DNA from: Spirochaetia bacterium
Lineage (GTDB): Bacteria > Spirochaetota > Spirochaetia > CADAEX01
Direction: 5' to 3'
Assembly: GCA_963662795.1 (NCBI GenBank)
Contig: OY759746.1
Coordinates: 736,001 to 800,000 of the forward strand
DNA: 64,000 bases
The notes below the pieces were generated by a model. The model saw only the letters and a program-made list of their open reading frames with translations. It searched no databases and was not told where the DNA came from. The translations under genes were made by a program, and so were the position numbers. Shown piece by piece: positions 1-64,000 of the stretch; the stretch's first letter is position 1, and every line of letters begins with the position of its first letter.

Positions 1-206
1 TGACTTATAAGGATGGCATCAATATCTCCCGGATCAAAGGCAAGTTTTCTCATGCTTACAAGGACAGTCGCGCCGCAGTCGAGCAGCACACTGCCGCCCG
101 CGGATGCGATATGTATGCAGGATTGATCACGCCCTCCGCTTCCGAAGTTGTCACCGCTCCCGAGGAATGTGACAATAATGTGATTTCCCTCAAGCAGGTT
201 TTCCAT
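1..206 (-). CDS. MBL-fold metallo-hydrolase (RNase Z/BN-like), 5' part only, runs off the window edge
   Basis: Manual translation from ATG at 206: MENLLEGNHIIVTFLGSGDNFGSGGRDQSCIHI...VLLDCGATV...IDAILISH. FLGSG, LLDCG and ISH (start of HxHxDH) are typical MBL motifs. Absent from the ORF track. Confidence 0.8.
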   Translation of the reverse strand, partial: MENLLEGNHIIVTFLGSGDNFGSGGRDQSCIHIASAGGSVLLDCGATVLVSMRKLAFDPGDIDAILIS

Positions 207-327
207 ATTCTGAAGTAAAGGCCTAATATCAGCAGTTTTCATATGATATAATTTCCAGAGTGAACTAAAATAGTATATAATAATGATAATTTCTTTTGTA
301 TGAGTATGCAAGAAGAGGTATAAATCA

Positions 328-798
328 ATGAATATTTTTTTTCATCAAACAATACTTGGAAAAATCGGTATAGTAGAGGAATCAGGGATAATCAAACATC
401 TGCTTTTTGAAAATGATAAAACGATTCCTGACGCTGAAATAAAGGAAACAGAAGTTATAAGGGAAGCTTTCAGGCAGCTTGATGCCTACCTTGCGGGAAA
501 ATTAAGGGTTTTCACTTTACCGCTGGATCCTGACGGGACTGATTATATGAAAAAAATCTGGAAGCTTCTTCAGGAAATTCCTTATGGAGAAACTGCAAGC
601 TACAAGGATATTGCTGCCGCATCAGGCAATGATAAAGCATCAAGGGCAGTCGGCCTTGCAAACAACAGGAACCCTGTCCCCGTTTTTATTCCATGCCACA
701 GGGTGATCGGCAGCAATGGTAAGCTTGTGGGGTATGGCGGAGGACTGGATATCAAAAAAAAGCTGCTTGATATTGAGAAGAATTATACCGGTAAATAA
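328..798 (+). CDS. ogt: methylated-DNA--protein-cysteine S-methyltransferase
   Basis: Active-site IPCHRV, IPYGETASY, RAVG..N..NP. Confidence 0.95.
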   Translation: MNIFFHQTILGKIGIVEESGIIKHLLFENDKTIPDAEIKETEVIREAFRQLDAYLAGKLRVFTLPLDPDGTDYMKKIWKLLQEIPYGETASYKDIAAASGNDKASRAVGLANNRNPVPVFIPCHRVIGSNGKLVGYGGGLDIKKKLLDIEKNYTGK

Positions 799-836
799 AA
801 AGCAGAGGAACTTTCCCATCTGCTTTTTATTTTTTT
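795..836. terminator. probable bidirectional intrinsic terminator
   Basis: ATAAAAAGCAGA...TCTGCTTTTTAT inverted repeat with A/T tails between convergent genes. Confidence 0.75.
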
Positions 837-868
837 ACTTTTTTCTTTTCACAGCCTGAAGTAAAAAA

Positions 869-1585
869 TTACCTCATCACCTGCACCTGCGATACATAGC
901 TCTGTGAAAATCCTTCTATATCCCTGACCCAGTAGAGGAATTTCTCCGCCTCTTCCTTTGCAGGATATGCACCGATCCTTACCCTGAAAAAATTCTTGCC
1001 GTCAACAATCCTGGTCTGAAGGGTTGCGCCAAAACCTTTGGAGGCCAGAAGTTTTCTCGCTTCCTCAGCCTTTGTCTGTGAAGAAAAAGATCCTGCCTGT
1101 ATCCAGTATTCCGTCACTTTCTTCGGAGCAGGAGGTGCAGGTTTCTTCTCTGCTGCCGTTGCCTGTTTTTTGGGTGCAGGAGCTGCGGGGACCGGAGCAG
1201 CTGCTTTTTGAGCAGCGGCAGGTTCTGGTTTTTTAACATTAAGTGTTACTACTGCCGGGTCTTCTTCTTTTACCCCGGGATAAGGGACTTCATCTTTTCC
1301 AAGACCTTCGCCGTAGATAACAACAAAATCCTCATCGCCTTCTGCGGCATCCGGTGTTTCAGTTTCTACAACACCTGGATAATCTTCACTTGATCTTGCC
1401 CATTCCACAGGATCAAAATTACCTGCAGCAGCATCATTTCCGGAGGTTGACAGAGAACTGTCTGAAGATGAAGGTCCGAATACAAAAAGAACAGTTCCAA
1501 GCACTGCAAGGAGCAATACTGCAACCGAAAGGATAATCCATAATATTTTCTGCTGTTCCATATAGGTTTTATTTCCTTGAATCAA
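869..1585 (-). CDS. SPOR-domain membrane protein (FtsN/DedD-like); start may be 1561
   Basis: N-terminal TM helix, Pro/Ala/Lys linker, C-terminal YWIQAGSF...FRVRIG SPOR motif. Confidence 0.85.
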   Translation of the reverse strand: MIQGNKTYMEQQKILWIILSVAVLLLAVLGTVLFVFGPSSSDSSLSTSGNDAAAGNFDPVEWARSSEDYPGVVETETPDAAEGDEDFVVIYGEGLGKDEVPYPGVKEEDPAVVTLNVKKPEPAAAQKAAAPVPAAPAPKKQATAAEKKPAPPAPKKVTEYWIQAGSFSSQTKAEEARKLLASKGFGATLQTRIVDGKNFFRVRIGAYPAKEEAEKFLYWVRDIEGFSQSYVSQVQVMR

Positions 1586-2153
1586 TTATTTTTAAAACCC
1601 TATCCACACTGGAAACAATTTTTTCAATATTTCCAGAGTTGTTTATATTATAAGTATCGACATCTTTTCCGGTTAGATTAGATTTGAGCTTCCTTTGTGT
1701 GATTATTCTATCCAAAACTGCTCCCGGCGGAAGCTGGTCTCTCATAAGTGCCCTTTCAACTCTTTTTAAAAGCGGCGCTTTTACCCATACTACAATGTCA
1801 CACAATTGATGAAGCCCCATCTGGGCAAGAATGGCTGCGTTGATAAGGATATTTTTCCCTTTTTGTTCTTCAATCAGTTTTTTCACCATCTGAGTCATTT
1901 CGGGATGAACAATTTTTTCAAGAAGGTGCTTCATTTCCCTGCTTTTAAAAACAATTTTTCCAACAGCCGCCCTGTTGACTATCCCGTCGCTTATTACTGA
2001 ACTTCCGAATGCTTTTTCAATTTCATCCTTTTTAAGATCAAGGGCAGCATGTCCAAGTTTATCTACTTCAATATGGAAGTAGCCTCTCCTCTCAAACTCT
2101 GCCGCTACAGCATTTTTACCTGAACAATATTTACCGGTTATTCCAACAATCAT
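1569..2153 (-). CDS. coaE: dephospho-CoA kinase
   Basis: IVGITGKYCSGK P-loop, LEKIVHP, RALMRD; directly follows polA. Confidence 0.92.
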   Translation of the reverse strand: MIVGITGKYCSGKNAVAAEFERRGYFHIEVDKLGHAALDLKKDEIEKAFGSSVISDGIVNRAAVGKIVFKSREMKHLLEKIVHPEMTQMVKKLIEEQKGKNILINAAILAQMGLHQLCDIVVWVKAPLLKRVERALMRDQLPPGAVLDRIITQRKLKSNLTGKDVDTYNINNSGNIEKIVSSVDRVLKIIDSRK

Positions 2154-5008
2154 CAGTGCATCTCCCCCCAGCTTTCGCCGGTTTCTATACTAACTCTCAA
2201 AGGAGCCTTTAATTTCATAACAGATTCCATCTCATCCTGTACAAGTGTTTTCATTACATCAACTTCATTCAGGAGAACTTCGAATATAAGCTCATCGTGT
2301 ACCTGCAGAACAAGGCGGGATTTAAGTTTTTCCTTTTCCATCCTTGAATTAATACTTATCATGGCAAGCTTAACAATGTCTGCGGCAGAACCCTGTATCG
2401 GAGTGTTGACAGCAATCCTTTCCGCCCCGTTTTTTACATTTTTATTACTGCTGTTTATTCCGTCAATATACCGCTCCCTGCCGAGTATTGTTTTTACAAA
2501 TCCGCTTTCTTCTGCGAATTTCACAGTTGAATCGATAAAATGCCTGATTGAGCTGTAACGGTTGAAATATGATGAAATAAACTCATCTGCCCTGCTTCTG
2601 GGTATCTGAAGTTCCCTTGCAAGGCGGAAGCCGCTCATGCCGTACATTACACCGAAGTTTATCGTTTTTGCAATCCTTCTCTGTTCAGGCGTCACTTCTT
2701 CCTTTGCAATGCCGAAAATAAGGGAAGCAGTAAGAGTGTGTACATCAATTTTCTCCCTGAAAGCCCTCTGAAGCTCAGGATCTTCTGAAAGATGGGCAAG
2801 GACAACAAGTTCTATCTGGGAATAGTCGGCACTCATAAAAACACGGCCGGCTGAAGGAATAAAAGCCTTTCTTATCTTTCTCCCCTCTTCATCCTTTATT
2901 GGAATGTTCTGCAAATTCGGATTTATACTTGAAAGCCTTCCTGTCGCAGTCCCTGTCTGCCTGTAGGTTGTATGGATCTTTGATGTTGAAGGTTCTGCAA
3001 TGAGGGGAAGGGCATCCACATATGTTGATTTAAGTTTTGAGAGGGCCCTGTATTTAAGAACCAGAGCAGGGACCGGGTCTTCCCTTGAAAGCTCCTCCAG
3101 CACAGAATTATCAGTTGAATATCCTGTTTTAGTCTTTTTGCCGGGTTTTAACTGACGGTCGGTAAATAACACCTCCTGCAGCTGCTTTGTTGAGCTTACG
3201 TTAAAAACCTTACCGCACAGAATGTGGATCTCGCTTTCAAGAGCTCCTATCGAAACGCCAAGTTCCCTGCCGTAAGCCTCAAGAACATCCCTGCGGATTC
3301 GCACCCCTTCAAGTTCCATATCAGAAAGGATTGTGACAAGCGGCATCTCAACATCAAAAAAAAGTTTTTCCATTTTGCGCTTTTCAATCTGCCTGCTGAA
3401 AACTGAGTAGAGCCTGTATGTAATATCTGCATCCTCGGCAGCATACTCCGATGCCTTTTCAAGCGGAATCAGATCAAAAGTACTGCCTTCAGGTACCACA
3501 TCCCTGAAATGGATTGTATTGTATTCAAGATAATACTCGGCAAGATAATCCATTCCGTTAGAGGTAAGGCGGCTGTTAAGCAGCCAGGATGCGATCATTG
3601 TATCAAACCAGATATTTAACGGTTTTATTCCCCATTTACGAAGCACCTTGTAGTCGAATTTTATATTCTGCCCGACGAGTTTAAGGTTTTTATCCTCAAG
3701 TACTGTTCTTAGCCGGTTCTTTACAATTGTTTCAGGAAGGATTTCTTTCCCTTCAACTTTCAGCGGAATATAAAAACCGCTGCCGGATTCAACAGATATT
3801 GAAAAACCTACAGGGTTTGCGTTGATTGTATCAAGACCGTCAGTTTCAATGTCAAATGAAAATATTTTTGCTTTTTTTACCTTTTCAATAAGGCTGTCAA
3901 GCATATGAATATCTGTAACTGCTGTATAAGATCCTTTTCCCTTAAGTACTGCCGCTTCATCCGCGCTAAAATAATCAGAAAGGGAAAAGGCTCCTGACTG
4001 TTCAGGAGCCTGTGCAGCCGAAACCGGAGGATGGTCTGAAGGGTTCCCCCCGATTCCCGTTTTTAAATCCTCATCCGCAGCTTTACCCGGCTCAACTTCG
4101 GTTTTTCCTGTGGCGGGACCCTCTCCTTTATCGCCTGATCCTGTTTTTTGAGTAATCCACGATACAAGACTTTTAGCATTTTCAATTTCAAACAAGGGGA
4201 CGGCGCCTGTAAAATCAAGTGCATCAAGCGCAACATCATCGGGAAGTGCATCAAGGGCAACATCATCGCGCAGTGCGACAAGTTCGCGGCTCAGCATACA
4301 GCTCTCCCTTCCTTCTTCCAGTTTTGTTTTTACACTGCCCTTTATTTCTTCAATATTGCTGTAAATCCCTTCAATACTGTCGTATTTCAGAAGCAGTGAA
4401 GCGGCATTTTTGGGGCCTATCCCCTTCACCCCGGGGATGTTGTCGGCGGAGTCGCCTGTAAGGGAGAGGTAATCCTTTATCTGATGGGGATATACTCCGT
4501 AGTGGGTAAATACTTCATCGCGCCCAAGCTCCTCGTACCCGTTTTTTTCAGGCCGCAGCACTTTTGTATATTCACCGACAAGCTGCATAAGATCCTTGTC
4601 GCCTGTAATAATCCTGCAGTTCTTTTTTTCTTCGCTGCAAATCCTGGAAAAAGTGGCGATAAGGTCATCTGCCTCAAATCCGTTGAATCTGATTATTTTT
4701 ATTCCGATTGTTTCAAGAATCTTTTCAATTCTCGGAATCTGATCATGAAGATCTTCGGGCGTCTTGTCCCTTGTTGCCTTGTATTCGCTGTATTTCTCGT
4801 GTCTGAATGTCGGGCCGATGGAATCCATCGCGACAGCAAAATGGTGAGGATTATATCTGTCGAAAAAGCTGAAAAGTGTCCTGAAAAAACCGAATAATGC
4901 TGAAGTATTTTCGTTGTTTTTATTATATAGAGGAGCACGGAGAAAAGCAAAATAGGATCTGTAGATAAGGCTGTATCCGTCAAGGATATAAAAAGAGGAA
5001 TCTTTCAT
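2153..5008 (-). CDS. polA: DNA polymerase I (5'-3' exo, intact 3'-5' exo, polymerase)
   Basis: LDGYSLIYRSY; Exo motifs FDIET, GQNIKFD, YAAEDAD; ADYSQIEL, AKTINFG, LQVHDEL. Confidence 0.98.
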   Translation of the reverse strand: MKDSSFYILDGYSLIYRSYFAFLRAPLYNKNNENTSALFGFFRTLFSFFDRYNPHHFAVAMDSIGPTFRHEKYSEYKATRDKTPEDLHDQIPRIEKILETIGIKIIRFNGFEADDLIATFSRICSEEKKNCRIITGDKDLMQLVGEYTKVLRPEKNGYEELGRDEVFTHYGVYPHQIKDYLSLTGDSADNIPGVKGIGPKNAASLLLKYDSIEGIYSNIEEIKGSVKTKLEEGRESCMLSRELVALRDDVALDALPDDVALDALDFTGAVPLFEIENAKSLVSWITQKTGSGDKGEGPATGKTEVEPGKAADEDLKTGIGGNPSDHPPVSAAQAPEQSGAFSLSDYFSADEAAVLKGKGSYTAVTDIHMLDSLIEKVKKAKIFSFDIETDGLDTINANPVGFSISVESGSGFYIPLKVEGKEILPETIVKNRLRTVLEDKNLKLVGQNIKFDYKVLRKWGIKPLNIWFDTMIASWLLNSRLTSNGMDYLAEYYLEYNTIHFRDVVPEGSTFDLIPLEKASEYAAEDADITYRLYSVFSRQIEKRKMEKLFFDVEMPLVTILSDMELEGVRIRRDVLEAYGRELGVSIGALESEIHILCGKVFNVSSTKQLQEVLFTDRQLKPGKKTKTGYSTDNSVLEELSREDPVPALVLKYRALSKLKSTYVDALPLIAEPSTSKIHTTYRQTGTATGRLSSINPNLQNIPIKDEEGRKIRKAFIPSAGRVFMSADYSQIELVVLAHLSEDPELQRAFREKIDVHTLTASLIFGIAKEEVTPEQRRIAKTINFGVMYGMSGFRLARELQIPRSRADEFISSYFNRYSSIRHFIDSTVKFAEESGFVKTILGRERYIDGINSSNKNVKNGAERIAVNTPIQGSAADIVKLAMISINSRMEKEKLKSRLVLQVHDELIFEVLLNEVDVMKTLVQDEMESVMKLKAPLRVSIETGESWGEMH

Positions 5009-5499
5009 ACAGATATATCTATCATTTCAGACGATTGTATAAAAGATATTTCCCCTCCGGTTCGTGTAATTTTAGATATTTTTGCCATTCCTGTAAGACG
5101 GCTGCTGTATTTTTCCATCTGTTTTTTCAATCTTTTCATAAGATTATCTACAGACTCAAGGTAAGAGCCGTTCACTTTCGCAATTTTAACTTCAAATTCG
5201 TCAACCTGCCGGAGAAAATCGGCGCACCCGGCATCATCAGCGCAGGCCTTTCTGATATCAGCAGTCAAAGCTGATGCGCTCTTGTGGTAAAGGTAAGCTT
5301 CATGCACTATTTCAGCTGAATGTTTTATCTGGAGTGAGAGTTTTTCTGCATTTTCATCTGACAGCGACGCCCACTGATGCTGAACCGCCTTGCCTGATAT
5401 CAAAAGACACTCAAGTGTTCTTGCAAGATATCTTAAAACAGTTTCTTCAGCTTTTCCGGATACCCTTCCGGGATATCCGCCGGAATCAATATCAGACAA
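5005..5499 (-). CDS. hypothetical helical protein between fliS and polA (FlgN/FliT-like chaperone possible)
   Basis: 164-aa ORF, stop overlaps the polA start, ends in a MIDISV tail. Confidence 0.6.
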   Translation of the reverse strand: MSDIDSGGYPGRVSGKAEETVLRYLARTLECLLISGKAVQHQWASLSDENAEKLSLQIKHSAEIVHEAYLYHKSASALTADIRKACADDAGCADFLRQVDEFEVKIAKVNGSYLESVDNLMKRLKKQMEKYSSRLTGMAKISKITRTGGEISFIQSSEMIDISV

Positions 5500-5503
5500 T
5501 CTG

Positions 5504-5920
5504 CTACCCCGCGATATCTATTCCCATACTGCCGCCGCTTGAAGCATTATCCCGGGTATTTTCAATCTGTTTCCATGCTGACCTGAGTTCGAACAGCATA
5601 TTTCTCACCGGTTTAATGGGCTGGGAATCCTTATCAAGATTTGCAGCCATGAGCTGCTGGTTAAAATAGACATAGAGGCTGAAAAGATTGCTGGCTATAT
5701 CTTTCCCTTTATCAAAATCAAGAGAAGCAGACAATTCAGTAATTATCTCCTGGGCGCGGATAATCGCGCTGTTTACCCTGTCGTATTTTTTTGTTCCTGA
5801 ATCAAGATTGCTTATCGCCCTGTCTATCTGCTTTATTGCCTCATCATAAAGCAGTACAATAAGCTTACCCTGTCCTGCAGTTTTAATTGAAGTTTCACGA
5901 TACATATTTAAAGGATTCAT
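5504..5920 (-). CDS. fliS: flagellar export chaperone FliS
   Basis: YRETSIKTA..GKLIVLLYD, AQEIITEL...LD, NLFSLYVY, ELRSAW. Confidence 0.95.
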   Translation of the reverse strand: MNPLNMYRETSIKTAGQGKLIVLLYDEAIKQIDRAISNLDSGTKKYDRVNSAIIRAQEIITELSASLDFDKGKDIASNLFSLYVYFNQQLMAANLDKDSQPIKPVRNMLFELRSAWKQIENTRDNASSGGSMGIDIAG

Positions 5921-5976
5921 AAAAAAACTTACCCCTCTTGTTTATATTTATTTTAAAAATAAATCCCGTTAAAATT

Positions 5977-8322
5977 TTATTTTGCCAGATTTATCTGGGC
6001 AGTTACCGGTACTATCTCATAACCCGAAGCTATCAGATCATTTATAAGAACCTCAATACACTGGAAAAGATAATCCGCCCTTCCGTTTTCAGGCTTTCCG
6101 ATTGTAATCGGAATAATCGAGCCTGGTTTTTTATCAGCAGATATGGATTCAAGAAGCTGAGATGCCGGTTTGTAAAACTGACCGGTTCCATAGCTGGTAT
6201 CCCTGTCAGATTTTGAATCAAGCGATATAATATCCCTTCCAATATAAGTATAATTCATCTTTCCGGCAGCCTCAATCATCATTGAATTGACAAAATAATT
6301 TGGAGCGTGCCAGAAAAGTGATAATTCACGTCCTGTAGTCCTGAAATACTCATCCTCATTGCGCGCAAGACCTTTTACTATAAAATCACTGTCTATTCCA
6401 TACCTTGAATCGGTTAAATCAAAGTAATAGTAAAAAAGGGATCCTGTCTCATGTCCCGAATCAGCTATTTCACTCACACCTCCCGGATGTCTCTTTATGA
6501 AATCTCCGCTGACAAAAAAGGTAGCCTTAATTCCGTAATCAGAGAGAACATTGAGGATTTCCGTAAGACCGCTGTCATCCTTTACCGCGTTAAAAACAAG
6601 GGAAATATATCTGCCGCGGGTGCGTGACCCGTGTTTGAAATTTTTGGTATCTACCGGTTCCTCCGTTTTGGGAATGGGATCATAGTTTATTGAAGGCAGC
6701 GGAAAAAGCGCTTCAGTTTTATAGCCCTTGATATCCCTTAAATATACAATATTTTTATAGCTCCCGCCGGGATAGTTTTCCAGATAGAGACGGTATAAAT
6801 CAGAATCATTTACTGCTTCGGAAAATGTTACAGGAGAAGTACCGCTCCATCCGCCGCTTCCGTCCCACCTGAAATAATTCCCGTCCGTCCTGCATATAAT
6901 CGATCTGGAAGGAGCCTGATATCCGAAAGCTTCCGCCTGGGATACGGTAATAAGATCTTTTTCCCCTGTCCTTGTTTTTCTCATTTCTGAAACATTTTTA
7001 CCAAAGATTGCAATATCTTCATTATTAAGCCAGATTACATGCATCGGCGTGTTAAAATCATATTCGCGGAAGGTCACCCAGCTCTGATGCCATTTTATGC
7101 TTACGCCGCTTTCCCTTATCAGGGCAATCTTGCTGCCGTCCGCAGAGAGGGCCATTCCAAAAACACCGGTCTCATCAAGTCTTATAAAATCCGGTTCTCC
7201 CCCTGCACTGTCTGTCAAAAGACGGAAAATTGCCGTCTCTTTTTTCCCTTTTATTATTGTTGATGTCAGCACGGTAACAATACCGTCCTCTCCCCAGACC
7301 AGTTCCTTTATCATGGTATTGCGCGGAAGGAAAATATGGGGAAGAGATTTGACATCCTTCAGGCTGAAAAAAACATCCTTATCAAGGCGGTAATAGAAAA
7401 GGTTTCTCCCCCCCTTGCTGATTATAATTTCCGAACCTCCCGGAGATATCCAGTAATTGTCAAAATTGGGATCATAGATAAATGGAATCTTGCCAAGCGC
7501 TTCGCCGGTGTCGATATATTCACTGTAAAGGGAAGTTGTAAAGATTTCAGAGCTTCTTATCTTGAAAACAAAAGAATCTTTCAGGAAAAACAGGTTGTTT
7601 CCCGACCATACAGCGTTGTTGATTCTTCCGCTGCCGGTTTTTCTGAAATTCTCGGCAACAGAACTGCCTGGAGAAGAAGGGTCAACTGTATGATAATAAA
7701 GAGTCCCGCTTTTCTCATAAATAAGTATTTTAGAATCGCCCGACCATTTGACTTTCGGTTTTCCGTAGCAGTACTCCACATTGGAAGAGATTATTGTCTC
7801 CTTGTTTTTAATCAGGTCAAGAAGAACAAGGTTCCCGTACCCGGGGGAGGTTTTTACCATATAGACAAGCCAGCCGCCGTCGGGAGATGCGTCAGTCCCT
7901 GAAATCTTTCCTGTCTGCACCTGGCTTCCGTTGACAAATGCGGGGAACTCAAGAACAGGCTGGAATCTTTTAAGCGTGGTATCGCTTCTGAAAACACCGA
8001 ATCTGTTGCTGATCTGGATAATCCCTTTTTCAGAAAGGTAAAGCACATTTTCAGGAAAAAACGTAAGCTGCTGCATAATCTTTGTATCAAGTTCAGCCTG
8101 AAATACAGTATTATAGCTGCTTATCCGGGTTTCCCCCGGCAGGTCCACATCAGCAGTGAAAAATGCTTCTTTCGGGGAATAAAGATTTATTCCTCCAAAA
8201 CGTACCTCTGCGTGCAGTGAAAACAAGGGCAAAAATAACAGGGCCACCAGAACAGAATGGCATAAAAAATTCTTTCTTTTCATAGATATAAGATTTTCGG
8301 CAAAAATCAAGCTTTTATTCAT
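5977..8322 (-). CDS. exported polysaccharide deacetylase family protein with N-terminal beta-propeller-like region; start probably 8283
   Basis: Signal peptide; SPDG/WSGD propeller-like repeats; C-terminal NodB-like KATFFVSG, GHETG, WHAPNY, GYEIVPV. Confidence 0.75.
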   Translation of the reverse strand: MNKSLIFAENLISMKRKNFLCHSVLVALLFLPLFSLHAEVRFGGINLYSPKEAFFTADVDLPGETRISSYNTVFQAELDTKIMQQLTFFPENVLYLSEKGIIQISNRFGVFRSDTTLKRFQPVLEFPAFVNGSQVQTGKISGTDASPDGGWLVYMVKTSPGYGNLVLLDLIKNKETIISSNVEYCYGKPKVKWSGDSKILIYEKSGTLYYHTVDPSSPGSSVAENFRKTGSGRINNAVWSGNNLFFLKDSFVFKIRSSEIFTTSLYSEYIDTGEALGKIPFIYDPNFDNYWISPGGSEIIISKGGRNLFYYRLDKDVFFSLKDVKSLPHIFLPRNTMIKELVWGEDGIVTVLTSTIIKGKKETAIFRLLTDSAGGEPDFIRLDETGVFGMALSADGSKIALIRESGVSIKWHQSWVTFREYDFNTPMHVIWLNNEDIAIFGKNVSEMRKTRTGEKDLITVSQAEAFGYQAPSRSIICRTDGNYFRWDGSGGWSGTSPVTFSEAVNDSDLYRLYLENYPGGSYKNIVYLRDIKGYKTEALFPLPSINYDPIPKTEEPVDTKNFKHGSRTRGRYISLVFNAVKDDSGLTEILNVLSDYGIKATFFVSGDFIKRHPGGVSEIADSGHETGSLFYYYFDLTDSRYGIDSDFIVKGLARNEDEYFRTTGRELSLFWHAPNYFVNSMMIEAAGKMNYTYIGRDIISLDSKSDRDTSYGTGQFYKPASQLLESISADKKPGSIIPITIGKPENGRADYLFQCIEVLINDLIASGYEIVPVTAQINLAK

Positions 8323-8571
8323 GAAAAATTTATCCTGAATTACTGAGATTTACAGCAATTACCGCCAATTACTGTAAATCATCATGGCTTATCGCGCTTT
8401 AGACTGCCTTATGCCGAAATCCAAAGTTCTTTTCATGAATAGAATCAGCTTTGCCCCTGTATTCAATGAAATAACAAAATATCAATAATACCCTATATTG
8501 ATATCAAGGCCGTTTCTTTGCTATTATAAAAACCGTTAATCATCTTTGTGATTATAATAAAAGGAGAAATA

Positions 8572-9396
8572 ATGAAAACAGCAATCAGAAAGTACTTTGT
8601 CATCATTATGGCAATCGCGGTACTTTTCAGTGCAGCTTCAATACTTGCGGGATGCAAAAAAGAAGCAAAATCAGCAGATACCTCTCTTGAGGATGTCAAG
8701 GCAAAAGGATTTTTTATACTTGGACTTGACGACAGCTTCCCCCCTATGGGATTCAGGGATGAGGCCGGCAACATAACAGGGTTTGATATCGACATGGCAA
8801 AAGCTGCCGCAAAGAAGATGGGTGTTGAGCTCAAAATCCAGCCTGTGGACTGGGACGGAGTAATACTGAGCCTTGATAAAGGCGATATAGACCTTATCTG
8901 GAACGGTATGACAATTACGGAGGAAAGAAAGGCAAAAATTATATTCTCTAAACCCTATCTTGCAAACACCCAGGCTATAGCTGTTCTTTCAGGTTCAGCG
9001 ATTGCTTCAAAAGCAGATCTTGCAGGCAAGGCAGTCGGCGTTCAGCTTGGAAGCCCGAGCGAAGACGCGATAGCAGCCGATACTGAGGTCGGCGGAAAAA
9101 CCGGGGAAATAAGAAAATACGGCAAATATCCTGAAGCGCTTCTTGATCTTTCAGCAGGAAGAATCGATGCGGTAGTAGGGGATGCAATACTGATAAGATA
9201 CTATCTTTCGAAAAAACCCGGGGAATACAAGGTTCTTGCAGATCACTTCGGAGCGGAAGAATACGGAATCGGTTTCAGAAAAGCTGACAGCAGTTTCAGG
9301 GATGCAATAGACGCAGCCATTGACGAGATGAGAAAAGACGGAACAGCAGCAGAGATTTCAAAAACATGGTTCGGTGAAAACATAGTCCTGCAATAG
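8572..9396 (+). CDS. polar amino-acid ABC transporter substrate-binding lipoprotein
   Basis: RBS AGGAG, lipobox LAGC, GLDDSFPPMGF, GFDID, EEYGIGFRK. Confidence 0.93.
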   Translation: MKTAIRKYFVIIMAIAVLFSAASILAGCKKEAKSADTSLEDVKAKGFFILGLDDSFPPMGFRDEAGNITGFDIDMAKAAAKKMGVELKIQPVDWDGVILSLDKGDIDLIWNGMTITEERKAKIIFSKPYLANTQAIAVLSGSAIASKADLAGKAVGVQLGSPSEDAIAADTEVGGKTGEIRKYGKYPEALLDLSAGRIDAVVGDAILIRYYLSKKPGEYKVLADHFGAEEYGIGFRKADSSFRDAIDAAIDEMRKDGTAAEISKTWFGENIVLQ

Positions 9397-9399
9397 GCT

Positions 9400-10047
9400 G
9401 TGATGATAGATTATATTATTGCTACAACAGGCTACATCCTTAAAGGGTGCGGCCTGACTTTAAGCCTTTTTGCAGTAACAGCCCTCGGCTCGGTACCGCT
9501 CGCGATACTTTTCGCGCTCGGCCGGGTATCGGGGCCTAAATACCTGGACAGGACTTTAGGGGTTTATGCCTGGGTGTTCAGGGGAACTCCCCTGCTTCTG
9601 CAGCTTTTCTTTATCTACTACGGGCTTTCGATTTTCGGAATCTCCCTGAAACCTTTTACGGCCGCTTCCCTTACCTTTGTAATAAACTATGCAGCATACC
9701 TCATGGAGATATTCCGCTCAGGAATACAGTCGATAGACAGGGGGCAGTATGAAGCGGCAAAAGCCCTCAACATGACATATACCCAGACGATGAGAAGGAT
9801 AATCCTGCCTCAGGCTTTAAAAAGGACAATACCGCCCTGCTGCAACGAGTCAATAACGCTTGTCAAGGATACCGCCCTTGTAATTGTAATAGGAATGGGG
9901 GATCTTTTGCGTTCGGCCAAAGAAGTATTTACCCGGGACTTCAGGATAACACCTTTTGTAATAGCTGCGATAATCTACCTGATAATGACCAGCGGCGTGA
10001 TTGCGGTATTCAGAAAAATTGAAGACAGGCTGGGGGTTTATGAATGA
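9400..10047 (+). CDS. amino-acid ABC transporter permease
   Basis: FRGTPLLLQL, EIFRSGI..IDRGQYEAA motif. Confidence 0.94.
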   Translation: MMIDYIIATTGYILKGCGLTLSLFAVTALGSVPLAILFALGRVSGPKYLDRTLGVYAWVFRGTPLLLQLFFIYYGLSIFGISLKPFTAASLTFVINYAAYLMEIFRSGIQSIDRGQYEAAKALNMTYTQTMRRIILPQALKRTIPPCCNESITLVKDTALVIVIGMGDLLRSAKEVFTRDFRITPFVIAAIIYLIMTSGVIAVFRKIEDRLGVYE

Positions 10048-10805
10048 TTAAAATAATCAGCATGAAAGATGTATGCAAAAACTTCGGCCCTGTAAAAGCA
10101 CTTGATAATGTAAATCTTGAAGTTTCAGAAGGAGAGGTTATCTCGATAATCGGCCCTTCAGGAAGCGGAAAAAGCACGCTGCTCAGATCGATAAACCAGC
10201 TTGAAAAGATTGATTCAGGCAGGATTGAAATAGAGGGCGAACCGGTAATAAGCATAACGCCGGCCGGTGTACACGAGCACATACCCAGAAAACAGATAAC
10301 GAGGCTAAACAAAAAACTCGGCATGGTGTTTCAGCATTTCAATCTGTTCCCGCATAAAACTGTAATTGAAAATATTACAGAAGCGCCAATCATTGTAAAC
10401 AAAATGAAGGCATCCGACGCTGAAGGCATCGCCCTTAAGCTGCTTGAGACTGTCGGCCTAACTGACAAAAAAGATGTATACCCGTCCCGGATTTCAGGGG
10501 GACAGAAACAAAGGGTCGCCATAGCGCGCGCCCTTGGAATGCAGCCCGACATACTGCTCTGCGACGAGCCTACCTCCGCCCTTGACCCCGAACTTGTCGG
10601 GGAAGTCCTTGCGACACTGAGAAAGCTTGCCCGCGAAAAAATGACAATGATTGTCGTTACCCACGAAATGGCTTTTGCCCGTGAAATTTCGGACAGGATT
10701 ATCTTTATGGACGAAGGCAGAATCCTTGCTGACGGACTTCCTGATCAGGTACTTGGGACCCCTGAGCATCCCCGCATAAGGGAGTTTGTGAAAAAGTTTA
10801 TTTAG
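10044..10805 (+). CDS. amino-acid ABC transporter ATP-binding protein (GlnQ-like)
   Basis: GPSGSGKS, ISGGQKQR, DEPTSALDPE. Confidence 0.95.
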   Translation: MIKIISMKDVCKNFGPVKALDNVNLEVSEGEVISIIGPSGSGKSTLLRSINQLEKIDSGRIEIEGEPVISITPAGVHEHIPRKQITRLNKKLGMVFQHFNLFPHKTVIENITEAPIIVNKMKASDAEGIALKLLETVGLTDKKDVYPSRISGGQKQRVAIARALGMQPDILLCDEPTSALDPELVGEVLATLRKLAREKMTMIVVTHEMAFAREISDRIIFMDEGRILADGLPDQVLGTPEHPRIREFVKKFI

Positions 10806-11022
10806 TAGTCGTTTTTCCAGAGGTAAACAGGCAGAGGATCAATACTTATGCTCAGGATAGCATTGAATTTAAGCCATCCATAATCATTTTTTAAAAAGCT
10901 TTTTTGCTCAACCGCACTTTTCATCATTCAGACCGCACATTAAATCAACCTCAGGCAGACTGTTCCGTGTAATAATCTGATTATTCCGCGCTGGTTATGG
11001 TGTGCGGATAAAGGAGTTATTA

Positions 11023-11490
11023 ATGGATATAGCGCTTAAAGCAATTGGCACAATCAAGTCAGGAAAATCTTTCTCAGTAGAACTGTATCATGAGTATGCC
11101 GCGGGATTAAAGGGTCTAAGCGGTTTCAGTCATGTGCTGATCATATGGTACGCGGACAAGGCGCCAGTTTGGGAAAACCCACATCTTCTTGTGGATAAAC
11201 CTTACCGTCTGACGCCGGATACATTAGGCATATTTGCTACCCGCTCACCGTACCGGCCTAACAGTATCTGCGTAAGCATAGCAGCCGTATCGTCAGTCAA
11301 TGAAGAAAAAGGAGTTGTAAAACTATGGTGGACCGATGCGGAAGATGGAACGCCGGTGATCGATATAAAGCCGTATCATCCCAGTTCAGATGTTGTCAGA
11401 AACGTAAAATTGCCGGATTGGTGTTCCCATTGGCCACTCTGTTTTGAGGAAAGCGCCAAATTCCAGTGGGATAAAGAATTTTTATTCTGA
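11023..11490 (+). CDS. TrmO/TsaA (YaeB)-family SAM-binding protein
   Basis: GIFATRSPYRPN, DAEDGTPVIDIKPY; RBS AAGGAG before ATG 11023. Confidence 0.88.
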   Translation: MDIALKAIGTIKSGKSFSVELYHEYAAGLKGLSGFSHVLIIWYADKAPVWENPHLLVDKPYRLTPDTLGIFATRSPYRPNSICVSIAAVSSVNEEKGVVKLWWTDAEDGTPVIDIKPYHPSSDVVRNVKLPDWCSHWPLCFEESAKFQWDKEFLF

Positions 11491-11495
11491 AACAG

Positions 11496-12383
11496 TTATG
11501 AGAGATCAACCGGAATATATATTTCAGTTGTATCACCTCTATCTGAATACCTCTGGAATTCCCAGAAATCCAGAGGTTTAATTTCGTGCGAGGCAAACCA
11601 GTCCTGATAAATAAACCGATAGGTTTCATAAAGCGCTGAAACATCTCCCTTGTGCAGGAAACTGATATATGAAGAGGCCGGTACTTCTCTTGTTGTAAAA
11701 AAAGGTATCTGGACTGCGCCGGGAGCTGTTTCCAGGGCACAGAGTATCGACATTCCGCCCGGCGGTTCACAATCACACCAGGCGGAGAACTGACAGAATG
11801 TTTCCGGCAAAACCCTTCCTGAAATCATTTTTTCTGCCCGCATGAAAGCTGCCCAGTGTTTATGAAACGACCTTGTGCCCTCTTCAATATAAAACGGCAG
11901 CCCTGTTATGTAAAATGCATCCAGGCTGATTATTTCCGGCTCACGGGGAACAAGATTAATTGTTCCCTTTTTCATTTCTGGAACAGCCCTGATTACCTTT
12001 TCAAACGGTAAATATCTGAGATCACGCACACGAGCCGGTGAAAATCCGAACCGTTTTCTGAATGCCCTGGAGAAAGTTTCATAATTCATAAATCCTGCAT
12101 TCTGCGCAATAACGGCAAGCGGCAGTCTTGTATCCGCTATCATTTTTGCCGCTTCAGAAAGAATCCTTCCCGAAATATATTCTTTGGGATAAACACCTGT
12201 TACCGCATAAAAAAGACGTGTAAAGTGATATACGGAATATCCGGTCAGTTTCGCAAGTTCAGCGACAGTTTTTATGATATTTCCGCTTTCCGATATAACA
12301 AGTGAATTTTCGAAAAGCTTTATCGCTTCGCAGATATATTCATATCCGGTCATAATTTTCAGTATATAATAATACCGGTTCAT
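11496..12383 (-). CDS. AraC-family regulator with C-terminal GyrI-like effector domain; start may be 12353
   Basis: GYSVYHFTRLF, AGF..YETFSRAFRKRFG HTH; FIYQDWF...EIYIPV GyrI-like end. Confidence 0.9.
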   Translation of the reverse strand: MNRYYYILKIMTGYEYICEAIKLFENSLVISESGNIIKTVAELAKLTGYSVYHFTRLFYAVTGVYPKEYISGRILSEAAKMIADTRLPLAVIAQNAGFMNYETFSRAFRKRFGFSPARVRDLRYLPFEKVIRAVPEMKKGTINLVPREPEIISLDAFYITGLPFYIEEGTRSFHKHWAAFMRAEKMISGRVLPETFCQFSAWCDCEPPGGMSILCALETAPGAVQIPFFTTREVPASSYISFLHKGDVSALYETYRFIYQDWFASHEIKPLDFWEFQRYSDRGDTTEIYIPVDLS

Positions 12384-12404
12384 GAATAAAGAGCCGGCAT
12401 CAAC

Positions 12405-13595
12405 CTATTCCCTTAGTGAAACGATTTTATCCACGATCATTACAATAACAGCTTCCGGGTAATGGGGCGGAATCAGTGTATAGGGCCACCTGTGTTTTGT
12501 GATAATGTCTTTTTCAAGGGAAGAAATCGGTCCGAATAAAAATCCGGAGTCTTTGACTGATTTATCCCTGTTTTCACCTTCCCTCAGGATGTGCTCATCT
12601 GCCTTATCCAGCTTCATCATATGGTATTCAAAATTCCTGAGAAGGGCGCCGCGCACTGTCGCCTTTTCATTCATTTTTAATTTTCCGGCAATCCGGTATG
12701 CGAGGTATGCCGATGCCGTATTGTGGTCAAAGACGCTCCTGCCATTATTACCTATTAACTTCAGCTTTTGATAATCCGGGTGATCAATAATTGCTTTCGC
12801 TATTTTAAGAAAATCCTCATCAGTCTGCCAGCGTTTGTGCAGGTTTTCTTTTTCACCCGGGAGATTGATGAACTCCCCTGCCCATTGCCCTGTTTTTTTC
12901 ATAACAAGGGAAGAGAGCCTGTGCCACCGCCTCTTGACCGGAATGGACAAATCAGGGAACTGTCTCATCGGCCGTATAAGGAGTTTAAGGTCTTTTATGG
13001 AAAGGTTCATTCTGAATATTCCGGAAAGATCCGCATGTTTTTCGCTTGTAAACATCCTCCTGATCCTGCTTGAATATCTCAGGTAAAGGCGGGAAGATAA
13101 CGCAAGATCAGATAAAAAATATAAAAAAAGAACTGCGGAAAAGCTGCTGCGGAATTTACCGGGGAAACCGGTTATGATATTTATCAGGGCCGGCTGAAAC
13201 CAGCGGATTTGAAAAGCTGCAAGAAGAGCCCAAATGATAGACAGCTTAAGGCATATCCTCCCTTTGATATTGAACCGGTATTTTGAGTAATCCCACAGCT
13301 TAATGGAAAAGACATTCTCCATAATTAAAGATGTCAGATATTCAAGGGCAGTAAGAACAATTGAGCAGAAGACAATCACAACCGGGAACGCAAAGCCCTG
13401 AAGATAAAACGAAGAGGCGTAGATCAGCACTCCCCCGAACCCGTATACCGGGACAAAAGGGCCGTAAAGGAAACCCGCATTTTTAAACGGGGCATCCTGG
13501 TAAAGCCTGAATATTATTGATTCAAGTACCCAGCCCATGAAGGAACAGACAGAGAAATAGATAATAAAAGAAGATATATCCTGAAATTCTTCCAT
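12405..13595 (-). CDS. membrane protein (DUF1113 / 'putative ABC permease' type) fused to a degenerate HD domain
   Basis: GFLYGPFVPVYGFG, LWDYS..RFNIKGRICL; C-terminal region SVFDH..RGALLRNF..IITKHRWP..IVDKIVS. Confidence 0.8.
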   Translation of the reverse strand: MEEFQDISSFIIYFSVCSFMGWVLESIIFRLYQDAPFKNAGFLYGPFVPVYGFGGVLIYASSFYLQGFAFPVVIVFCSIVLTALEYLTSLIMENVFSIKLWDYSKYRFNIKGRICLKLSIIWALLAAFQIRWFQPALINIITGFPGKFRSSFSAVLFLYFLSDLALSSRLYLRYSSRIRRMFTSEKHADLSGIFRMNLSIKDLKLLIRPMRQFPDLSIPVKRRWHRLSSLVMKKTGQWAGEFINLPGEKENLHKRWQTDEDFLKIAKAIIDHPDYQKLKLIGNNGRSVFDHNTASAYLAYRIAGKLKMNEKATVRGALLRNFEYHMMKLDKADEHILREGENRDKSVKDSGFLFGPISSLEKDIITKHRWPYTLIPPHYPEAVIVMIVDKIVSLRE

Positions 13596-13751
13596 TCCCG
13601 CCTCCCGGAAGCGGCATACATCTTATTTAAATTTACCGGAAAACATCTGCAGAATCAAATTTATAAAACCATGACTCAGGCTGAGCAGCAAGGGGAAAAA
13701 AACTTGCAGGGGATTGCCCGTTCCTTTAAAAAGGGTTATAACAGTCCTGTC

Positions 13752-14633
13752 ATGCAGAGCCTGTACGGTTTTCTTCTTATATTTTTATCAGCAGTTTCAT
13801 TCGGTGCGATCCCCGTATTTACGGAATTCGTATACAGGGAAGGGGTAAACACTCAAAGCCTTCTCTTCCTCCGTTTTGCAATTGCATCAGTCTTAATATG
13901 GGCAATAGTCCTTTCAGGAGGGAAGAAATTGCCGCGCGGCAAAGATATTCTGATACTGTTCCTGCTCGGATTTCTTGGATACTCAGGCCAGTCTTTCTCA
14001 TATTTCAAGGCTCTTAAATTTATCCCTCCCGCCCTGGTTGCGATACTGCTATATCTCTATCCTGTATTCGTTACGCTTCTTTCAACTTTTATTCTAAAAG
14101 AGAGGATAACGAAGCGGAAAATCACAGCCCTTTTTCTTGCGGTGGCAGGCACTATCCTTGTCATCGGTATTCAGAAAGGGACAGACATACGGGGAATACT
14201 ACTGGGTATCAGCGCCGCAGTCATATATTCAGTTTATATTATAACAAGCTCAAAGGTGTTAAAAAGAAACAATACATTATCTTCAACTGCTGTTATAACA
14301 TCATCTTCAGCCGCTTTCTTTCTGACTTTCTGCATAAAAACAGAACTCATCCTCCCTTCATCCCCATTTGGCTGGATGAATATGATTCTGATAGCAGTCG
14401 TTTCAACTGCCGTCGCGGTTTATGCATTTTTTGCAGGGGTAAAACTTATCGGGGCAGTTAATTCATCCATGATATCGACGTTCGAGCCGGTTGCGACAAT
14501 GTTTCTTGCCTCTCTGGTCTTTAATTATCGGATAACGGCACTTCAGAGTACAGGTACGGCACTTATTGTCGCGGCTGCGATACTGCTTTCATTCAGGGAA
14601 AGAAAACACACTGCCGCAAGGGTTAAATCATGA
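13752..14633 (+). CDS. DMT/EamA family transporter
   Basis: About 10 TM segments, two EamA repeats (LLYLYPVFV..KERIT; STFEPV). Confidence 0.9.
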   Translation: MQSLYGFLLIFLSAVSFGAIPVFTEFVYREGVNTQSLLFLRFAIASVLIWAIVLSGGKKLPRGKDILILFLLGFLGYSGQSFSYFKALKFIPPALVAILLYLYPVFVTLLSTFILKERITKRKITALFLAVAGTILVIGIQKGTDIRGILLGISAAVIYSVYIITSSKVLKRNNTLSSTAVITSSSAAFFLTFCIKTELILPSSPFGWMNMILIAVVSTAVAVYAFFAGVKLIGAVNSSMISTFEPVATMFLASLVFNYRITALQSTGTALIVAAAILLSFRERKHTAARVKS

Positions 14634-14722
14634 AAAATTCCTCAGACGGGGGCCCCACGGAATCAAACCTAAGGCTGTCTCTTGCAGGACAGGTATAAAA
14701 AATTTATTATTTTAAGCAGATT

Positions 14723-16057
14723 ATGATAATAAAAACTGAACAGAATATAATATTGCTTTATTTCTTATCTCTTATAGCCACCGGGACTTTACTACTGAAA
14801 CTCCCGGGAAGCTGGAGCGGTCAAAATAATTTAGAGCTTGTTGACGCCTTTTTCACTTCAGCATCCGCGGTATGTGTGACCGGACTAATAACAGTAGACA
14901 CAGCCCGGTTTTCAGGGTTCGGGCAGCTTGTAATTGCCGCATTAATTCAGCTCGGCGGGCTGGGACTTATAAGCTTCAGCTCCTTTTATCTTGTATTGCG
15001 GTCAAAAGGGCCGAGCATAAAAGGCGGGAAAATAATACAGGAATATTTTCTTGATTCAATAGAGTATGAACCGCTTGATATCGTAAAACAGATTATCATG
15101 ATGACAGTAACGGTTGAACTGATTGGCGCAGTGTTTCTATACCAGGTATTCAAATATGAGAATATTGACAATCCGGTTTTTACTTCAGTATTTCACTCAA
15201 TTTCAGCTTTCTGCAATGCCGGCTTTTCAACATTTCCCAATAGTCTGGAAAATTACAGCGGTAATTTCATAATTAATATTACGGTAATGATATTGATAAT
15301 TTCAGGGGGCATAGGTTTTGTTGTATTCCGGGATATACTGAAAACACTTTTAAGGGTAAACAGAAAAAAGCACTTAACCGTGCATTCAAAAATAGTTCTT
15401 CTAACTTCCCTGCTTCTTATCCTGACTGGCGCATTTTTATTATTTTTCATTGAAAACGCCAATTATTTCGCCGAACGTAATTTAAGGGAAAAAATTTTAA
15501 TATCTTTTTTCCATTCTGTAACATCAAGAACCGCAGGCTTTAACACAGTCCCGGTGAATGATCTTAATATCGCATCCCAGCTGACAATTATCCCTTTAAT
15601 GTTCATAGGCGGATCTCCGGGTTCCATCGCCGGGGGAATAAAGGTAACAACTTTTTTTATAATTATACTTATATTAGTCAGGGACATGGATGACAGGAAA
15701 AACATAACAATTTTCAAAAGGAATATCCCGGCGGGAACAATTTTCAAGGCTTTGATATTCACACTGAAGGCTTTTTCGCTGCTTGTTTTGGGCATATTCC
15801 TCCTGACAATATCCGAACATTTTTTCAATCCCCGTCATCTGACTCTTATTGAGATTATTTTCGAATGTTTTTCAGCTTTCGGGACAGTCGGTCTTTCTCT
15901 CGGAATTACACAGTATTTATCTGTTAACGGCAAGCTTATAATTATTTTCATTATGTTATGCGGCCGTTTCGGTCTGCTGATTATCGCGATGAATATTTTT
16001 CAGAAAAACAGGAAATTAAAAATTGATTATCCTGAAGAGGAGGTTTTAATAGGCTGA
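14723..16057 (+). CDS. Trk/Ktr K+ uptake membrane subunit (TrkH/KtrB)
   Basis: Pore motifs SAVCVTGL, SAFCNAGF, RTAGF, SAFGTVGLS. Confidence 0.95.
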   Translation: MIIKTEQNIILLYFLSLIATGTLLLKLPGSWSGQNNLELVDAFFTSASAVCVTGLITVDTARFSGFGQLVIAALIQLGGLGLISFSSFYLVLRSKGPSIKGGKIIQEYFLDSIEYEPLDIVKQIIMMTVTVELIGAVFLYQVFKYENIDNPVFTSVFHSISAFCNAGFSTFPNSLENYSGNFIINITVMILIISGGIGFVVFRDILKTLLRVNRKKHLTVHSKIVLLTSLLLILTGAFLLFFIENANYFAERNLREKILISFFHSVTSRTAGFNTVPVNDLNIASQLTIIPLMFIGGSPGSIAGGIKVTTFFIIILILVRDMDDRKNITIFKRNIPAGTIFKALIFTLKAFSLLVLGIFLLTISEHFFNPRHLTLIEIIFECFSAFGTVGLSLGITQYLSVNGKLIIIFIMLCGRFGLLIIAMNIFQKNRKLKIDYPEEEVLIG

Positions 16058-16788
16058 TGAAAAAAATATGCATTATTGGAATTGATACTTTCGGCAAACA
16101 CATTCTTGAAATACTTATAAAAATGGATACTGATCTTATCATCATTGACCGCAACAAAAACATAATACAGGACTATAAGGACCGCGTATCGGCATCCTAC
16201 ATAATTGATGTCACTAACTTTGAATCGGTAAAAAAAGTCATTCCGAAAGGTCTTGATATTGCAATTGTTGATCTTGGTAAAAATATAGAATCCTCGATTC
16301 TTGTCACCAGTCATCTCAAAAAATTAGGCATTCCCCAGATAGTGGTAAGAGCGGAATCAGATCAGCACGGAAGTATCCTTGACATGATCGGAGCCACAAA
16401 GGTGATTTATCCCAACAGGGAAGCAGCAAAAAGATCAGTTCCTCTTCTTTTATCAGAGCTGATTTTAAATTATATTGAGATTAATAATGAGATAATAATA
16501 ACTGAAATCATTTTACCTGGCTCCTATGACGGAAAAAACGCGCTGGAACTGGATTTAAGAAATAAATACGGCATTAATATCATAGCGGTAAAAAATAAAA
16601 ACGAAGAGGAATACAGGTTCTATAACGCAAAGGACAGGTTTAAAAACGGGGATACAGCCATTATTGCCGGCAGTGAATCGAATATAATGAAGATATTGAA
16701 TATTTCAGAAAGAAAACTTAAAAAAGAAATTTTCTTTAGCATAAAAAGTTTTTTTTCTTTTTTCAGGAGTAAAAATAAGAATATCTGA
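16057..16788 (+). CDS. Trk/Ktr K+ uptake RCK subunit (TrkA/KtrA)
   Basis: IIGIDTFG Rossmann motif, IGATKVIYP, RCK_C LDLRNKYGINIIAV. Confidence 0.92.
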   Translation: MKKICIIGIDTFGKHILEILIKMDTDLIIIDRNKNIIQDYKDRVSASYIIDVTNFESVKKVIPKGLDIAIVDLGKNIESSILVTSHLKKLGIPQIVVRAESDQHGSILDMIGATKVIYPNREAAKRSVPLLLSELILNYIEINNEIIITEIILPGSYDGKNALELDLRNKYGINIIAVKNKNEEEYRFYNAKDRFKNGDTAIIAGSESNIMKILNISERKLKKEIFFSIKSFFSFFRSKNKNI

Positions 16789-16794
16789 AGCCTC

Positions 16795-17907
16795 TCAGCT
16801 CTTTTTGCTGTAGCTTAAAACAGCCCATACATTAAATATTGCCGCAAAAACGCAAAGGGCGAAAAACTCTCTGTACAAATCTGAAAATCCGCTTCCCATC
16901 AGATAGACAGACCTCATCACTTCAATAAAATATTTAAGCGGATTTAAAACTGTAATAATTTTTGCCCATTGGGGCATGCTGTTTATCGGGGTAAACATCC
17001 CGCTGATCAGAATAAGTATTAAAATAAAAAAATACATTACAAACATTCCCTGCTGCATTGTTCTTGAATAATTTGAGATAACAAGACCGAAACCTGATAC
17101 GATAAGAACATATATGGCTGAAAAAACATATATTGTCATGAAACTTCCGACAGGTATCAGGTTGTAGACAAAAAACGCAATTCCGAATCCCAGTGTAAGA
17201 ACAAAAAACCCGATAACCCAGTAGGGTATGAGCTTTGCAAGTATGAAAATATGCTTTTTAACCGGAGTCACATTTATCTGTTCCATTGTTCCTGCTTCTT
17301 TTTCTCCAACAATATTGAGCGCCGGGAGAAATCCGCAGAGCATTGTCAGCAGCATAACCATAAAGGCAGGTACCATGAAAATCTTATAATCAAGATTCCG
17401 GTTGAATCTGTACTGGGGAATGATATTGATAACCGGCATAAAGGCTGATTGGGGGGAAGGATTCTCCCTCCTCAGTTCTGCGGAAAAATCCCTGATAATT
17501 CCTGCAAGATATGAAGCTGAAAGAACACCCTTTGTACCGTTAACCGCATTTGAAGATATCATGAGAGCTGCTCCCTCATCAGTCATTGTCAGGCCGCTTT
17601 CAAAATTATCCGGTATCTCAAGTATCACATCAGAGATGTCAAGCTCAATACTCTCCAAAGCTGCCGCATAACTTTTGGGAATACCGGTCAGTTTAAAATA
17701 ACCTGAGGAGACAATTTTATCTGCGAGTCTGCGGGAGTAAGAACTGTGATCATTGTCGACTATGCTGATATTGATATTTTTCACTTCGAAATTGGCAGCC
17801 CACGGCATAAGAAGCAGTGTAATACACGGAAAACCGAGGATCAGCCTCGGCAGGAACCTGTTGCGGAAAATCTGCTTGAATTCTTTTTCAATCAGGTATT
17901 TAATCAT
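16795..17907 (-). CDS. ABC-2 type efflux permease (YbhR-like)
   Basis: KEFKQIFR, EKEAGTMEQINVTP, TPINSMP. Confidence 0.92.
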   Translation of the reverse strand: MIKYLIEKEFKQIFRNRFLPRLILGFPCITLLLMPWAANFEVKNINISIVDNDHSSYSRRLADKIVSSGYFKLTGIPKSYAAALESIELDISDVILEIPDNFESGLTMTDEGAALMISSNAVNGTKGVLSASYLAGIIRDFSAELRRENPSPQSAFMPVINIIPQYRFNRNLDYKIFMVPAFMVMLLTMLCGFLPALNIVGEKEAGTMEQINVTPVKKHIFILAKLIPYWVIGFFVLTLGFGIAFFVYNLIPVGSFMTIYVFSAIYVLIVSGFGLVISNYSRTMQQGMFVMYFFILILILISGMFTPINSMPQWAKIITVLNPLKYFIEVMRSVYLMGSGFSDLYREFFALCVFAAIFNVWAVLSYSKKS

Positions 17908-17911
17908 GCTT

Positions 17912-19048
17912 TTATTCCAGCCTCTTTTTGAATTTTTTAAGGCTGATTATTATTAAGAGAACAGCCATACCGCCGAGTATTGCTAATTCCTTTAACACCG
18001 ATGTTACCCCGAGCCCTTTAATCATCAGTTTCCTGACTGCGGCAATATACCATCTGGCAGGAATAATATGCGAAAGCCACTGTAAAAACCGGGGCATATT
18101 TTCAATCGGAAACATCATCCCGGAAAGCATCAGCACAGGCATCATCAATGTCATGCCTGAAATAAGCATGGCTGCAACCTGTGTTTCTGTGATTGTTGAG
18201 ACAAGAAGTCCGAGTGAAAGTGAGACAAAAATAAAAACAACAGAGAGGAGAACCAGCCAGATGAGGCTTCCGGCAACAGGGACACCAAGAACAAAAACTG
18301 ACAACAGGAGCGTTGTTGTCAGGTTTACGCAGGAGAGAATAAAGTAAGGAACAGCTTTGGAGATAATTATCAGGATCGGCCTCATAGGGGAGACAAGCAG
18401 GACTTCCATTGTTCCGGTCTCTTTTTCCCTTACGATAGCAATTGAAGTCATCAGTGCGCAGATCAGTATCAGTATCATTCCCATAACGCCGGGAACAAAA
18501 TTATAGGCCCCTTTCATTCCCGGATTGTAAAGAAGCTTTATTCCGCTTGTTATCTGATACGGTACATTATTTTCATTCATCAGCTCCTGCTGATAATAAG
18601 TGATAACGCCTGACGCGTAATTAAAAAGAGAGACCGCTGTATTGGGATCTGATGCATCAGCAATAATCTGGATACCTGCTTTTCCTGTATGCATAAGATT
18701 TTCATTAAACTTCTCTTCAAAAACAATTACAAGCTCTGCTTCATGATCTGTAAATACTTTTTCAATATCCTTATCACTATTAAGATAGCCGGCAAGCTCA
18801 AAATATTCACTTTCCACAAGCTGCCTGACAATACGGTTAGTCGCCATATCCCTTGACGGGTCAAGGATGACTATTTTGTTGTTTTTAATTTCTGTTGTAA
18901 TTGCAAAACCGAAAAGGATGATCTGAATGACCGGCATTACAAGAAGGATGAGGATCGTCCTTTTATCCCTTAAAATATGATAGAATTCCTTTTTTATAAA
19001 AGAACGGAACTGTATCATTTCAGAGGGCTTTTGGATATCATGCTTCAT
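17912..19048 (-). CDS. ABC-2 type efflux permease (YbhS-like); start uncertain
   Basis: KEFYHILRDKRT, REKETGTMEVLLVSP, FPIENMP. Confidence 0.9.
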   Translation of the reverse strand: MKHDIQKPSEMIQFRSFIKKEFYHILRDKRTILILLVMPVIQIILFGFAITTEIKNNKIVILDPSRDMATNRIVRQLVESEYFELAGYLNSDKDIEKVFTDHEAELVIVFEEKFNENLMHTGKAGIQIIADASDPNTAVSLFNYASGVITYYQQELMNENNVPYQITSGIKLLYNPGMKGAYNFVPGVMGMILILICALMTSIAIVREKETGTMEVLLVSPMRPILIIISKAVPYFILSCVNLTTTLLLSVFVLGVPVAGSLIWLVLLSVVFIFVSLSLGLLVSTITETQVAAMLISGMTLMMPVLMLSGMMFPIENMPRFLQWLSHIIPARWYIAAVRKLMIKGLGVTSVLKELAILGGMAVLLIIISLKKFKKRLE

Positions 19049-19775
19049 TACGGACCGCCTTTCTTGCCATCCTGTGAAAAACCTCATCCATGCTTGCAGC
19101 GCTGTATATTTTCCTGAGATTTGCCGGTGAATCAAGAACTTCAATTTTGCCGTCTACCATAATTGACACCCTGTGGCAGTATTCAGCCTCATCCATATAA
19201 TGGGTGGTTACAAAAACAGTTATCCCGCGGCTTGAAGCTTCGTAAATCATTTCCCAGAACTGCCGCCTTGCCGAAGGGTCGACACCCCCGGTAGGCTCAT
19301 CAAGGAAAACAATCTGAGGATCGTGAAAGACAGCGACTGAAAAGGACAGTTTCTGTTTCCAGCCCAGCGGCAGGGATTTGACAAGTGTATTGCGCTCCTT
19401 TTGAAATCCGAGCTTTGCAAGTAGTTCATCAGTTCTCTCTTTTATTTTCTTTTCAGTCATCCCGTATATTCCGCCAAAAAGGCGGATGTTTTCATAAACT
19501 TTAAGGTCTCCGTAAAGCGAGAATTTCTGACTCATATAGCCGATGCTTGACTTGATTTTTTCCGACTGTTTTTCTATATCAAAACCAGCGACCTCTCCCC
19601 TTCCTGAAGTCGGAGAGCTTAATCCGCAGAGCATCCGCATCGCGGTTGTCTTTCCCGCTCCGTTGGCGCCCAGGAAACCGAATATCTCCCCTTTTTTGAC
19701 TTCAAAACTGATGCTGTCGACCGCTGTAAAATTCCCGAAACTCTTTGTAAGGTTTTCTGCTTCTATTACATTCAT
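19038..19775 (-). CDS. ABC transporter ATP-binding protein
   Basis: GANGAGKT, LPLGWKQK, LDEPTGGVDP. Confidence 0.94.
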   Translation of the reverse strand: MNVIEAENLTKSFGNFTAVDSISFEVKKGEIFGFLGANGAGKTTAMRMLCGLSSPTSGRGEVAGFDIEKQSEKIKSSIGYMSQKFSLYGDLKVYENIRLFGGIYGMTEKKIKERTDELLAKLGFQKERNTLVKSLPLGWKQKLSFSVAVFHDPQIVFLDEPTGGVDPSARRQFWEMIYEASSRGITVFVTTHYMDEAEYCHRVSIMVDGKIEVLDSPANLRKIYSAASMDEVFHRMARKAVRNEA

Positions 19776-19778
19776 GCT

Positions 19779-20768
19779 TTATTCCAGGTCCGGCCGTCCG
19801 GATTTCATTTCCCTGTCCGCTGTACCGGCGTTTGCCGTACCACCGTCATCAGTACCGGGGCCTGTCAATGCCATAAAACAATCCTCGATTCCGGCCCTTA
19901 CAGGGGTTATCGAAATATCAGAGTGCCCTTGAGCGCGCAGATATTTCTCAAGTGTTTCAACAGAAAGTGTACCGTTAAGTACTGTTATATGATGTGTATC
20001 TCCAAAAGCAAAACAGCTTAAAACTTCTTTCTGATGTCTTATATCATTCAGAAGGGCATACATATTGCTGCTGCTGGCAGCCCAAAGAGTGTATTCGAAC
20101 TGGTCTATAATATTATCCGGCGTGTCAATCCGGAGAAATTTACCATCCTTCATAAGGGCGATACGGTCGCAGAGTCCTGCTTCATCCATATAGGGAGTTG
20201 AAACAAGAATAGAAATCCCCTGCTCCTTTAACCGCCTGAGCATTTCCCAGAATTCCTTTCTAGAAACCGGATCCACCCCTGTCGTCGGCTCATCAAGGAA
20301 GAGAGCAACAGGCTTGTGAATCAGGGCGCAGCTTAACGCTAGCTTCTGTTTCATACCGCCTGAGAGAGCCCCTGCCCTCCTCTTTTTAAACGGTTCGAGT
20401 TGTGAATAAATATCCTTAATCAGATAATAGTTTTCTTTTATGGTTGTATTGAAAACCGTAGCAAAAAATTCCAGATTCTCCTCAACAGAGAGGTCCTGAT
20501 AAAGAGAAAATCTTCCAGGCATGTATCCGATCCGGCTGCGTATTTTTTTATAATCCGGGACAACATCCAGATTATCGACTGATGCACTTCCGCTGTCTGC
20601 CAGCAGCAGTGTCGCAAGGATTCTGATAAGTGTTGTTTTACCGGAACCGTCAGGCCCGATAATGCCGAAGATTTCACCTTTCTGCACTTCAAAGCTGACA
20701 TCACATAACGCTTTTACCATACCGTAATTTTTTACAATATTTTTTGCGGAAATCATTGCACTGCGCAT
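19779..20768 (-). CDS. ABC transporter ATP-binding protein
   Basis: GPDGSGKT, LSGGMKQK, LDEPTTGVDP. Confidence 0.94.
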   Translation of the reverse strand: MRSAMISAKNIVKNYGMVKALCDVSFEVQKGEIFGIIGPDGSGKTTLIRILATLLLADSGSASVDNLDVVPDYKKIRSRIGYMPGRFSLYQDLSVEENLEFFATVFNTTIKENYYLIKDIYSQLEPFKKRRAGALSGGMKQKLALSCALIHKPVALFLDEPTTGVDPVSRKEFWEMLRRLKEQGISILVSTPYMDEAGLCDRIALMKDGKFLRIDTPDNIIDQFEYTLWAASSSNMYALLNDIRHQKEVLSCFAFGDTHHITVLNGTLSVETLEKYLRAQGHSDISITPVRAGIEDCFMALTGPGTDDGGTANAGTADREMKSGRPDLE

Positions 20769-20774
20769 TTTGAA

Positions 20775-21689
20775 TTACTCATCAAATTTGATTTCTCCGT
20801 ACATCCCTATTTTCAGGTATCCGTCATTTTTAACCGCAATTTTAAGCGCGTATACCTGATTTGCCCTTTCGTTTTTCGTCTGAATAGTCTTCGGTGTAAA
20901 TTCGGCTTTATCAGAAATCCAGACAACCTTACCGGGATACTCTTTCATCGCATCTTGTCCTGAGTCAGAAAAAACCCTAACCGCCTGTCCGATTTTTATC
21001 AGGTCAAGCTGGTCAGAAGTAATGTAGGCGCGGAGAAGCATATTATTGATATCCGCGATTTTGAACAGCGGTTTTCCGGGAGATGCGAATTCCCCCTTAC
21101 GGGAGTATTTAACTAAAACAGTGCCGTCTATCGGAGAAGTTATTTTGCACTTGTTTATCTGATCATCAAGCTGTGCAGTCTGTATTTCGATGGAAGTGCT
21201 CTCTTCAGATATACCCTTATTTGTGTTTTTTATGGTTGCCTTGTTTGCGTCAAGCTGTTTCCCTAAAAATGCTATCTGGGCATTTATATCGTCAAGCTGT
21301 TTACGGGCAGCGGCATTTGATTTAAGAAGTGTCTCAACCCTCTCCTTTTCATTTACAGCGGTTGCAATCTGCTGCTCAATAGCGGAAGTCTGAATATCAA
21401 GATCCATATACCTGCTTTCGACAGCTTTTTTTCCCGCAAGCAGCTGTTTTTTTCTGAGTTCCAGCTGAACGCTGTCTATTGCACCGTAATATTTACCTGC
21501 TTCAAGTGTCTGCCCTTCTTCAATATCAAGCTCAACTATTTTTCCGGTTGATTCTGCCGAAACAATTATCTCTGTAGCTTCAAATGAGCCGGATGCATCA
21601 TAGCCTCCAGTTGAACCGCGGCAGGAAGCAAAATAAAATCCGGTTACGGCAAAAAGTAAAATGGCAAATGGATATTTTAATATTTTCAT
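20775..21689 (-). CDS. HlyD/YbhG-family periplasmic adaptor subunit
   Basis: ASGSFEATE, coiled coil, ITSPIDG, AEFTPKTIQT. Confidence 0.93.
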   Translation of the reverse strand: MKILKYPFAILLFAVTGFYFASCRGSTGGYDASGSFEATEIIVSAESTGKIVELDIEEGQTLEAGKYYGAIDSVQLELRKKQLLAGKKAVESRYMDLDIQTSAIEQQIATAVNEKERVETLLKSNAAARKQLDDINAQIAFLGKQLDANKATIKNTNKGISEESTSIEIQTAQLDDQINKCKITSPIDGTVLVKYSRKGEFASPGKPLFKIADINNMLLRAYITSDQLDLIKIGQAVRVFSDSGQDAMKEYPGKVVWISDKAEFTPKTIQTKNERANQVYALKIAVKNDGYLKIGMYGEIKFDE

Positions 21690-21700
21690 ACTTTAATCCT

Positions 21701-22972
21701 TCAGTTATTGGTAAGATTTTTAAGATTATAAACCGCAAGAAGAAGCTGTATTTCATGCAGGGACTTCTCCTGTGAAGCCGCATCAAAAGCATTGATTTCC
21801 TTTACAAGATCGCTGATTGCAAGTGTACCGCTCTCAACCCTGTTTTCAGCCGCTTTTTTTATTCTTCCCCTAAGCGTAATTATTTCATCATCGTTTTCAA
21901 TCAGTCTTGCAATCTTCCCGGTTTCATTTTCAATCTGATTAATCGAAAGGCTGTTATTAAAGAGGAAGGTTTCTTTTTCTGTCTCAACAGACTTTTTTTC
22001 AATTTCAATAAGCTCATAATCATTCTTAAGTGTATAAAAACCGTTTAAATTCCACAAAGCCCTGATACCCCATATGTAAAAAGGAGAAAATTCGCTGTCA
22101 AGCATGTTAAGGCCGGGCTTACCGTACCCCCCCTGCAGAAAAAACCCTATGCGTGGTGTTAAAGCGGAATAAACTGCGCTCCTGCGGCTTTCGCTTAACG
22201 CCTCTCTGGCTTCAAAAAGATCCATCTCCGGACGGCTTAAGGAATTATTAAAAGACCCTTTTTCCGGCGGCGCAGCTGATGGTTTTTCAAGTATTAAACC
22301 GGGCTGCATTGAAAGCCCTGTCAGCGCAGCAAGCATTTCCATATAGGATTTCTTCGCAGCAGCAAGCTCTATTCTCCTCTGCTCCGCATTGAGAAGTTCA
22401 ACATCAATTAGATCCGCATCGCTCTGGCTTGCTATGCCACTTTGTATATAGGCAGCAACAAGATCACGGTTCCTTTGAAGTTCTTTCTGAAGAATTACAT
22501 TCTGTTTCAGTCTTTCATCAAGCAGCAGTATCCCGAAAAAGACCTGGTTTACCCTGTCTTTAAGTTTATATAATTCAACTTCATTTCTTTGCTTATCAAC
22601 TTCAGAGGCCGCTTTTGTGATTTTCTTTTTTGAGCTGATCATTCCCCCGTCCCAGAGGACCTGGCTTATTTCCGCTGAAGCCTGGTACTGGTCCTTATCC
22701 ATTTCAGAAACATCTGCGCCCGGAAGGGTAAAAGGAAGGGAAGTGACATCTGACTGATATGTTCCCCTGGCAGAAAATGAAATCTGGGGATAATACCCTT
22801 TATCCGCATTGGAAAGATTATATGCTTCAGTCAGGGAGATAAGACCATGCTGGCTCACAAGGGGATAATTCTCTCTCGCTTTCGCATGGCATTCATCAAT
22901 TGTCAGCTGCGGATAGACACGGGCGATTAAAAACATAAATGATAATCCGCACAGTATCGCTTTTTTATTCAT
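21701..22972 (-). CDS. TolC-family outer-membrane efflux protein
   Basis: Signal peptide, ARENYP, QVLWDGG, GYGKPGLN; operon context. Confidence 0.9.
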   Translation of the reverse strand: MNKKAILCGLSFMFLIARVYPQLTIDECHAKARENYPLVSQHGLISLTEAYNLSNADKGYYPQISFSARGTYQSDVTSLPFTLPGADVSEMDKDQYQASAEISQVLWDGGMISSKKKITKAASEVDKQRNEVELYKLKDRVNQVFFGILLLDERLKQNVILQKELQRNRDLVAAYIQSGIASQSDADLIDVELLNAEQRRIELAAAKKSYMEMLAALTGLSMQPGLILEKPSAAPPEKGSFNNSLSRPEMDLFEAREALSESRRSAVYSALTPRIGFFLQGGYGKPGLNMLDSEFSPFYIWGIRALWNLNGFYTLKNDYELIEIEKKSVETEKETFLFNNSLSINQIENETGKIARLIENDDEIITLRGRIKKAAENRVESGTLAISDLVKEINAFDAASQEKSLHEIQLLLAVYNLKNLTNN

Positions 22973-23043
22973 CTCAGGAACCTCTGTTACATTTTAAAAA
23001 ATGATTAACACTTTTTTATTGTCCTCTTTAAATCAACCGGTTT

Positions 23044-23664
23044 TCAGGTCCGCAGGCTTCTTAATACAACTGCAACATTCTCGCTTCTCCTGTTTTCAAG
23101 CAGTTTTTTATAGTCTCTTTCCGACAGCCCCAAAGCAGTTTTGATCACAGGTCCAACCAAAAAAAGGGCAACGTTCATTGAAATGATTGTCAGAAGCAGA
23201 TCGACAGGAGCAACAGGCCTGACTTTCCCTTTTTTAATCTCGTCTTCAAGCTCTTTCTGAAACTGCTTCAATACCGTTACAGGCAGTTCCCTTATTCTGG
23301 ACTTGAAATTCTCAAGCCTGCGGGGATTGGTTGTAAGTTCATTGAAAATTAAAAATGGTAATTCAGGATTGGCGGCAAGCATATCGAAATGAGCCTCTAT
23401 TGCCGCTTTGAGTTTCTCTTCAAAGGGCAATTCATTGTCTGTATTCTGAAGCAGCCCTGAAACAAAAAGCCGAATTTTGTTTTCGAAAACCGCTTCGAAA
23501 AGCCGCTCCTTGGTCCTGAAATAGTAGTGAACAAGCGCCTGATTGCAGCCGGCTTCCTTTGCAATGGCTGTTGTTGATGTGAGGGAAAAACCTCTCTGAA
23601 GGAAAAGGGCTTCCGCGGCTTCCAGTATCGATTTTTCTGTATTGAAATCTTTATTTATCTTCAT
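23044..23664 (-). CDS. TetR/AcrR-family transcriptional regulator
   Basis: ILEAAEALF..GF..T....IAKEAG.NQALVHYYFRTKE. Confidence 0.95.
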   Translation of the reverse strand: MKINKDFNTEKSILEAAEALFLQRGFSLTSTTAIAKEAGCNQALVHYYFRTKERLFEAVFENKIRLFVSGLLQNTDNELPFEEKLKAAIEAHFDMLAANPELPFLIFNELTTNPRRLENFKSRIRELPVTVLKQFQKELEDEIKKGKVRPVAPVDLLLTIISMNVALFLVGPVIKTALGLSERDYKKLLENRRSENVAVVLRSLRT

Positions 23665-23708
23665 ATTTAATAGCTCTATTTAATAGCTCTATTTAATAGC
23701 TCTATTAA
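23665..23708. repeat. 3x13-bp tandem repeat (ATTTAATAGCTCT) with internal palindromes; probable TetR operator array
   Basis: Exact copies at 23665, 23678 and 23691; perfect palindrome TTAATAG-ct-CTATTAA at 23693-23708; abuts the tetR ATG. Confidence 0.8.
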
Positions 23709-23709
23709 T

Positions 23710-23738
23710 AAAATAATAATTTTTCCTCCTTCTGTCAA
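23710..23738 (-). promoter_or_regulatory. sigma70-type promoter of the tetR-efflux operon
   Basis: Minus strand TTGACA-17 nt-TATTTT immediately upstream of the repeat array. Confidence 0.6.
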
Positions 23739-23792
23739 TACTCCGGGATACGAAATTATTTAATGACCAGATTTTCAGGAACAATGAGCTAT

Positions 23793-23824
23793 AAAAAAGG
23801 GGGACTCAATTCTGAATCCCCCTT
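23793..23824 (-). terminator. intrinsic terminator, minus strand
   Basis: AAGGGGGATTCA-gaat-TGAGTCCCCCTT followed by a T run. Confidence 0.75.
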
Positions 23825-24037
23825 AGTGAAAATTACTTTAAGAACTTTCCCACAAACGGGGAAGTATCGCATCTCCTCAGGAAATGACAGGAAGGCCCCT
23901 CCCCCAGGAATTCAGAAAACCACGACTCATGCTCAAGCTTTTTATTGCTGTAATTATTCCGTTCAAATTGTCATAAAATATTGAATCAGACGGGATTTAA
24001 TGGTATTTTGATTTAAATCTATATACCCGGGAGAGCT

Positions 24038-24256
24038 ATGAACAACAAGGTAATTTTTCTAAATGGATTTTCAAAAGAGGAAGCTCTTAAAATTATGAGG
24101 GCTGTAAAAAGTACTATTGAAAACCCTGATGACACAGCTTTCTGCATGGGCACCGAGGCAAACCGCGAGTGGCTGGTGAAAGACCTTATAACAGAAGTCA
24201 GGGAGGAGCATGAATATATGAAAAAAAATCCTCCCGGCAGGAAGAAAAACGAATAA
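24038..24256 (+). CDS. DUF3783-like small protein
   Basis: VIFLNGFS.EE...IMRAVK...T..N.EW....LI.E..EEHEYM pattern; RBS GGAGAG. Confidence 0.75.
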   Translation: MNNKVIFLNGFSKEEALKIMRAVKSTIENPDDTAFCMGTEANREWLVKDLITEVREEHEYMKKNPPGRKKNE

Positions 24257-24262
24257 GCGGTT

Positions 24263-26431
24263 TTATCCTTGCGACAGGGACTTTTTAATCAACTCTTCAG
24301 TTTCAAGAATTATTAGATCAGCATATTCCTCAATATTTGCTATTTTATTACGGTCTACCCTGAAACCGACAGCGCCGGGATGCCCGCCTCCGTTTTCAAT
24401 TTTAAGCTTTTCTATTACCATTCTGAGGTCAAGTTTCCGGTATTTCTGGCTCCGCCTCATACGAAACTGAATCAGGTTTGATTTATCAGATTTGTCATAA
24501 TAAACAACAAGGCTTATATAACCGGAATCTTCGGACAGGACATCAGCAGTATAGCGGGCGGCTGTAATGATCAGTTCCTGTTCATAGCGTGAATAAAGAT
24601 ATTCAGCATCTGCACTTTTTATTATTACATAACCGATATGATCGGATTTTCTTTTATTTTTAATGAAATATCTGTAGCATTCATCCTCTTCATCTGACAA
24701 ACGCTCAAGTTCGTTAAAAATATCACCCATAGTTGAAAAATTACCTGTACTTGAGTTTGTTTTCTGAACAAGAAGATCATTGAAAAGTGTGCTGAAGAAA
24801 GTATAAAACCATTTTTCCCTGTTTGACTTGAGATATTTCCCCATCTTCGAATCACTGATCATCCCTGTCATAACAGAAAGGACAAAATTCCGGGAAAAAA
24901 GATCAGGCATCTGGAATTTTTCAAGAAATGTTTTTTTTGTGCTCAGCTTAAGTGCAAAATACCCTATAAGTTCACAAGTGGAAGATGCTTCATCAACCAG
25001 GCAGTAATCCCTGTCTCCGATATAACCGCTGTCGGCTTCAAGGTGATGGTCAAGTTCGACTTTAATTATTGCGGAATCGGCAATCATACTGCCGATTTTT
25101 CCTCCTCCTTCAAGCATAGAGGGTTTGGGAGTATCAAAAACAAGGATTGCGTCAAAATCTTCAGGTATCTCTTTCTCTGATTCTATAAACCGGATTGAAT
25201 TATATCTGCATATATTAAGAAGGTACGGGAATTTATGGTGTACTTCCCTGTAAAGAACCGGACAGGCTGTTTTTGAGAACTTCGAAAGAAGCAGACTGAA
25301 TGCGACCATTGATGCGATACAGTCTTCATCAGGGTTTTTATGTCCCACAAGGAGAAATTTATCATTTTCTTCAATAACTTTAATTATATTGCGGACAATC
25401 CTGTTCTTTTCAGCGATTGTGGGAATCCTTTTCTTTTTTGAGTTAAAAAAAACAGCTTTTTCCTCAAACAGTACTGCAATATCCCGGCCTTTTTCTTTTG
25501 CCTCATATAGCGCTTTGTCAGTTCGTTCTTTCAGCTTCTCAAGCGTATCAGCATGAGATGGATAAGAGGCGACTCCGATGCTGGCCGTTACCTTTTTAAT
25601 TGTTCCGTTCATATTTTCAAGAATTTTAATCTTTCTTAGATCTTCTACCGCTTTCCTGCAGAGATCAAGAGCTGCAGCAGGTTCGGTATCCGGAAGAATA
25701 AATGTAAACTCATCCCCGCCGTATCTCGCGAGTATGTCCCCGTCCCTGAAAACTGATTTAAAAACAGGCACAGCGGAAAGGAGGACCTTATCGCCGACAG
25801 CCTCTCCATAAGCCTTGTTGAGTTTGCCGAAATTATCAAGATCCACCATAACAAGGGATAAGGGTCTTTTATTGAAATTCGCCTGGGCAAACTTGTCTTC
25901 CAGGGCATCATCAAGGAATCTTCTATTGTAAAGACCGGTAAACTCATCGGTTAATGCCCTTCTACGGGCTTTTTCACCCCATGTAACCATGTCTGATAAA
26001 AACGCGCCTGTATTCTGAAGTCTGACTGTCGCGGTTGTCAGCATTCGGTGCATTATTTTTATTGCTGTTGCGGGACTGTTATCCATCAGATCGAAAAAAT
26101 CAGCCTTGCTGAACTCAAGAAGGTTTGTCTCATCCTTTGTTGTGCAGGTTGCCGAGCGCGGCGCATTCTCAAAAATCGACATCTCCCCGAAAAAGTTGCC
26201 TCCGGTAATTACAGCAATCTCTACCTTGCTCCCGTCCGGTGTATTGACAGTTATGGCAACCTTTCCTTCGACAACAATATACATCTCTTCCCCGATATCG
26301 CCTTCATGAAAAAGTTGTTCTCCCTTCTTTTTCACCAATGTTTTCATCCGGGAATAAATCTGTTCAATTTCATCATTGTCAAGAGAAGAAAGCATGTCAA
26401 TTTTTCTGAGTATTTCAAGGCTGGTATTCAT
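24263..26431 (-). CDS. cNMP-binding / diguanylate cyclase (GGDEF) / DHH-DHHA1 phosphoesterase fusion
   Basis: FFGEMS...PRSAT; MVDLDNFG, RDGD I-site, RYGGDEF; GHKNPDEDC, FDTP, LDHH, GMISDS, GGGHPGAVG. Confidence 0.88.
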   Translation of the reverse strand: MNTSLEILRKIDMLSSLDNDEIEQIYSRMKTLVKKKGEQLFHEGDIGEEMYIVVEGKVAITVNTPDGSKVEIAVITGGNFFGEMSIFENAPRSATCTTKDETNLLEFSKADFFDLMDNSPATAIKIMHRMLTTATVRLQNTGAFLSDMVTWGEKARRRALTDEFTGLYNRRFLDDALEDKFAQANFNKRPLSLVMVDLDNFGKLNKAYGEAVGDKVLLSAVPVFKSVFRDGDILARYGGDEFTFILPDTEPAAALDLCRKAVEDLRKIKILENMNGTIKKVTASIGVASYPSHADTLEKLKERTDKALYEAKEKGRDIAVLFEEKAVFFNSKKKRIPTIAEKNRIVRNIIKVIEENDKFLLVGHKNPDEDCIASMVAFSLLLSKFSKTACPVLYREVHHKFPYLLNICRYNSIRFIESEKEIPEDFDAILVFDTPKPSMLEGGGKIGSMIADSAIIKVELDHHLEADSGYIGDRDYCLVDEASSTCELIGYFALKLSTKKTFLEKFQMPDLFSRNFVLSVMTGMISDSKMGKYLKSNREKWFYTFFSTLFNDLLVQKTNSSTGNFSTMGDIFNELERLSDEEDECYRYFIKNKRKSDHIGYVIIKSADAEYLYSRYEQELIITAARYTADVLSEDSGYISLVVYYDKSDKSNLIQFRMRRSQKYRKLDLRMVIEKLKIENGGGHPGAVGFRVDRNKIANIEEYADLIILETEELIKKSLSQG

Positions 26432-26437
26432 ATTGCA

Positions 26438-27457
26438 CTATCCATCATCATCCCTGTCTTCCGGAAACAGGATAATATTGCCGCCTCTCCCCCTTCCGAT
26501 GAGGGGAAGTTCATGCGCGCATTGTATAAGCTCTTCACTGGCAGATGCATGTTCGGGACAGTGTGCAATGCCAAAGCTTACTGAAAGGAGGAAAGGACTT
26601 CCACCCGCCGCCTCACTCAGGTCCATTTCATGCATAAATGTCATTATCTTTTCTGCCATATCCAAAGCAGCCTCACGTCCAAAGCCGGGAAGAACTACTG
26701 CAAGCTCATTTCCCATATACCGGACAAGAACCGCTTCTTCCGGAATAAAAGAGGTGAGCTCCCTGGAAATAATCCTGAGTGCATGATCTCCTGCTTCATG
26801 CCCGTGAGCATCGTTTATCGCCTTGAAATTATCAGGCTTCAGCATGATGAGTGACAGATTATCTTTATAAGTCTGTTTTGAGAGAATATCCTTCAAATTC
26901 TCCTCAAGCCATATCTTGTTGTAAAGCCCTGTAAGCTTGTCCCTGTAGACCTGCCTGGACAGCTCCTGAACAAGCGGGGAGTTTTCCTTTACAAGAGAGT
27001 TTGCCTTCCTGATCCTGCCTGAAATCTGCATAATAAACTTATGGAGTATTCTTGCGGAAACTTCCGGATACTTTTCCAGCATTTCCTTAAAAAACATCCC
27101 TTTTTTTGGAAAAACAAGAAGGCTTGCGTCTGTATCGGCTGCAGCTGACGCGCTTCTCGGCAGGCCGGTAAGCATATCAAGCTCCCCGAAACAGTCCCCG
27201 CTGACAAACCGGGCAATCTCAATCATTCTGTTTTCATTGTCAGGCTTGTTTATTACAACCTCTCCGCTTTCCACGATAAAAAGGCTTTTACCCTCATCAC
27301 CCAGGGAAAAAATCGGACTACCCTGCTTTAAATCGAGAAAAGAGCTGTTTTTTGCTATAATATCAAGCTCAGGAGCACTGCAGGATGAGAATAGTTCACT
27401 TTCCCTGAGGTGCCTGATTTTTCTGTTTTCAGCGGATTCTGCCATCAATACTCCCAT
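26438..27457 (-). CDS. cNMP-binding protein with degenerate GGDEF domain
   Basis: CFGELD...PRSAS; DKLTGLYN, MLKPDNFK, RYMGNEL. Confidence 0.88.
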   Translation of the reverse strand: MGVLMAESAENRKIRHLRESELFSSCSAPELDIIAKNSSFLDLKQGSPIFSLGDEGKSLFIVESGEVVINKPDNENRMIEIARFVSGDCFGELDMLTGLPRSASAAADTDASLLVFPKKGMFFKEMLEKYPEVSARILHKFIMQISGRIRKANSLVKENSPLVQELSRQVYRDKLTGLYNKIWLEENLKDILSKQTYKDNLSLIMLKPDNFKAINDAHGHEAGDHALRIISRELTSFIPEEAVLVRYMGNELAVVLPGFGREAALDMAEKIMTFMHEMDLSEAAGGSPFLLSVSFGIAHCPEHASASEELIQCAHELPLIGRGRGGNIILFPEDRDDDG

Positions 27458-27593
27458 AAAGGCTGTAGAATTATATTATCAGGCATTTAGTTTAATATGG
27501 CAAGCACAAGAATGCAGATTTAAAGGCTCCCACACCTGCCGCTTAAGAAACTCTGCGGAGATTTTTCAGGAGAAAACCTTTTATAGTGTATAT

Positions 27594-28870
27594 CATAGCT
27601 GTCCAAAATAAAAACAGCAAAGATCTATTAATAGCCTGAAATCCCAACTATAATGAATTAAGCTTGGACGGCTAATTCTTTACAGGAAAAGGAAATCAGG
27701 CAATGAGCTTTAAAGATAGCATATTCAGACAAATACTTCAAATCCTTCCGGGATATGAATTTGAAAAATCTGTAAAAAAGCATAATGGCGACTTCGCTTC
27801 CAAAGGTTTTACCTGTTGGCAGCATTTTGTCTCCATGCTCTTTGCACAACTTTCAGGACAAACAGGATTAAGAGACATTGAAAACTCTTTTGAATCAATC
27901 AGCAACCAGCTTTATCATATGGGTGTAAAAAAGCTCTACATTGTCCTATGCAAATAACAATAGAAGCTGTGAAGTTTATGAAAATGTTTTCACTGATCTT
28001 CTTGATAAGATATTATCCATGAAGAGAGCGCATAAACATAAATTTAAAAACCCTCTTTACAGCGTAGATGCATCAACTATTGATTTGTGCCTTAATCTCT
28101 TTCCCTGGGCAAATTTCAGAAAACATAAAGGCGGAATAAAACTTCATGTGAAACTTGATCACAGAGGTTATATTCCTTCATTTGTATCAGTTACAGCTGT
28201 ACAAACTCATGAAGTCAATTCCCTTAAAAAGATGCAATTCAATAAAGGGGATGTTGTAACTTTTGATCGCGGCTATACTGACTTTAAGTTATTTGCAACT
28301 TATTGCAATACCGGTATTTATTTTGTTACCAAATTAAAAAAGAATGCTGATTATAAAATTGTCCAAAGAAAAGACACTTCCTCTTTCAAAAATATTACAT
28401 CTGATCAGATCATCGAAATGAGTGGATTTTATACCAGTAAAAAATGTCCGTTAAAATTAAGACGAATCAGATCAAAAGATCCTGAAACCGGTAAATATAT
28501 TGTAATTCTTACCAATAATTTTCTTTGGTACCCAACAACAATTGCTGCTATTTACAAAGACAGATGGCAGATTGAAATATTTTTTAAAACTATCAAACAG
28601 AACTTAAAGATCAAGAAATTCTTTGGAACTTCCAGAAATGCTGTAATGACACAAATCTGGATTGCTCTAATTGCTTTTCTGTTACTTCAGTTCCTTAAAA
28701 TGTTTTCAAGCAGAAAATGGACTCATTATTCTTTAATGAAACTGATTCCGACAATTCTTACCGCAAGAAAGGATTTATGGACAATCCTGAATAAACCACC
28801 ATCGAGATCTAATCAAAAAAGTATTTTAATCTTCAACTGGAGCTGTTATGATTTATTTTGAACACCTATG
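27594..28870 (+). mobile_element. IS4-family insertion sequence, copy 1
   Basis: Terminal IRs CATAGCTGTCCAAAATAAA / TTTATTTTGAACACCTATG (2 mismatches); ATAT on both flanks (possible target duplication). Confidence 0.88.
27703..28861 (+). pseudogene. IS4-family transposase, frameshifted near 27930-27945
   Basis: Split ORFs 27703-27957 and 27941-28861; VDASTIDL, FDRGY, YKDRWQIEIFFK; short deletion in KKIKRST relative to copy 2. Confidence 0.9.
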
Positions 28871-28994
28871 ATATCAAGTAATGTTCAACCTGGCAGCGCT
28901 TTCATATTATCAATTTAGGCATTAAAAGATATGATGAATATTTATATTTGTGCTATATAATGTTGTGAAAAAATGATTGACAGGGATATGGATT

Positions 28995-30734
28995 ATGAAG
29001 ATTAAAAGGATTAAAATAAGGATTGTGCTGTATTTTTCCGCAGGATTTATTTTCATAATATTATTGATTGCCGGAATTTCCACATACCTTTTTTCTACTA
29101 CCATGATTTCCCAGATAAGGGCAAATGTCAATCAGAATGTTAAAATGATTGATTTTGAGTTACACTCAGGTATTAGTATGGTTTACGATCTTCAAAGACA
29201 GATTATAAGCAATAGTGATCTGAACGATTACATGAAAATGGCCCAGAACTATAAAGGCGGACCTGATAAAACTGTAAGACAAATATCCGAGTTAATGCGG
29301 GAGTATTCATATAAGACAATTTTTACGAATTCAATACTTATTTTCAACAGAAACGGAATTGTTCTTGATCCCTTTTATCATATGGACCCATATAAAACAA
29401 CAATTGAAGACAACAATGATTTTTATTCATTCGTAAAGTCGGAGAAATTCAGGCAATTTTCACCGCCATCTATTTTTCCAATGCCTTTATATTTCAAAGA
29501 AATAAACGGCAAAAAAAACATAGCATTTTATGTTCAGTATCTTGATAATGAAAATTTCAGAAATCTCGGATACCTTGCGATAAACATTAGAAACAGTTTT
29601 TTATTTGAAAATATTGAAAAACATTATTCTGACATTTTTGACGAAATACTTATATATGATAAACAGGGCAATTCAATATTTTCAATGACAGATAAATCAT
29701 TTTACTTTTACAGAGGAAGCAGAAAATACCTTGTATTTGAAAAAAATGTTACAGCTTATCCCGACTGGACAATTGCTGTGGCAATTTCGAATTCCACTTT
29801 TTTTGCCGTGGTGAAAAAAGTCCTCATAAGTATTTATTTAATCAGTATAGTAAGTTTCATAATGGCAATCTTGATAAGTTTTTATATTTCCAGCAATGTT
29901 TCAGTGCCAATTGATAATATAAATTCTGCAATTAACTATTTCAAATGCACGAACAATTGGCCGGATCCTGTAACCTGCAGGACAGAAGATGAAATGAGTT
30001 ATCTGGTCAATGGCATAAATGAATTATTTATAAGCATGAAGAAACTTGTCACACAAATTCATGAAGAACATGAAGAGAAAAAGATGGCGGAAATCAAGGC
30101 AGTCCAGCTCCAACTGCAATTGCTTCAGTCGCAGATTAATCCCCATTTTATTCATAATACACTTAATGCAATTGAATGTATTGCGCTTGAGAGGAAAGTA
30201 TATGACCTGTCTGAAATGATAAATTCACTGAATATCTTATTCAGGAACAGCATGGCTATAGAGAATATCTATAATACTGTTGCTGACAGCATCAGAACAG
30301 TGGAAGCTTATATTAAAATAATGAAAATTCGATATGGTGACAGTTTTAATTACAGAATATCTGTGGATGAAAGTTTGAGAGACTGTTTGATTCCAAAATT
30401 GCTTATGCAGCCAGTTGTTGAAAATGCCTTGTTCCATGGTTTACAGCCGAAAACCGGGTTGGGACTTTTGACACTTGCTGTAACAGATGAAGATGGTATG
30501 ATAGTTATCAGGATCGAAGATGATGGCGTGGGAATAAACGAACATACCATGAAAAATAATTTAAAAAAAGATAAAAGTGGTTTAACAGGAATAGGGATGA
30601 GCAACATTGTTGAAAGGCTAAAATATTGCTATAATGGCCAGGGGGGGATAGAAATATTTACCCAAAAGGGTGTTGGGACAACAGTAGTTATAACACTACC
30701 TAAAAAACCATTCAAAGAGTTACAGATTGTCTGA
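28995..30734 (+). CDS. sensor histidine kinase, YesM/LytS-type (2 TM, HAMP)
   Basis: LQSQINPHFIHNTL, QPVVENALFHG, IEDDGVG, GIGMSNI. Confidence 0.93.
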   Translation: MKIKRIKIRIVLYFSAGFIFIILLIAGISTYLFSTTMISQIRANVNQNVKMIDFELHSGISMVYDLQRQIISNSDLNDYMKMAQNYKGGPDKTVRQISELMREYSYKTIFTNSILIFNRNGIVLDPFYHMDPYKTTIEDNNDFYSFVKSEKFRQFSPPSIFPMPLYFKEINGKKNIAFYVQYLDNENFRNLGYLAINIRNSFLFENIEKHYSDIFDEILIYDKQGNSIFSMTDKSFYFYRGSRKYLVFEKNVTAYPDWTIAVAISNSTFFAVVKKVLISIYLISIVSFIMAILISFYISSNVSVPIDNINSAINYFKCTNNWPDPVTCRTEDEMSYLVNGINELFISMKKLVTQIHEEHEEKKMAEIKAVQLQLQLLQSQINPHFIHNTLNAIECIALERKVYDLSEMINSLNILFRNSMAIENIYNTVADSIRTVEAYIKIMKIRYGDSFNYRISVDESLRDCLIPKLLMQPVVENALFHGLQPKTGLGLLTLAVTDEDGMIVIRIEDDGVGINEHTMKNNLKKDKSGLTGIGMSNIVERLKYCYNGQGGIEIFTQKGVGTTVVITLPKKPFKELQIV

Positions 30735-32328
30735 TAGTAAATATTCGGTTTTTATCATAGATGATGAAAGACCAGCCTGCAGAAAGATCGAACTGCTTAT
30801 CAACCTTATAGATTGTAATTTTGAAATTTCTGGATGTGCAAAAAATGGTAAGGAATTCCTCGAAATTTACAGCAGTGTCAACCCAGATTTGCTGTTCGTG
30901 GATATCCAAATGCCTGTTATGAATGGCCTCGAACTGATAGGGAAAATCAGGGAAATAAATGTTTCCCAGGCAATAATAATTATAAGCTGCCATGAAAACT
31001 TTCATTATGCAAAAGAAGCAATGAATCTTGGAGTTATTGATTATGTAATAAAAGACCTTCTGACGAAAGAAGAACTTTATTCCATTTTGCTCAAGGCAGA
31101 GAATATTCTATTGAAAAGACAAAAAACAACTTCTATAAAGAAAGTAACTTTACTTGAAAACAGGAACAGTGACTCATTGTTGAATCTAGTTTTTTCAACT
31201 GAATCTGAAACTAAATACGATTTGACCGACAGAAATAATTCCTTTCTTTTGAATGGCCCTTATGCTGTTATGTGCCTGAGCATTGATGATTTCTGGAAAA
31301 TATCCGGCGACAGGGATATTATAATAAACAATATTAATAATACCATATATTCAATATTATATAGTGAAAAATGTGGTGAAGTCACATATTTGAAATCAGG
31401 TATTTTCATGACAGTTGTTTCATTTCATGGATTTAAAAACCCTACTGATGTAATTAGGAATGGTAACGAACTTCTTACCTGTATACGAAATGAATTGCAT
31501 AAAGCTGGTGGATTAACGGTAACAGCAGGAGTATCAGATATCTTCAACAGTATTGATGAAGTTTTTATTCATTACAGACAGGCTTCTGAACTGCTACGAT
31601 ACAGTTTTTTCCTGGATAGGGATAAAACGCTTTTCAGTTGTACAGGAATAACAAAAATACCTGCGGTGAGAACTGAAAAAATTGAAGATAAACTGGAAAG
31701 GATTAAAGAGTATTCCGGGAATAAAAATTTTGATAATGTAATTGACCTGATTAACGAGTTATATGAAACTGAATTCAGTGGTATTCTTCAATACAACTAT
31801 ATACAGCATATTCACTCCAGTCTGATATCAATTGTATTTGATATATGTAAAAGCTGTAACATATCATATCCCGTACTTTTTGGAAAGAACTATATTCCGT
31901 TTGATCAAATCGAATCTTTTGAATCAATCGAAGAATCGCGCGAATGGTTTTTGCGTCTTTTTAAACGTATTGGAGACACAATAAATAAATTGAACATGGA
32001 TATAAAACACAGTCTTCATGTTAAAAAAGCCATATCATTGATCCGGGAAAATCCTAAAATCAGTTTACAGGAGCTTTCCACGAAGATCTTTATAAATAAA
32101 TCCTACTTGTCAAGACTTTTCAGAAAAGAAACAGGCATAACTGTTTTTGAATATGCGCTTGATGTGCGTATTGAACTGGCAAAAAAAATGCTCAATAATC
32201 CTTCTGTCCGGATTTGTGAAATTGCAGACCGACTCGGTTATGAATATGCACAGCAGTTTACGAGTGACTTTAAAAAAACAGTCGGCTTAGCCCCTTCTGA
32301 ATTCAGAACACGAAAAACCCTTCAATGA
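30727..32328 (+). CDS. response regulator with AraC-type output (YesN-like)
   Basis: IIDDE, VDIQMPVMNG; C-terminal YLSRLFRKETG...GYEYAQQF..DFKK. Confidence 0.93.
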   Translation: MSDSKYSVFIIDDERPACRKIELLINLIDCNFEISGCAKNGKEFLEIYSSVNPDLLFVDIQMPVMNGLELIGKIREINVSQAIIIISCHENFHYAKEAMNLGVIDYVIKDLLTKEELYSILLKAENILLKRQKTTSIKKVTLLENRNSDSLLNLVFSTESETKYDLTDRNNSFLLNGPYAVMCLSIDDFWKISGDRDIIINNINNTIYSILYSEKCGEVTYLKSGIFMTVVSFHGFKNPTDVIRNGNELLTCIRNELHKAGGLTVTAGVSDIFNSIDEVFIHYRQASELLRYSFFLDRDKTLFSCTGITKIPAVRTEKIEDKLERIKEYSGNKNFDNVIDLINELYETEFSGILQYNYIQHIHSSLISIVFDICKSCNISYPVLFGKNYIPFDQIESFESIEESREWFLRLFKRIGDTINKLNMDIKHSLHVKKAISLIRENPKISLQELSTKIFINKSYLSRLFRKETGITVFEYALDVRIELAKKMLNNPSVRICEIADRLGYEYAQQFTSDFKKTVGLAPSEFRTRKTLQ

Positions 32329-32418
32329 ATTTGATAATTGTCAATATCCAAGTAATTTAAGTCATTATTTATTATAGCTTTACGGATTTTTTTACCCTAT
32401 TATCACTTTTATGCAAAC

Positions 32419-32640
32419 AGTAGAAAGCAGCTGAATCCTTCAGGTTGGCAGTGTTAAAACACTCAGCCGTAACAGACCTGCAGATAATTTCTACTTTTAA
32501 TACTTCCTTGTAAAGGAAGCAAATGAACCGCATTCAGAAACCGGCCATGAGAATGTGCCAGAACCAATGAATAAAATTGACGGTTTAAGAATGCGAATGC
32601 CATTGGCAAAGCATAATGTCAAGGCAACATTTTGAGGAGG
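32419..32640 (+). promoter_or_regulatory. candidate structured 5' leader RNA (unassigned)
   Basis: Several nested inverted repeats in a more GC-rich tract upstream of the TAXI RBS (see findings). Confidence 0.45.
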
Positions 32641-32645
32641 ATAGA

Positions 32646-33638
32646 ATGAAAAAGTTATTGGTGTTTTTATTGATCTTACTGATTACCGTATCCCTTTTCG
32701 CGGGCGGCACCAAGGAAGCAGGCAGTTCAAGCGAAACGGAAATGTCAGGTGGCTCATATCTGATGGGTACCGGCAGTGCTACAGGAAATTACTATAACTT
32801 TGGGAGTGTTCTTGCCCAGGTTGTAAACTCGAAGACAAGCACAAACCTTACAGTAACTTCAACAGGCGGCTCAGTTGAGAATGCACGTCTTCTCGGGAGT
32901 GGCGAAAACGAATTTGCCTTGATACAGACAGATGTATTTCATTACGCATTGAAAGGGATAGAGCAGTTTAAAGGTGCTCCTATTAAAGGGTTTTCTGCAA
33001 TTACAGCATGCTATCCTGAAATGGTTCAGATTGTAGTATCGAAAAAAAGCGGGATAAAAAGTGTTCTGGATATGAAGAATAAAAGAATCTGTGTCGGTGC
33101 TGCAGGAAGTGGCTATGAAGTAGCTGCCCGCCAGGTTTTGGCTGCCCATGGAATGAATTATGACGATATTGATGAAAGGTTTCTTTCTCAGGCTGAAGGT
33201 AAAAACGCCCTACAGGATGGACAGATTGACGCTTTTTTCATGTGTTCAGGTTATCCTAATTCAAACGTAACAGAACTGAGTCTTACAGGGAATATTGACG
33301 TTATCAGCATCGATGGTACATACATGAAAAAAATGCTGGAAATGTATCCATTCTATGCTCTTTTTTCAACAAGTGATGACCAGTATAATGTCGGGCACAA
33401 GATAACAAGCGTTTCTGTTATGGCAATAATGGTTGCCCGTAATGATGTTCCAGAGAAAGAAATATACAATATAACAAAGGCAATTTATGAGAATCTCGAT
33501 GAATTAAAAAGCCTTAACAGCAAAGCCAACTATGTGAGTCTTGATGGGGCTTTCAGAGGTATCAGCGGTAATGTACATCCTGGAGCTGCAAGATATTATA
33601 AAGAAAAAGGGATGACTGTTCCTGATAAGAATCTTTAA
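32646..33638 (+). CDS. TAXI-family TRAP solute-binding protein
   Basis: MGTGSATGNYY, TGGSVEN, GAAGSG, HPGAARYYKE; RBS GAGGAGG. Confidence 0.93.
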   Translation: MKKLLVFLLILLITVSLFAGGTKEAGSSSETEMSGGSYLMGTGSATGNYYNFGSVLAQVVNSKTSTNLTVTSTGGSVENARLLGSGENEFALIQTDVFHYALKGIEQFKGAPIKGFSAITACYPEMVQIVVSKKSGIKSVLDMKNKRICVGAAGSGYEVAARQVLAAHGMNYDDIDERFLSQAEGKNALQDGQIDAFFMCSGYPNSNVTELSLTGNIDVISIDGTYMKKMLEMYPFYALFSTSDDQYNVGHKITSVSVMAIMVARNDVPEKEIYNITKAIYENLDELKSLNSKANYVSLDGAFRGISGNVHPGAARYYKEKGMTVPDKNL

Positions 33639-33650
33639 TAACTTTTAATA

Positions 33651-33674
33651 AGTGGGAGATTGATATCTCCCACT
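33651..33674 (+). terminator. stem-loop after the TAXI SBP (stabiliser or partial terminator)
   Basis: AGTGGGAGAT-tgat-ATCTCCCACT. Confidence 0.6.
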
Positions 33675-33704
33675 GTTATCATCAAGCAACAGGAGTAGCC
33701 TTTA

Positions 33705-35657
33705 ATGCGCATTAAATTTTTTGCAAAATATAATCGGACAATAACGGAAGATATTGATCTGACAACTATTGACAGGGAATCCAAATTCAAGAATTTCACG
33801 GGCAACCAAAAAGTATTATTGACAATTGCGTTAACGATATTTGCCTGTTTCCAGTTGTATGCCTCCATTACAAACAGTTTCCCGCAGCAAATTGTTAGAT
33901 ACACACATCTTGGATTTGCAATAAGTCTGGCTTACATTATGTATCCTGCCACCAAAAAAACAGACAGAAACAGACACAGTATATTTGATATAATGATTGC
34001 TTTGATTTTTATCACTGTCATTTCATATTTTCTGAAAAATTATGAAGTTCTGCAATTCAGAGCTGGTTCATACAACAGGGTTGATGTAGTCATGGCCGGT
34101 CTTGGTATTTTTCTGGTCTTGGCTGCTTGCTGGAGGGTCGTCGGAGCACCAATTGTCTGTATTGCGTCTTTCTTCATTATTTACGGTTTTATCGGAAAAT
34201 ATCTTCCAGGATTCCTGCATCACCGGGGGTATTCTGTTCAGCGTATTATCACACACCTGTTCCTTACCACAGAAGGCGTAATAGGGAATCCGCTTGGAGT
34301 GTGTTCCACGTTCATTTTTTTATTCATTTTTTTCGGCGCTTGTCTTGAAAAAACAGGAATTGGGCAGTTTTTCATTGATGCTGCAACAAGCGCTGCAGGC
34401 TGGGCTGCCGGGGGGCCGGCAAAAGTGTCGGTTCTGTCATCAGCCCTAACCGGTACAATAAGCGGATCATCAGTTTCTAATACAGTCAGTACAGGAAGTT
34501 TTACAATCCCAATGATGAAAAAACTGGGTTACAAACCGGAATTTGCTGCAGCAGTCGAGGCAGCTGCATCCACAGGCGGTCAGATAATGCCGCCGGTTAT
34601 GGGGTCCGCAGCATTCCTTATTAGCGATGCTGTGGGTATTCCGTATTCAGCACTGATGAAGCATACAATAATTCCTGCAGTTCTTTACTTTACCGGCATT
34701 TGGGTGATGGTTCATCTTGAGGCCAAAAAGAATGGACTGAAAGGTATTCCCAGAGAACAGCTGAATCCATTGTGGCCGTTATTGAAAGCAAAAGGACATC
34801 TCGTGCTGCCGCTTGTAGGTATTATCTATTTCATGCTCAACGGCTTTACAATAACACGGAGCGCGCTCTGGGGAATAATGATTGCAGTAGTGATACCATT
34901 TGTGAAAAAGGATACCAGAATTCCAGTGAAACAGATTCTGTCGGCTTTACCAGCGGCTGCCAGGGGTATTATAAGTGTTGCAACAGCATGCGCAACTGCA
35001 GGAATTATTGTCGGGATGGTAACTTTAACTGGCTTGGGTCAAAGAATAGGCGCCGGAATGTTCGATCTTGTAGGTGGCAGTGTTATACTGGGGCTGATGA
35101 GTGCTATGTTTACATCACTGATTCTTGGAATGGGTGTGTCAACGACTTCAAACTATATCATAACAAGTACGGTAGCAGCGCCAATCCTTATTAAAATGGG
35201 AATACCACTGCTTGCAAGTCATCTGTTCTGTTTTTATTTCGGAATCATTGCCGATATAACTCCTCCTGTGGCTCTGGCTGCTTATGCAGGATCCGCGATA
35301 GCCAAGAGCAACCCATTTAAAACAGGTATTATTGCTTCAAAAATCGCTATCGGGGCTTTTATCATTCCGTATATGTTTGCAATATCGCCGAAGATGATCC
35401 TGATTGACGGAACACTGATGGAAGCGCTTCCAATGTTTGTCACAGCAATTATCGGAATGATAGGCATCAGCGGAGGCTTGATCGGGTTTTTGTTTGTTCC
35501 AATAAGAAGGAACTGGCGACTGTTTCTGTTTTTGAGCGGAGTCATGCTTGTTGTTCCGGGCGTAATGACTGATATTGCCGGTTCAATACAAATCATACTT
35601 ATCGTCGTGCTTCACAAGTTCTTTTTCATCAAAGAGAAAGAACTTGCAATGTATTGA
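33705..35657 (+). CDS. TRAP fused 4TM/12TM permease (TAXI-associated)
   Basis: GGPAK, EAAASTGGQIMPPVMG, ADITPPVALAAY. Confidence 0.94.
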   Translation: MRIKFFAKYNRTITEDIDLTTIDRESKFKNFTGNQKVLLTIALTIFACFQLYASITNSFPQQIVRYTHLGFAISLAYIMYPATKKTDRNRHSIFDIMIALIFITVISYFLKNYEVLQFRAGSYNRVDVVMAGLGIFLVLAACWRVVGAPIVCIASFFIIYGFIGKYLPGFLHHRGYSVQRIITHLFLTTEGVIGNPLGVCSTFIFLFIFFGACLEKTGIGQFFIDAATSAAGWAAGGPAKVSVLSSALTGTISGSSVSNTVSTGSFTIPMMKKLGYKPEFAAAVEAAASTGGQIMPPVMGSAAFLISDAVGIPYSALMKHTIIPAVLYFTGIWVMVHLEAKKNGLKGIPREQLNPLWPLLKAKGHLVLPLVGIIYFMLNGFTITRSALWGIMIAVVIPFVKKDTRIPVKQILSALPAAARGIISVATACATAGIIVGMVTLTGLGQRIGAGMFDLVGGSVILGLMSAMFTSLILGMGVSTTSNYIITSTVAAPILIKMGIPLLASHLFCFYFGIIADITPPVALAAYAGSAIAKSNPFKTGIIASKIAIGAFIIPYMFAISPKMILIDGTLMEALPMFVTAIIGMIGISGGLIGFLFVPIRRNWRLFLFLSGVMLVVPGVMTDIAGSIQIILIVVLHKFFFIKEKELAMY

Positions 35658-35805
35658 AGAATTCAGTGTGAATAGAAATATGGCATGATAATGTTTTGAC
35701 TAGTGTCTCAATAAATATCTCAAAACCATTGTTAATGTTTTTTTTTGATAAACAAATTTAACTGCTTGTTTCTTTACTCAGTTTTATTTACACAACGGAG
35801 ATCAA

Positions 35806-36465
35806 ATGAGCATTTCTATATTGGATAATTATACGGCTTTGTTTGAAAATAAAATTAAAATCTCGGGCTTTGACTGCAAACCTTTATCAGGGGAAACAGA
35901 AGTCATTATTCTTCGAAGCCGTACACGTATTGACAGAAATTTTATCGAAAAATATCCCAATCTTAAACTTATAATAAGGGGTGGTGTCGGACTTGACAAT
36001 ATCGATCTGTATTATGCAAGCGAGAAAGGGATAATGATTAAAAATACACCAAAAGCATCTTCAATAGCCGTAGCTGAACTGGCATTTGCTCATCTCATAG
36101 CTATTTCATCGTTATTGATCGAAGAGCATAACAGCATGAAAAAAGGGGTATGGCTTAAAAATGAATTAAAAAGAACAGAACTCTATGGTAAAACTATTTG
36201 TCTGGTTGGCCTTGGTAATATTGGATTGGAAATGGCAAAGCGTTGTCATTCTTTTGGTATGAAAGTCATTGCGTATAAAAAAACAATCAGTACCTGCCCG
36301 TACGCTGATGTGTGGGATAAGGAACCACCGGATGATACTACACTTCTTTACAGATCGGGAAGAGTCTTTATGACACCTCATATCGGCGCATCAACGGTTG
36401 AGAATCTTGACAGAGTTGAGAATGAAATAATTACAATACTTAAAAAATTCAAAAAGGAAAATTGA
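35806..36465 (+). pseudogene. serA: D-3-phosphoglycerate dehydrogenase-like (SerA) with an in-frame internal deletion
   Basis: RGGVGLDNID, VAELAF, GLGNIG, then jumps directly to DVWDKEP...TPHIGAST; the SLHxP and INxxRG segment is missing. Confidence 0.75.
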
Positions 36466-36466
36466 T

Positions 36467-37552
36467 ATGAACAGGATCGCAAATTTTTATGCAGGACCTT
36501 CCGTTCTTCCGGTAGAGGTTCTTGAAGAATTGTCCAGGGAAATGGTTGATTACAAAGGGACAGGATTGTCTTTAATAGAGACCAGCCATAGATCTTCAGT
36601 TTATGAAGAAGTACACAACAGGGCTATTGAATTATTAAGGGAAATATTCAACGTCCCCACAGATTACCATATTCTGCTCTTACAGGGCGGGGGTACCCTT
36701 CAGTTTGGCATGATACCTATGAATCTTTCGATTGGGGATTTAACCTGCGATTATGTAATTACCGGAAAATGGAGCCAAAACGCTTATGATGATGCAAAAA
36801 GAATAACTTATGCAAACGCTGTTTACGATGGAAGGGATACCAATTATACACATATTCCTGAACCTGATGAAATCAAACTATCTCGTAATTCATCTTATTG
36901 TTACATAACGTCAAATGAAACAATCGGGGGAATACAGTGGAATGAATGGCCTGACACCGGCGATATCCCCCTGGTTTGTGATATGTCAAGTGACATTCTG
37001 AGTCGTCCTGTCCCGGTTGAAAATTTCGGATTGATTTATGCGGGAGCACAGAAAAATCTTGGTCCAGCCGGTGTTACAATTGTCATAATCAGGGATGATC
37101 TGCTTAAAAGAGCTCCAGACAATATTCCTGTTTACCTGAATTACAATTCCCATGTAAAGAATAATTCACTTTATAACACTCCGCCCATGTTTTCAATCTG
37201 GTCGGTAAAAATATTGCTTGAATATATGAAAAAGAATGGAGGTTTGCCACAGGTAGTTGACAACAATAAAAGAAAAGCTGATTTGATATATAATGCCATA
37301 AAACTCAGCGCTGGGTTTTACATTTCACCGGTAGAAGAAAAAAGCAGATCCTTGATGAATGTTGTTTTTACAATAAAAAACAGAGAACTGGAATCATTAT
37401 TTCTGAAAAAAGCAGCTGAAAACAACTTTACAGGTTTGAAAGGCCATAAAAGCGTGGGTGGATTGCGGGCATCCTTGTATAACTCATTACCGATATCCGA
37501 TGTATTAAAACTTTCTGAATTTATGCTTGATTTTTATAACAGCAATAAATAG
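36467..37552 (+). CDS. serC: phosphoserine aminotransferase
   Basis: NFYAGPS, SHRS, NETIGG, DMSSD, YAGAQKNLGPAG, NTPP, GHKSVGGLRAS. Confidence 0.96.
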   Translation: MNRIANFYAGPSVLPVEVLEELSREMVDYKGTGLSLIETSHRSSVYEEVHNRAIELLREIFNVPTDYHILLLQGGGTLQFGMIPMNLSIGDLTCDYVITGKWSQNAYDDAKRITYANAVYDGRDTNYTHIPEPDEIKLSRNSSYCYITSNETIGGIQWNEWPDTGDIPLVCDMSSDILSRPVPVENFGLIYAGAQKNLGPAGVTIVIIRDDLLKRAPDNIPVYLNYNSHVKNNSLYNTPPMFSIWSVKILLEYMKKNGGLPQVVDNNKRKADLIYNAIKLSAGFYISPVEEKSRSLMNVVFTIKNRELESLFLKKAAENNFTGLKGHKSVGGLRASLYNSLPISDVLKLSEFMLDFYNSNK

Positions 37553-37707
37553 AAAAATATTTAACAATTTTTATTCAATAAACTTATGACTTTTAGGTGC
37601 CAGGTTGTTGTGATTTTATGAATGTTGGATTATAAGAATATTTAATATAGAAGTTGTAACCAAAATTATGATTATGGGACATTTTACAAAACCGGAGACT
37701 TCAGCTT

Positions 37708-39024
37708 TTGAGAATAAGAAATAATCCTGGTGTGTTACTGGCTATAACTGCAATAATAATTACCGCTTGCGGTTATCGTGAAACAGCACACCAATACAAA
37801 AAAGAACCGCTTGAAATTGAATTCTGGTATGGCTTGGAAGGCAAGGCCGCAAAAGCTGTTGAAGATATAGTTCTTTCTTTCAATGAATCACAGGATGATT
37901 ATTATGTGAATGCGGTTCAGCAGGGCAGTCAGACAGAAACGGCCCAGGCACTGTATGCAACAATAATAAATAATACCGAACCTGCATGCCTTATTTTAAA
38001 TTATGAACACAGCGCTTCATTGTATTTGCGCGGGGGATTGACACCCCTGAATGGCCTGATTGACACTACTGTGGATTTTAATAAAGAGGATATATATCAG
38101 ATATTCCTTAAATCAGCTGAGAAAGACGGCGAATATTATGGCGTACCAGCTTTCGGGTCTACACAGATACTGTATTATAGAAAAGATATGTACCGTGATT
38201 CAGGCATAAACATGGAATCGCTTAAATCCTGGGATACACTTGCCGATTCTACCAGAGAACTTACAAAGAGAGACGACGATATAACTCTTGTATACGGATT
38301 GGAAATGATCCAGCCGAAAATTAATCTTATTGATGCTGCTATCAGTAAAGGAGGGGTTTTTCTGACAAATGATGGAAGGACTGTTGTCGTTGACTCACCG
38401 GAATGGATTGAAGCTTGGGAATTTATAAGAAAATCAATTTTTGTTGATAAAACCATCAAAGTCAACTATGGAGGATACGGGTGGGAAGCATTGTTTGCTA
38501 CAATAGATGATGTCATGCACGGAAGATCTGCAGGGTGTATAGGCTCAAGCGGTGATCTTTTGTATCTTTACAATCCAGTGATAAGCGCCCATATTCTACC
38601 CGGCTGGGACGGGAGTCAGGGCAAGCCTGCAGCAGTTGCCGATATAATATGCATTCCGCGTAAAGTATCGCTGGAAAAAAAAAGAGGTGCTTTCCAGTTT
38701 ATCAATTACTTTATAAGTACTTCCAATACAGCGGACTTTTCAATAAAAACCGGATATATTCCTGTCAGAAAATCAGTTTTACAGACCGATAAATATCAGA
38801 AATTTCTCAGTGAAAATCCAAACGCTCTTGTTTCTCTTAAACAACTTGAAACCGCTGTTCCGCCTTTTTTCGATCCAACAGGTGGAAAGATAAACAAGAT
38901 ACTCGAAAATGCTGCTGAGCTTCTTGTATTTGAAAACATTCCTGCCGAAACAGTTCTGAGAGAAGCAAAAACCAAAGCGCAGTCTGCTCTTGACGTTTAT
39001 CTGAAAGAACGAACAGGAAATTGA
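37708..39024 (+). CDS. ABC-type solute-binding lipoprotein (UgpB/cluster 1-like), no cognate permease nearby
   Basis: Lipobox ITAC, IEFWYGL, FNESQ, LYYRKD, TGYIPVRKS. Confidence 0.85.
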   Translation: MRIRNNPGVLLAITAIIITACGYRETAHQYKKEPLEIEFWYGLEGKAAKAVEDIVLSFNESQDDYYVNAVQQGSQTETAQALYATIINNTEPACLILNYEHSASLYLRGGLTPLNGLIDTTVDFNKEDIYQIFLKSAEKDGEYYGVPAFGSTQILYYRKDMYRDSGINMESLKSWDTLADSTRELTKRDDDITLVYGLEMIQPKINLIDAAISKGGVFLTNDGRTVVVDSPEWIEAWEFIRKSIFVDKTIKVNYGGYGWEALFATIDDVMHGRSAGCIGSSGDLLYLYNPVISAHILPGWDGSQGKPAAVADIICIPRKVSLEKKRGAFQFINYFISTSNTADFSIKTGYIPVRKSVLQTDKYQKFLSENPNALVSLKQLETAVPPFFDPTGGKINKILENAAELLVFENIPAETVLREAKTKAQSALDVYLKERTGN

Positions 39025-39095
39025 ACAATTATTCAGAATGTGCATATTCTTGCAGAGTTATTGAAAAGGATTAATTTTATTTATGGAGAAATTCA

Positions 39096-39453
39096 ATGAA
39101 ATCAATTGTGTGTTTCGGAGATTCAAATACATGGGGTTATGGTTATATACCGGGAAGCAGCGGAAAACGTTATCCAGATGAGAAACGCTGGACATCTGTG
39201 CTGTCGGAGAAAATGGGAAATGGCTATGCGCCATGATACCCGAGGGTCTTAACGGAAGAACTACAGTGTTTGATGACCCGCTTACAGGAAACAAATCAGG
39301 GCTGGTTCATCTTGATACAGTACTGACTTCGCATTACCCGATCGATCTCTCATTTTTATGCTTGGAACAAACGACCTGAAAGACCGTTTCAATGTCACGG
39401 CCTCAGGCATCGCCAAAGGTATGGAACGACTTATCGAGAATGCCGGGGAGACA
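39096..39453 (+). pseudogene. SGNH/GDSL hydrolase pseudogene, frameshifted and truncated by IS256
   Basis: MKSIVCFGDSNTWG, then EGLNGRTT and MLGTNDLK in other frames; stops at the IS256 end. Confidence 0.85.
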
Positions 39454-40570
39454 AAGCCTGTAAAGAATTCTGTGTAACTGACTTTTCATTCATCAGAAAA
39501 CCGCTCTCCATATTCCAATAAAAATAGGTTCATCGCCGGTTTCCACTCACGGAGAGGCATGCTCCATTTCTTTGAAGCCTGCTTTGCAGCCAGGTATATA
39601 ATTTTAAATGCCGATTTGTCATTGGGAAATATCCTGCGATTTTTTATGGCTTTTCGAATTACACTGTTTAAAGATTCAATTGCATTTGTCGTATAAATTA
39701 TTTTACGGATTTCATCAGGATAATCAAAGATTGTTATCAGGTTTTCCCAGCTTTTCCCCACATTCTGCTGATCGATGCATATTGACTGTCCCATTTATCT
39801 GAAAATATCACTAATTCCCTTTCTGCTTCATCAAGGGTTATTGAAGAGTAGATTCTTTTCAAATCCCCAGCCAGTTCTTTACAGTCTTTATAGGAAACGT
39901 ATTTCAAAGAGTTCCTTACCATTGTACAATGCATAATCAGATTTTTGTTTTGGGAAATACTGTATTTATCTCTTCAGGGAAGCCTGTAAGTCCATCCTCA
40001 CTTGCAATGAAGATATCTTTTACACCTCTGGGAGTGAAGTTCCGTTAGTATAGAAAGCCAGAACTTCACTCCTTCGTTTTCTGATATCCAGAGTCCCAAA
40101 AGTTCCTTAATTCCTTCTGTGGTAACACCCAGGGCAAGATAAACAGCCTTGTTGATTACTCTTTTATCCTGATGCACCTTAACAACAATGCAATCAAGGT
40201 AAATTATCGGATAGACACTCTCAAGTGGACGGTTTTGCCGCTGCTCAACTTCCTCAAGAACCGCATCGGTTATTACTTTTTTGCCTGTACGGCCACCATT
40301 ACGGCTGTTCAGTTTATTACGGCCCTGGCTTGAATGCTTCTCGTAACCTAAGTGGCTATCCAGTTCTGCATTAAGGGCTTTCTCAATTGTCAATTTCATC
40401 AGCCGGCCTAAAGGGTTTGCAAGATCCGATTCACTCTTGACCCCTTTTACCAGTTCTGTTGCCAATTCTTCCAAACGCTCTTTATCCATCATAATACTGC
40501 TCATTCTATATCCTTTGCCTTTGTGAGGCTATTTAGAATTTTGCAGTTACACAGTTTTTAGTACAGAGTC
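39454..40570 (-). mobile_element. IS256-family element remnant
   Basis: Imperfect IRs sharing CTGT...CTGTGTAACT; transposase fragments 39998-40504, 39737-39934, 39486-39794 (YPIIYLD, YTTNAIES); internal deletion after SRNG. Confidence 0.88.
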
Positions 40571-41780
40571 GATTTGTTGGTGGTTTATTAAGAACTGTCC
40601 AAATATCTTTTCTTGTTGTCAGTATAGTTGGAATCAGTTTCATTAATGAAAAATGCGTCCATTTTCTGCTCGAAAACATTTTTAAGTGTTGTAACATTAG
40701 ATAAGTAATCATGGCAATCCAGATTTGTGTCATTATCGCATTTTTGGAAGTTCCAAAGAATTTCTTTATTTTCAAATTCTGTTTAATTGTTTTAAAAAAT
40801 ATTTCAATCTGTCATCTATCTTTATAGACAGGCGCAATTGTTGCTGGAGACCAATTAAAATTATTTGTAATAATTACAATATGTTTTCCTGTTTCAGGAT
40901 CTTTACTTCTTATCCGCCTTAGTTTTAAAGGACATTTCTTACTGGTATTAAATCCTTTCATCTCAATAATCTGATCAGATGTAATATTTCTATATGAGGA
41001 AACATTTTTTCTTTCAATAACGAATAATCAGCATTCTTCTTTAATCGGGTAACAAAATAAATACCTGTATTACAATAATTTGCAAACAACTTGAAGCCTG
41101 TGTATCCACGATCAAAAGTTACAACATCCCCCTTGTTAAACTGCATTTTTTTAAGTGAGTTGACTTCATGGGTTTGGGCAATTGTAACTGATATAAATAC
41201 AAGAATATATCCAATGTGATCAAGTTTTACATTCAGTTTTATTCCGCCTTTGTGTTTCCTGAAATCTGCCCATGGAAAAAGATTTAAACATAAATCTATG
41301 GTACTTGCCTCTACACTGAAAAGTGGATTCTTGAATTTGTGTTTATGAGTTCTCTTCATTGACAATATTTTACCAAGAAGATCAGAAAAAATATTTTCAT
41401 ATATTTCACAACTACGATTATTATTTGCATAAGATAATGTAGATCGTTTTATTTTTTTTACTCCCAGATGATAAAGTTGGCTGCTGATTGATTCCAGGGA
41501 GTTTTCAATGTCTCTAAGCCCTGTTTGTCCTGAAAACTGTGCAAACAGCATTGAAACAAACGATCCCAGCAGGAAAACCCTTTTGATGCAAAATCTCCAT
41601 TATGTTTTTTTACAGATTTTTCATTTCATATCTCGGAATTATTTGTAGAATTTGTTTTAAAATGGTATTATTGTAACTCATTGCCTGTTTTCCTTTTCCT
41701 GTAAAGAATTAGCCGTCCAAGCTTAATTCAATATAGCAAGAATTACAGGCAATTAATAGTCCTTGTTTTGGACACTTATG
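40571..41780 (-). mobile_element. IS4-family insertion sequence, copy 2 (inverted, multiply frameshifted, one end lost)
   Basis: Fragments closely match copy 1 (MLFAQ.SGQTGLRDIE, FDRGY, KIKKFFGTS); IR CATAAGTGTCCAAAACAA ends at 41780. Confidence 0.9.
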
Positions 41781-41794
41781 CTAAGGATTGTAAT

Positions 41795-42397
41795 TTGAAA
41801 AAAATATACACAACCGGAACAAAACTGTTTTCAGCCGCACAGCATTATTTAATTCCCTGTCTTGCCATAATTCTTATAATAGCATCATCAGGGTGTAAAA
41901 CACAGCCCATCCCTCAGGAAAAAGAACTTACCCTCCCTTCGGAAAAAAAAGGCGAAACTGTAATTTCCTATCGGGTTGAGCCTTCAAAATTTTACACAGA
42001 TGAATACGGATACACAGGCGCAGGCTATCTCACCAGGGACCAGCAGTGGGAAAAGATAAAAACCGCTCTTGATAAAAAAAACACTTCTGTTGATTTAATA
42101 AATAAGGAAAATTCAAAATTACCAAAAACCGGCACAATCACGATCCACATAGGCCGGCTCGAGCTTATGCATGCCGACACTGTCTGGTACACTATCGTCT
42201 GCAAAGAAAAAAATAAAACTCTTTTCACAATAAAAGGAAAGGAAGGTGTTCCCAACATTAAAGGGCGGGATGGGAACTGGTGGAATACTATCGAAATACC
42301 TCTGCAGGAAGAGATTACCTCCCGGATCGATATTACTGTTACAGACAGAAAAACAGGCAGGGAATACAGCTTTGCAATAATAAAAGAAACATCCTGA
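41795..42397 (+). CDS. hypothetical lipoprotein
   Basis: TTG start after AAGGA, hydrophobic stretch with lipobox SSGC; the track start 41768 lies inside the IS end. Confidence 0.7.
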   Translation: MKKIYTTGTKLFSAAQHYLIPCLAIILIIASSGCKTQPIPQEKELTLPSEKKGETVISYRVEPSKFYTDEYGYTGAGYLTRDQQWEKIKTALDKKNTSVDLINKENSKLPKTGTITIHIGRLELMHADTVWYTIVCKEKNKTLFTIKGKEGVPNIKGRDGNWWNTIEIPLQEEITSRIDITVTDRKTGREYSFAIIKETS

Positions 42398-42525
42398 AAT
42401 CAGATAATTCCTCATAATTCATTCTAATATTCCTTTTTTGAACTGCTATCTGCTTTTTCATATAAAAATCACTTGTATTTTACTCCAAATCAGAAAAATC
42501 TTTCATTTTGGAATAAAATTAAGGG

Positions 42526-42585
42526 TTGACAGATCGGAAATCCGGCTTGATAATACTAATATACAGCTGATATATCAGCCGTATA
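42526..42585 (+). promoter_or_regulatory. sigma70 promoter and palindromic operator (probably GntR) of the TRAP/opine operon
   Basis: TTGACA-17 nt-GATAAT, then TATACAGCTGATATATCAGCCGTATA (26 bp, one mismatched pair). Confidence 0.75.
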
Positions 42586-42609
42586 GCAATTTACAAAAGG
42601 AGCAAACCT

Positions 42610-43617
42610 ATGAAAAAAATCCTGACAGCAGCAGTTATATTATCACTGCTTGCACTGCCGCTATTTGCCGGCGGCTCTAAAGAAGAGGGGGCAAAAAAAG
42701 TAACTTTAAAAATGGCGGGGCAATACGCACCGGATCATTCAACAACTAAACTGCAGTACAAGTTCAAGGAACTTGTGGAAAAACAGTCCAACGGTGAAAT
42801 TGAAGTCAAGGTTTACCCGGCAAACCAGCTCGGAGATTACACCCAGGTTTATGAAGAACTCAGACGCGGTACAATAGATCTTGCCACGATTTCCGTACCA
42901 AGCCAGTTTGATCCCCGCCTTGATGTAACATACCTTCATTACCTTGCAATGAACTATAAGGAAGCTGAGAAAGTTTATGCCAGGGGTTCTGCTATGTTTT
43001 CAATCATGGAAGAACTCCATGGAAATCTTGATGTAAAATTCCTTGGATTTAACGTAGAGGGATTCGGAATTCTCGGCCTTACAAAAATGCCGACTGATAT
43101 CAAAGATCCGACAAAGCCTAAAAACATCCTTCTAAGGGTTCCTCCGATGGCAGTTTTCAAGATTACAGCGGATGATCAGGGGTTCCAGACAGTTTCTGTT
43201 CCATTCGCAGAACTTTATACAGCACTTCAGACCGGTGTAGCAGACGGCTGGAGCGGAGGTCCTGCCATGGTCAACTATGTACAGTTTGGCGATGTAATCA
43301 AATATGTTCTCATGAATAATAACTTTTTTGAAAACACTTCATATCTCATGAGTCAGAAGGTATGGAATAGCCTCTCTCCCGCGCATCAGAAAGTTATTGC
43401 AGATGCATCTGCGCAGATTTCCAAAGAGAGTCTTAAAGTCGCTGAGAATAACGATAAGATATATCCTCCCAAATTCAAGGAGAAAGGAATCGAAGTTATC
43501 AATATGAGCGATGCTGAACTTAAAACATGGGCAGACCACTGCAGAAAAGTAACATGGCCGAAGCTTGAAGAAAGACTTACAAAAGAAGTAATTGACCGAC
43601 TGCTTGCTGATTATTAA
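42610..43617 (+). CDS. dctP: TRAP transporter solute-binding protein
   Basis: YPANQLG, LRVP (conserved Arg), ELYTALQTGVADG. Confidence 0.93.
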   Translation: MKKILTAAVILSLLALPLFAGGSKEEGAKKVTLKMAGQYAPDHSTTKLQYKFKELVEKQSNGEIEVKVYPANQLGDYTQVYEELRRGTIDLATISVPSQFDPRLDVTYLHYLAMNYKEAEKVYARGSAMFSIMEELHGNLDVKFLGFNVEGFGILGLTKMPTDIKDPTKPKNILLRVPPMAVFKITADDQGFQTVSVPFAELYTALQTGVADGWSGGPAMVNYVQFGDVIKYVLMNNNFFENTSYLMSQKVWNSLSPAHQKVIADASAQISKESLKVAENNDKIYPPKFKEKGIEVINMSDAELKTWADHCRKVTWPKLEERLTKEVIDRLLADY

Positions 43618-43627
43618 TAAATGAACC

Positions 43628-43664
43628 AATAAGCCGGCAGGCAGCATGTCTGCCGGTTTATTTT
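43628..43664 (+). terminator. stem-loop after dctP
   Basis: AATAAGCCGGCAGGCA-gca-TGTCTGCCGGTTTATTTT. Confidence 0.65.
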
Positions 43665-43679
43665 AAAAGGAGGAAAAGC

Positions 43680-44216
43680 TTGGGACATGAGCTGACAATA
43701 AAAATAGATAAAGTATTTAAAAGTATTCAGCAGGCCATTTTAATTGCTTCCTGTTCATTTGTAACAATCGGAATCGGAACAGGGGCCATATTAAGATATC
43801 TTTTCAAAAAGGACCTTTACGGTGCAGAGGAGTTTATAACAATTGCCGCATTCTGGATGTACTTTATTGGCGCAGTTTACGCGACACATACGAAAAAACA
43901 CATAACAGCAGAAGTATTCAGCGCACTTTGTAATAATAAAAAAATAGTACACACAGTTAAAATAATCAGCCTGATAGCAACAATTCTTCTTTCTATGCTG
44001 TTCAGCTGGTGGGGATGGCAGTTTTTCCACTGGAGCCTTACAAACGGAGGCCGTTCTGTAGTCTGGCTTATCCCTCTTGTATACGGTCATACAGCTGTGT
44101 TTCTCAGTTTTATACTGATGACTTTTTACTTTATAATTGACCTGAAAAATGAGATACGGGATTTAAAACTTCACATTGAAGATGAAAAATCAGATCTTGG
44201 GGAGGTGAAGGCATGA
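43680..44216 (+). CDS. dctQ: TRAP small permease
   Basis: 4 TM, ILRY, EE, KHI. Confidence 0.9.
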   Translation: MGHELTIKIDKVFKSIQQAILIASCSFVTIGIGTGAILRYLFKKDLYGAEEFITIAAFWMYFIGAVYATHTKKHITAEVFSALCNNKKIVHTVKIISLIATILLSMLFSWWGWQFFHWSLTNGGRSVVWLIPLVYGHTAVFLSFILMTFYFIIDLKNEIRDLKLHIEDEKSDLGEVKA

Positions 44217-45517
44217 CAACAGTTATATCCTTACTGATTTTATTCAGCTGTCTCCTGGTAGGAATCCCTGTTGCATTCGCCTTTCTCGCATCTGTAACAT
44301 TCCTGATCGGCTTCGGTGGATATGATCCCAGTTTTCTGCTTCCTTACGGCTTCAGCAAGATGAATACAGTTGTAATACTCGCTATACCGCTCTTTATTAT
44401 AGCCGGCGGCCTTATCAACAAATCAAAGGTCGGCGACAAACTGGTCTCTCTGGTTGAACTGTTTGTGGGAAGGATCAAAGGTGGCCTTGGAGCAGTTGCG
44501 ATAGTATCGTGTGCTGTTTTCGGTTCCATAACCGGTAGTGCCTGTGCAACACTGTCTGCCATTGGTTCAATAATGTTCCCGCGCCTTGATCAGGCCGGAT
44601 ATCCCAGAGGGCATTCGGCTGCGATTATGGCAAACGCGTCTGTTCTTGGAATGTTGATACCACCCAGTTCGATTATGATTCTTTATGCGTGGGTTGGACA
44701 GACATCGGTACTTGCCTGCTTTCTTTCAAGCGTAATACCTGGAATTATTCTCACAATTCTTATGTCGCTCGTTAACATGTGGATGCTTAAAGACAATAAA
44801 AATCTTATTCTTGAACCCAAAATGAGTAAAAAGGAATTCCAGTCCGAGCTTTTAAAGCGTACGGGAAGTGGAATACCGGCCCTTACAATGCCTGTACTTG
44901 TTCTCGGAGGTATATACGGAGGGTTTGTAACCCCTACCGAGGCAGCGGCCGTTTCAGTACTTTATACACTGCCGATTGGGTTTTTAATCTATAAAGGGCT
45001 CTCATGGAAAAAGGTCGGTGATGTTTTACTTGAATCTGCTGTAACGACAGGAGCACTGATGGTAATGCTCTACTCAATAATGATATTGAGCAGAATGTAT
45101 ATTATGGAAGATCTGCCCGGACTGATAATGGGTTTTCTTACATCAATATCAGATAACAAATACATACTGCTGATCATGATAAATATTTTCATGGTAATCA
45201 TCGGTATGCTGATGGATGATGTAAGCGCAGTCCTTCTTGCAACCCCAATACTGCTTCCTGTAGTTGTTAAACTGGGGATCACACCGATCCACTTTGCAGC
45301 CATTGTAGGTGTAAATCTTGGACTCGGCAATGTAACGCCGCCGACAGCGCCACTGCTTTATTTAAGCAGCCAGTTAAACGGAGCAAAGACAAGCGAAACA
45401 CTCGGACCTACCATGAAACTTCTCGCTTTTGCCTGGCTACCGACACTTGCCATCACTACTTATATTCCTGAACTGTCACAATGGCTTCCAGGACTATTAT
45501 TGGGTATGAAATTTTAA
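44213..45517 (+). CDS. dctM: TRAP large permease
   Basis: LAIPLF, LIPPS, TPTEAA, TPP. Confidence 0.94.
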   Translation: MTTVISLLILFSCLLVGIPVAFAFLASVTFLIGFGGYDPSFLLPYGFSKMNTVVILAIPLFIIAGGLINKSKVGDKLVSLVELFVGRIKGGLGAVAIVSCAVFGSITGSACATLSAIGSIMFPRLDQAGYPRGHSAAIMANASVLGMLIPPSSIMILYAWVGQTSVLACFLSSVIPGIILTILMSLVNMWMLKDNKNLILEPKMSKKEFQSELLKRTGSGIPALTMPVLVLGGIYGGFVTPTEAAAVSVLYTLPIGFLIYKGLSWKKVGDVLLESAVTTGALMVMLYSIMILSRMYIMEDLPGLIMGFLTSISDNKYILLIMINIFMVIIGMLMDDVSAVLLATPILLPVVVKLGITPIHFAAIVGVNLGLGNVTPPTAPLLYLSSQLNGAKTSETLGPTMKLLAFAWLPTLAITTYIPELSQWLPGLLLGMKF

Positions 45518-45538
45518 GCAAAAGGAGCATCAGTCAAC

Positions 45539-46168
45539 ATGGGTGAACTTAAGGATTATGTCCTGAAAAATCTGAAATACAAAATCATTATGAAAAAACT
45601 TCAACCCGGGGAAGTATTAAACGAAAAAAAACTTATTGAGGAATACGGTATAGGAAGAACACCTCTCCGGGAAATTTTGATTGAGCTTCAGAGAGAAGGT
45701 CTGATTCAAAGGTTTCCCCGTTCAGGCACCATAGTGGCTCCAATGGATTTTAACCAGCTAAAAGAGGTAACTGAAATCAGGATACCGCTGGAAGGGACTG
45801 TAGGAGAACTTGCCGCGGAAAAAATTACTGAAGACCAGATTGAATTATTAAAAAAAACATATTTGAAAATTGTAGAAACTGAAAAACTGGGAAGCGATGA
45901 AGACATACTGATGTATGACACTGTGCTTCACAATATTTTATATCAGGCTGCAGGAAACACAAGGCTTCAAAAGATTATCCATGAACTGCAGGCTGTCGAC
46001 TCAAGATACTGGTTCGCAATCACATATAAACAGGAACATTACAAGGACCAGTTGGAACAATGGAAAGGGATAATTGAAGCTGTAGAAGCAAGGGACAAGG
46101 ACAAAACAAAAATCCTTTTGCAAAATCACGTAAAAAAATTTATTAACAGATTTATGAATCATTTATAG
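45539..46168 (+). CDS. GntR/FCD-family transcriptional regulator
   Basis: L.PGE.L.E..L...YGIGRTPLRE wHTH; LHNILYQAAGN FCD region. Confidence 0.93.
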   Translation: MGELKDYVLKNLKYKIIMKKLQPGEVLNEKKLIEEYGIGRTPLREILIELQREGLIQRFPRSGTIVAPMDFNQLKEVTEIRIPLEGTVGELAAEKITEDQIELLKKTYLKIVETEKLGSDEDILMYDTVLHNILYQAAGNTRLQKIIHELQAVDSRYWFAITYKQEHYKDQLEQWKGIIEAVEARDKDKTKILLQNHVKKFINRFMNHL

Positions 46169-46177
46169 GAGATTAAT

Positions 46178-47269
46178 ATGCCAAAAAAAATTGCAATACT
46201 TGGAGCAGGCCACGGAGGACATGCGGCAGCAGCAGAAATGACAGAAAAAGGACATGATGTAAGACTATACCAGGACCCTGAGTATATATCTCTTATCAAA
46301 AAGGTATATGAAACAAAAGAAATTAAAATATCAGGTGAAGAAAGAAAAACAGCAGTCGTAAAAATACCATTGATAACCACTGATCTTAAAAAGGCAGTAC
46401 AGGGAGCAGACATCATACTTTACACAGTACCTGCTTTTGTACACAGGAAAATGGCGGCGGAACTGGCTGATGTTGTAGAAGAAGGGCAGATTATTGCGCT
46501 TCTTCCAGGTACTCTCGGGACTCTTGTAACAGCAAGAATATTCAGGGAAAAAGGGGTACTTGATAAAGTAATACTTGCAGAGACAAACACACTCCCCTAT
46601 GACACAAGAGTTCTCGCTCCCGGAGAAGTGTTTGTATACAAGATGAACAACCCCCTCCTTCTCGGTGTATTCCCGGCAGACAGAACAGCTGAAGCAGTAA
46701 AAAAGCTCGAAGGAACATATAACTATGTACCTGTATCAGATGTTCTCGAATGCGCGCTTCACAGCCACAATCCTATACTCCATACACCAGGGTGTATAAT
46801 GAATGTAGGAAGGATGGAAAGATCATGGGGAGAATTTTACCTCTATGAAGAAGGATTTTCACCCACAGTATGCAGGGTAACCGAGGAAATGGACAAGGAA
46901 AGAATGGCTATAGGTTACGCTTACGGCTATAAACCACTTACTCTTACCCAGGCGCTTTCCGGTCTTGACAACCCGGGAGACCTCTGGAAAGAAGTCAACG
47001 GAAACAGGGGTCTCTGCTTTATAAAAGGACCGGACAGCGTTAAAAGCAGATATTTTACGGAAGATACTCCCAACGGACTTGTTCCCTGGTCGATGATAGC
47101 GGATATTGCAGGAGTTGAAACACCACTGATTGATTCATTTGCCACTATAGCAAGCACTGTTATCCAGATTGATTCATGGAAAACCGGGAGAACCTTAAAA
47201 GACATGGGAATTGAAAATATGTCAAAGTCTGATTTCCAGGTCTATATGAAGACCGGAAAAAGGAAATAG
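46178..47269 (+). CDS. NAD(P)-dependent opine (octopine/nopaline-type) dehydrogenase
   Basis: ILGAGHGG, AETNTLPY, NPILH, DKERMA, SRYFTEDTPNGLVP. Confidence 0.9.
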   Translation: MPKKIAILGAGHGGHAAAAEMTEKGHDVRLYQDPEYISLIKKVYETKEIKISGEERKTAVVKIPLITTDLKKAVQGADIILYTVPAFVHRKMAAELADVVEEGQIIALLPGTLGTLVTARIFREKGVLDKVILAETNTLPYDTRVLAPGEVFVYKMNNPLLLGVFPADRTAEAVKKLEGTYNYVPVSDVLECALHSHNPILHTPGCIMNVGRMERSWGEFYLYEEGFSPTVCRVTEEMDKERMAIGYAYGYKPLTLTQALSGLDNPGDLWKEVNGNRGLCFIKGPDSVKSRYFTEDTPNGLVPWSMIADIAGVETPLIDSFATIASTVIQIDSWKTGRTLKDMGIENMSKSDFQVYMKTGKRK

Positions 47270-47271
47270 CC

Positions 47272-48009
47272 ATGACAAAATACCAGGTACGAAGGGGAGC
47301 TGAAAGCTATGGTCATGCTATAGGCATTTTACTTATTGACTGCAGCACCCCTTTTATACCGGGTGATGTAGGAAATGCCTCAACCTACTCTTTCCCGGTT
47401 CTGTATAAAACAGTTCCAAACGTAACCCTGAAGAGGCTTATTGAAGATGCGGACTTAAGTCTTACCGATGCTGTGATTCAAACAGCAAAAGATCTTGAAA
47501 CATCAGGAGTAAGGGCAATATCAAGCGACTGCGGCTACATGATTCATTTTCAGAAACAGGTTGCGGAAGAGATAAATATTCCTGTCATAATGTCAAGTCT
47601 GTTGCAGCTCCCAATGCTTGAGAGGACAATCCGCTCTTCAAAAAAAATCGGAGTAATATGCGCCAACAGAAAAAAACTAACCTCCGATATGCTCGATATA
47701 GCCGGTGTAAAAGATAAATCTTCAATAGTAATAAGAGGAATGGAGGAAATGCCGTACTTCAGGGCGCCAATTCTTGATGAAAAACCGGAACTTGTTTACG
47801 AAGAAATTGAAAAAGAGATCGTTTCTGTTGCTGAAGAACTGGTTTCATCACACCCGGAAACAGGCCCGCTGCTTCTCGAATGTTCCAACATGCCGCCCTA
47901 TGCTCATGCAATACAAAAAGCAACAGGCAGGCCGATATTTGATTTTACTACACTCATTAATATATTTGCCGGAGCATCTTTCAGGAATGCATACACTGGA
48001 ATATATTGA
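47272..48009 (+). CDS. Asp/Glu/hydantoin racemase superfamily protein
   Basis: IPGDVGNA, two catalytic-type Cys (SDCGY, LECSNMPPY). Confidence 0.85.
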   Translation: MTKYQVRRGAESYGHAIGILLIDCSTPFIPGDVGNASTYSFPVLYKTVPNVTLKRLIEDADLSLTDAVIQTAKDLETSGVRAISSDCGYMIHFQKQVAEEINIPVIMSSLLQLPMLERTIRSSKKIGVICANRKKLTSDMLDIAGVKDKSSIVIRGMEEMPYFRAPILDEKPELVYEEIEKEIVSVAEELVSSHPETGPLLLECSNMPPYAHAIQKATGRPIFDFTTLINIFAGASFRNAYTGIY

Positions 48010-48071
48010 GGATAAAACAAGAGCGGGGGATTAGAGACTGACAGCCAATTATCCCCCGCATTAACAAACCT

Positions 48072-48106
48072 ATAAAGCCTTTCCCGACGAAAGGCTTTAT
48101 TTTTTA
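48072..48106 (+). terminator. intrinsic terminator
   Basis: ATAAAGCCTTTC-ccgac-GAAAGGCTTTAT plus T run. Confidence 0.8.
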
Positions 48107-48395
48107 TACTTTATACAGCAAGTTAAGTCAATAAAAAGCAAAAATCTGATTAATTTATTCAGAGCTTTTTCTTTGTCCAAACCGGTTATTCTGCACGAAA
48201 TTCAACACTATCTGCAGATTCAATAAAAAAACCACAGATTTTAATCATTTTCCAACAATATGTACGTATTCCATGAACAATACTATGGCTTAAATATATA
48301 TAAAGCTTAATAAATATGTTCTTTTCTTTTTACAATACCGGGTTTATACTTATTAATTACTAAAGGACGTTGTCCAGTAAATACACAACATCAAA

Positions 48396-48447
48396 GGAGG
48401 TATTTAAATGGTAAAAAAATTAATGGAGGTATTTAAATGGTAAAAAA
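48396..48447 (+). repeat. direct duplication of RBS + start codon (23 bp, period 29)
   Basis: GGAGGTATTTAAATGGTAAAAAA at 48396 and 48425. Confidence 0.9.
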
Positions 48448-49525
48448 GGGTTCTAAACAAATAATTTCAATTATTTGTATGATCGCGCTGCTTACTGCTG
48501 TTGTTTTTGCAATGAGCGGATGCAGCGGTTCAAAAGAGACAGCTGCAGCAGGTGCTGACACTCCTAAAAAAGAACAGATCAAATGGAGACTTCAATCCTA
48601 TGCAGGTCCGGCTCTTAATGATCATGTAGTTAAAAACGCAATAGACGAGTTTAACATTGCCGCAAACGGTGAAATGGTCATTGATGTATATACAGCTGAC
48701 CAGCTTGTACCGCATGGCGAATTATTCAGGGCATTGCAGGAAGGCACAGTAGATGCGGTTGTCAGCGATGATGACTCAATGGCTTCCCCTGTTGATGTGT
48801 CAGTTTTCGGAGCATACTTTCCTCTTGCCGCTAGATACGGCCTTGATGTAAATGTACTCTGGAACTGGTACGGCCTTAATGAAATCTGGAAAGAAGCCTA
48901 TGATGAAGTAGAAGGCGTAACCTGGATAAGCCAGGGAAGCTGGGATCCGTGTAACTTCGCAACCACAAAACCGATAAGATCAGTAAAAGATTTTAAAGGC
49001 CTTAGAATGTACATGTTCCCGACAGGCGGCAAGTTCATGCAGCAGTTCGGCGTTGTTCCTATGGTTCTTCCTTATGAAGATGTAGAAATGGCTATTCAGA
49101 CTGGTATGCTTGACGGTGTTGCATGGTCAGGTATCACAGAAGACTATACAGTTGGATGGGCAGACGTAACAAAATATTACCTCACCAATCCTATTTCAGG
49201 TGCATGGTCAGGCGGCTGGTTTGTCAACACAAAAGCATGGGAAAAAGTTCCTCCGCACCTTCAGCAGATTTATAAACTCGCGATTGACAAATCGCATTAC
49301 TACAGACTCCACTGGTACTGGTGGGGAGAAGCTGAATACCGTGTAAACGGAGGAAAGCTTGAACTTACAACAATTCCTGATGCTGAATGGAAAGTAGTAG
49401 AAGATGCTGCAATAAAATACTGGGATGAAATTGCAGCTACAAGCCCGAGAAACGCGAAAGTTGTCGGCATCCTTAAAAAATATGTTGATACAATGAAAAA
49501 GGCAGGAGCTCCATACAGATACTAA
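48437..49525 (+). CDS. dctP: TRAP solute-binding lipoprotein, ethanolamine-binding-like subfamily
   Basis: WRLQSYAGPAL, SDDDSMASP, WDPC, WSGITEDYTVGW, SHYYR.HWYW; lacks the carboxylate-binding Arg (GLRMYMFPT). Confidence 0.85.
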   Translation: MVKKGSKQIISIICMIALLTAVVFAMSGCSGSKETAAAGADTPKKEQIKWRLQSYAGPALNDHVVKNAIDEFNIAANGEMVIDVYTADQLVPHGELFRALQEGTVDAVVSDDDSMASPVDVSVFGAYFPLAARYGLDVNVLWNWYGLNEIWKEAYDEVEGVTWISQGSWDPCNFATTKPIRSVKDFKGLRMYMFPTGGKFMQQFGVVPMVLPYEDVEMAIQTGMLDGVAWSGITEDYTVGWADVTKYYLTNPISGAWSGGWFVNTKAWEKVPPHLQQIYKLAIDKSHYYRLHWYWWGEAEYRVNGGKLELTTIPDAEWKVVEDAAIKYWDEIAATSPRNAKVVGILKKYVDTMKKAGAPYRY

Positions 49526-49633
49526 AGAGCCTGGCGATTGATTAATACTATATAGTATTTTCCCTTCCTGAAATCTGATATTAAGACAAGGGAAGGGATT
49601 TTATAAACCAGGGTAAAATGAGGAGGATTTTGG

Positions 49634-50170
49634 ATGAATAAAGCTGCGAAAGCCTATGTTCGGGTTATTGATAAATCAAGCCGCTTTTTCGGCAAGGTCG
49701 CAATGAGCATGGTTCTGGGAATGGTTGCGATCCTGCTCTACGAGGCAATATCAAGAACAATATTTAATAGACCACATATCTGGGCAGTCGAGATGGCCCA
49801 GTTTATAATGGCTGCATATTATCTGCTTGGAGGCGGTTATACCCTCCTTATCGATGGACATGTAAGGATGGATTTGCTTTACCACAGATGGACAGTAAAA
49901 CAAAAAGCTATGGCAGATGTTATAACTTTCTTTATTGTGTTGATCTATATGACTGTATTATCCTACGGTGCAATTCAGGGCATAATATATGCGATAAAAT
50001 ACAAACAGGTTTCATATTCCGCATGGTCTCCGTCAGTAGTACCTATCAAAATTATCATGACATTTGGAATATTAATGATGTTTTTGCAGGTAATATCTGA
50101 ACTGATCAAGGATATTGCTGTTGCCAGAGGCGAAAGCATTGAAATAGTTAGAGCGGAGGACAAGAAATGA
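49634..50170 (+). CDS. dctQ: TRAP small permease
   Basis: W..EMAQF, GHVRMDLLY, SAWSP. Confidence 0.92.
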   Translation: MNKAAKAYVRVIDKSSRFFGKVAMSMVLGMVAILLYEAISRTIFNRPHIWAVEMAQFIMAAYYLLGGGYTLLIDGHVRMDLLYHRWTVKQKAMADVITFFIVLIYMTVLSYGAIQGIIYAIKYKQVSYSAWSPSVVPIKIIMTFGILMMFLQVISELIKDIAVARGESIEIVRAEDKK

Positions 50171-51489
50171 GCGCTTATGGATTAATGGCAATTATGATGT
50201 TTTCTTCCATGATTGTTATGCTTCTCACCGGCAGACATATTTTTGCGGTAATCGGAGGCGTAGCTTCCATTTTTGCCCTATTGCTATGGGGCAAGGGCGG
50301 CGTAGGGATGGCATTCCAGGCAAGCTTTTCACTGCTTGTATGGTATCCTTTATTGACACTGCCGATTTTTATTTACATGGGTTACATGTTCGCAAAATCA
50401 GGAATTGCTGACGACCTTTATGAAATGATCCACGTGTGGATGGGCCCGGTAAGGGGCGGTCTTGCGATCGGAACAATCGGGCTCATGTCGATTATTTCAG
50501 CGATAAACGGTTTAAGTGTTGCAGGTATGGCGGTAGGAAGCACTATCGCGCTGCCGGAAATGCTTAAAAGAAAATATGATAAAAGAATGCTTACAGGAGT
50601 TATCCAGGCAGGCAGTTCACTCGGGATTCTTATCCCTCCCAGCGTAGTTCTTGTCCTTTACGGAATGATTGCCCGCCAGCCAGTCGGAAGGTTATGGCTC
50701 GCCGGTGTTTTCCCCGGATTGCTTCTTACAGGCATGTTTATAATATATATACTTGTACGCTGCTATTTCCAGCCCGAACTCGGCCCTACCCTGCCGCCTG
50801 AAGAAAGAAATATTCCCTGGGGGAAAAAACTTTCCCTGCTGAAGGGTGCGGTTATTCCTATCCTGATTATTTTTTCCATGTCAGGACTCTTTTTCATGGG
50901 GATTACAAGCCTGGTTGAAAGTTCAGCTGTAGGTGCTACTGCAACTACAATAGCTGCCCTTATTAAAAAAAGGCTTAACCTGAAAACAATGTATGAGGTT
51001 TTACGGGATACCTTAAGTGTAAGCTGTATGTTCATGTGGGTAATCCTTGCCGCCCTCGCTTTCGGAGCAATATTTGACGGTCTTGGAGCGGTACACGCAA
51101 TACAGGAACTTTTCCTGAGATACGGATTCGGCCCATGGGGAATCATAATAATGATGCAGCTCTCTTTTATAGCAATGGGTATGTTTCTTGACGATACAGC
51201 CATGCTGATAATCGTAGCTCCTCTTTATGTTCCTCTTGTAATAAAACTCGGTTTCGACCCTATCTGGTACGGCGTACTTTATACAATAACATGCCAGATA
51301 GCATATCTGACACCGCCTTTTGGATATAACCTCTTTCTTATGAAAGCCATGGCGCCAAAGGAAATAACGCTTGCGGATATCTACTGGTCTGTAATACCAT
51401 TCGTACTGGTAATGATTCTGGCTCTTGTTGTTATAATGATTTTCCCGAGTATAGCAACCTGGCTTCCCAACCTGTATTACAATAGATAA
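50167..51489 (+). CDS. dctM: TRAP large permease
   Basis: LGILIPPS, FLDD, YLTPPFGYNLF. Confidence 0.94.
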   Translation: MSAYGLMAIMMFSSMIVMLLTGRHIFAVIGGVASIFALLLWGKGGVGMAFQASFSLLVWYPLLTLPIFIYMGYMFAKSGIADDLYEMIHVWMGPVRGGLAIGTIGLMSIISAINGLSVAGMAVGSTIALPEMLKRKYDKRMLTGVIQAGSSLGILIPPSVVLVLYGMIARQPVGRLWLAGVFPGLLLTGMFIIYILVRCYFQPELGPTLPPEERNIPWGKKLSLLKGAVIPILIIFSMSGLFFMGITSLVESSAVGATATTIAALIKKRLNLKTMYEVLRDTLSVSCMFMWVILAALAFGAIFDGLGAVHAIQELFLRYGFGPWGIIIMMQLSFIAMGMFLDDTAMLIIVAPLYVPLVIKLGFDPIWYGVLYTITCQIAYLTPPFGYNLFLMKAMAPKEITLADIYWSVIPFVLVMILALVVIMIFPSIATWLPNLYYNR

Positions 51490-51506
51490 TATTTACTTAA
51501 TAATTT

Positions 51507-51558
51507 AAACCGCCTTCCTTGACAACCAGTCAGGTTTTAAAAGGAGGCGGTTTTTTTA
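51507..51558 (+). terminator. intrinsic terminator
   Basis: AAACCGCCTTC...GGAGGCGGTTT plus T run. Confidence 0.65.
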
Positions 51559-51621
51559 TCTCTCTGTTAAAATGTTTAATTTCAGCTGAAGCCGGTTTAA
51601 TTATCACACCCCAATCAAATC

Positions 51622-51660
51622 AAAAAAAGACCTGTATATTGATTAAATCAATATACAGGC
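51622..51660 (-). terminator. intrinsic terminator of the rpiB-transketolase operon
   Basis: A run then CCTGTATATTGAT-taa-ATCAATATACAGG. Confidence 0.7.
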
Positions 51661-51696
51661 CGGTTGTTATTTAATACTTAATAACAGTTTGTTGTT

Positions 51697-52659
51697 TTAT
51701 CCTCCGCAGCAGGAGCACTTACCTTTTGCAAGGAATTTTCTGCAGGTATCTGCGATCTGCGGTCCGAGAAGTCCGTAAAGACCGATCAGCTCATCATAAG
51801 GGCCGTTGCTTCCGAACTGGTCGTTAACGCCTATCATCCGCATCTCTGTCGGGCAGTTCTGTGCGAGAAGTTCAGCTATTGCTCCGCCCAGTCCTCCGTT
51901 TGTATAATGCTCTTCAACAGTTACAATTTTTCCAGTCTCTTCAGCTGCCTTTAAAATAAGTTCATTGTCAAGCGGCTTGATTGTGTGGATATTGATAAGC
52001 CTTACGCTCACTCCCTCTTTCTCCAGAATGTCGGCAGCTTCAGCTGCGCGGCAGAGGACTGTGCCTGTTCCGATTATGGTTATATCTCTGCCCTCTTTCA
52101 TGGTTATCCCTTTTCCGAGCTGGAATTTGTATTTTGACTCATCAAAAAGGACCGGCATGGGATCGCTTCCGATTTTCATGAATACAGGGCCTACATGCTC
52201 AATCATGGCAAGGGTTGCTGCCTTGATTTCAACCGGGTCGCCGGGATTCAGGATTGTCATTCCGGGAATTGTTCTCATCAGTGCTACATCTTCAAGAGAC
52301 TGATGTGTCGGGCCGAGATGATAATAGGAAAGCCCTGCGCATCTTCCAACTACCTTTACATTCTGCTTCATGTAGCCGAGATCAACTTTCATCTGGTCAA
52401 AGTTTCTTCCTGTAACAAACGGGGCTATTGTCGCGAATACCGGTATTTTTCCGGTTGTTGCAAGCCCTGCGCATATTCCTGTAATACCAGGTTCCATTAT
52501 CCCGAATTCAAGATGTCTTTCCGGGAATTTATTTTTAAACATTGTCATCTGGGAGCCGCTTGATGAGTCAGCAGATATTGCCATTACCCTGCTGTTTTTT
52601 TCTCCTGCTTCCGCAAGGGCTTCCCCGAAGGTTTTTCTGGGATCTTTTTTATCACTCAT
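51697..52659 (-). CDS. transketolase, C-terminal subunit
   Basis: EFGIME, GPTHQSLED, TIKPLD, EEH..NGGLG. Confidence 0.93.
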   Translation of the reverse strand: MSDKKDPRKTFGEALAEAGEKNSRVMAISADSSSGSQMTMFKNKFPERHLEFGIMEPGITGICAGLATTGKIPVFATIAPFVTGRNFDQMKVDLGYMKQNVKVVGRCAGLSYYHLGPTHQSLEDVALMRTIPGMTILNPGDPVEIKAATLAMIEHVGPVFMKIGSDPMPVLFDESKYKFQLGKGITMKEGRDITIIGTGTVLCRAAEAADILEKEGVSVRLINIHTIKPLDNELILKAAEETGKIVTVEEHYTNGGLGGAIAELLAQNCPTEMRMIGVNDQFGSNGPYDELIGLYGLLGPQIADTCRKFLAKGKCSCCGG

Positions 52660-53510
52660 GCTCCAAGCTCCTTTGCAACTGCATCTAATTCTTTTTCTGC
52701 CTGCACAACCTGTTCAGGACTTACCTTCCAGTAATGTGAAGCAGCTGTATCCTGAAGGAAGGAAATGCCCTTGGCCTTAAGGGTATTGCAGATAATAAGA
52801 GACGGTTTACCTTTTTCAAAAGGCGCATCAGTCAGTGTATCTACAATTTCTTTCAGGTTGTGCCCGTCGATTGAGCGGGTACTCCATCCAAAAGCCTTCC
52901 ATTTGTCAGCAAGAGGTTCGAAGTTCATGACATCGTTAGTTTTACCTCCAAGCTGGAATTTATTTCTGTCAACCATCACAACAAGATTGTCAGTCTTATG
53001 GTGGCTTGCAGCAGCTGCCGCTTCCCAGTTTGTCCCTTCTCCAAGTTCGCCGTCGCCCATGATTACATAAACTTTTGAGGAACTCTTGTCTATTCTTAGT
53101 CCTACAGCCATTCCGACCGCAATCGGGAGTCCGTGGCCCAGAGAGCCTGTATTGCTTTCTATACCAGGCAGCTTGTGCATATCAGGATGCCCCGGGAGTT
53201 TTGAATTAAGTTTGAAATAAGTATTGAAAAGATCTTTGCTGAAAAACCCAAGTTCCGCAAGAACAGCATAAACAATAAGGCATTTATGCCCTGCGGACAT
53301 GAGGAATCTGTCCCTGTCCTCCCTTTTCGGGTTTTTAGGGTCAATATTTTTCAGCACTTTATAGTAGAGCGCAGTCATAAGCTCTGTGGCAGACAGGGCA
53401 CCGCCGATATGGCCCGCATCTCCTGCCTTAATAATCGCAAGAACGTTTTTTCTCAGCTGAACAGCTCTTTTTTTAAGTTCAAGCTCTTCCGCATCTGTAA
53501 GTTTATACAT
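52656..53510 (-). CDS. transketolase, N-terminal subunit
   Basis: GHIGG, DRFLMSAGH, TGSLGHG, GDGE.GEG TPP motif. Confidence 0.93.
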   Translation of the reverse strand: MYKLTDAEELELKKRAVQLRKNVLAIIKAGDAGHIGGALSATELMTALYYKVLKNIDPKNPKREDRDRFLMSAGHKCLIVYAVLAELGFFSKDLFNTYFKLNSKLPGHPDMHKLPGIESNTGSLGHGLPIAVGMAVGLRIDKSSSKVYVIMGDGELGEGTNWEAAAAASHHKTDNLVVMVDRNKFQLGGKTNDVMNFEPLADKWKAFGWSTRSIDGHNLKEIVDTLTDAPFEKGKPSLIICNTLKAKGISFLQDTAASHYWKVSPEQVVQAEKELDAVAKELGA

Positions 53511-53523
53511 TTAGCATCCTCCG

Positions 53524-53967
53524 CTATTTTATATGCTCGTTATCATAAGTTTTATACCTGTTAACCTTGGGTTCTGATCTGCTGCCGTCTTCCCATTTTA
53601 CAGACATCCATGCCTTTACCAGCGCCTTCATATGCTCTATTCCGCAGGTCTGCGCACCAAGACACATGATGTTTGCATTATTACTCAGGATTGATCTTTC
53701 TGTTGAATAGACATCTGTACAGAGGGCCGCATAAGCTCCGTGTACCTTGTTTGCTGCTATGCTCATACCGATACCTGTTCCACAGAGCAGTATTCCTCTT
53801 TCCTGCCTGCCTGAAGCTACAGCTTCAGCTACTTTAAATGCTACATTTGCATATATCGCATCTGTGCTGCCGTAATCCTCAAATTCATGTCCAAGGTCAG
53901 TCAGAACTTTTTTTACAGCTTCTTTCTGATCTGCTGCATTTGGATCGCATCCAATAGCTAACTTCAT
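53524..53967 (-). CDS. RpiB/LacAB-family sugar-phosphate isomerase (DerI-like variant)
   Basis: CGTGIGMSIAANK; ERSILSNN and SRSEPKV replace the canonical AR.HN and GRH. Confidence 0.88.
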   Translation of the reverse strand: MKLAIGCDPNAADQKEAVKKVLTDLGHEFEDYGSTDAIYANVAFKVAEAVASGRQERGILLCGTGIGMSIAANKVHGAYAALCTDVYSTERSILSNNANIMCLGAQTCGIEHMKALVKAWMSVKWEDGSRSEPKVNRYKTYDNEHIK

Positions 53968-54024
53968 AATTATCTCCTCCTGAATGTAAAATACTTATAT
54001 TTTATTACTGGTCTCTTTACCCAG

Positions 54025-54447
54025 TTAATTCTCCCTTTTATAATACTTTTTTTCAATATACTTCCTTACTGCAACAGCATCCTTTTTATTATATCTTGCA
54101 AGCGGCCTATTATTCTTTGCCGGCTCGAAGTCTGAAAATGCTATAGCTGCCTGAGAAATGGAAAATATGTTTTCAGGTGAATCCAGTTTGTCCATAAACC
54201 ATATACCGATGACAGTTCCCTTCATTTTTTCGCCCGTAATTTCCCCCGCGGCAATATAACTGCCGGGATAATTTTCCGAAGGAATTGAATAGCAGTTTGA
54301 CAGAAGAAGATTTTCTGCCAGATGATCCGATAAAATGTTCACTGCTGAAGCAGGTGTTTTTTCAACAGGATTAAATGCCTTTTCTCTGCAGGCTGTAAAT
54401 ATTAATCCGGTCAGCAGCAATAATCCTAAATATATTGTCTTTTTCAT
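54025..54447 (-). CDS. hypothetical lipoprotein
   Basis: MKK + hydrophobic stretch + FTAC lipobox. Confidence 0.7.
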   Translation of the reverse strand: MKKTIYLGLLLLTGLIFTACREKAFNPVEKTPASAVNILSDHLAENLLLSNCYSIPSENYPGSYIAAGEITGEKMKGTVIGIWFMDKLDSPENIFSISQAAIAFSDFEPAKNNRPLARYNKKDAVAVRKYIEKKYYKREN

Positions 54448-54465
54448 TCTTTTCCCTGATAACGG

Positions 54466-54645
54466 CTACTTTATTATTTTTGCCAGAAGAAGTGCAGCGG
54501 CAATTGAAAAAATACCTGTCAATAATGCGATAAGCCATGGATTATATCCCATCGCCTGCCCATAACTGTTTCCAATTACAACACCTGTAATTCCGCCTAT
54601 TCCGCCGCCTATTATTCCCGCTGTCAATGCTTTCCTTCTTTCCAT
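54466..54645 (-). CDS. small 2-TM glycine-zipper membrane protein (59 aa)
   Basis: Manual translation MERRKALTAGIIGGGIGGITGVVIGNSYGQAMGYNPWLIALLTGIFSIAAALLLAKIIK; RBS GGAG; below the ORF-track cutoff. Confidence 0.7.
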   Translation of the reverse strand: MERRKALTAGIIGGGIGGITGVVIGNSYGQAMGYNPWLIALLTGIFSIAAALLLAKIIK

Positions 54646-54767
54646 AACTTCTCCAGTTAAACATATCGCACTTGTCTACATATGTACAAGTCTTATGATA
54701 GACTACAACCGGTATTTTATCAAGAACCTGACTTTTAAACTGAAATTTTTTTCCTGTAAAAAAAAAC

Positions 54768-54807
54768 TTGACAATCTGTATTTGTGGTTTATGATTAATT
54801 ATCATAA
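54768..54807 (+). promoter_or_regulatory. promoter of permease-kinase unit 1 with overlapping palindrome
   Basis: TTGACA-16 nt-TATGAT; TTATGAT-taatt-ATCATAA at 54789-54807. Confidence 0.6.
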
Positions 54808-54943
54808 TCGTGAACATTATTTACAAAACATATATTTTATATGTACTTAATGTTTTCTAAATAATATTTTTCAAAATACTTACACCTTAAAAAACCCTGC
54901 GTATACAGGTTTATTTTATTATTATTTTTTAAGGAGGAATCTT

Positions 54944-56365
54944 ATGGCAAATGCTACCCAAAGAGAAGGCACCGAGATGGTTAAAGGGATTAGTTTTATC
55001 GGCCTTGTCGCTCTTGCCAGCGGTACAGTTACAGGCGTCGGATTTCTTATGATGAGCGGCGACATTGTCGCCAGTGTTGGCAGTTTCAACCTGATTTGGT
55101 GTTACGTGATCGGAATGGCTGCAGAAATTATAGCCATGATGGCGACAGCTACCGTAGCTTCCAGTTATCCCTCGGCAGGAAGCGTTACGACCTATGCCAG
55201 AAAAATTATAGGCAGCGATACGCTGGGCTTTCTTACGGCAGTGGCCCTGTGGCTCGGCATGATCTCAATTGACGGTGCAGAGCTTATGGCACTCGGAAGA
55301 TATATTTATTACTTTCTTCCGCAAATTCATTACTACTGGTGGGGACTTGCAGTTACTGTAATCTTCATTATTATCAACCTCGCAGGTGTAGTAATGACAT
55401 CAAGGACACAGTCAATTCTTGGTATAATAATGTGGTCATGTCTGATTGCAGTTCCAATTGCAGTTCTTACATCAGGCAAGGCAAACCTTGCATACTGGAC
55501 AGTTCTCAAGGAAACAATCGGGTTATCAGACTGGATGACAGCCATCTTTTTCGGTGTTTACTGCTATGTCGGTTTTGTAACAATACTTCCTGCAGCAGAA
55601 GAAACAATTAATCCTGAGAAAAGAATCCCTGCAGCAATGCTTGTCGGAACACTCATTACAGGGTTTCTCTATATTTCCGGCGGTCTTGCAGTTATTGCGT
55701 TAAGACCTGAAAATGAGCTGCTTGCACTTGCACCTGAAGGACCTTTTGCGTCTGTATGGGTTAAAGCCATGGAAGTATTATGGAATGGAAAAGGCGCAGT
55801 TTTCATGAACTTTGCAGCTATTTCAACTTCTCTTACAACTGCCAATGCATGTGTATACGGCGGAGCGAGAATGCTTTACGGAATGTCAAGAGAAAGACAG
55901 CTTCCTGCAGTTTTCAGAAAAATTAATCCGGGACACAAAACCCCTACAATTCCAATTCTTGTAACCGGTGTTTTTATCCTCTTCTGTGTTATTTCAGGCG
56001 CTATCAGAATTGTATCTGTAATTGCCAACTTTGTATTCTTCCCTCTCTGGCTGGTTATTGCTATCGCTTCGTATCAAAACCTCTCTAATATCAAGAAAAG
56101 CGGAAAGAGCTATAAGGAAACGATCCCGTTTTATGTTCCCGGTGGAAGAATCTGGGCCTTTTTAACCATTGTCATATCAATAGGGTTTACAATTGTTACT
56201 TTTCTCGCGACAGACGATGTTGTTATCGGCGGTGGAATTGCGGTCGCATTTTTCGCAATCTGCTGGATATATTACGTCTGGTGGAAAAACTACAATAAAA
56301 AACAGGGTATTGATATCGTAGCTGAAGCGGCAAAATACGAATCAATTCCAGGAGACTGGAAGTAG
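54944..56365 (+). CDS. APC-family amino acid/amine permease, copy 1
   Basis: About 12 TM, GTVTGVG, YPSAGS, YVGF....AAEE, ARMLYGMSRE. Confidence 0.92.
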   Translation: MANATQREGTEMVKGISFIGLVALASGTVTGVGFLMMSGDIVASVGSFNLIWCYVIGMAAEIIAMMATATVASSYPSAGSVTTYARKIIGSDTLGFLTAVALWLGMISIDGAELMALGRYIYYFLPQIHYYWWGLAVTVIFIIINLAGVVMTSRTQSILGIIMWSCLIAVPIAVLTSGKANLAYWTVLKETIGLSDWMTAIFFGVYCYVGFVTILPAAEETINPEKRIPAAMLVGTLITGFLYISGGLAVIALRPENELLALAPEGPFASVWVKAMEVLWNGKGAVFMNFAAISTSLTTANACVYGGARMLYGMSRERQLPAVFRKINPGHKTPTIPILVTGVFILFCVISGAIRIVSVIANFVFFPLWLVIAIASYQNLSNIKKSGKSYKETIPFYVPGGRIWAFLTIVISIGFTIVTFLATDDVVIGGGIAVAFFAICWIYYVWWKNYNKKQGIDIVAEAAKYESIPGDWK

Positions 56366-56389
56366 GAATTACTATGTAATTTTATTATC

Positions 56390-56430
56390 AAAAAGAAACC
56401 TGAGAAATCATATTCCAGGTTTCTTTTTTT
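56390..56430 (+). terminator. intrinsic terminator between permease 1 and kinase 1
   Basis: AAAAAGAAACCTG...CAGGTTTCTTTTTTT. Confidence 0.65.
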
Positions 56431-56467
56431 AAATTGGAGATTCACAAAAATCTTCAGGAGGTTAAAA

Positions 56468-57421
56468 GTGACTGAAAAACTGAATCTGCTCCAGGCTGGA
56501 TTAACAGAAAAAAATATTGAAGATCTTATCCCGGAATGGAAAGGGTGCAATATTGATGTATCAGTTCTGAGCGGAGGAATAACCAATAAACTTTACCGGG
56601 CAAAATGTGAAAAAGGCGATGTCGCGATCAGAATATACGGCGACAAGACAGAAATGTTTATCAACAGGGACAGGGAAGCCCATGCCCTTCAGCAGATGGC
56701 TGATGCGGGAATATCTTCAAAACTAATTAAATATCTGCCGGAACACCATATTACTATTGTTGAATTTATAACAGGAAGCTATACACTTAAAAACAGCGAT
56801 TTTCTGAAAGATGAACTCAGGGAAACAATTATAGACCCTGTAAGACGTATCCACTCAAGCGGGGCAGTCCTTGATTATATTTTCAACCCATATGAGCAGT
56901 GTATTAAAATGTATAACATCTTAAATAATCTTAACGTCTCATTTCCGGAATTTGACATTGATGGAACCCTTGTAAAATTCAAGGTTCTTATTGATAAAAT
57001 AAACATACCTGTAAAAGATTATGTAATAACACATAATGATCTTCTCGCAGACAATTTTATTCTTGTTACTGATGAATATAAAGATAAGTTTGAGCAGCCT
57101 CTTTACATAATCGACTGGGAATACGGAGGGATGGGGCCGAAATATTATGACCTCGCCGATATGTTCCAGGAAATTCTGGTACCAAGGGATGTTGAATTGA
57201 AAATTACCGAAAGCTACTGCGAAGGAAGAGATTTCGATAAGGTACTTTATTACATAGACATGTTCAAACCGTTTCCTGATATTTACTGGTTTCTGTGGAG
57301 TCTTATTCAGAAAACTGTTTCAAAAATAGATTTTGATTTTTATAAATACGGAAATATTAAATATGATAATGCCCAGAAAAATATGAAATTCCTTGCAACT
57401 GAATACGGCATAAAATATTAG
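56468..57421 (+). CDS. choline/ethanolamine kinase family protein, copy 1
   Basis: LSGGITNK, IRIYG, Brenner motif HNDLLADNF, IIDWEYGG. Confidence 0.9.
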   Translation: MTEKLNLLQAGLTEKNIEDLIPEWKGCNIDVSVLSGGITNKLYRAKCEKGDVAIRIYGDKTEMFINRDREAHALQQMADAGISSKLIKYLPEHHITIVEFITGSYTLKNSDFLKDELRETIIDPVRRIHSSGAVLDYIFNPYEQCIKMYNILNNLNVSFPEFDIDGTLVKFKVLIDKINIPVKDYVITHNDLLADNFILVTDEYKDKFEQPLYIIDWEYGGMGPKYYDLADMFQEILVPRDVELKITESYCEGRDFDKVLYYIDMFKPFPDIYWFLWSLIQKTVSKIDFDFYKYGNIKYDNAQKNMKFLATEYGIKY

Positions 57422-57466
57422 GCACAGGATTTTCTTGATTTAATCAACCTGTTTAGTTAAAATTAC

Positions 57467-57492
57467 CCGGCTGTAAGCAGCAGCCGGTTTTT
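57467..57492 (+). terminator. intrinsic terminator
   Basis: CCGGCTG-taagcag-CAGCCGG-TTTTT. Confidence 0.7.
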
Positions 57493-57633
57493 AGTTCCGC
57501 TTATTAAATATATTCAAACTGCAAAAGTTGCTGTTATTCTACTGTTCCAGCCGGATTATTGCTTCTTTACGGATAGATCTCTTCAATCTTTCCTGGTTCT
57601 CTTTTAACTGTTCATTCTTTTGTCTGAAAAAAC

Positions 57634-57661
57634 TTGACAAACAGCTATTTTAGTTTAGCAT
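57634..57661 (+). promoter_or_regulatory. promoter of permease-kinase unit 2
   Basis: TTGACA-16 nt-TAGCAT, same layout as unit 1. Confidence 0.55.
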
Positions 57662-57781
57662 TAGAATAATATTCATTAATGTACAAAATAAACTTATTCA
57701 TGTTCTTTATGTTTATTAATGTCATTCCGCCAGATCGTTTTATGGCTGTTATAACAAATTTATTATAAAAAAAGGAGGCCT

Positions 57782-59230
57782 ATGCCGGAATCTGCCCCCA
57801 GGGAAGGGACCAGAATGATAAAAGGAATCAACTTTATTGGCCTGGTTGCCCTTGCCAGCGGAACTGTTACAGGTGTCGGATTTCTCATGATGAGCGGCGA
57901 TATTGTCGCCTCTGTCGGAAGCATCAACCTTGTCTGGTGCTATGCAATAGGAATGGCAGCTGAACTTATCGCAATGCTAAGTACCGCAACAATAGCCTCC
58001 TGCTACCCCTCTGCAGGAAGTGTGGCAACCTATGCAAGAAAATTAATCGGCAGCGATACGCTCGGTTTTCTTACGGCAATTGCCCTCTGGCTCGGCATGA
58101 TTGCCATTGACGGAGCTGAACTGATGGCTCTTGGAAGATATATTTATTTCTTTTTTCCCCAGATTCATTACTACTGGTGGGGCTTCATTGTAACACTTAT
58201 CTTCATCGGAATAAATCTTTTTGGAGTAGTCTTGACTTCAAGGACCCAGTCTGTACTCGGGATTCTGATGTGGTCTGCTCTCATCGCCGTCCCCCTCGCT
58301 GTTCTCTCTTCAGGAAAAGCTGATATTACCTATTGGACAGTGCTCAGGGAATCCATCGGATTTACTGACTGGATGACGGCAATCTTTTTCGGTGTTTACT
58401 GTTATGTTGGTTTTGTTACAATCCTGCCGGCAGCGGAGGAAACGGAAGAACCTGAAAAGAAAATACCGGCAGCCCTTGTTACAGGAACAGTTATCACCGG
58501 GATACTGTACATTTCCGGAGGTCTTGCCATAATCAGCCTGAGACCGGAAAATGAACTTCTCGCGCTTGCTCCGGAAGGGCCGTTCGCAAGTGTCTGGGTA
58601 AAGGCGATGGAGGCATTATGGGAGGGGAAAGGCGCCGTATTCATGAACTGGGCTGCAATATCAACCGCCCTTACAACGGCTAACGCATGCATATACGGCG
58701 GCGCAAGAATGCTTTACGGAATGGCAAGGGAAAGACAGCTGCCTGAAGCATTCAGAAGAGTCAGCCAGAAATACAAGACGCCGACAGTACCTATACTTGT
58801 CACCGGCGTATTTATCCTTTTTTCAGTATTTTCAGGAGCAATCAGGGTTGTTTCAGTAATTGCCAATTTCGTCTTTTTTCCACTCTGGCTGGTTATAGCT
58901 ATTGCATCATTTATCAATCTCTCAAACATAAAGGCCAACGGAAAAAATTACAGAGATGTAATACCTTTCTATGTACCGGGAGGGAGACTCTGGCCCGTGC
59001 TTTCCATTATAATGTCATCAGCTTTAACAATATTGACATTTCTTGCTAGAGACGATGTAGTAATGGGCGGATCGATTGCGGTGCTTTTTCTGGTTATATG
59101 CTGGTCTTACTATGTGTGGTGGAAAAACTATAACAGGAAGCAGGGGATTGATATTGTGGCAGAAGCAGCCAGACACGAATCAATTTACACGGACTGGCAC
59201 CGGAAATCTGCCGGATTTAATAAGAAATAA
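57782..59230 (+). CDS. APC-family amino acid/amine permease, copy 2
   Basis: Colinear paralog of 54944-56365. Confidence 0.92.
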   Translation: MPESAPREGTRMIKGINFIGLVALASGTVTGVGFLMMSGDIVASVGSINLVWCYAIGMAAELIAMLSTATIASCYPSAGSVATYARKLIGSDTLGFLTAIALWLGMIAIDGAELMALGRYIYFFFPQIHYYWWGFIVTLIFIGINLFGVVLTSRTQSVLGILMWSALIAVPLAVLSSGKADITYWTVLRESIGFTDWMTAIFFGVYCYVGFVTILPAAEETEEPEKKIPAALVTGTVITGILYISGGLAIISLRPENELLALAPEGPFASVWVKAMEALWEGKGAVFMNWAAISTALTTANACIYGGARMLYGMARERQLPEAFRRVSQKYKTPTVPILVTGVFILFSVFSGAIRVVSVIANFVFFPLWLVIAIASFINLSNIKANGKNYRDVIPFYVPGGRLWPVLSIIMSSALTILTFLARDDVVMGGSIAVLFLVICWSYYVWWKNYNRKQGIDIVAEAARHESIYTDWHRKSAGFNKK

Positions 59231-59312
59231 TAAGAGATACTGATAATAGTTTTATTTCAGGCTCACTTATTGGATATATATTTACAGAGATTATTTTTCA
59301 GGAGGCTGACTG

Positions 59313-60266
59313 ATGTCAGAAAAACCTAATCTGCTCGAAGTGGAGTTTACGGAAGAAATTGTCGCAGATCTTTTACCGGAATGGAAAGGGAGCGATATTG
59401 ATGTATCGGTTTTGAGCGGAGGAATTACCAACAAGCTTTACAGGGCCAGATGCAGCAAGGGTGATGTCGCCATAAGAATTTACGGTGATAAAACAGAAAT
59501 GTTTATCAACAGGGACAGGGAGGCTCATGCGCTTCAGCAGATGGCGGATGCCGGAATTACTTCCAAACTTATCAAATATCTGCCGGACAGAAATGTAACA
59601 ATTGTAGAATTTATAACCGGCAGTTATACAATGAAGAACAGCGACTTTTTGAAAGATGAACTTCGGGAAACAATAATGGATCCGGTTAGACGTATCCACT
59701 CAAGCGGAGCAGTGCTGGACTACATTTTCAACCCGTATGAACAATGTATTAAAATGAACAATATTTTAAAGAAACTCAACGTTACTTTCCCCGAATATGA
59801 TATTGAAGGGACCCTCGCAAAGCTAAAAATACTCAATGAGAAAATAAATATACCAATCAGGGATTATGTAATAACGCATAACGATCTTCTGGCGGATAAT
59901 TTTATCCTTGTTACAGATGAGTATAAAGACAGGTTTGAGCAGCCTATTTATATTATAGACTGGGAATATGGAGGAATGGGGCCGAAATACTATGATTTAG
60001 CTGATATGTTCCAGGAGATTCTTGTACCGCGTGATGCCGAGCTTAAAATTGTTGAAAGCTACTGTGAAGGAAAGGATTTCGAAAAAGTGCTTTATTACAT
60101 TGACATGTTCAAACCTTTCCCCGATATTTACTGGTTTCTCTGGAGCCTTATCCAGAAAACTGTTTCAACTATTGAATTTGATTTTTATACTTACGGCAGG
60201 ATTAAATATGATAACGCCCAAAACAATATTAAATACCTGCAGAAGGAATACGGAGTAAAAATCTAA
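59313..60266 (+). CDS. choline/ethanolamine kinase family protein, copy 2
   Basis: Same length (317 aa) and motifs as copy 1. Confidence 0.9.
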   Translation: MSEKPNLLEVEFTEEIVADLLPEWKGSDIDVSVLSGGITNKLYRARCSKGDVAIRIYGDKTEMFINRDREAHALQQMADAGITSKLIKYLPDRNVTIVEFITGSYTMKNSDFLKDELRETIMDPVRRIHSSGAVLDYIFNPYEQCIKMNNILKKLNVTFPEYDIEGTLAKLKILNEKINIPIRDYVITHNDLLADNFILVTDEYKDRFEQPIYIIDWEYGGMGPKYYDLADMFQEILVPRDAELKIVESYCEGKDFEKVLYYIDMFKPFPDIYWFLWSLIQKTVSTIEFDFYTYGRIKYDNAQNNIKYLQKEYGVKI

Positions 60267-60292
60267 AATCTTTTAATCTGCCTGCAGAATCG

Positions 60293-60333
60293 AAAGAACC
60301 GGTACCTGTCAGACAGAAAATACCGGTTCTTTT
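60293..60333. terminator. probable bidirectional terminator
   Basis: AAAGAACCGGTA...TACCGGTTCTTT between convergent genes. Confidence 0.7.
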
Positions 60334-60379
60334 AATCAGGTGAAAGTACTATTGTATTAACTGTTCATCGGACGGTTAA

Positions 60380-61372
60380 TTACTCTGAAGTTAAAATCCT
60401 GAAAAGTTTTTCAGGCGTATCAGCAATAAAATCAGCGCCGGCCGCCCTCAGCCTCATCTCTGACCCCTTTGCGCCGCCTGAGGAGTCTCCGGTGACCCCT
60501 GGAGCCGAATAAGTGACACCCACGGCTGTAAATGGAAAAGAGGCTTTTTTAGCGGCAATCATGTCATCAGGCATGTCTCCAACATAGTAAAAACTGTCAA
60601 CAGAGCTGTCATCCGCCGTAATCTGCCTTGCAGCAGCATCAAGCATGAACGGCTCAGGTTTACTGAATGAAACCCTCCTGCCGCTTTTTTTCATCTCTTC
60701 AGCTTCAGCGGCAAGGCAATCATCCAGGGTTATAATTTTACTGAAAATATTTATGTTGTGCTTCCCGACCGGATACACAGCCTCAGCTGCAGGCCTGCCT
60801 GTCGCAATTGCAAGAATACTCCTTTCAGCAAGCTCAGAGAGCTTATTCCTTTCAACCAGCAGTTTTTCCCTCAGGATGAACCCATCTTCTTTATAATGCA
60901 TGGAAGAAAAGCCGTATGTTGATTTAAAGAGAACAGGGCCCAGATACACTTCCTGAAATATCTGTTTTATGATGTTGCCTGATCCGACATCACCTTTATA
61001 ATAAAAATCTGCAGCGTCTGAACGAAAGGACGGTACATCCCCAAGAAGTTTTTCAAGAGGGTGTGCCTCTGTCTCCAGAAAGGAAACAAGCGGTGAAATA
61101 TCCCAGCGCTCCCTGTCAAAATCATTTCCAGCTGACGGCACCTTTGACATAAGCAGGGTAAGTACACGGTGGGTCAGGTCCCAGTCGTTATTTAGTCCTC
61201 CGCTCTGTTTTACAACTGCAAGATCTGTAAGATCAAACAGGGGGTGTTTCAGTTTCTCAGCCCCATGGCAGGGGCTGAGAAATATTGAAGCAGTTTCACG
61301 CACTGTATCCCTGTAGGAATTTGATACATCAATAAGTACTCCGTCCATATCAAACACAATCAGTTTTTTCAT
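60380..61372 (-). CDS. HAD-superfamily hydrolase
   Basis: FDMDGVL, NNDWD, ATGRP, KPEP, VGDMPDD. Confidence 0.9.
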   Translation of the reverse strand: MKKLIVFDMDGVLIDVSNSYRDTVRETASIFLSPCHGAEKLKHPLFDLTDLAVVKQSGGLNNDWDLTHRVLTLLMSKVPSAGNDFDRERWDISPLVSFLETEAHPLEKLLGDVPSFRSDAADFYYKGDVGSGNIIKQIFQEVYLGPVLFKSTYGFSSMHYKEDGFILREKLLVERNKLSELAERSILAIATGRPAAEAVYPVGKHNINIFSKIITLDDCLAAEAEEMKKSGRRVSFSKPEPFMLDAAARQITADDSSVDSFYYVGDMPDDMIAAKKASFPFTAVGVTYSAPGVTGDSSGGAKGSEMRLRAAGADFIADTPEKLFRILTSE

Positions 61373-62061
61373 CTTATCAGCCTGCTGTTATTCAATAATT
61401 CCGGAAGCTCCGGAACTGATTTTATGTAGTTATATTTTTTACCGGTAAATCTTTTCCTCATCTTCCCGTCCGGGTCAATTAATACAGGAAAAGAGCACCA
61501 GTCGAGGAGCGGCAAATCTGTATATCCGTCACCGATAACTATTGTTTTAACAGGATCATATCCGAGAGCATTTGCGTGGGTAATTTTATCCTCACCCTTT
61601 CTTACATGATAGTCCATCCCTGAAATTCTGTTTCCCCTGTAGGTAAAATAATTTGATACAATTTTTGAAAAAAACCCGTCCGCTTTTCTCTTTTCAAGCG
61701 GCGGGTGGCATAAATCCCAGGTGCCGCAGCTGATTATGGACATCGGGAATCCTTTTTTATAAAGATCCGAGAATACATCTATATGGCTGTCAGGTATCTG
61801 AGAGGCAATTGAGGTGGTAACTTTTTCAATAACGAATTTTTCAGTATCCTTTACGATCCAGTTGAAATATTTTTTGAAGGAATGCCCAAGCAGCTGTTTT
61901 TGATCAGCATAAATAGCTGCCCTGCTGATAACTCTCTTTAAAAAAGGAAGTGAGTCTTTTTCAATGTTAATCAGATAATCAAGAAAAAACTGTTCGCTGT
62001 CATACGGCATAAAAGGTAAGATTGTACCGTCGTAATCCCATATTATATTCCATTTATTCAA
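61369..62061 (-). CDS. HAD-IB family phosphatase
   Basis: WDYDGT, IISCG, K, IGDGYTDLP. Confidence 0.85.
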   Translation of the reverse strand: MNKWNIIWDYDGTILPFMPYDSEQFFLDYLINIEKDSLPFLKRVISRAAIYADQKQLLGHSFKKYFNWIVKDTEKFVIEKVTTSIASQIPDSHIDVFSDLYKKGFPMSIISCGTWDLCHPPLEKRKADGFFSKIVSNYFTYRGNRISGMDYHVRKGEDKITHANALGYDPVKTIVIGDGYTDLPLLDWCSFPVLIDPDGKMRKRFTGKKYNYIKSVPELPELLNNSRLIR

Positions 62062-63296
62062 TTATTTTTTTTCAACCTGTCCATCATTATGTTGTATATA
62101 TCATCAGTTTCAAGCCTGACAGGCGAGTTTTTTCCATCTGATGCGGCGGCTGTTTTTCTTGTCAGCTTCTCGTCAAATCCGTATTTCTCAAGATACGGCA
62201 TGCTGAATTTCAATGTCCATTCACCCAGGCGCTCAATAAGCGCATCACAGGCTTCCTTTACAGATTTATATTCCCTTCCTGTAAGCAGAACTGAAGCTGA
62301 TGCGTATTTCTGCAGGGCATTTCCGGACAGCGATATCTCAAACAGCCTGTTAATTATATATTTTGTCGCAGGCAATAGCAATGTGCCGCAAACTGTGCCA
62401 TGAGGAATAGCTGAAAACCCGCCGGCAGGGGATGCTATTCCATGCACAACTCCAAGACCTGCAGCAGTAAGGGTAATACCTGAAACATAGGCAGCCCAGG
62501 CCATTGCAGTCCTTCCGTCAATATCACTTCCGTTAAATACTGCCTTTTCAATGTTCATCCCTGCAGCTTTAAGGGCGGCAGATGCAAGCGAATCTGTATA
62601 TACAGAAGCTTTTGTTGAGACATAAGATTCAAGAAGCTGGGTCACAGCGTCCATACCGGAGTAAGCTGTAATATCAGGCGGGCAGGAAATCATAAGCTCA
62701 GGGTCAATTACAGCATAATCAGGCACCATGGATTCATGTCTTAACGATTTTTTAAATCCTGTCTCCCCCACGCTGCTGATAACAGAGTTTTTTGTCGCCT
62801 CTGAGCCCGTACCTGAAGTTGTAGGTACTGCAATAAATGGCAGTTTGGGGCCCTTCAGGTGCAGGGTACCTACCCCTTCAAGGTAATCCCGGACACTTCC
62901 GCTGTGTAAAGCCATAACAGATGCCGCCTTACCTGCGTCAATTACACTCCCACCCCCTATTGCAGCGATGAAAGAGACATTGCTGCTTTTCATCTCCTCC
63001 ACTGCATCATCAACCATCGAAGGAGCCGGTTCTCCGGGTATGGCAAAAAAAACAACTTTTCTGCCGCTTCCGGCAAGCATTCTGTATATTTTATCGCGGA
63101 ATCCTGTTTTTTGAAGAAAGGAAGAGCCTGTAAAGACAGCAGCTGGTCCATTACTCAGCGATGAGACTATTTTTTCAAGAGAAGAGATACTTCCCCTGCC
63201 GAAAAAAAGATGCGGTGTGCGGGAAGCCTGAAAATTATCATCGAATTTCACTTCTGCATTACCAGATGCAGCGTATCTTTTGTTATTATCGCGCAT
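62058..63296 (-). CDS. iron-containing alcohol dehydrogenase
   Basis: GGGSVIDAGK, PTTSGTGSE, GMDAVTQ, GVVHG, PHG. Confidence 0.93.
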   Translation of the reverse strand: MRDNNKRYAASGNAEVKFDDNFQASRTPHLFFGRGSISSLEKIVSSLSNGPAAVFTGSSFLQKTGFRDKIYRMLAGSGRKVVFFAIPGEPAPSMVDDAVEEMKSSNVSFIAAIGGGSVIDAGKAASVMALHSGSVRDYLEGVGTLHLKGPKLPFIAVPTTSGTGSEATKNSVISSVGETGFKKSLRHESMVPDYAVIDPELMISCPPDITAYSGMDAVTQLLESYVSTKASVYTDSLASAALKAAGMNIEKAVFNGSDIDGRTAMAWAAYVSGITLTAAGLGVVHGIASPAGGFSAIPHGTVCGTLLLPATKYIINRLFEISLSGNALQKYASASVLLTGREYKSVKEACDALIERLGEWTLKFSMPYLEKYGFDEKLTRKTAAASDGKNSPVRLETDDIYNIMMDRLKKNN

Positions 63297-63325
63297 AACA
63301 GTATGATCCCCTGTCAGACAGCCTC

Positions 63326-63904
63326 TTAAAGATTGCCTTTAAGGCCTATTTCCTGTGCTGCTTTCCTCATCCCTTCAATTGTCTGTGTAATAATCTCCTG
63401 CAGTTCCATTCCAAGCATCTGCGCCCCGTTTTCAATTACAGACCGGTCAACACCGGCTGCGAATCTTTTGTCTTTCCATTTTTTCATTACAGATTTTGCT
63501 GCAGTATCAAGAACGCTTTTAGAGGGTCTTACCATTGCGGTAGTCGCTACAAGCCCGGTCAGTTCGTCTATGGTATATAATATTTTCTCCATTCTGCTTT
63601 CAGGTTTTACATCTGAACAGATTCCCCAGCCGTGGCTTACAACAGCCCTTATATAATCCTCCGGCCACAGCTCTTCTTCAAGTATTTCTTTTGTTTTAGT
63701 GCAGTGCTGGTCAGGATATTTTTCATAATCAAGATCATGGATAAGCCCGATAATCCCCCATTTCTCCACATCTTCGTTTTCAAGTGCGGCAAAATGTCTC
63801 ATCACAGATTCAACAGCAAAAGCGTGTTTTATAAGACTGTCGCTTTGATTATATTTTTTAAGCAGATTCAAAGCTGCTTCCCTGTCTGGTATATTCCGGT
63901 TCAT
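63326..63904 (-). CDS. HDIG-domain metal-dependent hydrolase
   Basis: KHAFAVE, GLIHDLDYE, DELTG, RPSK; RBS GGAGG before ATG 63904. Confidence 0.9.
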   Translation of the reverse strand: MNRNIPDREAALNLLKKYNQSDSLIKHAFAVESVMRHFAALENEDVEKWGIIGLIHDLDYEKYPDQHCTKTKEILEEELWPEDYIRAVVSHGWGICSDVKPESRMEKILYTIDELTGLVATTAMVRPSKSVLDTAAKSVMKKWKDKRFAAGVDRSVIENGAQMLGMELQEIITQTIEGMRKAAQEIGLKGNL

Positions 63905-64000
63905 CTTTCCTCCCGTTACTTTGTAAATAATTTTATAAATATTTTTAAAAATCCGCCTTTTCGGAAAAAAACAACATACCCGCAATCATCAGGCAGATAG

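What the first reader, a model, noticed from the sequence alone, without database searches (positions are those of the whole stretch)
48437..60266. Candidate new amino-alcohol / amino-polyol utilisation cluster (amine-type TRAP + DerI-like isomerase + split transketolase + twin permease-kinase units)
Seen: within 12 kb there are a TRAP SBP lacking the carboxylate Arg, two APC permeases each paired with a choline/ethanolamine-type kinase, and a divergent operon with an atypical RpiB and a two-subunit transketolase. Known: the SBP motifs resemble, from memory, the ethanolamine-binding TRAP SBP Csal_0678, whose partners are glutamylation enzymes. Those genes, eutBC and licC are all absent here. 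Inference: amino alcohols or amino-polyols are imported, phosphorylated, deaminated elsewhere to a ketose phosphate and fed to the pentose phosphate pathway. An alternative use is phospholipid head-group supply. No deaminase or transaminase is visible in the cluster, so the link between modules is unproven.
Basis: partly seen in the sequence, partly recalled or inferred. Interest (0 to 1): 0.72.

Follow-up and report, generated by a model that had tools for sequence, protein, structure and literature searches.

The report
Undescribed kinase-dependent ethanolamine breakdown gene set
This spirochaete gene cluster looks like most of a previously undescribed, vitamin-B12-independent way for anaerobic bacteria to consume ethanolamine, by phosphorylating it, removing the amino group and passing the two-carbon phosphate to sugar-phosphate enzymes.

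Summary
The TRAP binding protein is a close homologue of the ethanolamine-binding Csal_0678 (PDB 4UAB, E 1.3e-136).

The proposed link between the modules is supported by comparative genomics.
- The kinase sits beside an EtoX/Csal_0678-type TRAP in 25 of 46 closer loci from Spirochaetota and Desulfobacterales/Syntrophales.
- The "missing" deaminating enzyme is a HisC-paralogous aminotransferase. In this genome it lies about 320 kb away, in a GntR–aminotransferase–transaldolase-like operon.
- In other spirochaetes all parts share one locus: TRAP, kinase, aminotransferase, HAD, transaldolase-like, RpiB-like and split transketolase (L108, L109).
- Desulfobacterales and Thermoleophilia show the same association in different gene orders.
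- The genome has housekeeping TK, RpiB and HisC elsewhere. It has no EutB and only one glutamine-synthetase gene.

Best model, inferred and not assayed: ethanolamine → phosphoethanolamine → glycolaldehyde-2-phosphate → tetrose/pentose phosphates. The order of the steps and the roles of the HAD, Fe-ADH and HD proteins are open. Six literature searches found no description of this route.

The parts
48437..49525 (+). EtoX/Csal_0678-type TRAP solute-binding protein (ethanolamine-type)
   Evidence: PF03480 E 4.6e-24. PDB 4UAB/4XF5 E 1.3e-136. 70-82% identical SBPs sit beside kinase homologues in other phyla.
49634..50170 (+). TRAP small membrane subunit DctQ
   Evidence: PF04290 E 2e-19
50167..51489 (+). 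TRAP large membrane subunit DctM
   Evidence: PF06808 E 7.2e-70
51629..51661 (-). terminator-like hairpin (15-bp stem plus T run) after the TK C-half, between the convergent TRAP and TK operons
   Evidence: consensus scan only
51697..52659 (-). transketolase C-terminal half (pyrimidine-binding plus C domain), accessory paralogue
   Evidence: PF02779 and PF02780. 59-61% identical to the cluster-linked copies in L108/L109, against 34-39% to the genome's other split TKs.
52656..53510 (-). transketolase N-terminal (ThDP-binding) half, accessory paralogue
   Evidence: PF00456 E 2.5e-50. 56-57% identical to L108/L109 copies, against 41-44% to own paralogues. A full-length 660-aa TK lies elsewhere.
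53524..53967 (-). RpiB/LacAB-family sugar-phosphate isomerase, pathway-specific paralogue
   Evidence: PF02502 E 3.7e-43. Below the rpiB and DerI equivalog cut-offs. 61/55/73% identical to the L108/L109/L003 copies and 35% to the genome's other RpiB. The CGTG cysteine is kept.
54025..54447 (-). 140-aa ORF with a lipoprotein-like N-terminus (…LIFTAC…). No family hit; membership in the pathway is uncertain.
   Evidence: 47-51% identical copies lie at the same place in L003/L004 and none in L001.
54768..54795 (+). promoter-like site (TTGACA-16-TATGAT) upstream of permease 1. The -35 region is shared with the region upstream of permease 2.
   Evidence: consensus match only
54944..56365 (+). APC-family permease 1
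   Evidence: PF00324/PF13520. Weak hit to ethanolamine permease TIGR00908 (63.7 bits, cut-off 381.75). 90% identical to the L003/L004 permease.
56468..57421 (+). choline/ethanolamine-kinase-family kinase 1
   Evidence: PF01633 E 2.2e-30. 84% identical to kinase 2. 79% to the L003/L004 kinase.
57467..57487 (+). terminator-like hairpin after kinase 1, separating the two permease-kinase units
57782..59230 (+). APC-family permease 2
   Evidence: PF00324/PF13520. 79% identical to permease 1. 96% to L001.
59313..60266 (+). choline/ethanolamine-kinase-family kinase 2
   Evidence: PF01633 E 5.3e-30. Best PDB hits 3dxq and 4r77. 98% identical to L001. 1065 relatives at E<=1e-20, with only generic names.
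60380..61372 (-). 330-aa HAD-IA hydrolase with a long cap insertion (TIGR01548-like)
   Evidence: 43-51% identical homologues in Desulfobacterales lie after TRAP-Usp-HADIB or beside the TK-like/AT/AlaDH/TAL genes.
61369..62061 (-). HAD-IB family hydrolase
   Evidence: PF12710. Paired with the 330-aa HAD in 16 of 41 HAD330 loci. A 33% identical copy lies between aminotransferase and kinase in L108.
62058..63296 (-). iron-type alcohol dehydrogenase (best hit lactaldehyde reductase model, below cut-off)
   Evidence: PF00465/PF25137. TIGR02638 185.8 bits against cut-off 523. Syntenic in L001 and L003-L005.
63326..63985 (-). HD-domain protein, first gene of the convergent operon
   Evidence: PF01966 E 1.2e-4. 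75-93% identical copies at the same place in L001, L003 and L004. No PDB relative.

Best explanation
The window holds most of a conserved, so far undescribed catabolic gene set for a small amino alcohol, most likely ethanolamine. It needs no B12 and no glutamylation.

Proposed steps:
1. An EtoX/Csal_0678-type TRAP transporter and two APC permeases import the amino alcohol. This is shown by homology only.
2. The two choline/ethanolamine-kinase-family enzymes make the O-phosphate. This is inferred from family and from conserved adjacency to the transporter.
3. A HisC-paralogous aminotransferase removes the amino group, giving glycolaldehyde-2-phosphate. In this genome it lies 320 kb away (G000:C1:462.7-465.9 kb) in a GntR(UTRA)–aminotransferase–transaldolase-like operon. 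The step is inferred because HisC-type enzymes act on 2-amino-alcohol phosphates.
4. The C2-phosphate enters the sugar-phosphate pool through three enzymes. These are a Gln-type transaldolase/FSA-like Schiff-base enzyme, the accessory split transketolase and the RpiB-like isomerase. Formally this is the phosphate analogue of the sulfo-TK pathway run in reverse: glycolaldehyde-P → erythrulose-4-P → erythrose-4-P → fructose-6-P. A transaldolase/aldolase step giving xylulose-5-P or a tetrose-4-P is also possible. Step order and stereochemistry are not resolved.
5. The convergent HD–Fe-ADH–HAD-IB–HAD operon is part of the same regulon. It probably forms a dephosphorylation/reduction side branch (glycolaldehyde-P → glycolaldehyde → ethylene glycol) or trims phosphorylated intermediates. 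This is the weakest part of the model.
For: Transporter:
- The SBP matches PDB 4UAB/4XF5 at E 1.3e-136. 4UAB is Csal_0678 with ethanolamine (PMC12410723 passage).
- The Phaeobacter homologue EtoX binds ethanolamine with Kd 7.9 uM (PMC10132767 passages).

Kinase-transporter link:
- An EtoX-type SBP (>=60% identity) lies within the locus of 25 of 46 closer kinase homologues. That is 3 of 9 spirochaete-type and 22 of 37 Desulfobacterales/Syntrophales loci; 15 of the 46 loci are under 12 kb.

Single-locus versions:
- L108 has AT–HAD-IB–kinase convergent with TAL-like–RpiB–TK-N–TK-C.
- L109 has DctM–SBP–kinase | AT–HAD | GntR | TAL-like–TK-N–TK-C … RpiB–Usp–HD.
- L111 has GntR–AT–kinase.

Other phyla:
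- L009/L010 have kinase(–TK-like)–GntR–TAL–AlaDH–AT.
- L050, L057 and L078 have kinase homologue + TAL + AT + split TK.
- L139/L148 have GntR–TK-like–kinase | TRAP–Usp–HADIB–HAD330. L160 has HAD330 | TK-like … AT–AlaDH–TAL–GntR.
- All 5 of 5 Desulfobacterales genomes that have TRAP–kinase without AT nearby carry an AlaDH–AT pair elsewhere (73-85% identity). In three of them, the three best-matching, the 4-kb locus also reaches a TAL-like gene.

Own genome:
- GntR–AT–TAL-like operon at L099, with 75-86% identical three-gene operons in G001/G002.
- Housekeeping TK + RpiB and HisC (314.6 bits, above the 276.55 cut-off) lie elsewhere.
- The pathway aminotransferases score 245-271 bits, all below the cut-off.
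- No EutB and a single GS gene.

Co-occurrence: 9 of 19 kinase-positive against 6 of 282 kinase-negative genomes carry the TAL-like gene in the 301-genome class sample.

TAL-like enzyme:
- The Schiff-base Lys is kept. Gln stands where PDB transaldolases 3r5e and 7oey have Glu.
- This holds in 13 of 13 cluster-linked copies and in 78 of 80 full-length representatives.
- E. coli FSA has Gln59 in its active site (PMC13259622 passages). That Gln59 corresponds to the TalB Glu is recalled.

Chemical precedent: sulfo-TK uses a split TK (SqwGH), a PF02502 isomerase (SqwI) and a PF00465 reductase (SqwF) on the isosteric sulfonate series (PMC9594981 passage).
Against: - No enzyme activity, ligand binding or expression was measured, and no RNA run was listed.
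- In this genome the AT–TAL operon is not adjacent to the cluster.
- 10 of 19 kinase-positive genomes in the class sample lack the TAL-like gene. Six of these are one family. The L006/L007-type spirochaete loci (families not matched to the sample) show TRAP + kinase with a HisJ-type PHP phosphatase, HD_5, AFOR, Fe-ADH and a GATase-like gene, so that downstream route may apply there. Two more of the 10 are 81% and 58% complete.
- 6 TAL-positive genomes lack the kinase.
- Spirochaete AT and TAL-like proteins are only 35-38% identical to the Desulfobacterales/Thermoleophilia ones. Their equivalence rests on family, motif and context.
- A transketolase would be expected (recalled) to give the 3S ketose (L-erythrulose-4-P) from glycolaldehyde-P, not the D-isomer used by known DerI enzymes.
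- Two phosphatase-family proteins beside a kinase are not explained by a purely phosphorylated route.
- Csal_0678 also binds (S)-2-amino-1-propanol (recalled for 4XF5), so the substrate may not be ethanolamine.
- Glycolaldehyde-2-P is not an established metabolite of any natural pathway that I could find.
Confidence: 0.5

Rival explanations
1. Classical amino-alcohol kinase plus O-phosphate phospho-lyase route. Phosphoethanolamine is split by a class-III PLP phospho-lyase encoded elsewhere to acetaldehyde, ammonia and phosphate. The Fe-ADH (or AFOR/aldehyde dehydrogenase in relatives) handles the acetaldehyde. RpiB/TK/TAL are merely neighbours.
For: - The genome has 8 Aminotran_3 genes (9 matches, two of them one split frame).
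- Fe-ADH accompanies the kinase in 7 of 9 spirochaete-type loci. AFOR occurs in L006/L007, with weaker (30-31% identity) AFOR hits several kb away in L014, L016 and L018. An aldehyde dehydrogenase occurs in L008.
- The biochemistry is known from Erwinia and from the mycobacterial aminopropanol microcompartment (recalled, not read here).
Against: - No Aminotran_3 gene lies in the window or appeared among the recurrent neighbours of the 80 kinase loci.
- This route does not explain the repeated, differently ordered linkage of kinase with HisC-like AT, AlaDH, TAL-like, TK and RpiB-like genes in three phyla.
Confidence: 0.12
2. Nitrogen-scavenging route without carbon assimilation. Ethanolamine is phosphorylated only so that the HisC-type enzyme accepts it. 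Glycolaldehyde-P is then dephosphorylated by the HAD enzymes and reduced by the FucO-like Fe-ADH to ethylene glycol, or oxidised to glycolate in relatives. TK/TAL/RpiB play at most a minor salvage role.
For: - HAD-IB and the 330-aa HAD are core partners. They follow TRAP–Usp in L139/L148, and a HAD lies between or next to AT and kinase in L108/L109.
- Distant HAD330 homologues sit directly after HisC-like genes in L154-L156, L158 and L159.
- HisJ-family PHP phosphatases lie close to the kinase locus in L006-L008: directly upstream of the kinase in L008, about 5 kb away in L006/L007.
- The best model hit of the Fe-ADH is lactaldehyde reductase.
Against: - It does not explain why TAL-like–RpiB–TK form one operon convergent with AT–HAD–kinase in L108, or why accessory TK/TAL copies accompany the set in three phyla.
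- Fe-ADH is missing from the Desulfobacterales versions (0 of 37 loci).
Confidence: 0.15
3. Same enzyme logic but a different substrate. A C3-C4 amino alcohol or amino-polyol (L-alaninol, serinol, 2-amino-butanetriol or similar) is phosphorylated and transaminated by the HisC-like enzyme to a ketose-1-phosphate. This is then isomerised and rearranged by RpiB/TK/TAL.
For: - HisC-type enzymes normally convert R-CH(NH2)-CH2-OP to a 2-oxo-alkyl phosphate (established for histidinol phosphate).
- CqsR-type ethanolamine sensors also accept serinol and L-alaninol (abstract of PMC12410723).
- Two diverged permease-kinase units (79-84% identity) could serve two substrates.
- The genome holds a second EtoX-like TRAP (60% identity) with different partners.
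Against: - The SBPs next to the kinases are 70-82% identical across phyla. They keep the block around the platform Glu of Csal_0678 unchanged (GITEDYTVGW), which argues for the same small ligand.
- A ketone product cannot serve as TK/TAL acceptor, and DHAP from serinol-P would need neither enzyme.
Confidence: 0.13
4. ThDP-dependent phosphate elimination. The transketolase-family enzyme acts like phosphoketolase or sulfoacetaldehyde acetyltransferase (Xsc). It converts glycolaldehyde-P to acetyl-ThDP and then to acetyl-phosphate or acetate, in parallel with taurine degradation (aminotransferase + alanine dehydrogenase + Xsc).
For: - The kinase–TK-like–GntR–TAL–AlaDH–AT order in L010 mirrors the Tpa/Ald/Xsc logic (recalled).
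- The Desulfobacterales TK-like protein is divergent: Pfam E about 1e-12 per domain and NF004556 at 222 bits against a cut-off of 575.
Against: - The spirochaete TK halves are ordinary by score (PF00456 E 2.5e-50).
- This route gives no role to the TAL-like and RpiB-like enzymes that share an operon with the TK in L108.
Confidence: 0.05
5. Head-group supply. The kinases make phosphoethanolamine or phosphocholine for lipids or surface glycans (Kennedy/Lic-type), and the neighbouring genes are unrelated.
For: - Family membership of the kinases (PF01633; PDB hits to LicA-type 4r77).
- Some spirochaetes use CDP-choline (recalled).
Against: - No cytidylyltransferase lies next to any Choline_kinase-like gene of the genome.
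- None appears among the recurrent neighbours of 80 kinase loci.
- The partners are catabolic in type: GntR/UTRA regulator, alanine dehydrogenase, aminotransferase.
Confidence: 0.03

Closest known systems
EtoXVW / Csal_0678 ethanolamine TRAP transporter with the gamma-glutamyl-ethanolamide pathway (Chromohalobacter salexigens, Phaeobacter sp. MED193)
   Same: The binding protein is a close homologue (E 1.3e-136 to PDB 4UAB). The same three-subunit importer is present.
   Different: The known operons carry ethanolamine gamma-glutamylase, two dehydrogenases and an amidohydrolase (PMC10132767). Here none of these is in the window, and the genome has a single glutamine-synthetase-family gene, far away. 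The conserved partner is a kinase instead.
Amino-alcohol kinase plus amino-alcohol-O-phosphate phospho-lyase route (Erwinia; mycobacterial aminopropanol microcompartment).
   Same: An APC-type permease plus a kinase of the APH/choline-kinase superfamily activates the amino alcohol as its O-phosphate.
   Different: The PLP enzyme linked to the kinase here is a HisC-type (class I/II) aminotransferase, often with alanine dehydrogenase. It is not a class-III phospho-lyase. Transaldolase-like, transketolase and RpiB-like genes follow, and there are no microcompartment genes.
Sulfo-TK sulfoquinovose pathway (SqwGH split transketolase, SqwI PF02502 isomerase, SqwF PF00465 reductase)
   Same: The same trio of enzyme families acts on X-CH2-CHO / 4-X-erythrose / 4-X-erythrulose / 6-X-fructose skeletons (PMC9594981). 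Sulfonate and phosphate ester are near-isosteric.
   Different: No sulfoquinovosidase, SQ isomerase or sulfonate exporter appears among the 21 window ORFs scanned. The set is tied to an amine importer, a kinase and an aminotransferase. The proposed direction is assimilatory (C2 → C4 → C6), not degradative.
Taurine degradation module Tpa–Ald–Xsc (recalled)
   Same: Aminotransferase plus alanine dehydrogenase plus a ThDP enzyme acting on an X-acetaldehyde, as in the Desulfobacterales version (L010).
   Different: The anionic group is installed by a kinase rather than being part of the substrate. The ThDP enzyme is of the transketolase family, and a transaldolase-like enzyme is always present.
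Erythritol/threitol catabolism with DerI/EryI (RpiB-family D-erythrulose-4-P isomerase)
   Same: An RpiB-family isomerase is proposed to connect a tetrulose phosphate with erythrose-4-P and the pentose-phosphate pathway.
   Different: The window protein scores 118.8 bits against the DerI equivalog cut-off of 240. There are no polyol kinase or dehydrogenase genes.

Membership tests
EtoX/Csal_0678-type ethanolamine TRAP SBP | DctP-family fold and close sequence similarity to Csal_0678/EtoX (PMC10132767 used an HMM cut-off of e-60) | tested here: met
   PF03480. phmmer E 1.3e-136 to 4UAB/4XF5. This is a different search from the paper's HMM, so the cut-offs are not strictly comparable.
EtoX/Csal_0678-type ethanolamine TRAP SBP | Acidic platform residue (Glu220 of Csal_0678) and surrounding block conserved | tested here: met
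   The block 'AWSGITEDYTVGWA' is identical in the window protein and in 4UAB. Glu220 is named in PMC12410723. Mapping the number onto the block assumes a small tag offset.
EtoX/Csal_0678-type ethanolamine TRAP SBP | Absence of the carboxylate-binding Arg (SiaP Arg-147 equivalent) | tested here: inconclusive
   PMC4646407 states that Csal_0678 lacks it. The window protein has Tyr where Csal_0678 has Phe in 'GKRVFTFP'. The equivalence to SiaP Arg-147 is from a recalled motif, and the MAFFT alignment with the window's ordinary DctP was unreliable there.
EtoX/Csal_0678-type ethanolamine TRAP SBP | Binds ethanolamine | not testable with these tools
   Needs thermal shift or ITC.
Choline/ethanolamine kinase family (PF01633) | Family HMM above the gathering score | tested here: met
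   106.5 and 105.2 bits against a cut-off of 29.
Choline/ethanolamine kinase family (PF01633) | Catalytic loop HxDxxxxN and the IDxEY motif (motif definitions recalled) | tested here: met
   'THNDLLADNF' and 'IIDWEYGG' are present in both kinases (alignment).
Choline/ethanolamine kinase family (PF01633) | Substrate is ethanolamine rather than choline, thiamine or other | not testable with these tools
   Supported only by context (EtoX-type TRAP adjacency). NCBIfam equivalogs GntI and ThiK are far below their cut-offs.
Ribose-5-phosphate isomerase B (TIGR01120 equivalog) | Score above the equivalog cut-off | tested here: not met
   121.3 against 138.65. The subfamily model PRK05571 is met (147.9 against 135). 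The genome's other RpiB scores higher on PF02502 (175.6 against 146.8 bits).
D-erythrulose-4-phosphate isomerase DerI (NF051858 equivalog) | Score above the equivalog cut-off | tested here: not met
   118.8 against 240.
Transketolase (split form) | N-terminal ThDP, pyrimidine-binding and C-terminal domains present on two adjacent genes | tested here: met
   PF00456 on 52656-53510; PF02779 and PF02780 on 51697-52659. The genes overlap by 4 bases.
Transaldolase (canonical) | Schiff-base Lys and general acid/base Glu | tested here: not met
   For the partner enzyme at G000:C1:462690-463862, the Lys is present but Gln replaces the Glu of PDB transaldolases 3r5e/7oey. This holds in 13 of 13 linked copies. 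All NCBIfam transaldolase models are far below their cut-offs.
Histidinol-phosphate aminotransferase HisC (TIGR01141 equivalog) | Score above the equivalog cut-off and role in histidine synthesis | tested here: not met
   The pathway enzyme scores 245.6 bits against 276.55. Linked orthologues score 255-271 bits and the L010 type 267 bits. A separate gene (L164:2454-3602) scores 314.6 bits and is the likely housekeeping HisC.
Eut (EutBC) ethanolamine utilisation | Ethanolamine ammonia-lyase large subunit EutB | tested here: not met
   No PF06751 match in the genome (98% complete, one contig). The control search matched E. coli.
Gamma-glutamylation ethanolamine pathway | Dedicated glutamine-synthetase-like ethanolamine gamma-glutamylase next to the TRAP genes | tested here: not met
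   One PF00120 match in the whole genome, at 2.50 Mb in a 710-aa frame. None lies near either EtoX-like TRAP locus (0.78 and 3.03 Mb).
Sulfo-TK sulfoquinovose pathway | Sulfoquinovosidase, SQ isomerase and sulfonate exporter together with SqwGH/SqwI/SqwF | tested here: not met
   None of the 21 ORFs of 43680-63985 has such a family hit. The whole genome was not searched for them.

The most novel reading that the evidence does not exclude
Glycolaldehyde-2-phosphate is a genuine central intermediate of a natural C2-assimilation route. A Gln-type transaldolase/FSA-like aldolase, an accessory transketolase and an RpiB-like isomerase build erythrose-4-P/xylulose-5-P from phosphoethanolamine-derived C2-phosphate, possibly by condensing glycolaldehyde with glycolaldehyde-P. 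This is the phosphate counterpart of the sulfo-TK pathway run backwards. It would be a fourth, B12-independent ethanolamine pathway shared by anaerobic Spirochaetota, Desulfobacterota and, fed by corrinoid-dependent N-demethylation of methylated ethanolamines, Thermoleophilia.
Probability: 0.3. Interest if true: 0.85.

Novelty: new variant of a known kind. Interest (0 to 1): 0.74.

Why it matters
Ethanolamine from membrane phospholipids is a major carbon and nitrogen source in guts, sediments and the ocean. Three bacterial routes are known:
- B12-dependent EutBC;
- gamma-glutamylation;
- kinase plus phospho-lyase.

A kinase plus HisC-type transaminase route that feeds a C2-phosphate to transketolase/transaldolase-type enzymes would have four consequences:
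- It would add a fourth route, usable by anaerobes without B12 or microcompartments.
- It would give functions to a widespread 'choline/ethanolamine kinase family' clade (1065 relatives at E<=1e-20).
- It would give functions to a rare Gln-type transaldolase-like clade (73 representatives at E<=1e-30 in 1.84 billion).
- It would supply natural enzymes for glycolaldehyde(-phosphate) assimilation, a goal of synthetic C2 metabolism.

The model is directly testable with five or six recombinant enzymes.

Tried and rejected
- **Earlier notes of the scan.** Nothing for this place or for the kinase sequence.
- **Expression.** No RNA holder was listed for 51697-60266.
- **Rfam.** No match at E<=0.1 in 47000-64000, so there is no known riboswitch in front of the permease genes.
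- **Upstream regions of the two permease-kinase units.** They share only the -35 promoter core. An inverted repeat upstream of unit 1 is not kept upstream of unit 2. I did not pursue an operator.
- **PDB sequence searches.** They gave nothing useful for the 330-aa HAD (best 1qyi, E 6.8e-5), the HAD-IB or the HD protein.
- **HAD orthology.** The window HAD-IB and the HAD of L109 are not orthologous (a 37-residue match only). Only the family recurs there.
- **Greedy longest-ORF calling.** It is unreliable in the high-GC Thermoleophilia loci: several 'no family' ORFs are probably wrong-strand. For those loci I relied on tblastn with proteins of known family.
- **Literature.** Six searches found no paper linking phosphoethanolamine or glycolaldehyde phosphate with an aminotransferase/transketolase/transaldolase ethanolamine route. 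The library lacks most subscription journals. I did not read Vetting et al. 2015 itself or any supplementary files, and these may list binding-site residues and neighbourhood networks that bear on the claim.
- **Chance adjacency of RpiB–TK with the kinase.** Considered and rejected, because the same families recur with it in different orders and phyla.

Full report
**What is in the window**

- A TRAP system: SBP 48437-49525, DctQ 49634-50170, DctM 50167-51489, all on the plus strand.
- A minus-strand operon convergent with it: RpiB-family isomerase 53524-53967, transketolase N-half 52656-53510 and C-half 51697-52659.
- Two plus-strand units, divergent from that operon. Each holds an APC permease and a Choline_kinase-family kinase: 54944-56365 with 56468-57421, and 57782-59230 with 59313-60266.

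Each unit has its own promoter-like site, and a hairpin follows kinase 1.

Past that operon the genes are unrelated: an NHL-repeat protein, TPR, SurE and galactokinase.

Upstream, 42610-48009 holds a separate TRAP–GntR(FCD)–opine-dehydrogenase–racemase-like cluster.

**The transporter**

The SBP matches PDB 4UAB/4XF5 at E 1.3e-136. 4UAB is Csal_0678 with bound ethanolamine, held on a platform Glu (passage in PMC12410723). The block around that Glu is identical in the window protein.

Csal_0678 is stated to lack the carboxylate-binding Arg (passage in PMC4646407). The Phaeobacter homologue EtoX binds ethanolamine with Kd 7.9 uM and sits in a gamma-glutamylation operon (passages in PMC10132767).

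None of the known ethanolamine routes is visibly present.
- There is no EutB in the one-contig, 98%-complete genome.
- There is a single glutamine-synthetase-family gene, far away.
- Eight class-III aminotransferase genes exist, but none lies in the window.

**The kinase goes with the transporter**

A search of one genome per species returned 80 loci for kinase 2. I grouped them by identity and label.
- 9 spirochaete-type loci (61-98% identity).
- 37 Desulfobacterales/Syntrophales loci (48-58%).
- 34 distant loci (28-34%), mostly Thermoleophilia.

An EtoX-type SBP of at least 60% identity lies in 3 of 9, 22 of 37 and 0 of 34 of these loci. Of those loci, 4, 11 and 10 respectively are shorter than 12 kb. 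In Desulfobacterales the usual arrangement is DctM–DctQ–SBP divergent from the kinase, often with a Usp gene.

The kinase clade is large but carries only generic names.

**The missing deaminating step**

tblastn of neighbour proteins against all 80 loci showed a recurrent module. It comprises a HisC-like aminotransferase (Aminotran_1_2), a long (390-400 aa) TAL_FSA-family protein and a transketolase, with a GntR(UTRA) or DeoR regulator. In Desulfobacterales it also includes alanine dehydrogenase.
- Desulfobacterales: L009, L010 and L040.
- Thermoleophilia: L050, L056, L057 and L078. TAL alone appears at the edge of L059, L068 and L079.

The window's own genome has GntR–aminotransferase–TAL-like as a three-gene operon at C1:462.7-465.9 kb, next to IS fragments. 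Two related complete genomes have the same operon, also away from their kinase locus.

In a 301-genome sample of the class the kinase is in 19 genomes and the TAL-like gene in 15.
- Both genes occur in 9 genomes.
- Of the 10 kinase-only genomes, six belong to one family, and two others are 81% and 58% complete.
- Six genomes have the TAL-like gene only.

**Single-locus versions**

Two genomes of that sample have both genes on one contig. Fetching them gave the clearest result.
- L108: aminotransferase–HAD-IB–kinase, convergent with TAL-like–RpiB-like–TK-N–TK-C as one tight operon.
- L109: DctM–SBP–kinase | aminotransferase–HAD | GntR | TAL-like–TK-N–TK-C … RpiB-like–Usp–HD.
- L111, from a third genome: GntR–aminotransferase–kinase.

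The RpiB-like and TK proteins of L108 and L109 are the orthologues of the window's.
- RpiB-like: 61% and 55% identity, against 35% to the genome's other RpiB.
- TK halves: 56-61% identity, against 34-44% to the genome's three other split TKs.

The genome keeps a full-length TK with an RpiB beside it, so the window's copies are accessory.

**The HAD pair belongs too**

A search with the 330-aa HAD returned 41 loci, again from Spirochaetes and Desulfobacterales.
- L139 and L148: GntR–TK-like–kinase divergent from SBP…Usp–HAD-IB–HAD330.
- L160: HAD330 next to TK-like…AT–AlaDH–TAL–GntR.
- L147: HAD-IB–HAD330 near GntR–AT.
- L154-L156, L158 and L159: distant homologues (23-30% identity) directly follow HisC-like genes.

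All 5 of 5 Desulfobacterales genomes whose kinase locus lacked the aminotransferase carry an AlaDH–AT pair elsewhere. In three of them the 4-kb locus also reaches a TAL-like gene.

**What the partner enzymes look like**

*Aminotransferases.* The pathway enzymes score 245-271 bits on the hisC equivalog model, all below its 276.55 cut-off. A separate gene of this genome scores 314.6. They are HisC paralogues, from a family that acts on amino-alcohol phosphates.

*TAL-like enzyme.*
- It keeps the Schiff-base Lys and the TTNP motif.
- It has Gln where the PDB transaldolases 3r5e and 7oey have Glu.
- This holds in 13 of 13 linked copies.
- It also holds in 78 of the 80 representatives of at least 330 aa among the best 150 hits of a 1.84-billion-protein library.
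- Only 73 representatives reach E 1e-30 in that library.
- E. coli fructose-6-phosphate aldolase has Gln59 in its catalytic water site (passages in PMC13259622). That this Gln is the counterpart of the transaldolase Glu is my recollection.

*RpiB-like protein.* It keeps the CGTG cysteine. It differs from the canonical copy at 'GCDPNA' (canonical 'GCDHGA') and 'RSEPKV' (canonical 'RHEERL'). The roles of these residues are recalled, not tested.

**Mechanism**

The best-supported reading has five steps.
1. The TRAP and APC systems import ethanolamine.
2. The kinase forms phosphoethanolamine.
3. The HisC-like enzyme transaminates it to glycolaldehyde-2-phosphate. In Desulfobacterales this uses pyruvate, recycled by alanine dehydrogenase.
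4. The TAL-like, TK and RpiB-like enzymes bring this C2-phosphate into the sugar-phosphate pool.
5. The regulator probably senses a phosphorylated intermediate, as UTRA-type GntR proteins usually do (established knowledge).

A precedent for step 4 is the sulfo-TK pathway. There a split TK (SqwGH), a PF02502 isomerase (SqwI) and a PF00465 reductase (SqwF) interconvert sulfofructose, sulfoerythrose, sulfoerythrulose and sulfoacetaldehyde (passage in PMC9594981). The present set would do the same with phosphate esters in the opposite direction.

A transaldolase- or aldolase-type reaction is equally possible: glycolaldehyde-P with a dihydroxyacetone unit to xylulose-5-P, or with glycolaldehyde to a tetrose-4-P. 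That would give the Gln-type enzyme and a phosphatase a role.

All of these steps are inference. What is shown is homology and conserved gene association.

**What does not fit**

- The two HADs, the HD protein and the Fe-ADH have no assigned step.
- In the L006/L007-type spirochaete loci the same TRAP–kinase pair sits with a HisJ-type PHP phosphatase, HD_5, AFOR, Fe-ADH and a GATase-like gene. These genomes have no close aminotransferase orthologue at E 1e-30. A second downstream solution therefore exists.
- The expected stereochemistry of a TK product from glycolaldehyde-P (recalled) does not match known DerI substrates.

**The twin units**

Kinase 2 and permease 2 are 98% and 96% identical to the single unit of a same-genus MAG (L001). 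Permease 1 is 90% and kinase 1 is 79% identical to the single unit of another genus (L003/L004), which also has the 140-aa lipoprotein-like ORF.

The two other same-genus genomes in the class sample each have one kinase. The pair is therefore not a fresh in-place duplication. It is an older duplication with differential loss, or an acquisition. Different substrate preference is possible but untested.

**Novelty**

Six full-text searches found no description of such a route. The library is incomplete, and I read no supplements.

The same arrangement exists in this genome at 3.03 Mb. It is a different module from the one reported here.

Noticed in passing
G000:C1:3030153-3037054 (L100 7153-14054), outside the window: A second EtoX-like TRAP (SBP 60% identical to the window's) is flanked by a PhnW-like class-V aminotransferase, a GlpK-like FGGY kinase and a LysR regulator. 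The block next to the platform Glu differs (GATELYTTGI instead of GITEDYTVGW). It looks like a separate amino-alcohol/amino-diol module and matches the arrangement of earlier finding e1-5059290.
   Followed up: partly
L047-L080 (Thermoleophilia and other distant kinase loci): Kinase homologues of about 30% identity sit with MtmB-like genes (20 of 34 loci), MtbB-like genes (16 of 34) and corrinoid-binding proteins (23 of 34). DeoR regulators and APC permeases are also present, and in some loci the same AT–TAL–split-TK module. This suggests corrinoid-dependent demethylation of N-methylated ethanolamines or choline feeding the same route.
   Followed up: partly
L006, L007, L008 (spirochaete-type kinase loci): The same TRAP–kinase pair has different partners here: a HisJ-family PHP phosphatase, an HD_5 protein, aldehyde:ferredoxin oxidoreductase, Fe-ADH and a class-I GATase-like protein (an aldehyde dehydrogenase in L008). 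There is no HisC-like/TAL module. This appears to be an alternative downstream branch.
   Followed up: partly
window 42610-48009: A separate cluster holds an ordinary DctP-type TRAP, a GntR(FCD) regulator, an octopine/nopaline-dehydrogenase-family protein and an Asp/Glu-racemase-like protein (PRK07475 275.5 bits). It may be an opine-type compound utilisation unit. In L003 it abuts the TK operon directly, with no EtoX TRAP between them.
   Followed up: no
window 39998-41551 and L099 11299-16585: Fragments of the same IS types (Mutator-family transposase; DUF4372 + DDE_Tnp_1) lie upstream of the window cluster and beside the distant GntR–AT–TAL operon. IS-mediated rearrangement may have separated parts that are contiguous in L108/L109.
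   Followed up: no
G000:C1:2360462-2362385 (L101 7462-9385): Another tandem pair of Choline_kinase-family genes (23-27% identical to the window kinases) follows an RpiR regulator, an M20 peptidase and a 403-aa protein with no family hit.
   Followed up: no
window 32616-37552: A TAXI-type SBP (NMT1_3) with a 650-aa fused DctM-type permease is followed by a short 2-hydroxyacid-dehydrogenase ORF (219 aa, possibly truncated) and a class-V aminotransferase.
   Followed up: no
Protein library hits P0121-P0270: The Gln-for-Glu substitution also occurs in shorter (about 345-365 aa) relatives, not only in the 390-400-aa proteins. A wider Gln-type transaldolase-like clade therefore exists, and its reaction is unknown.
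   Followed up: partly
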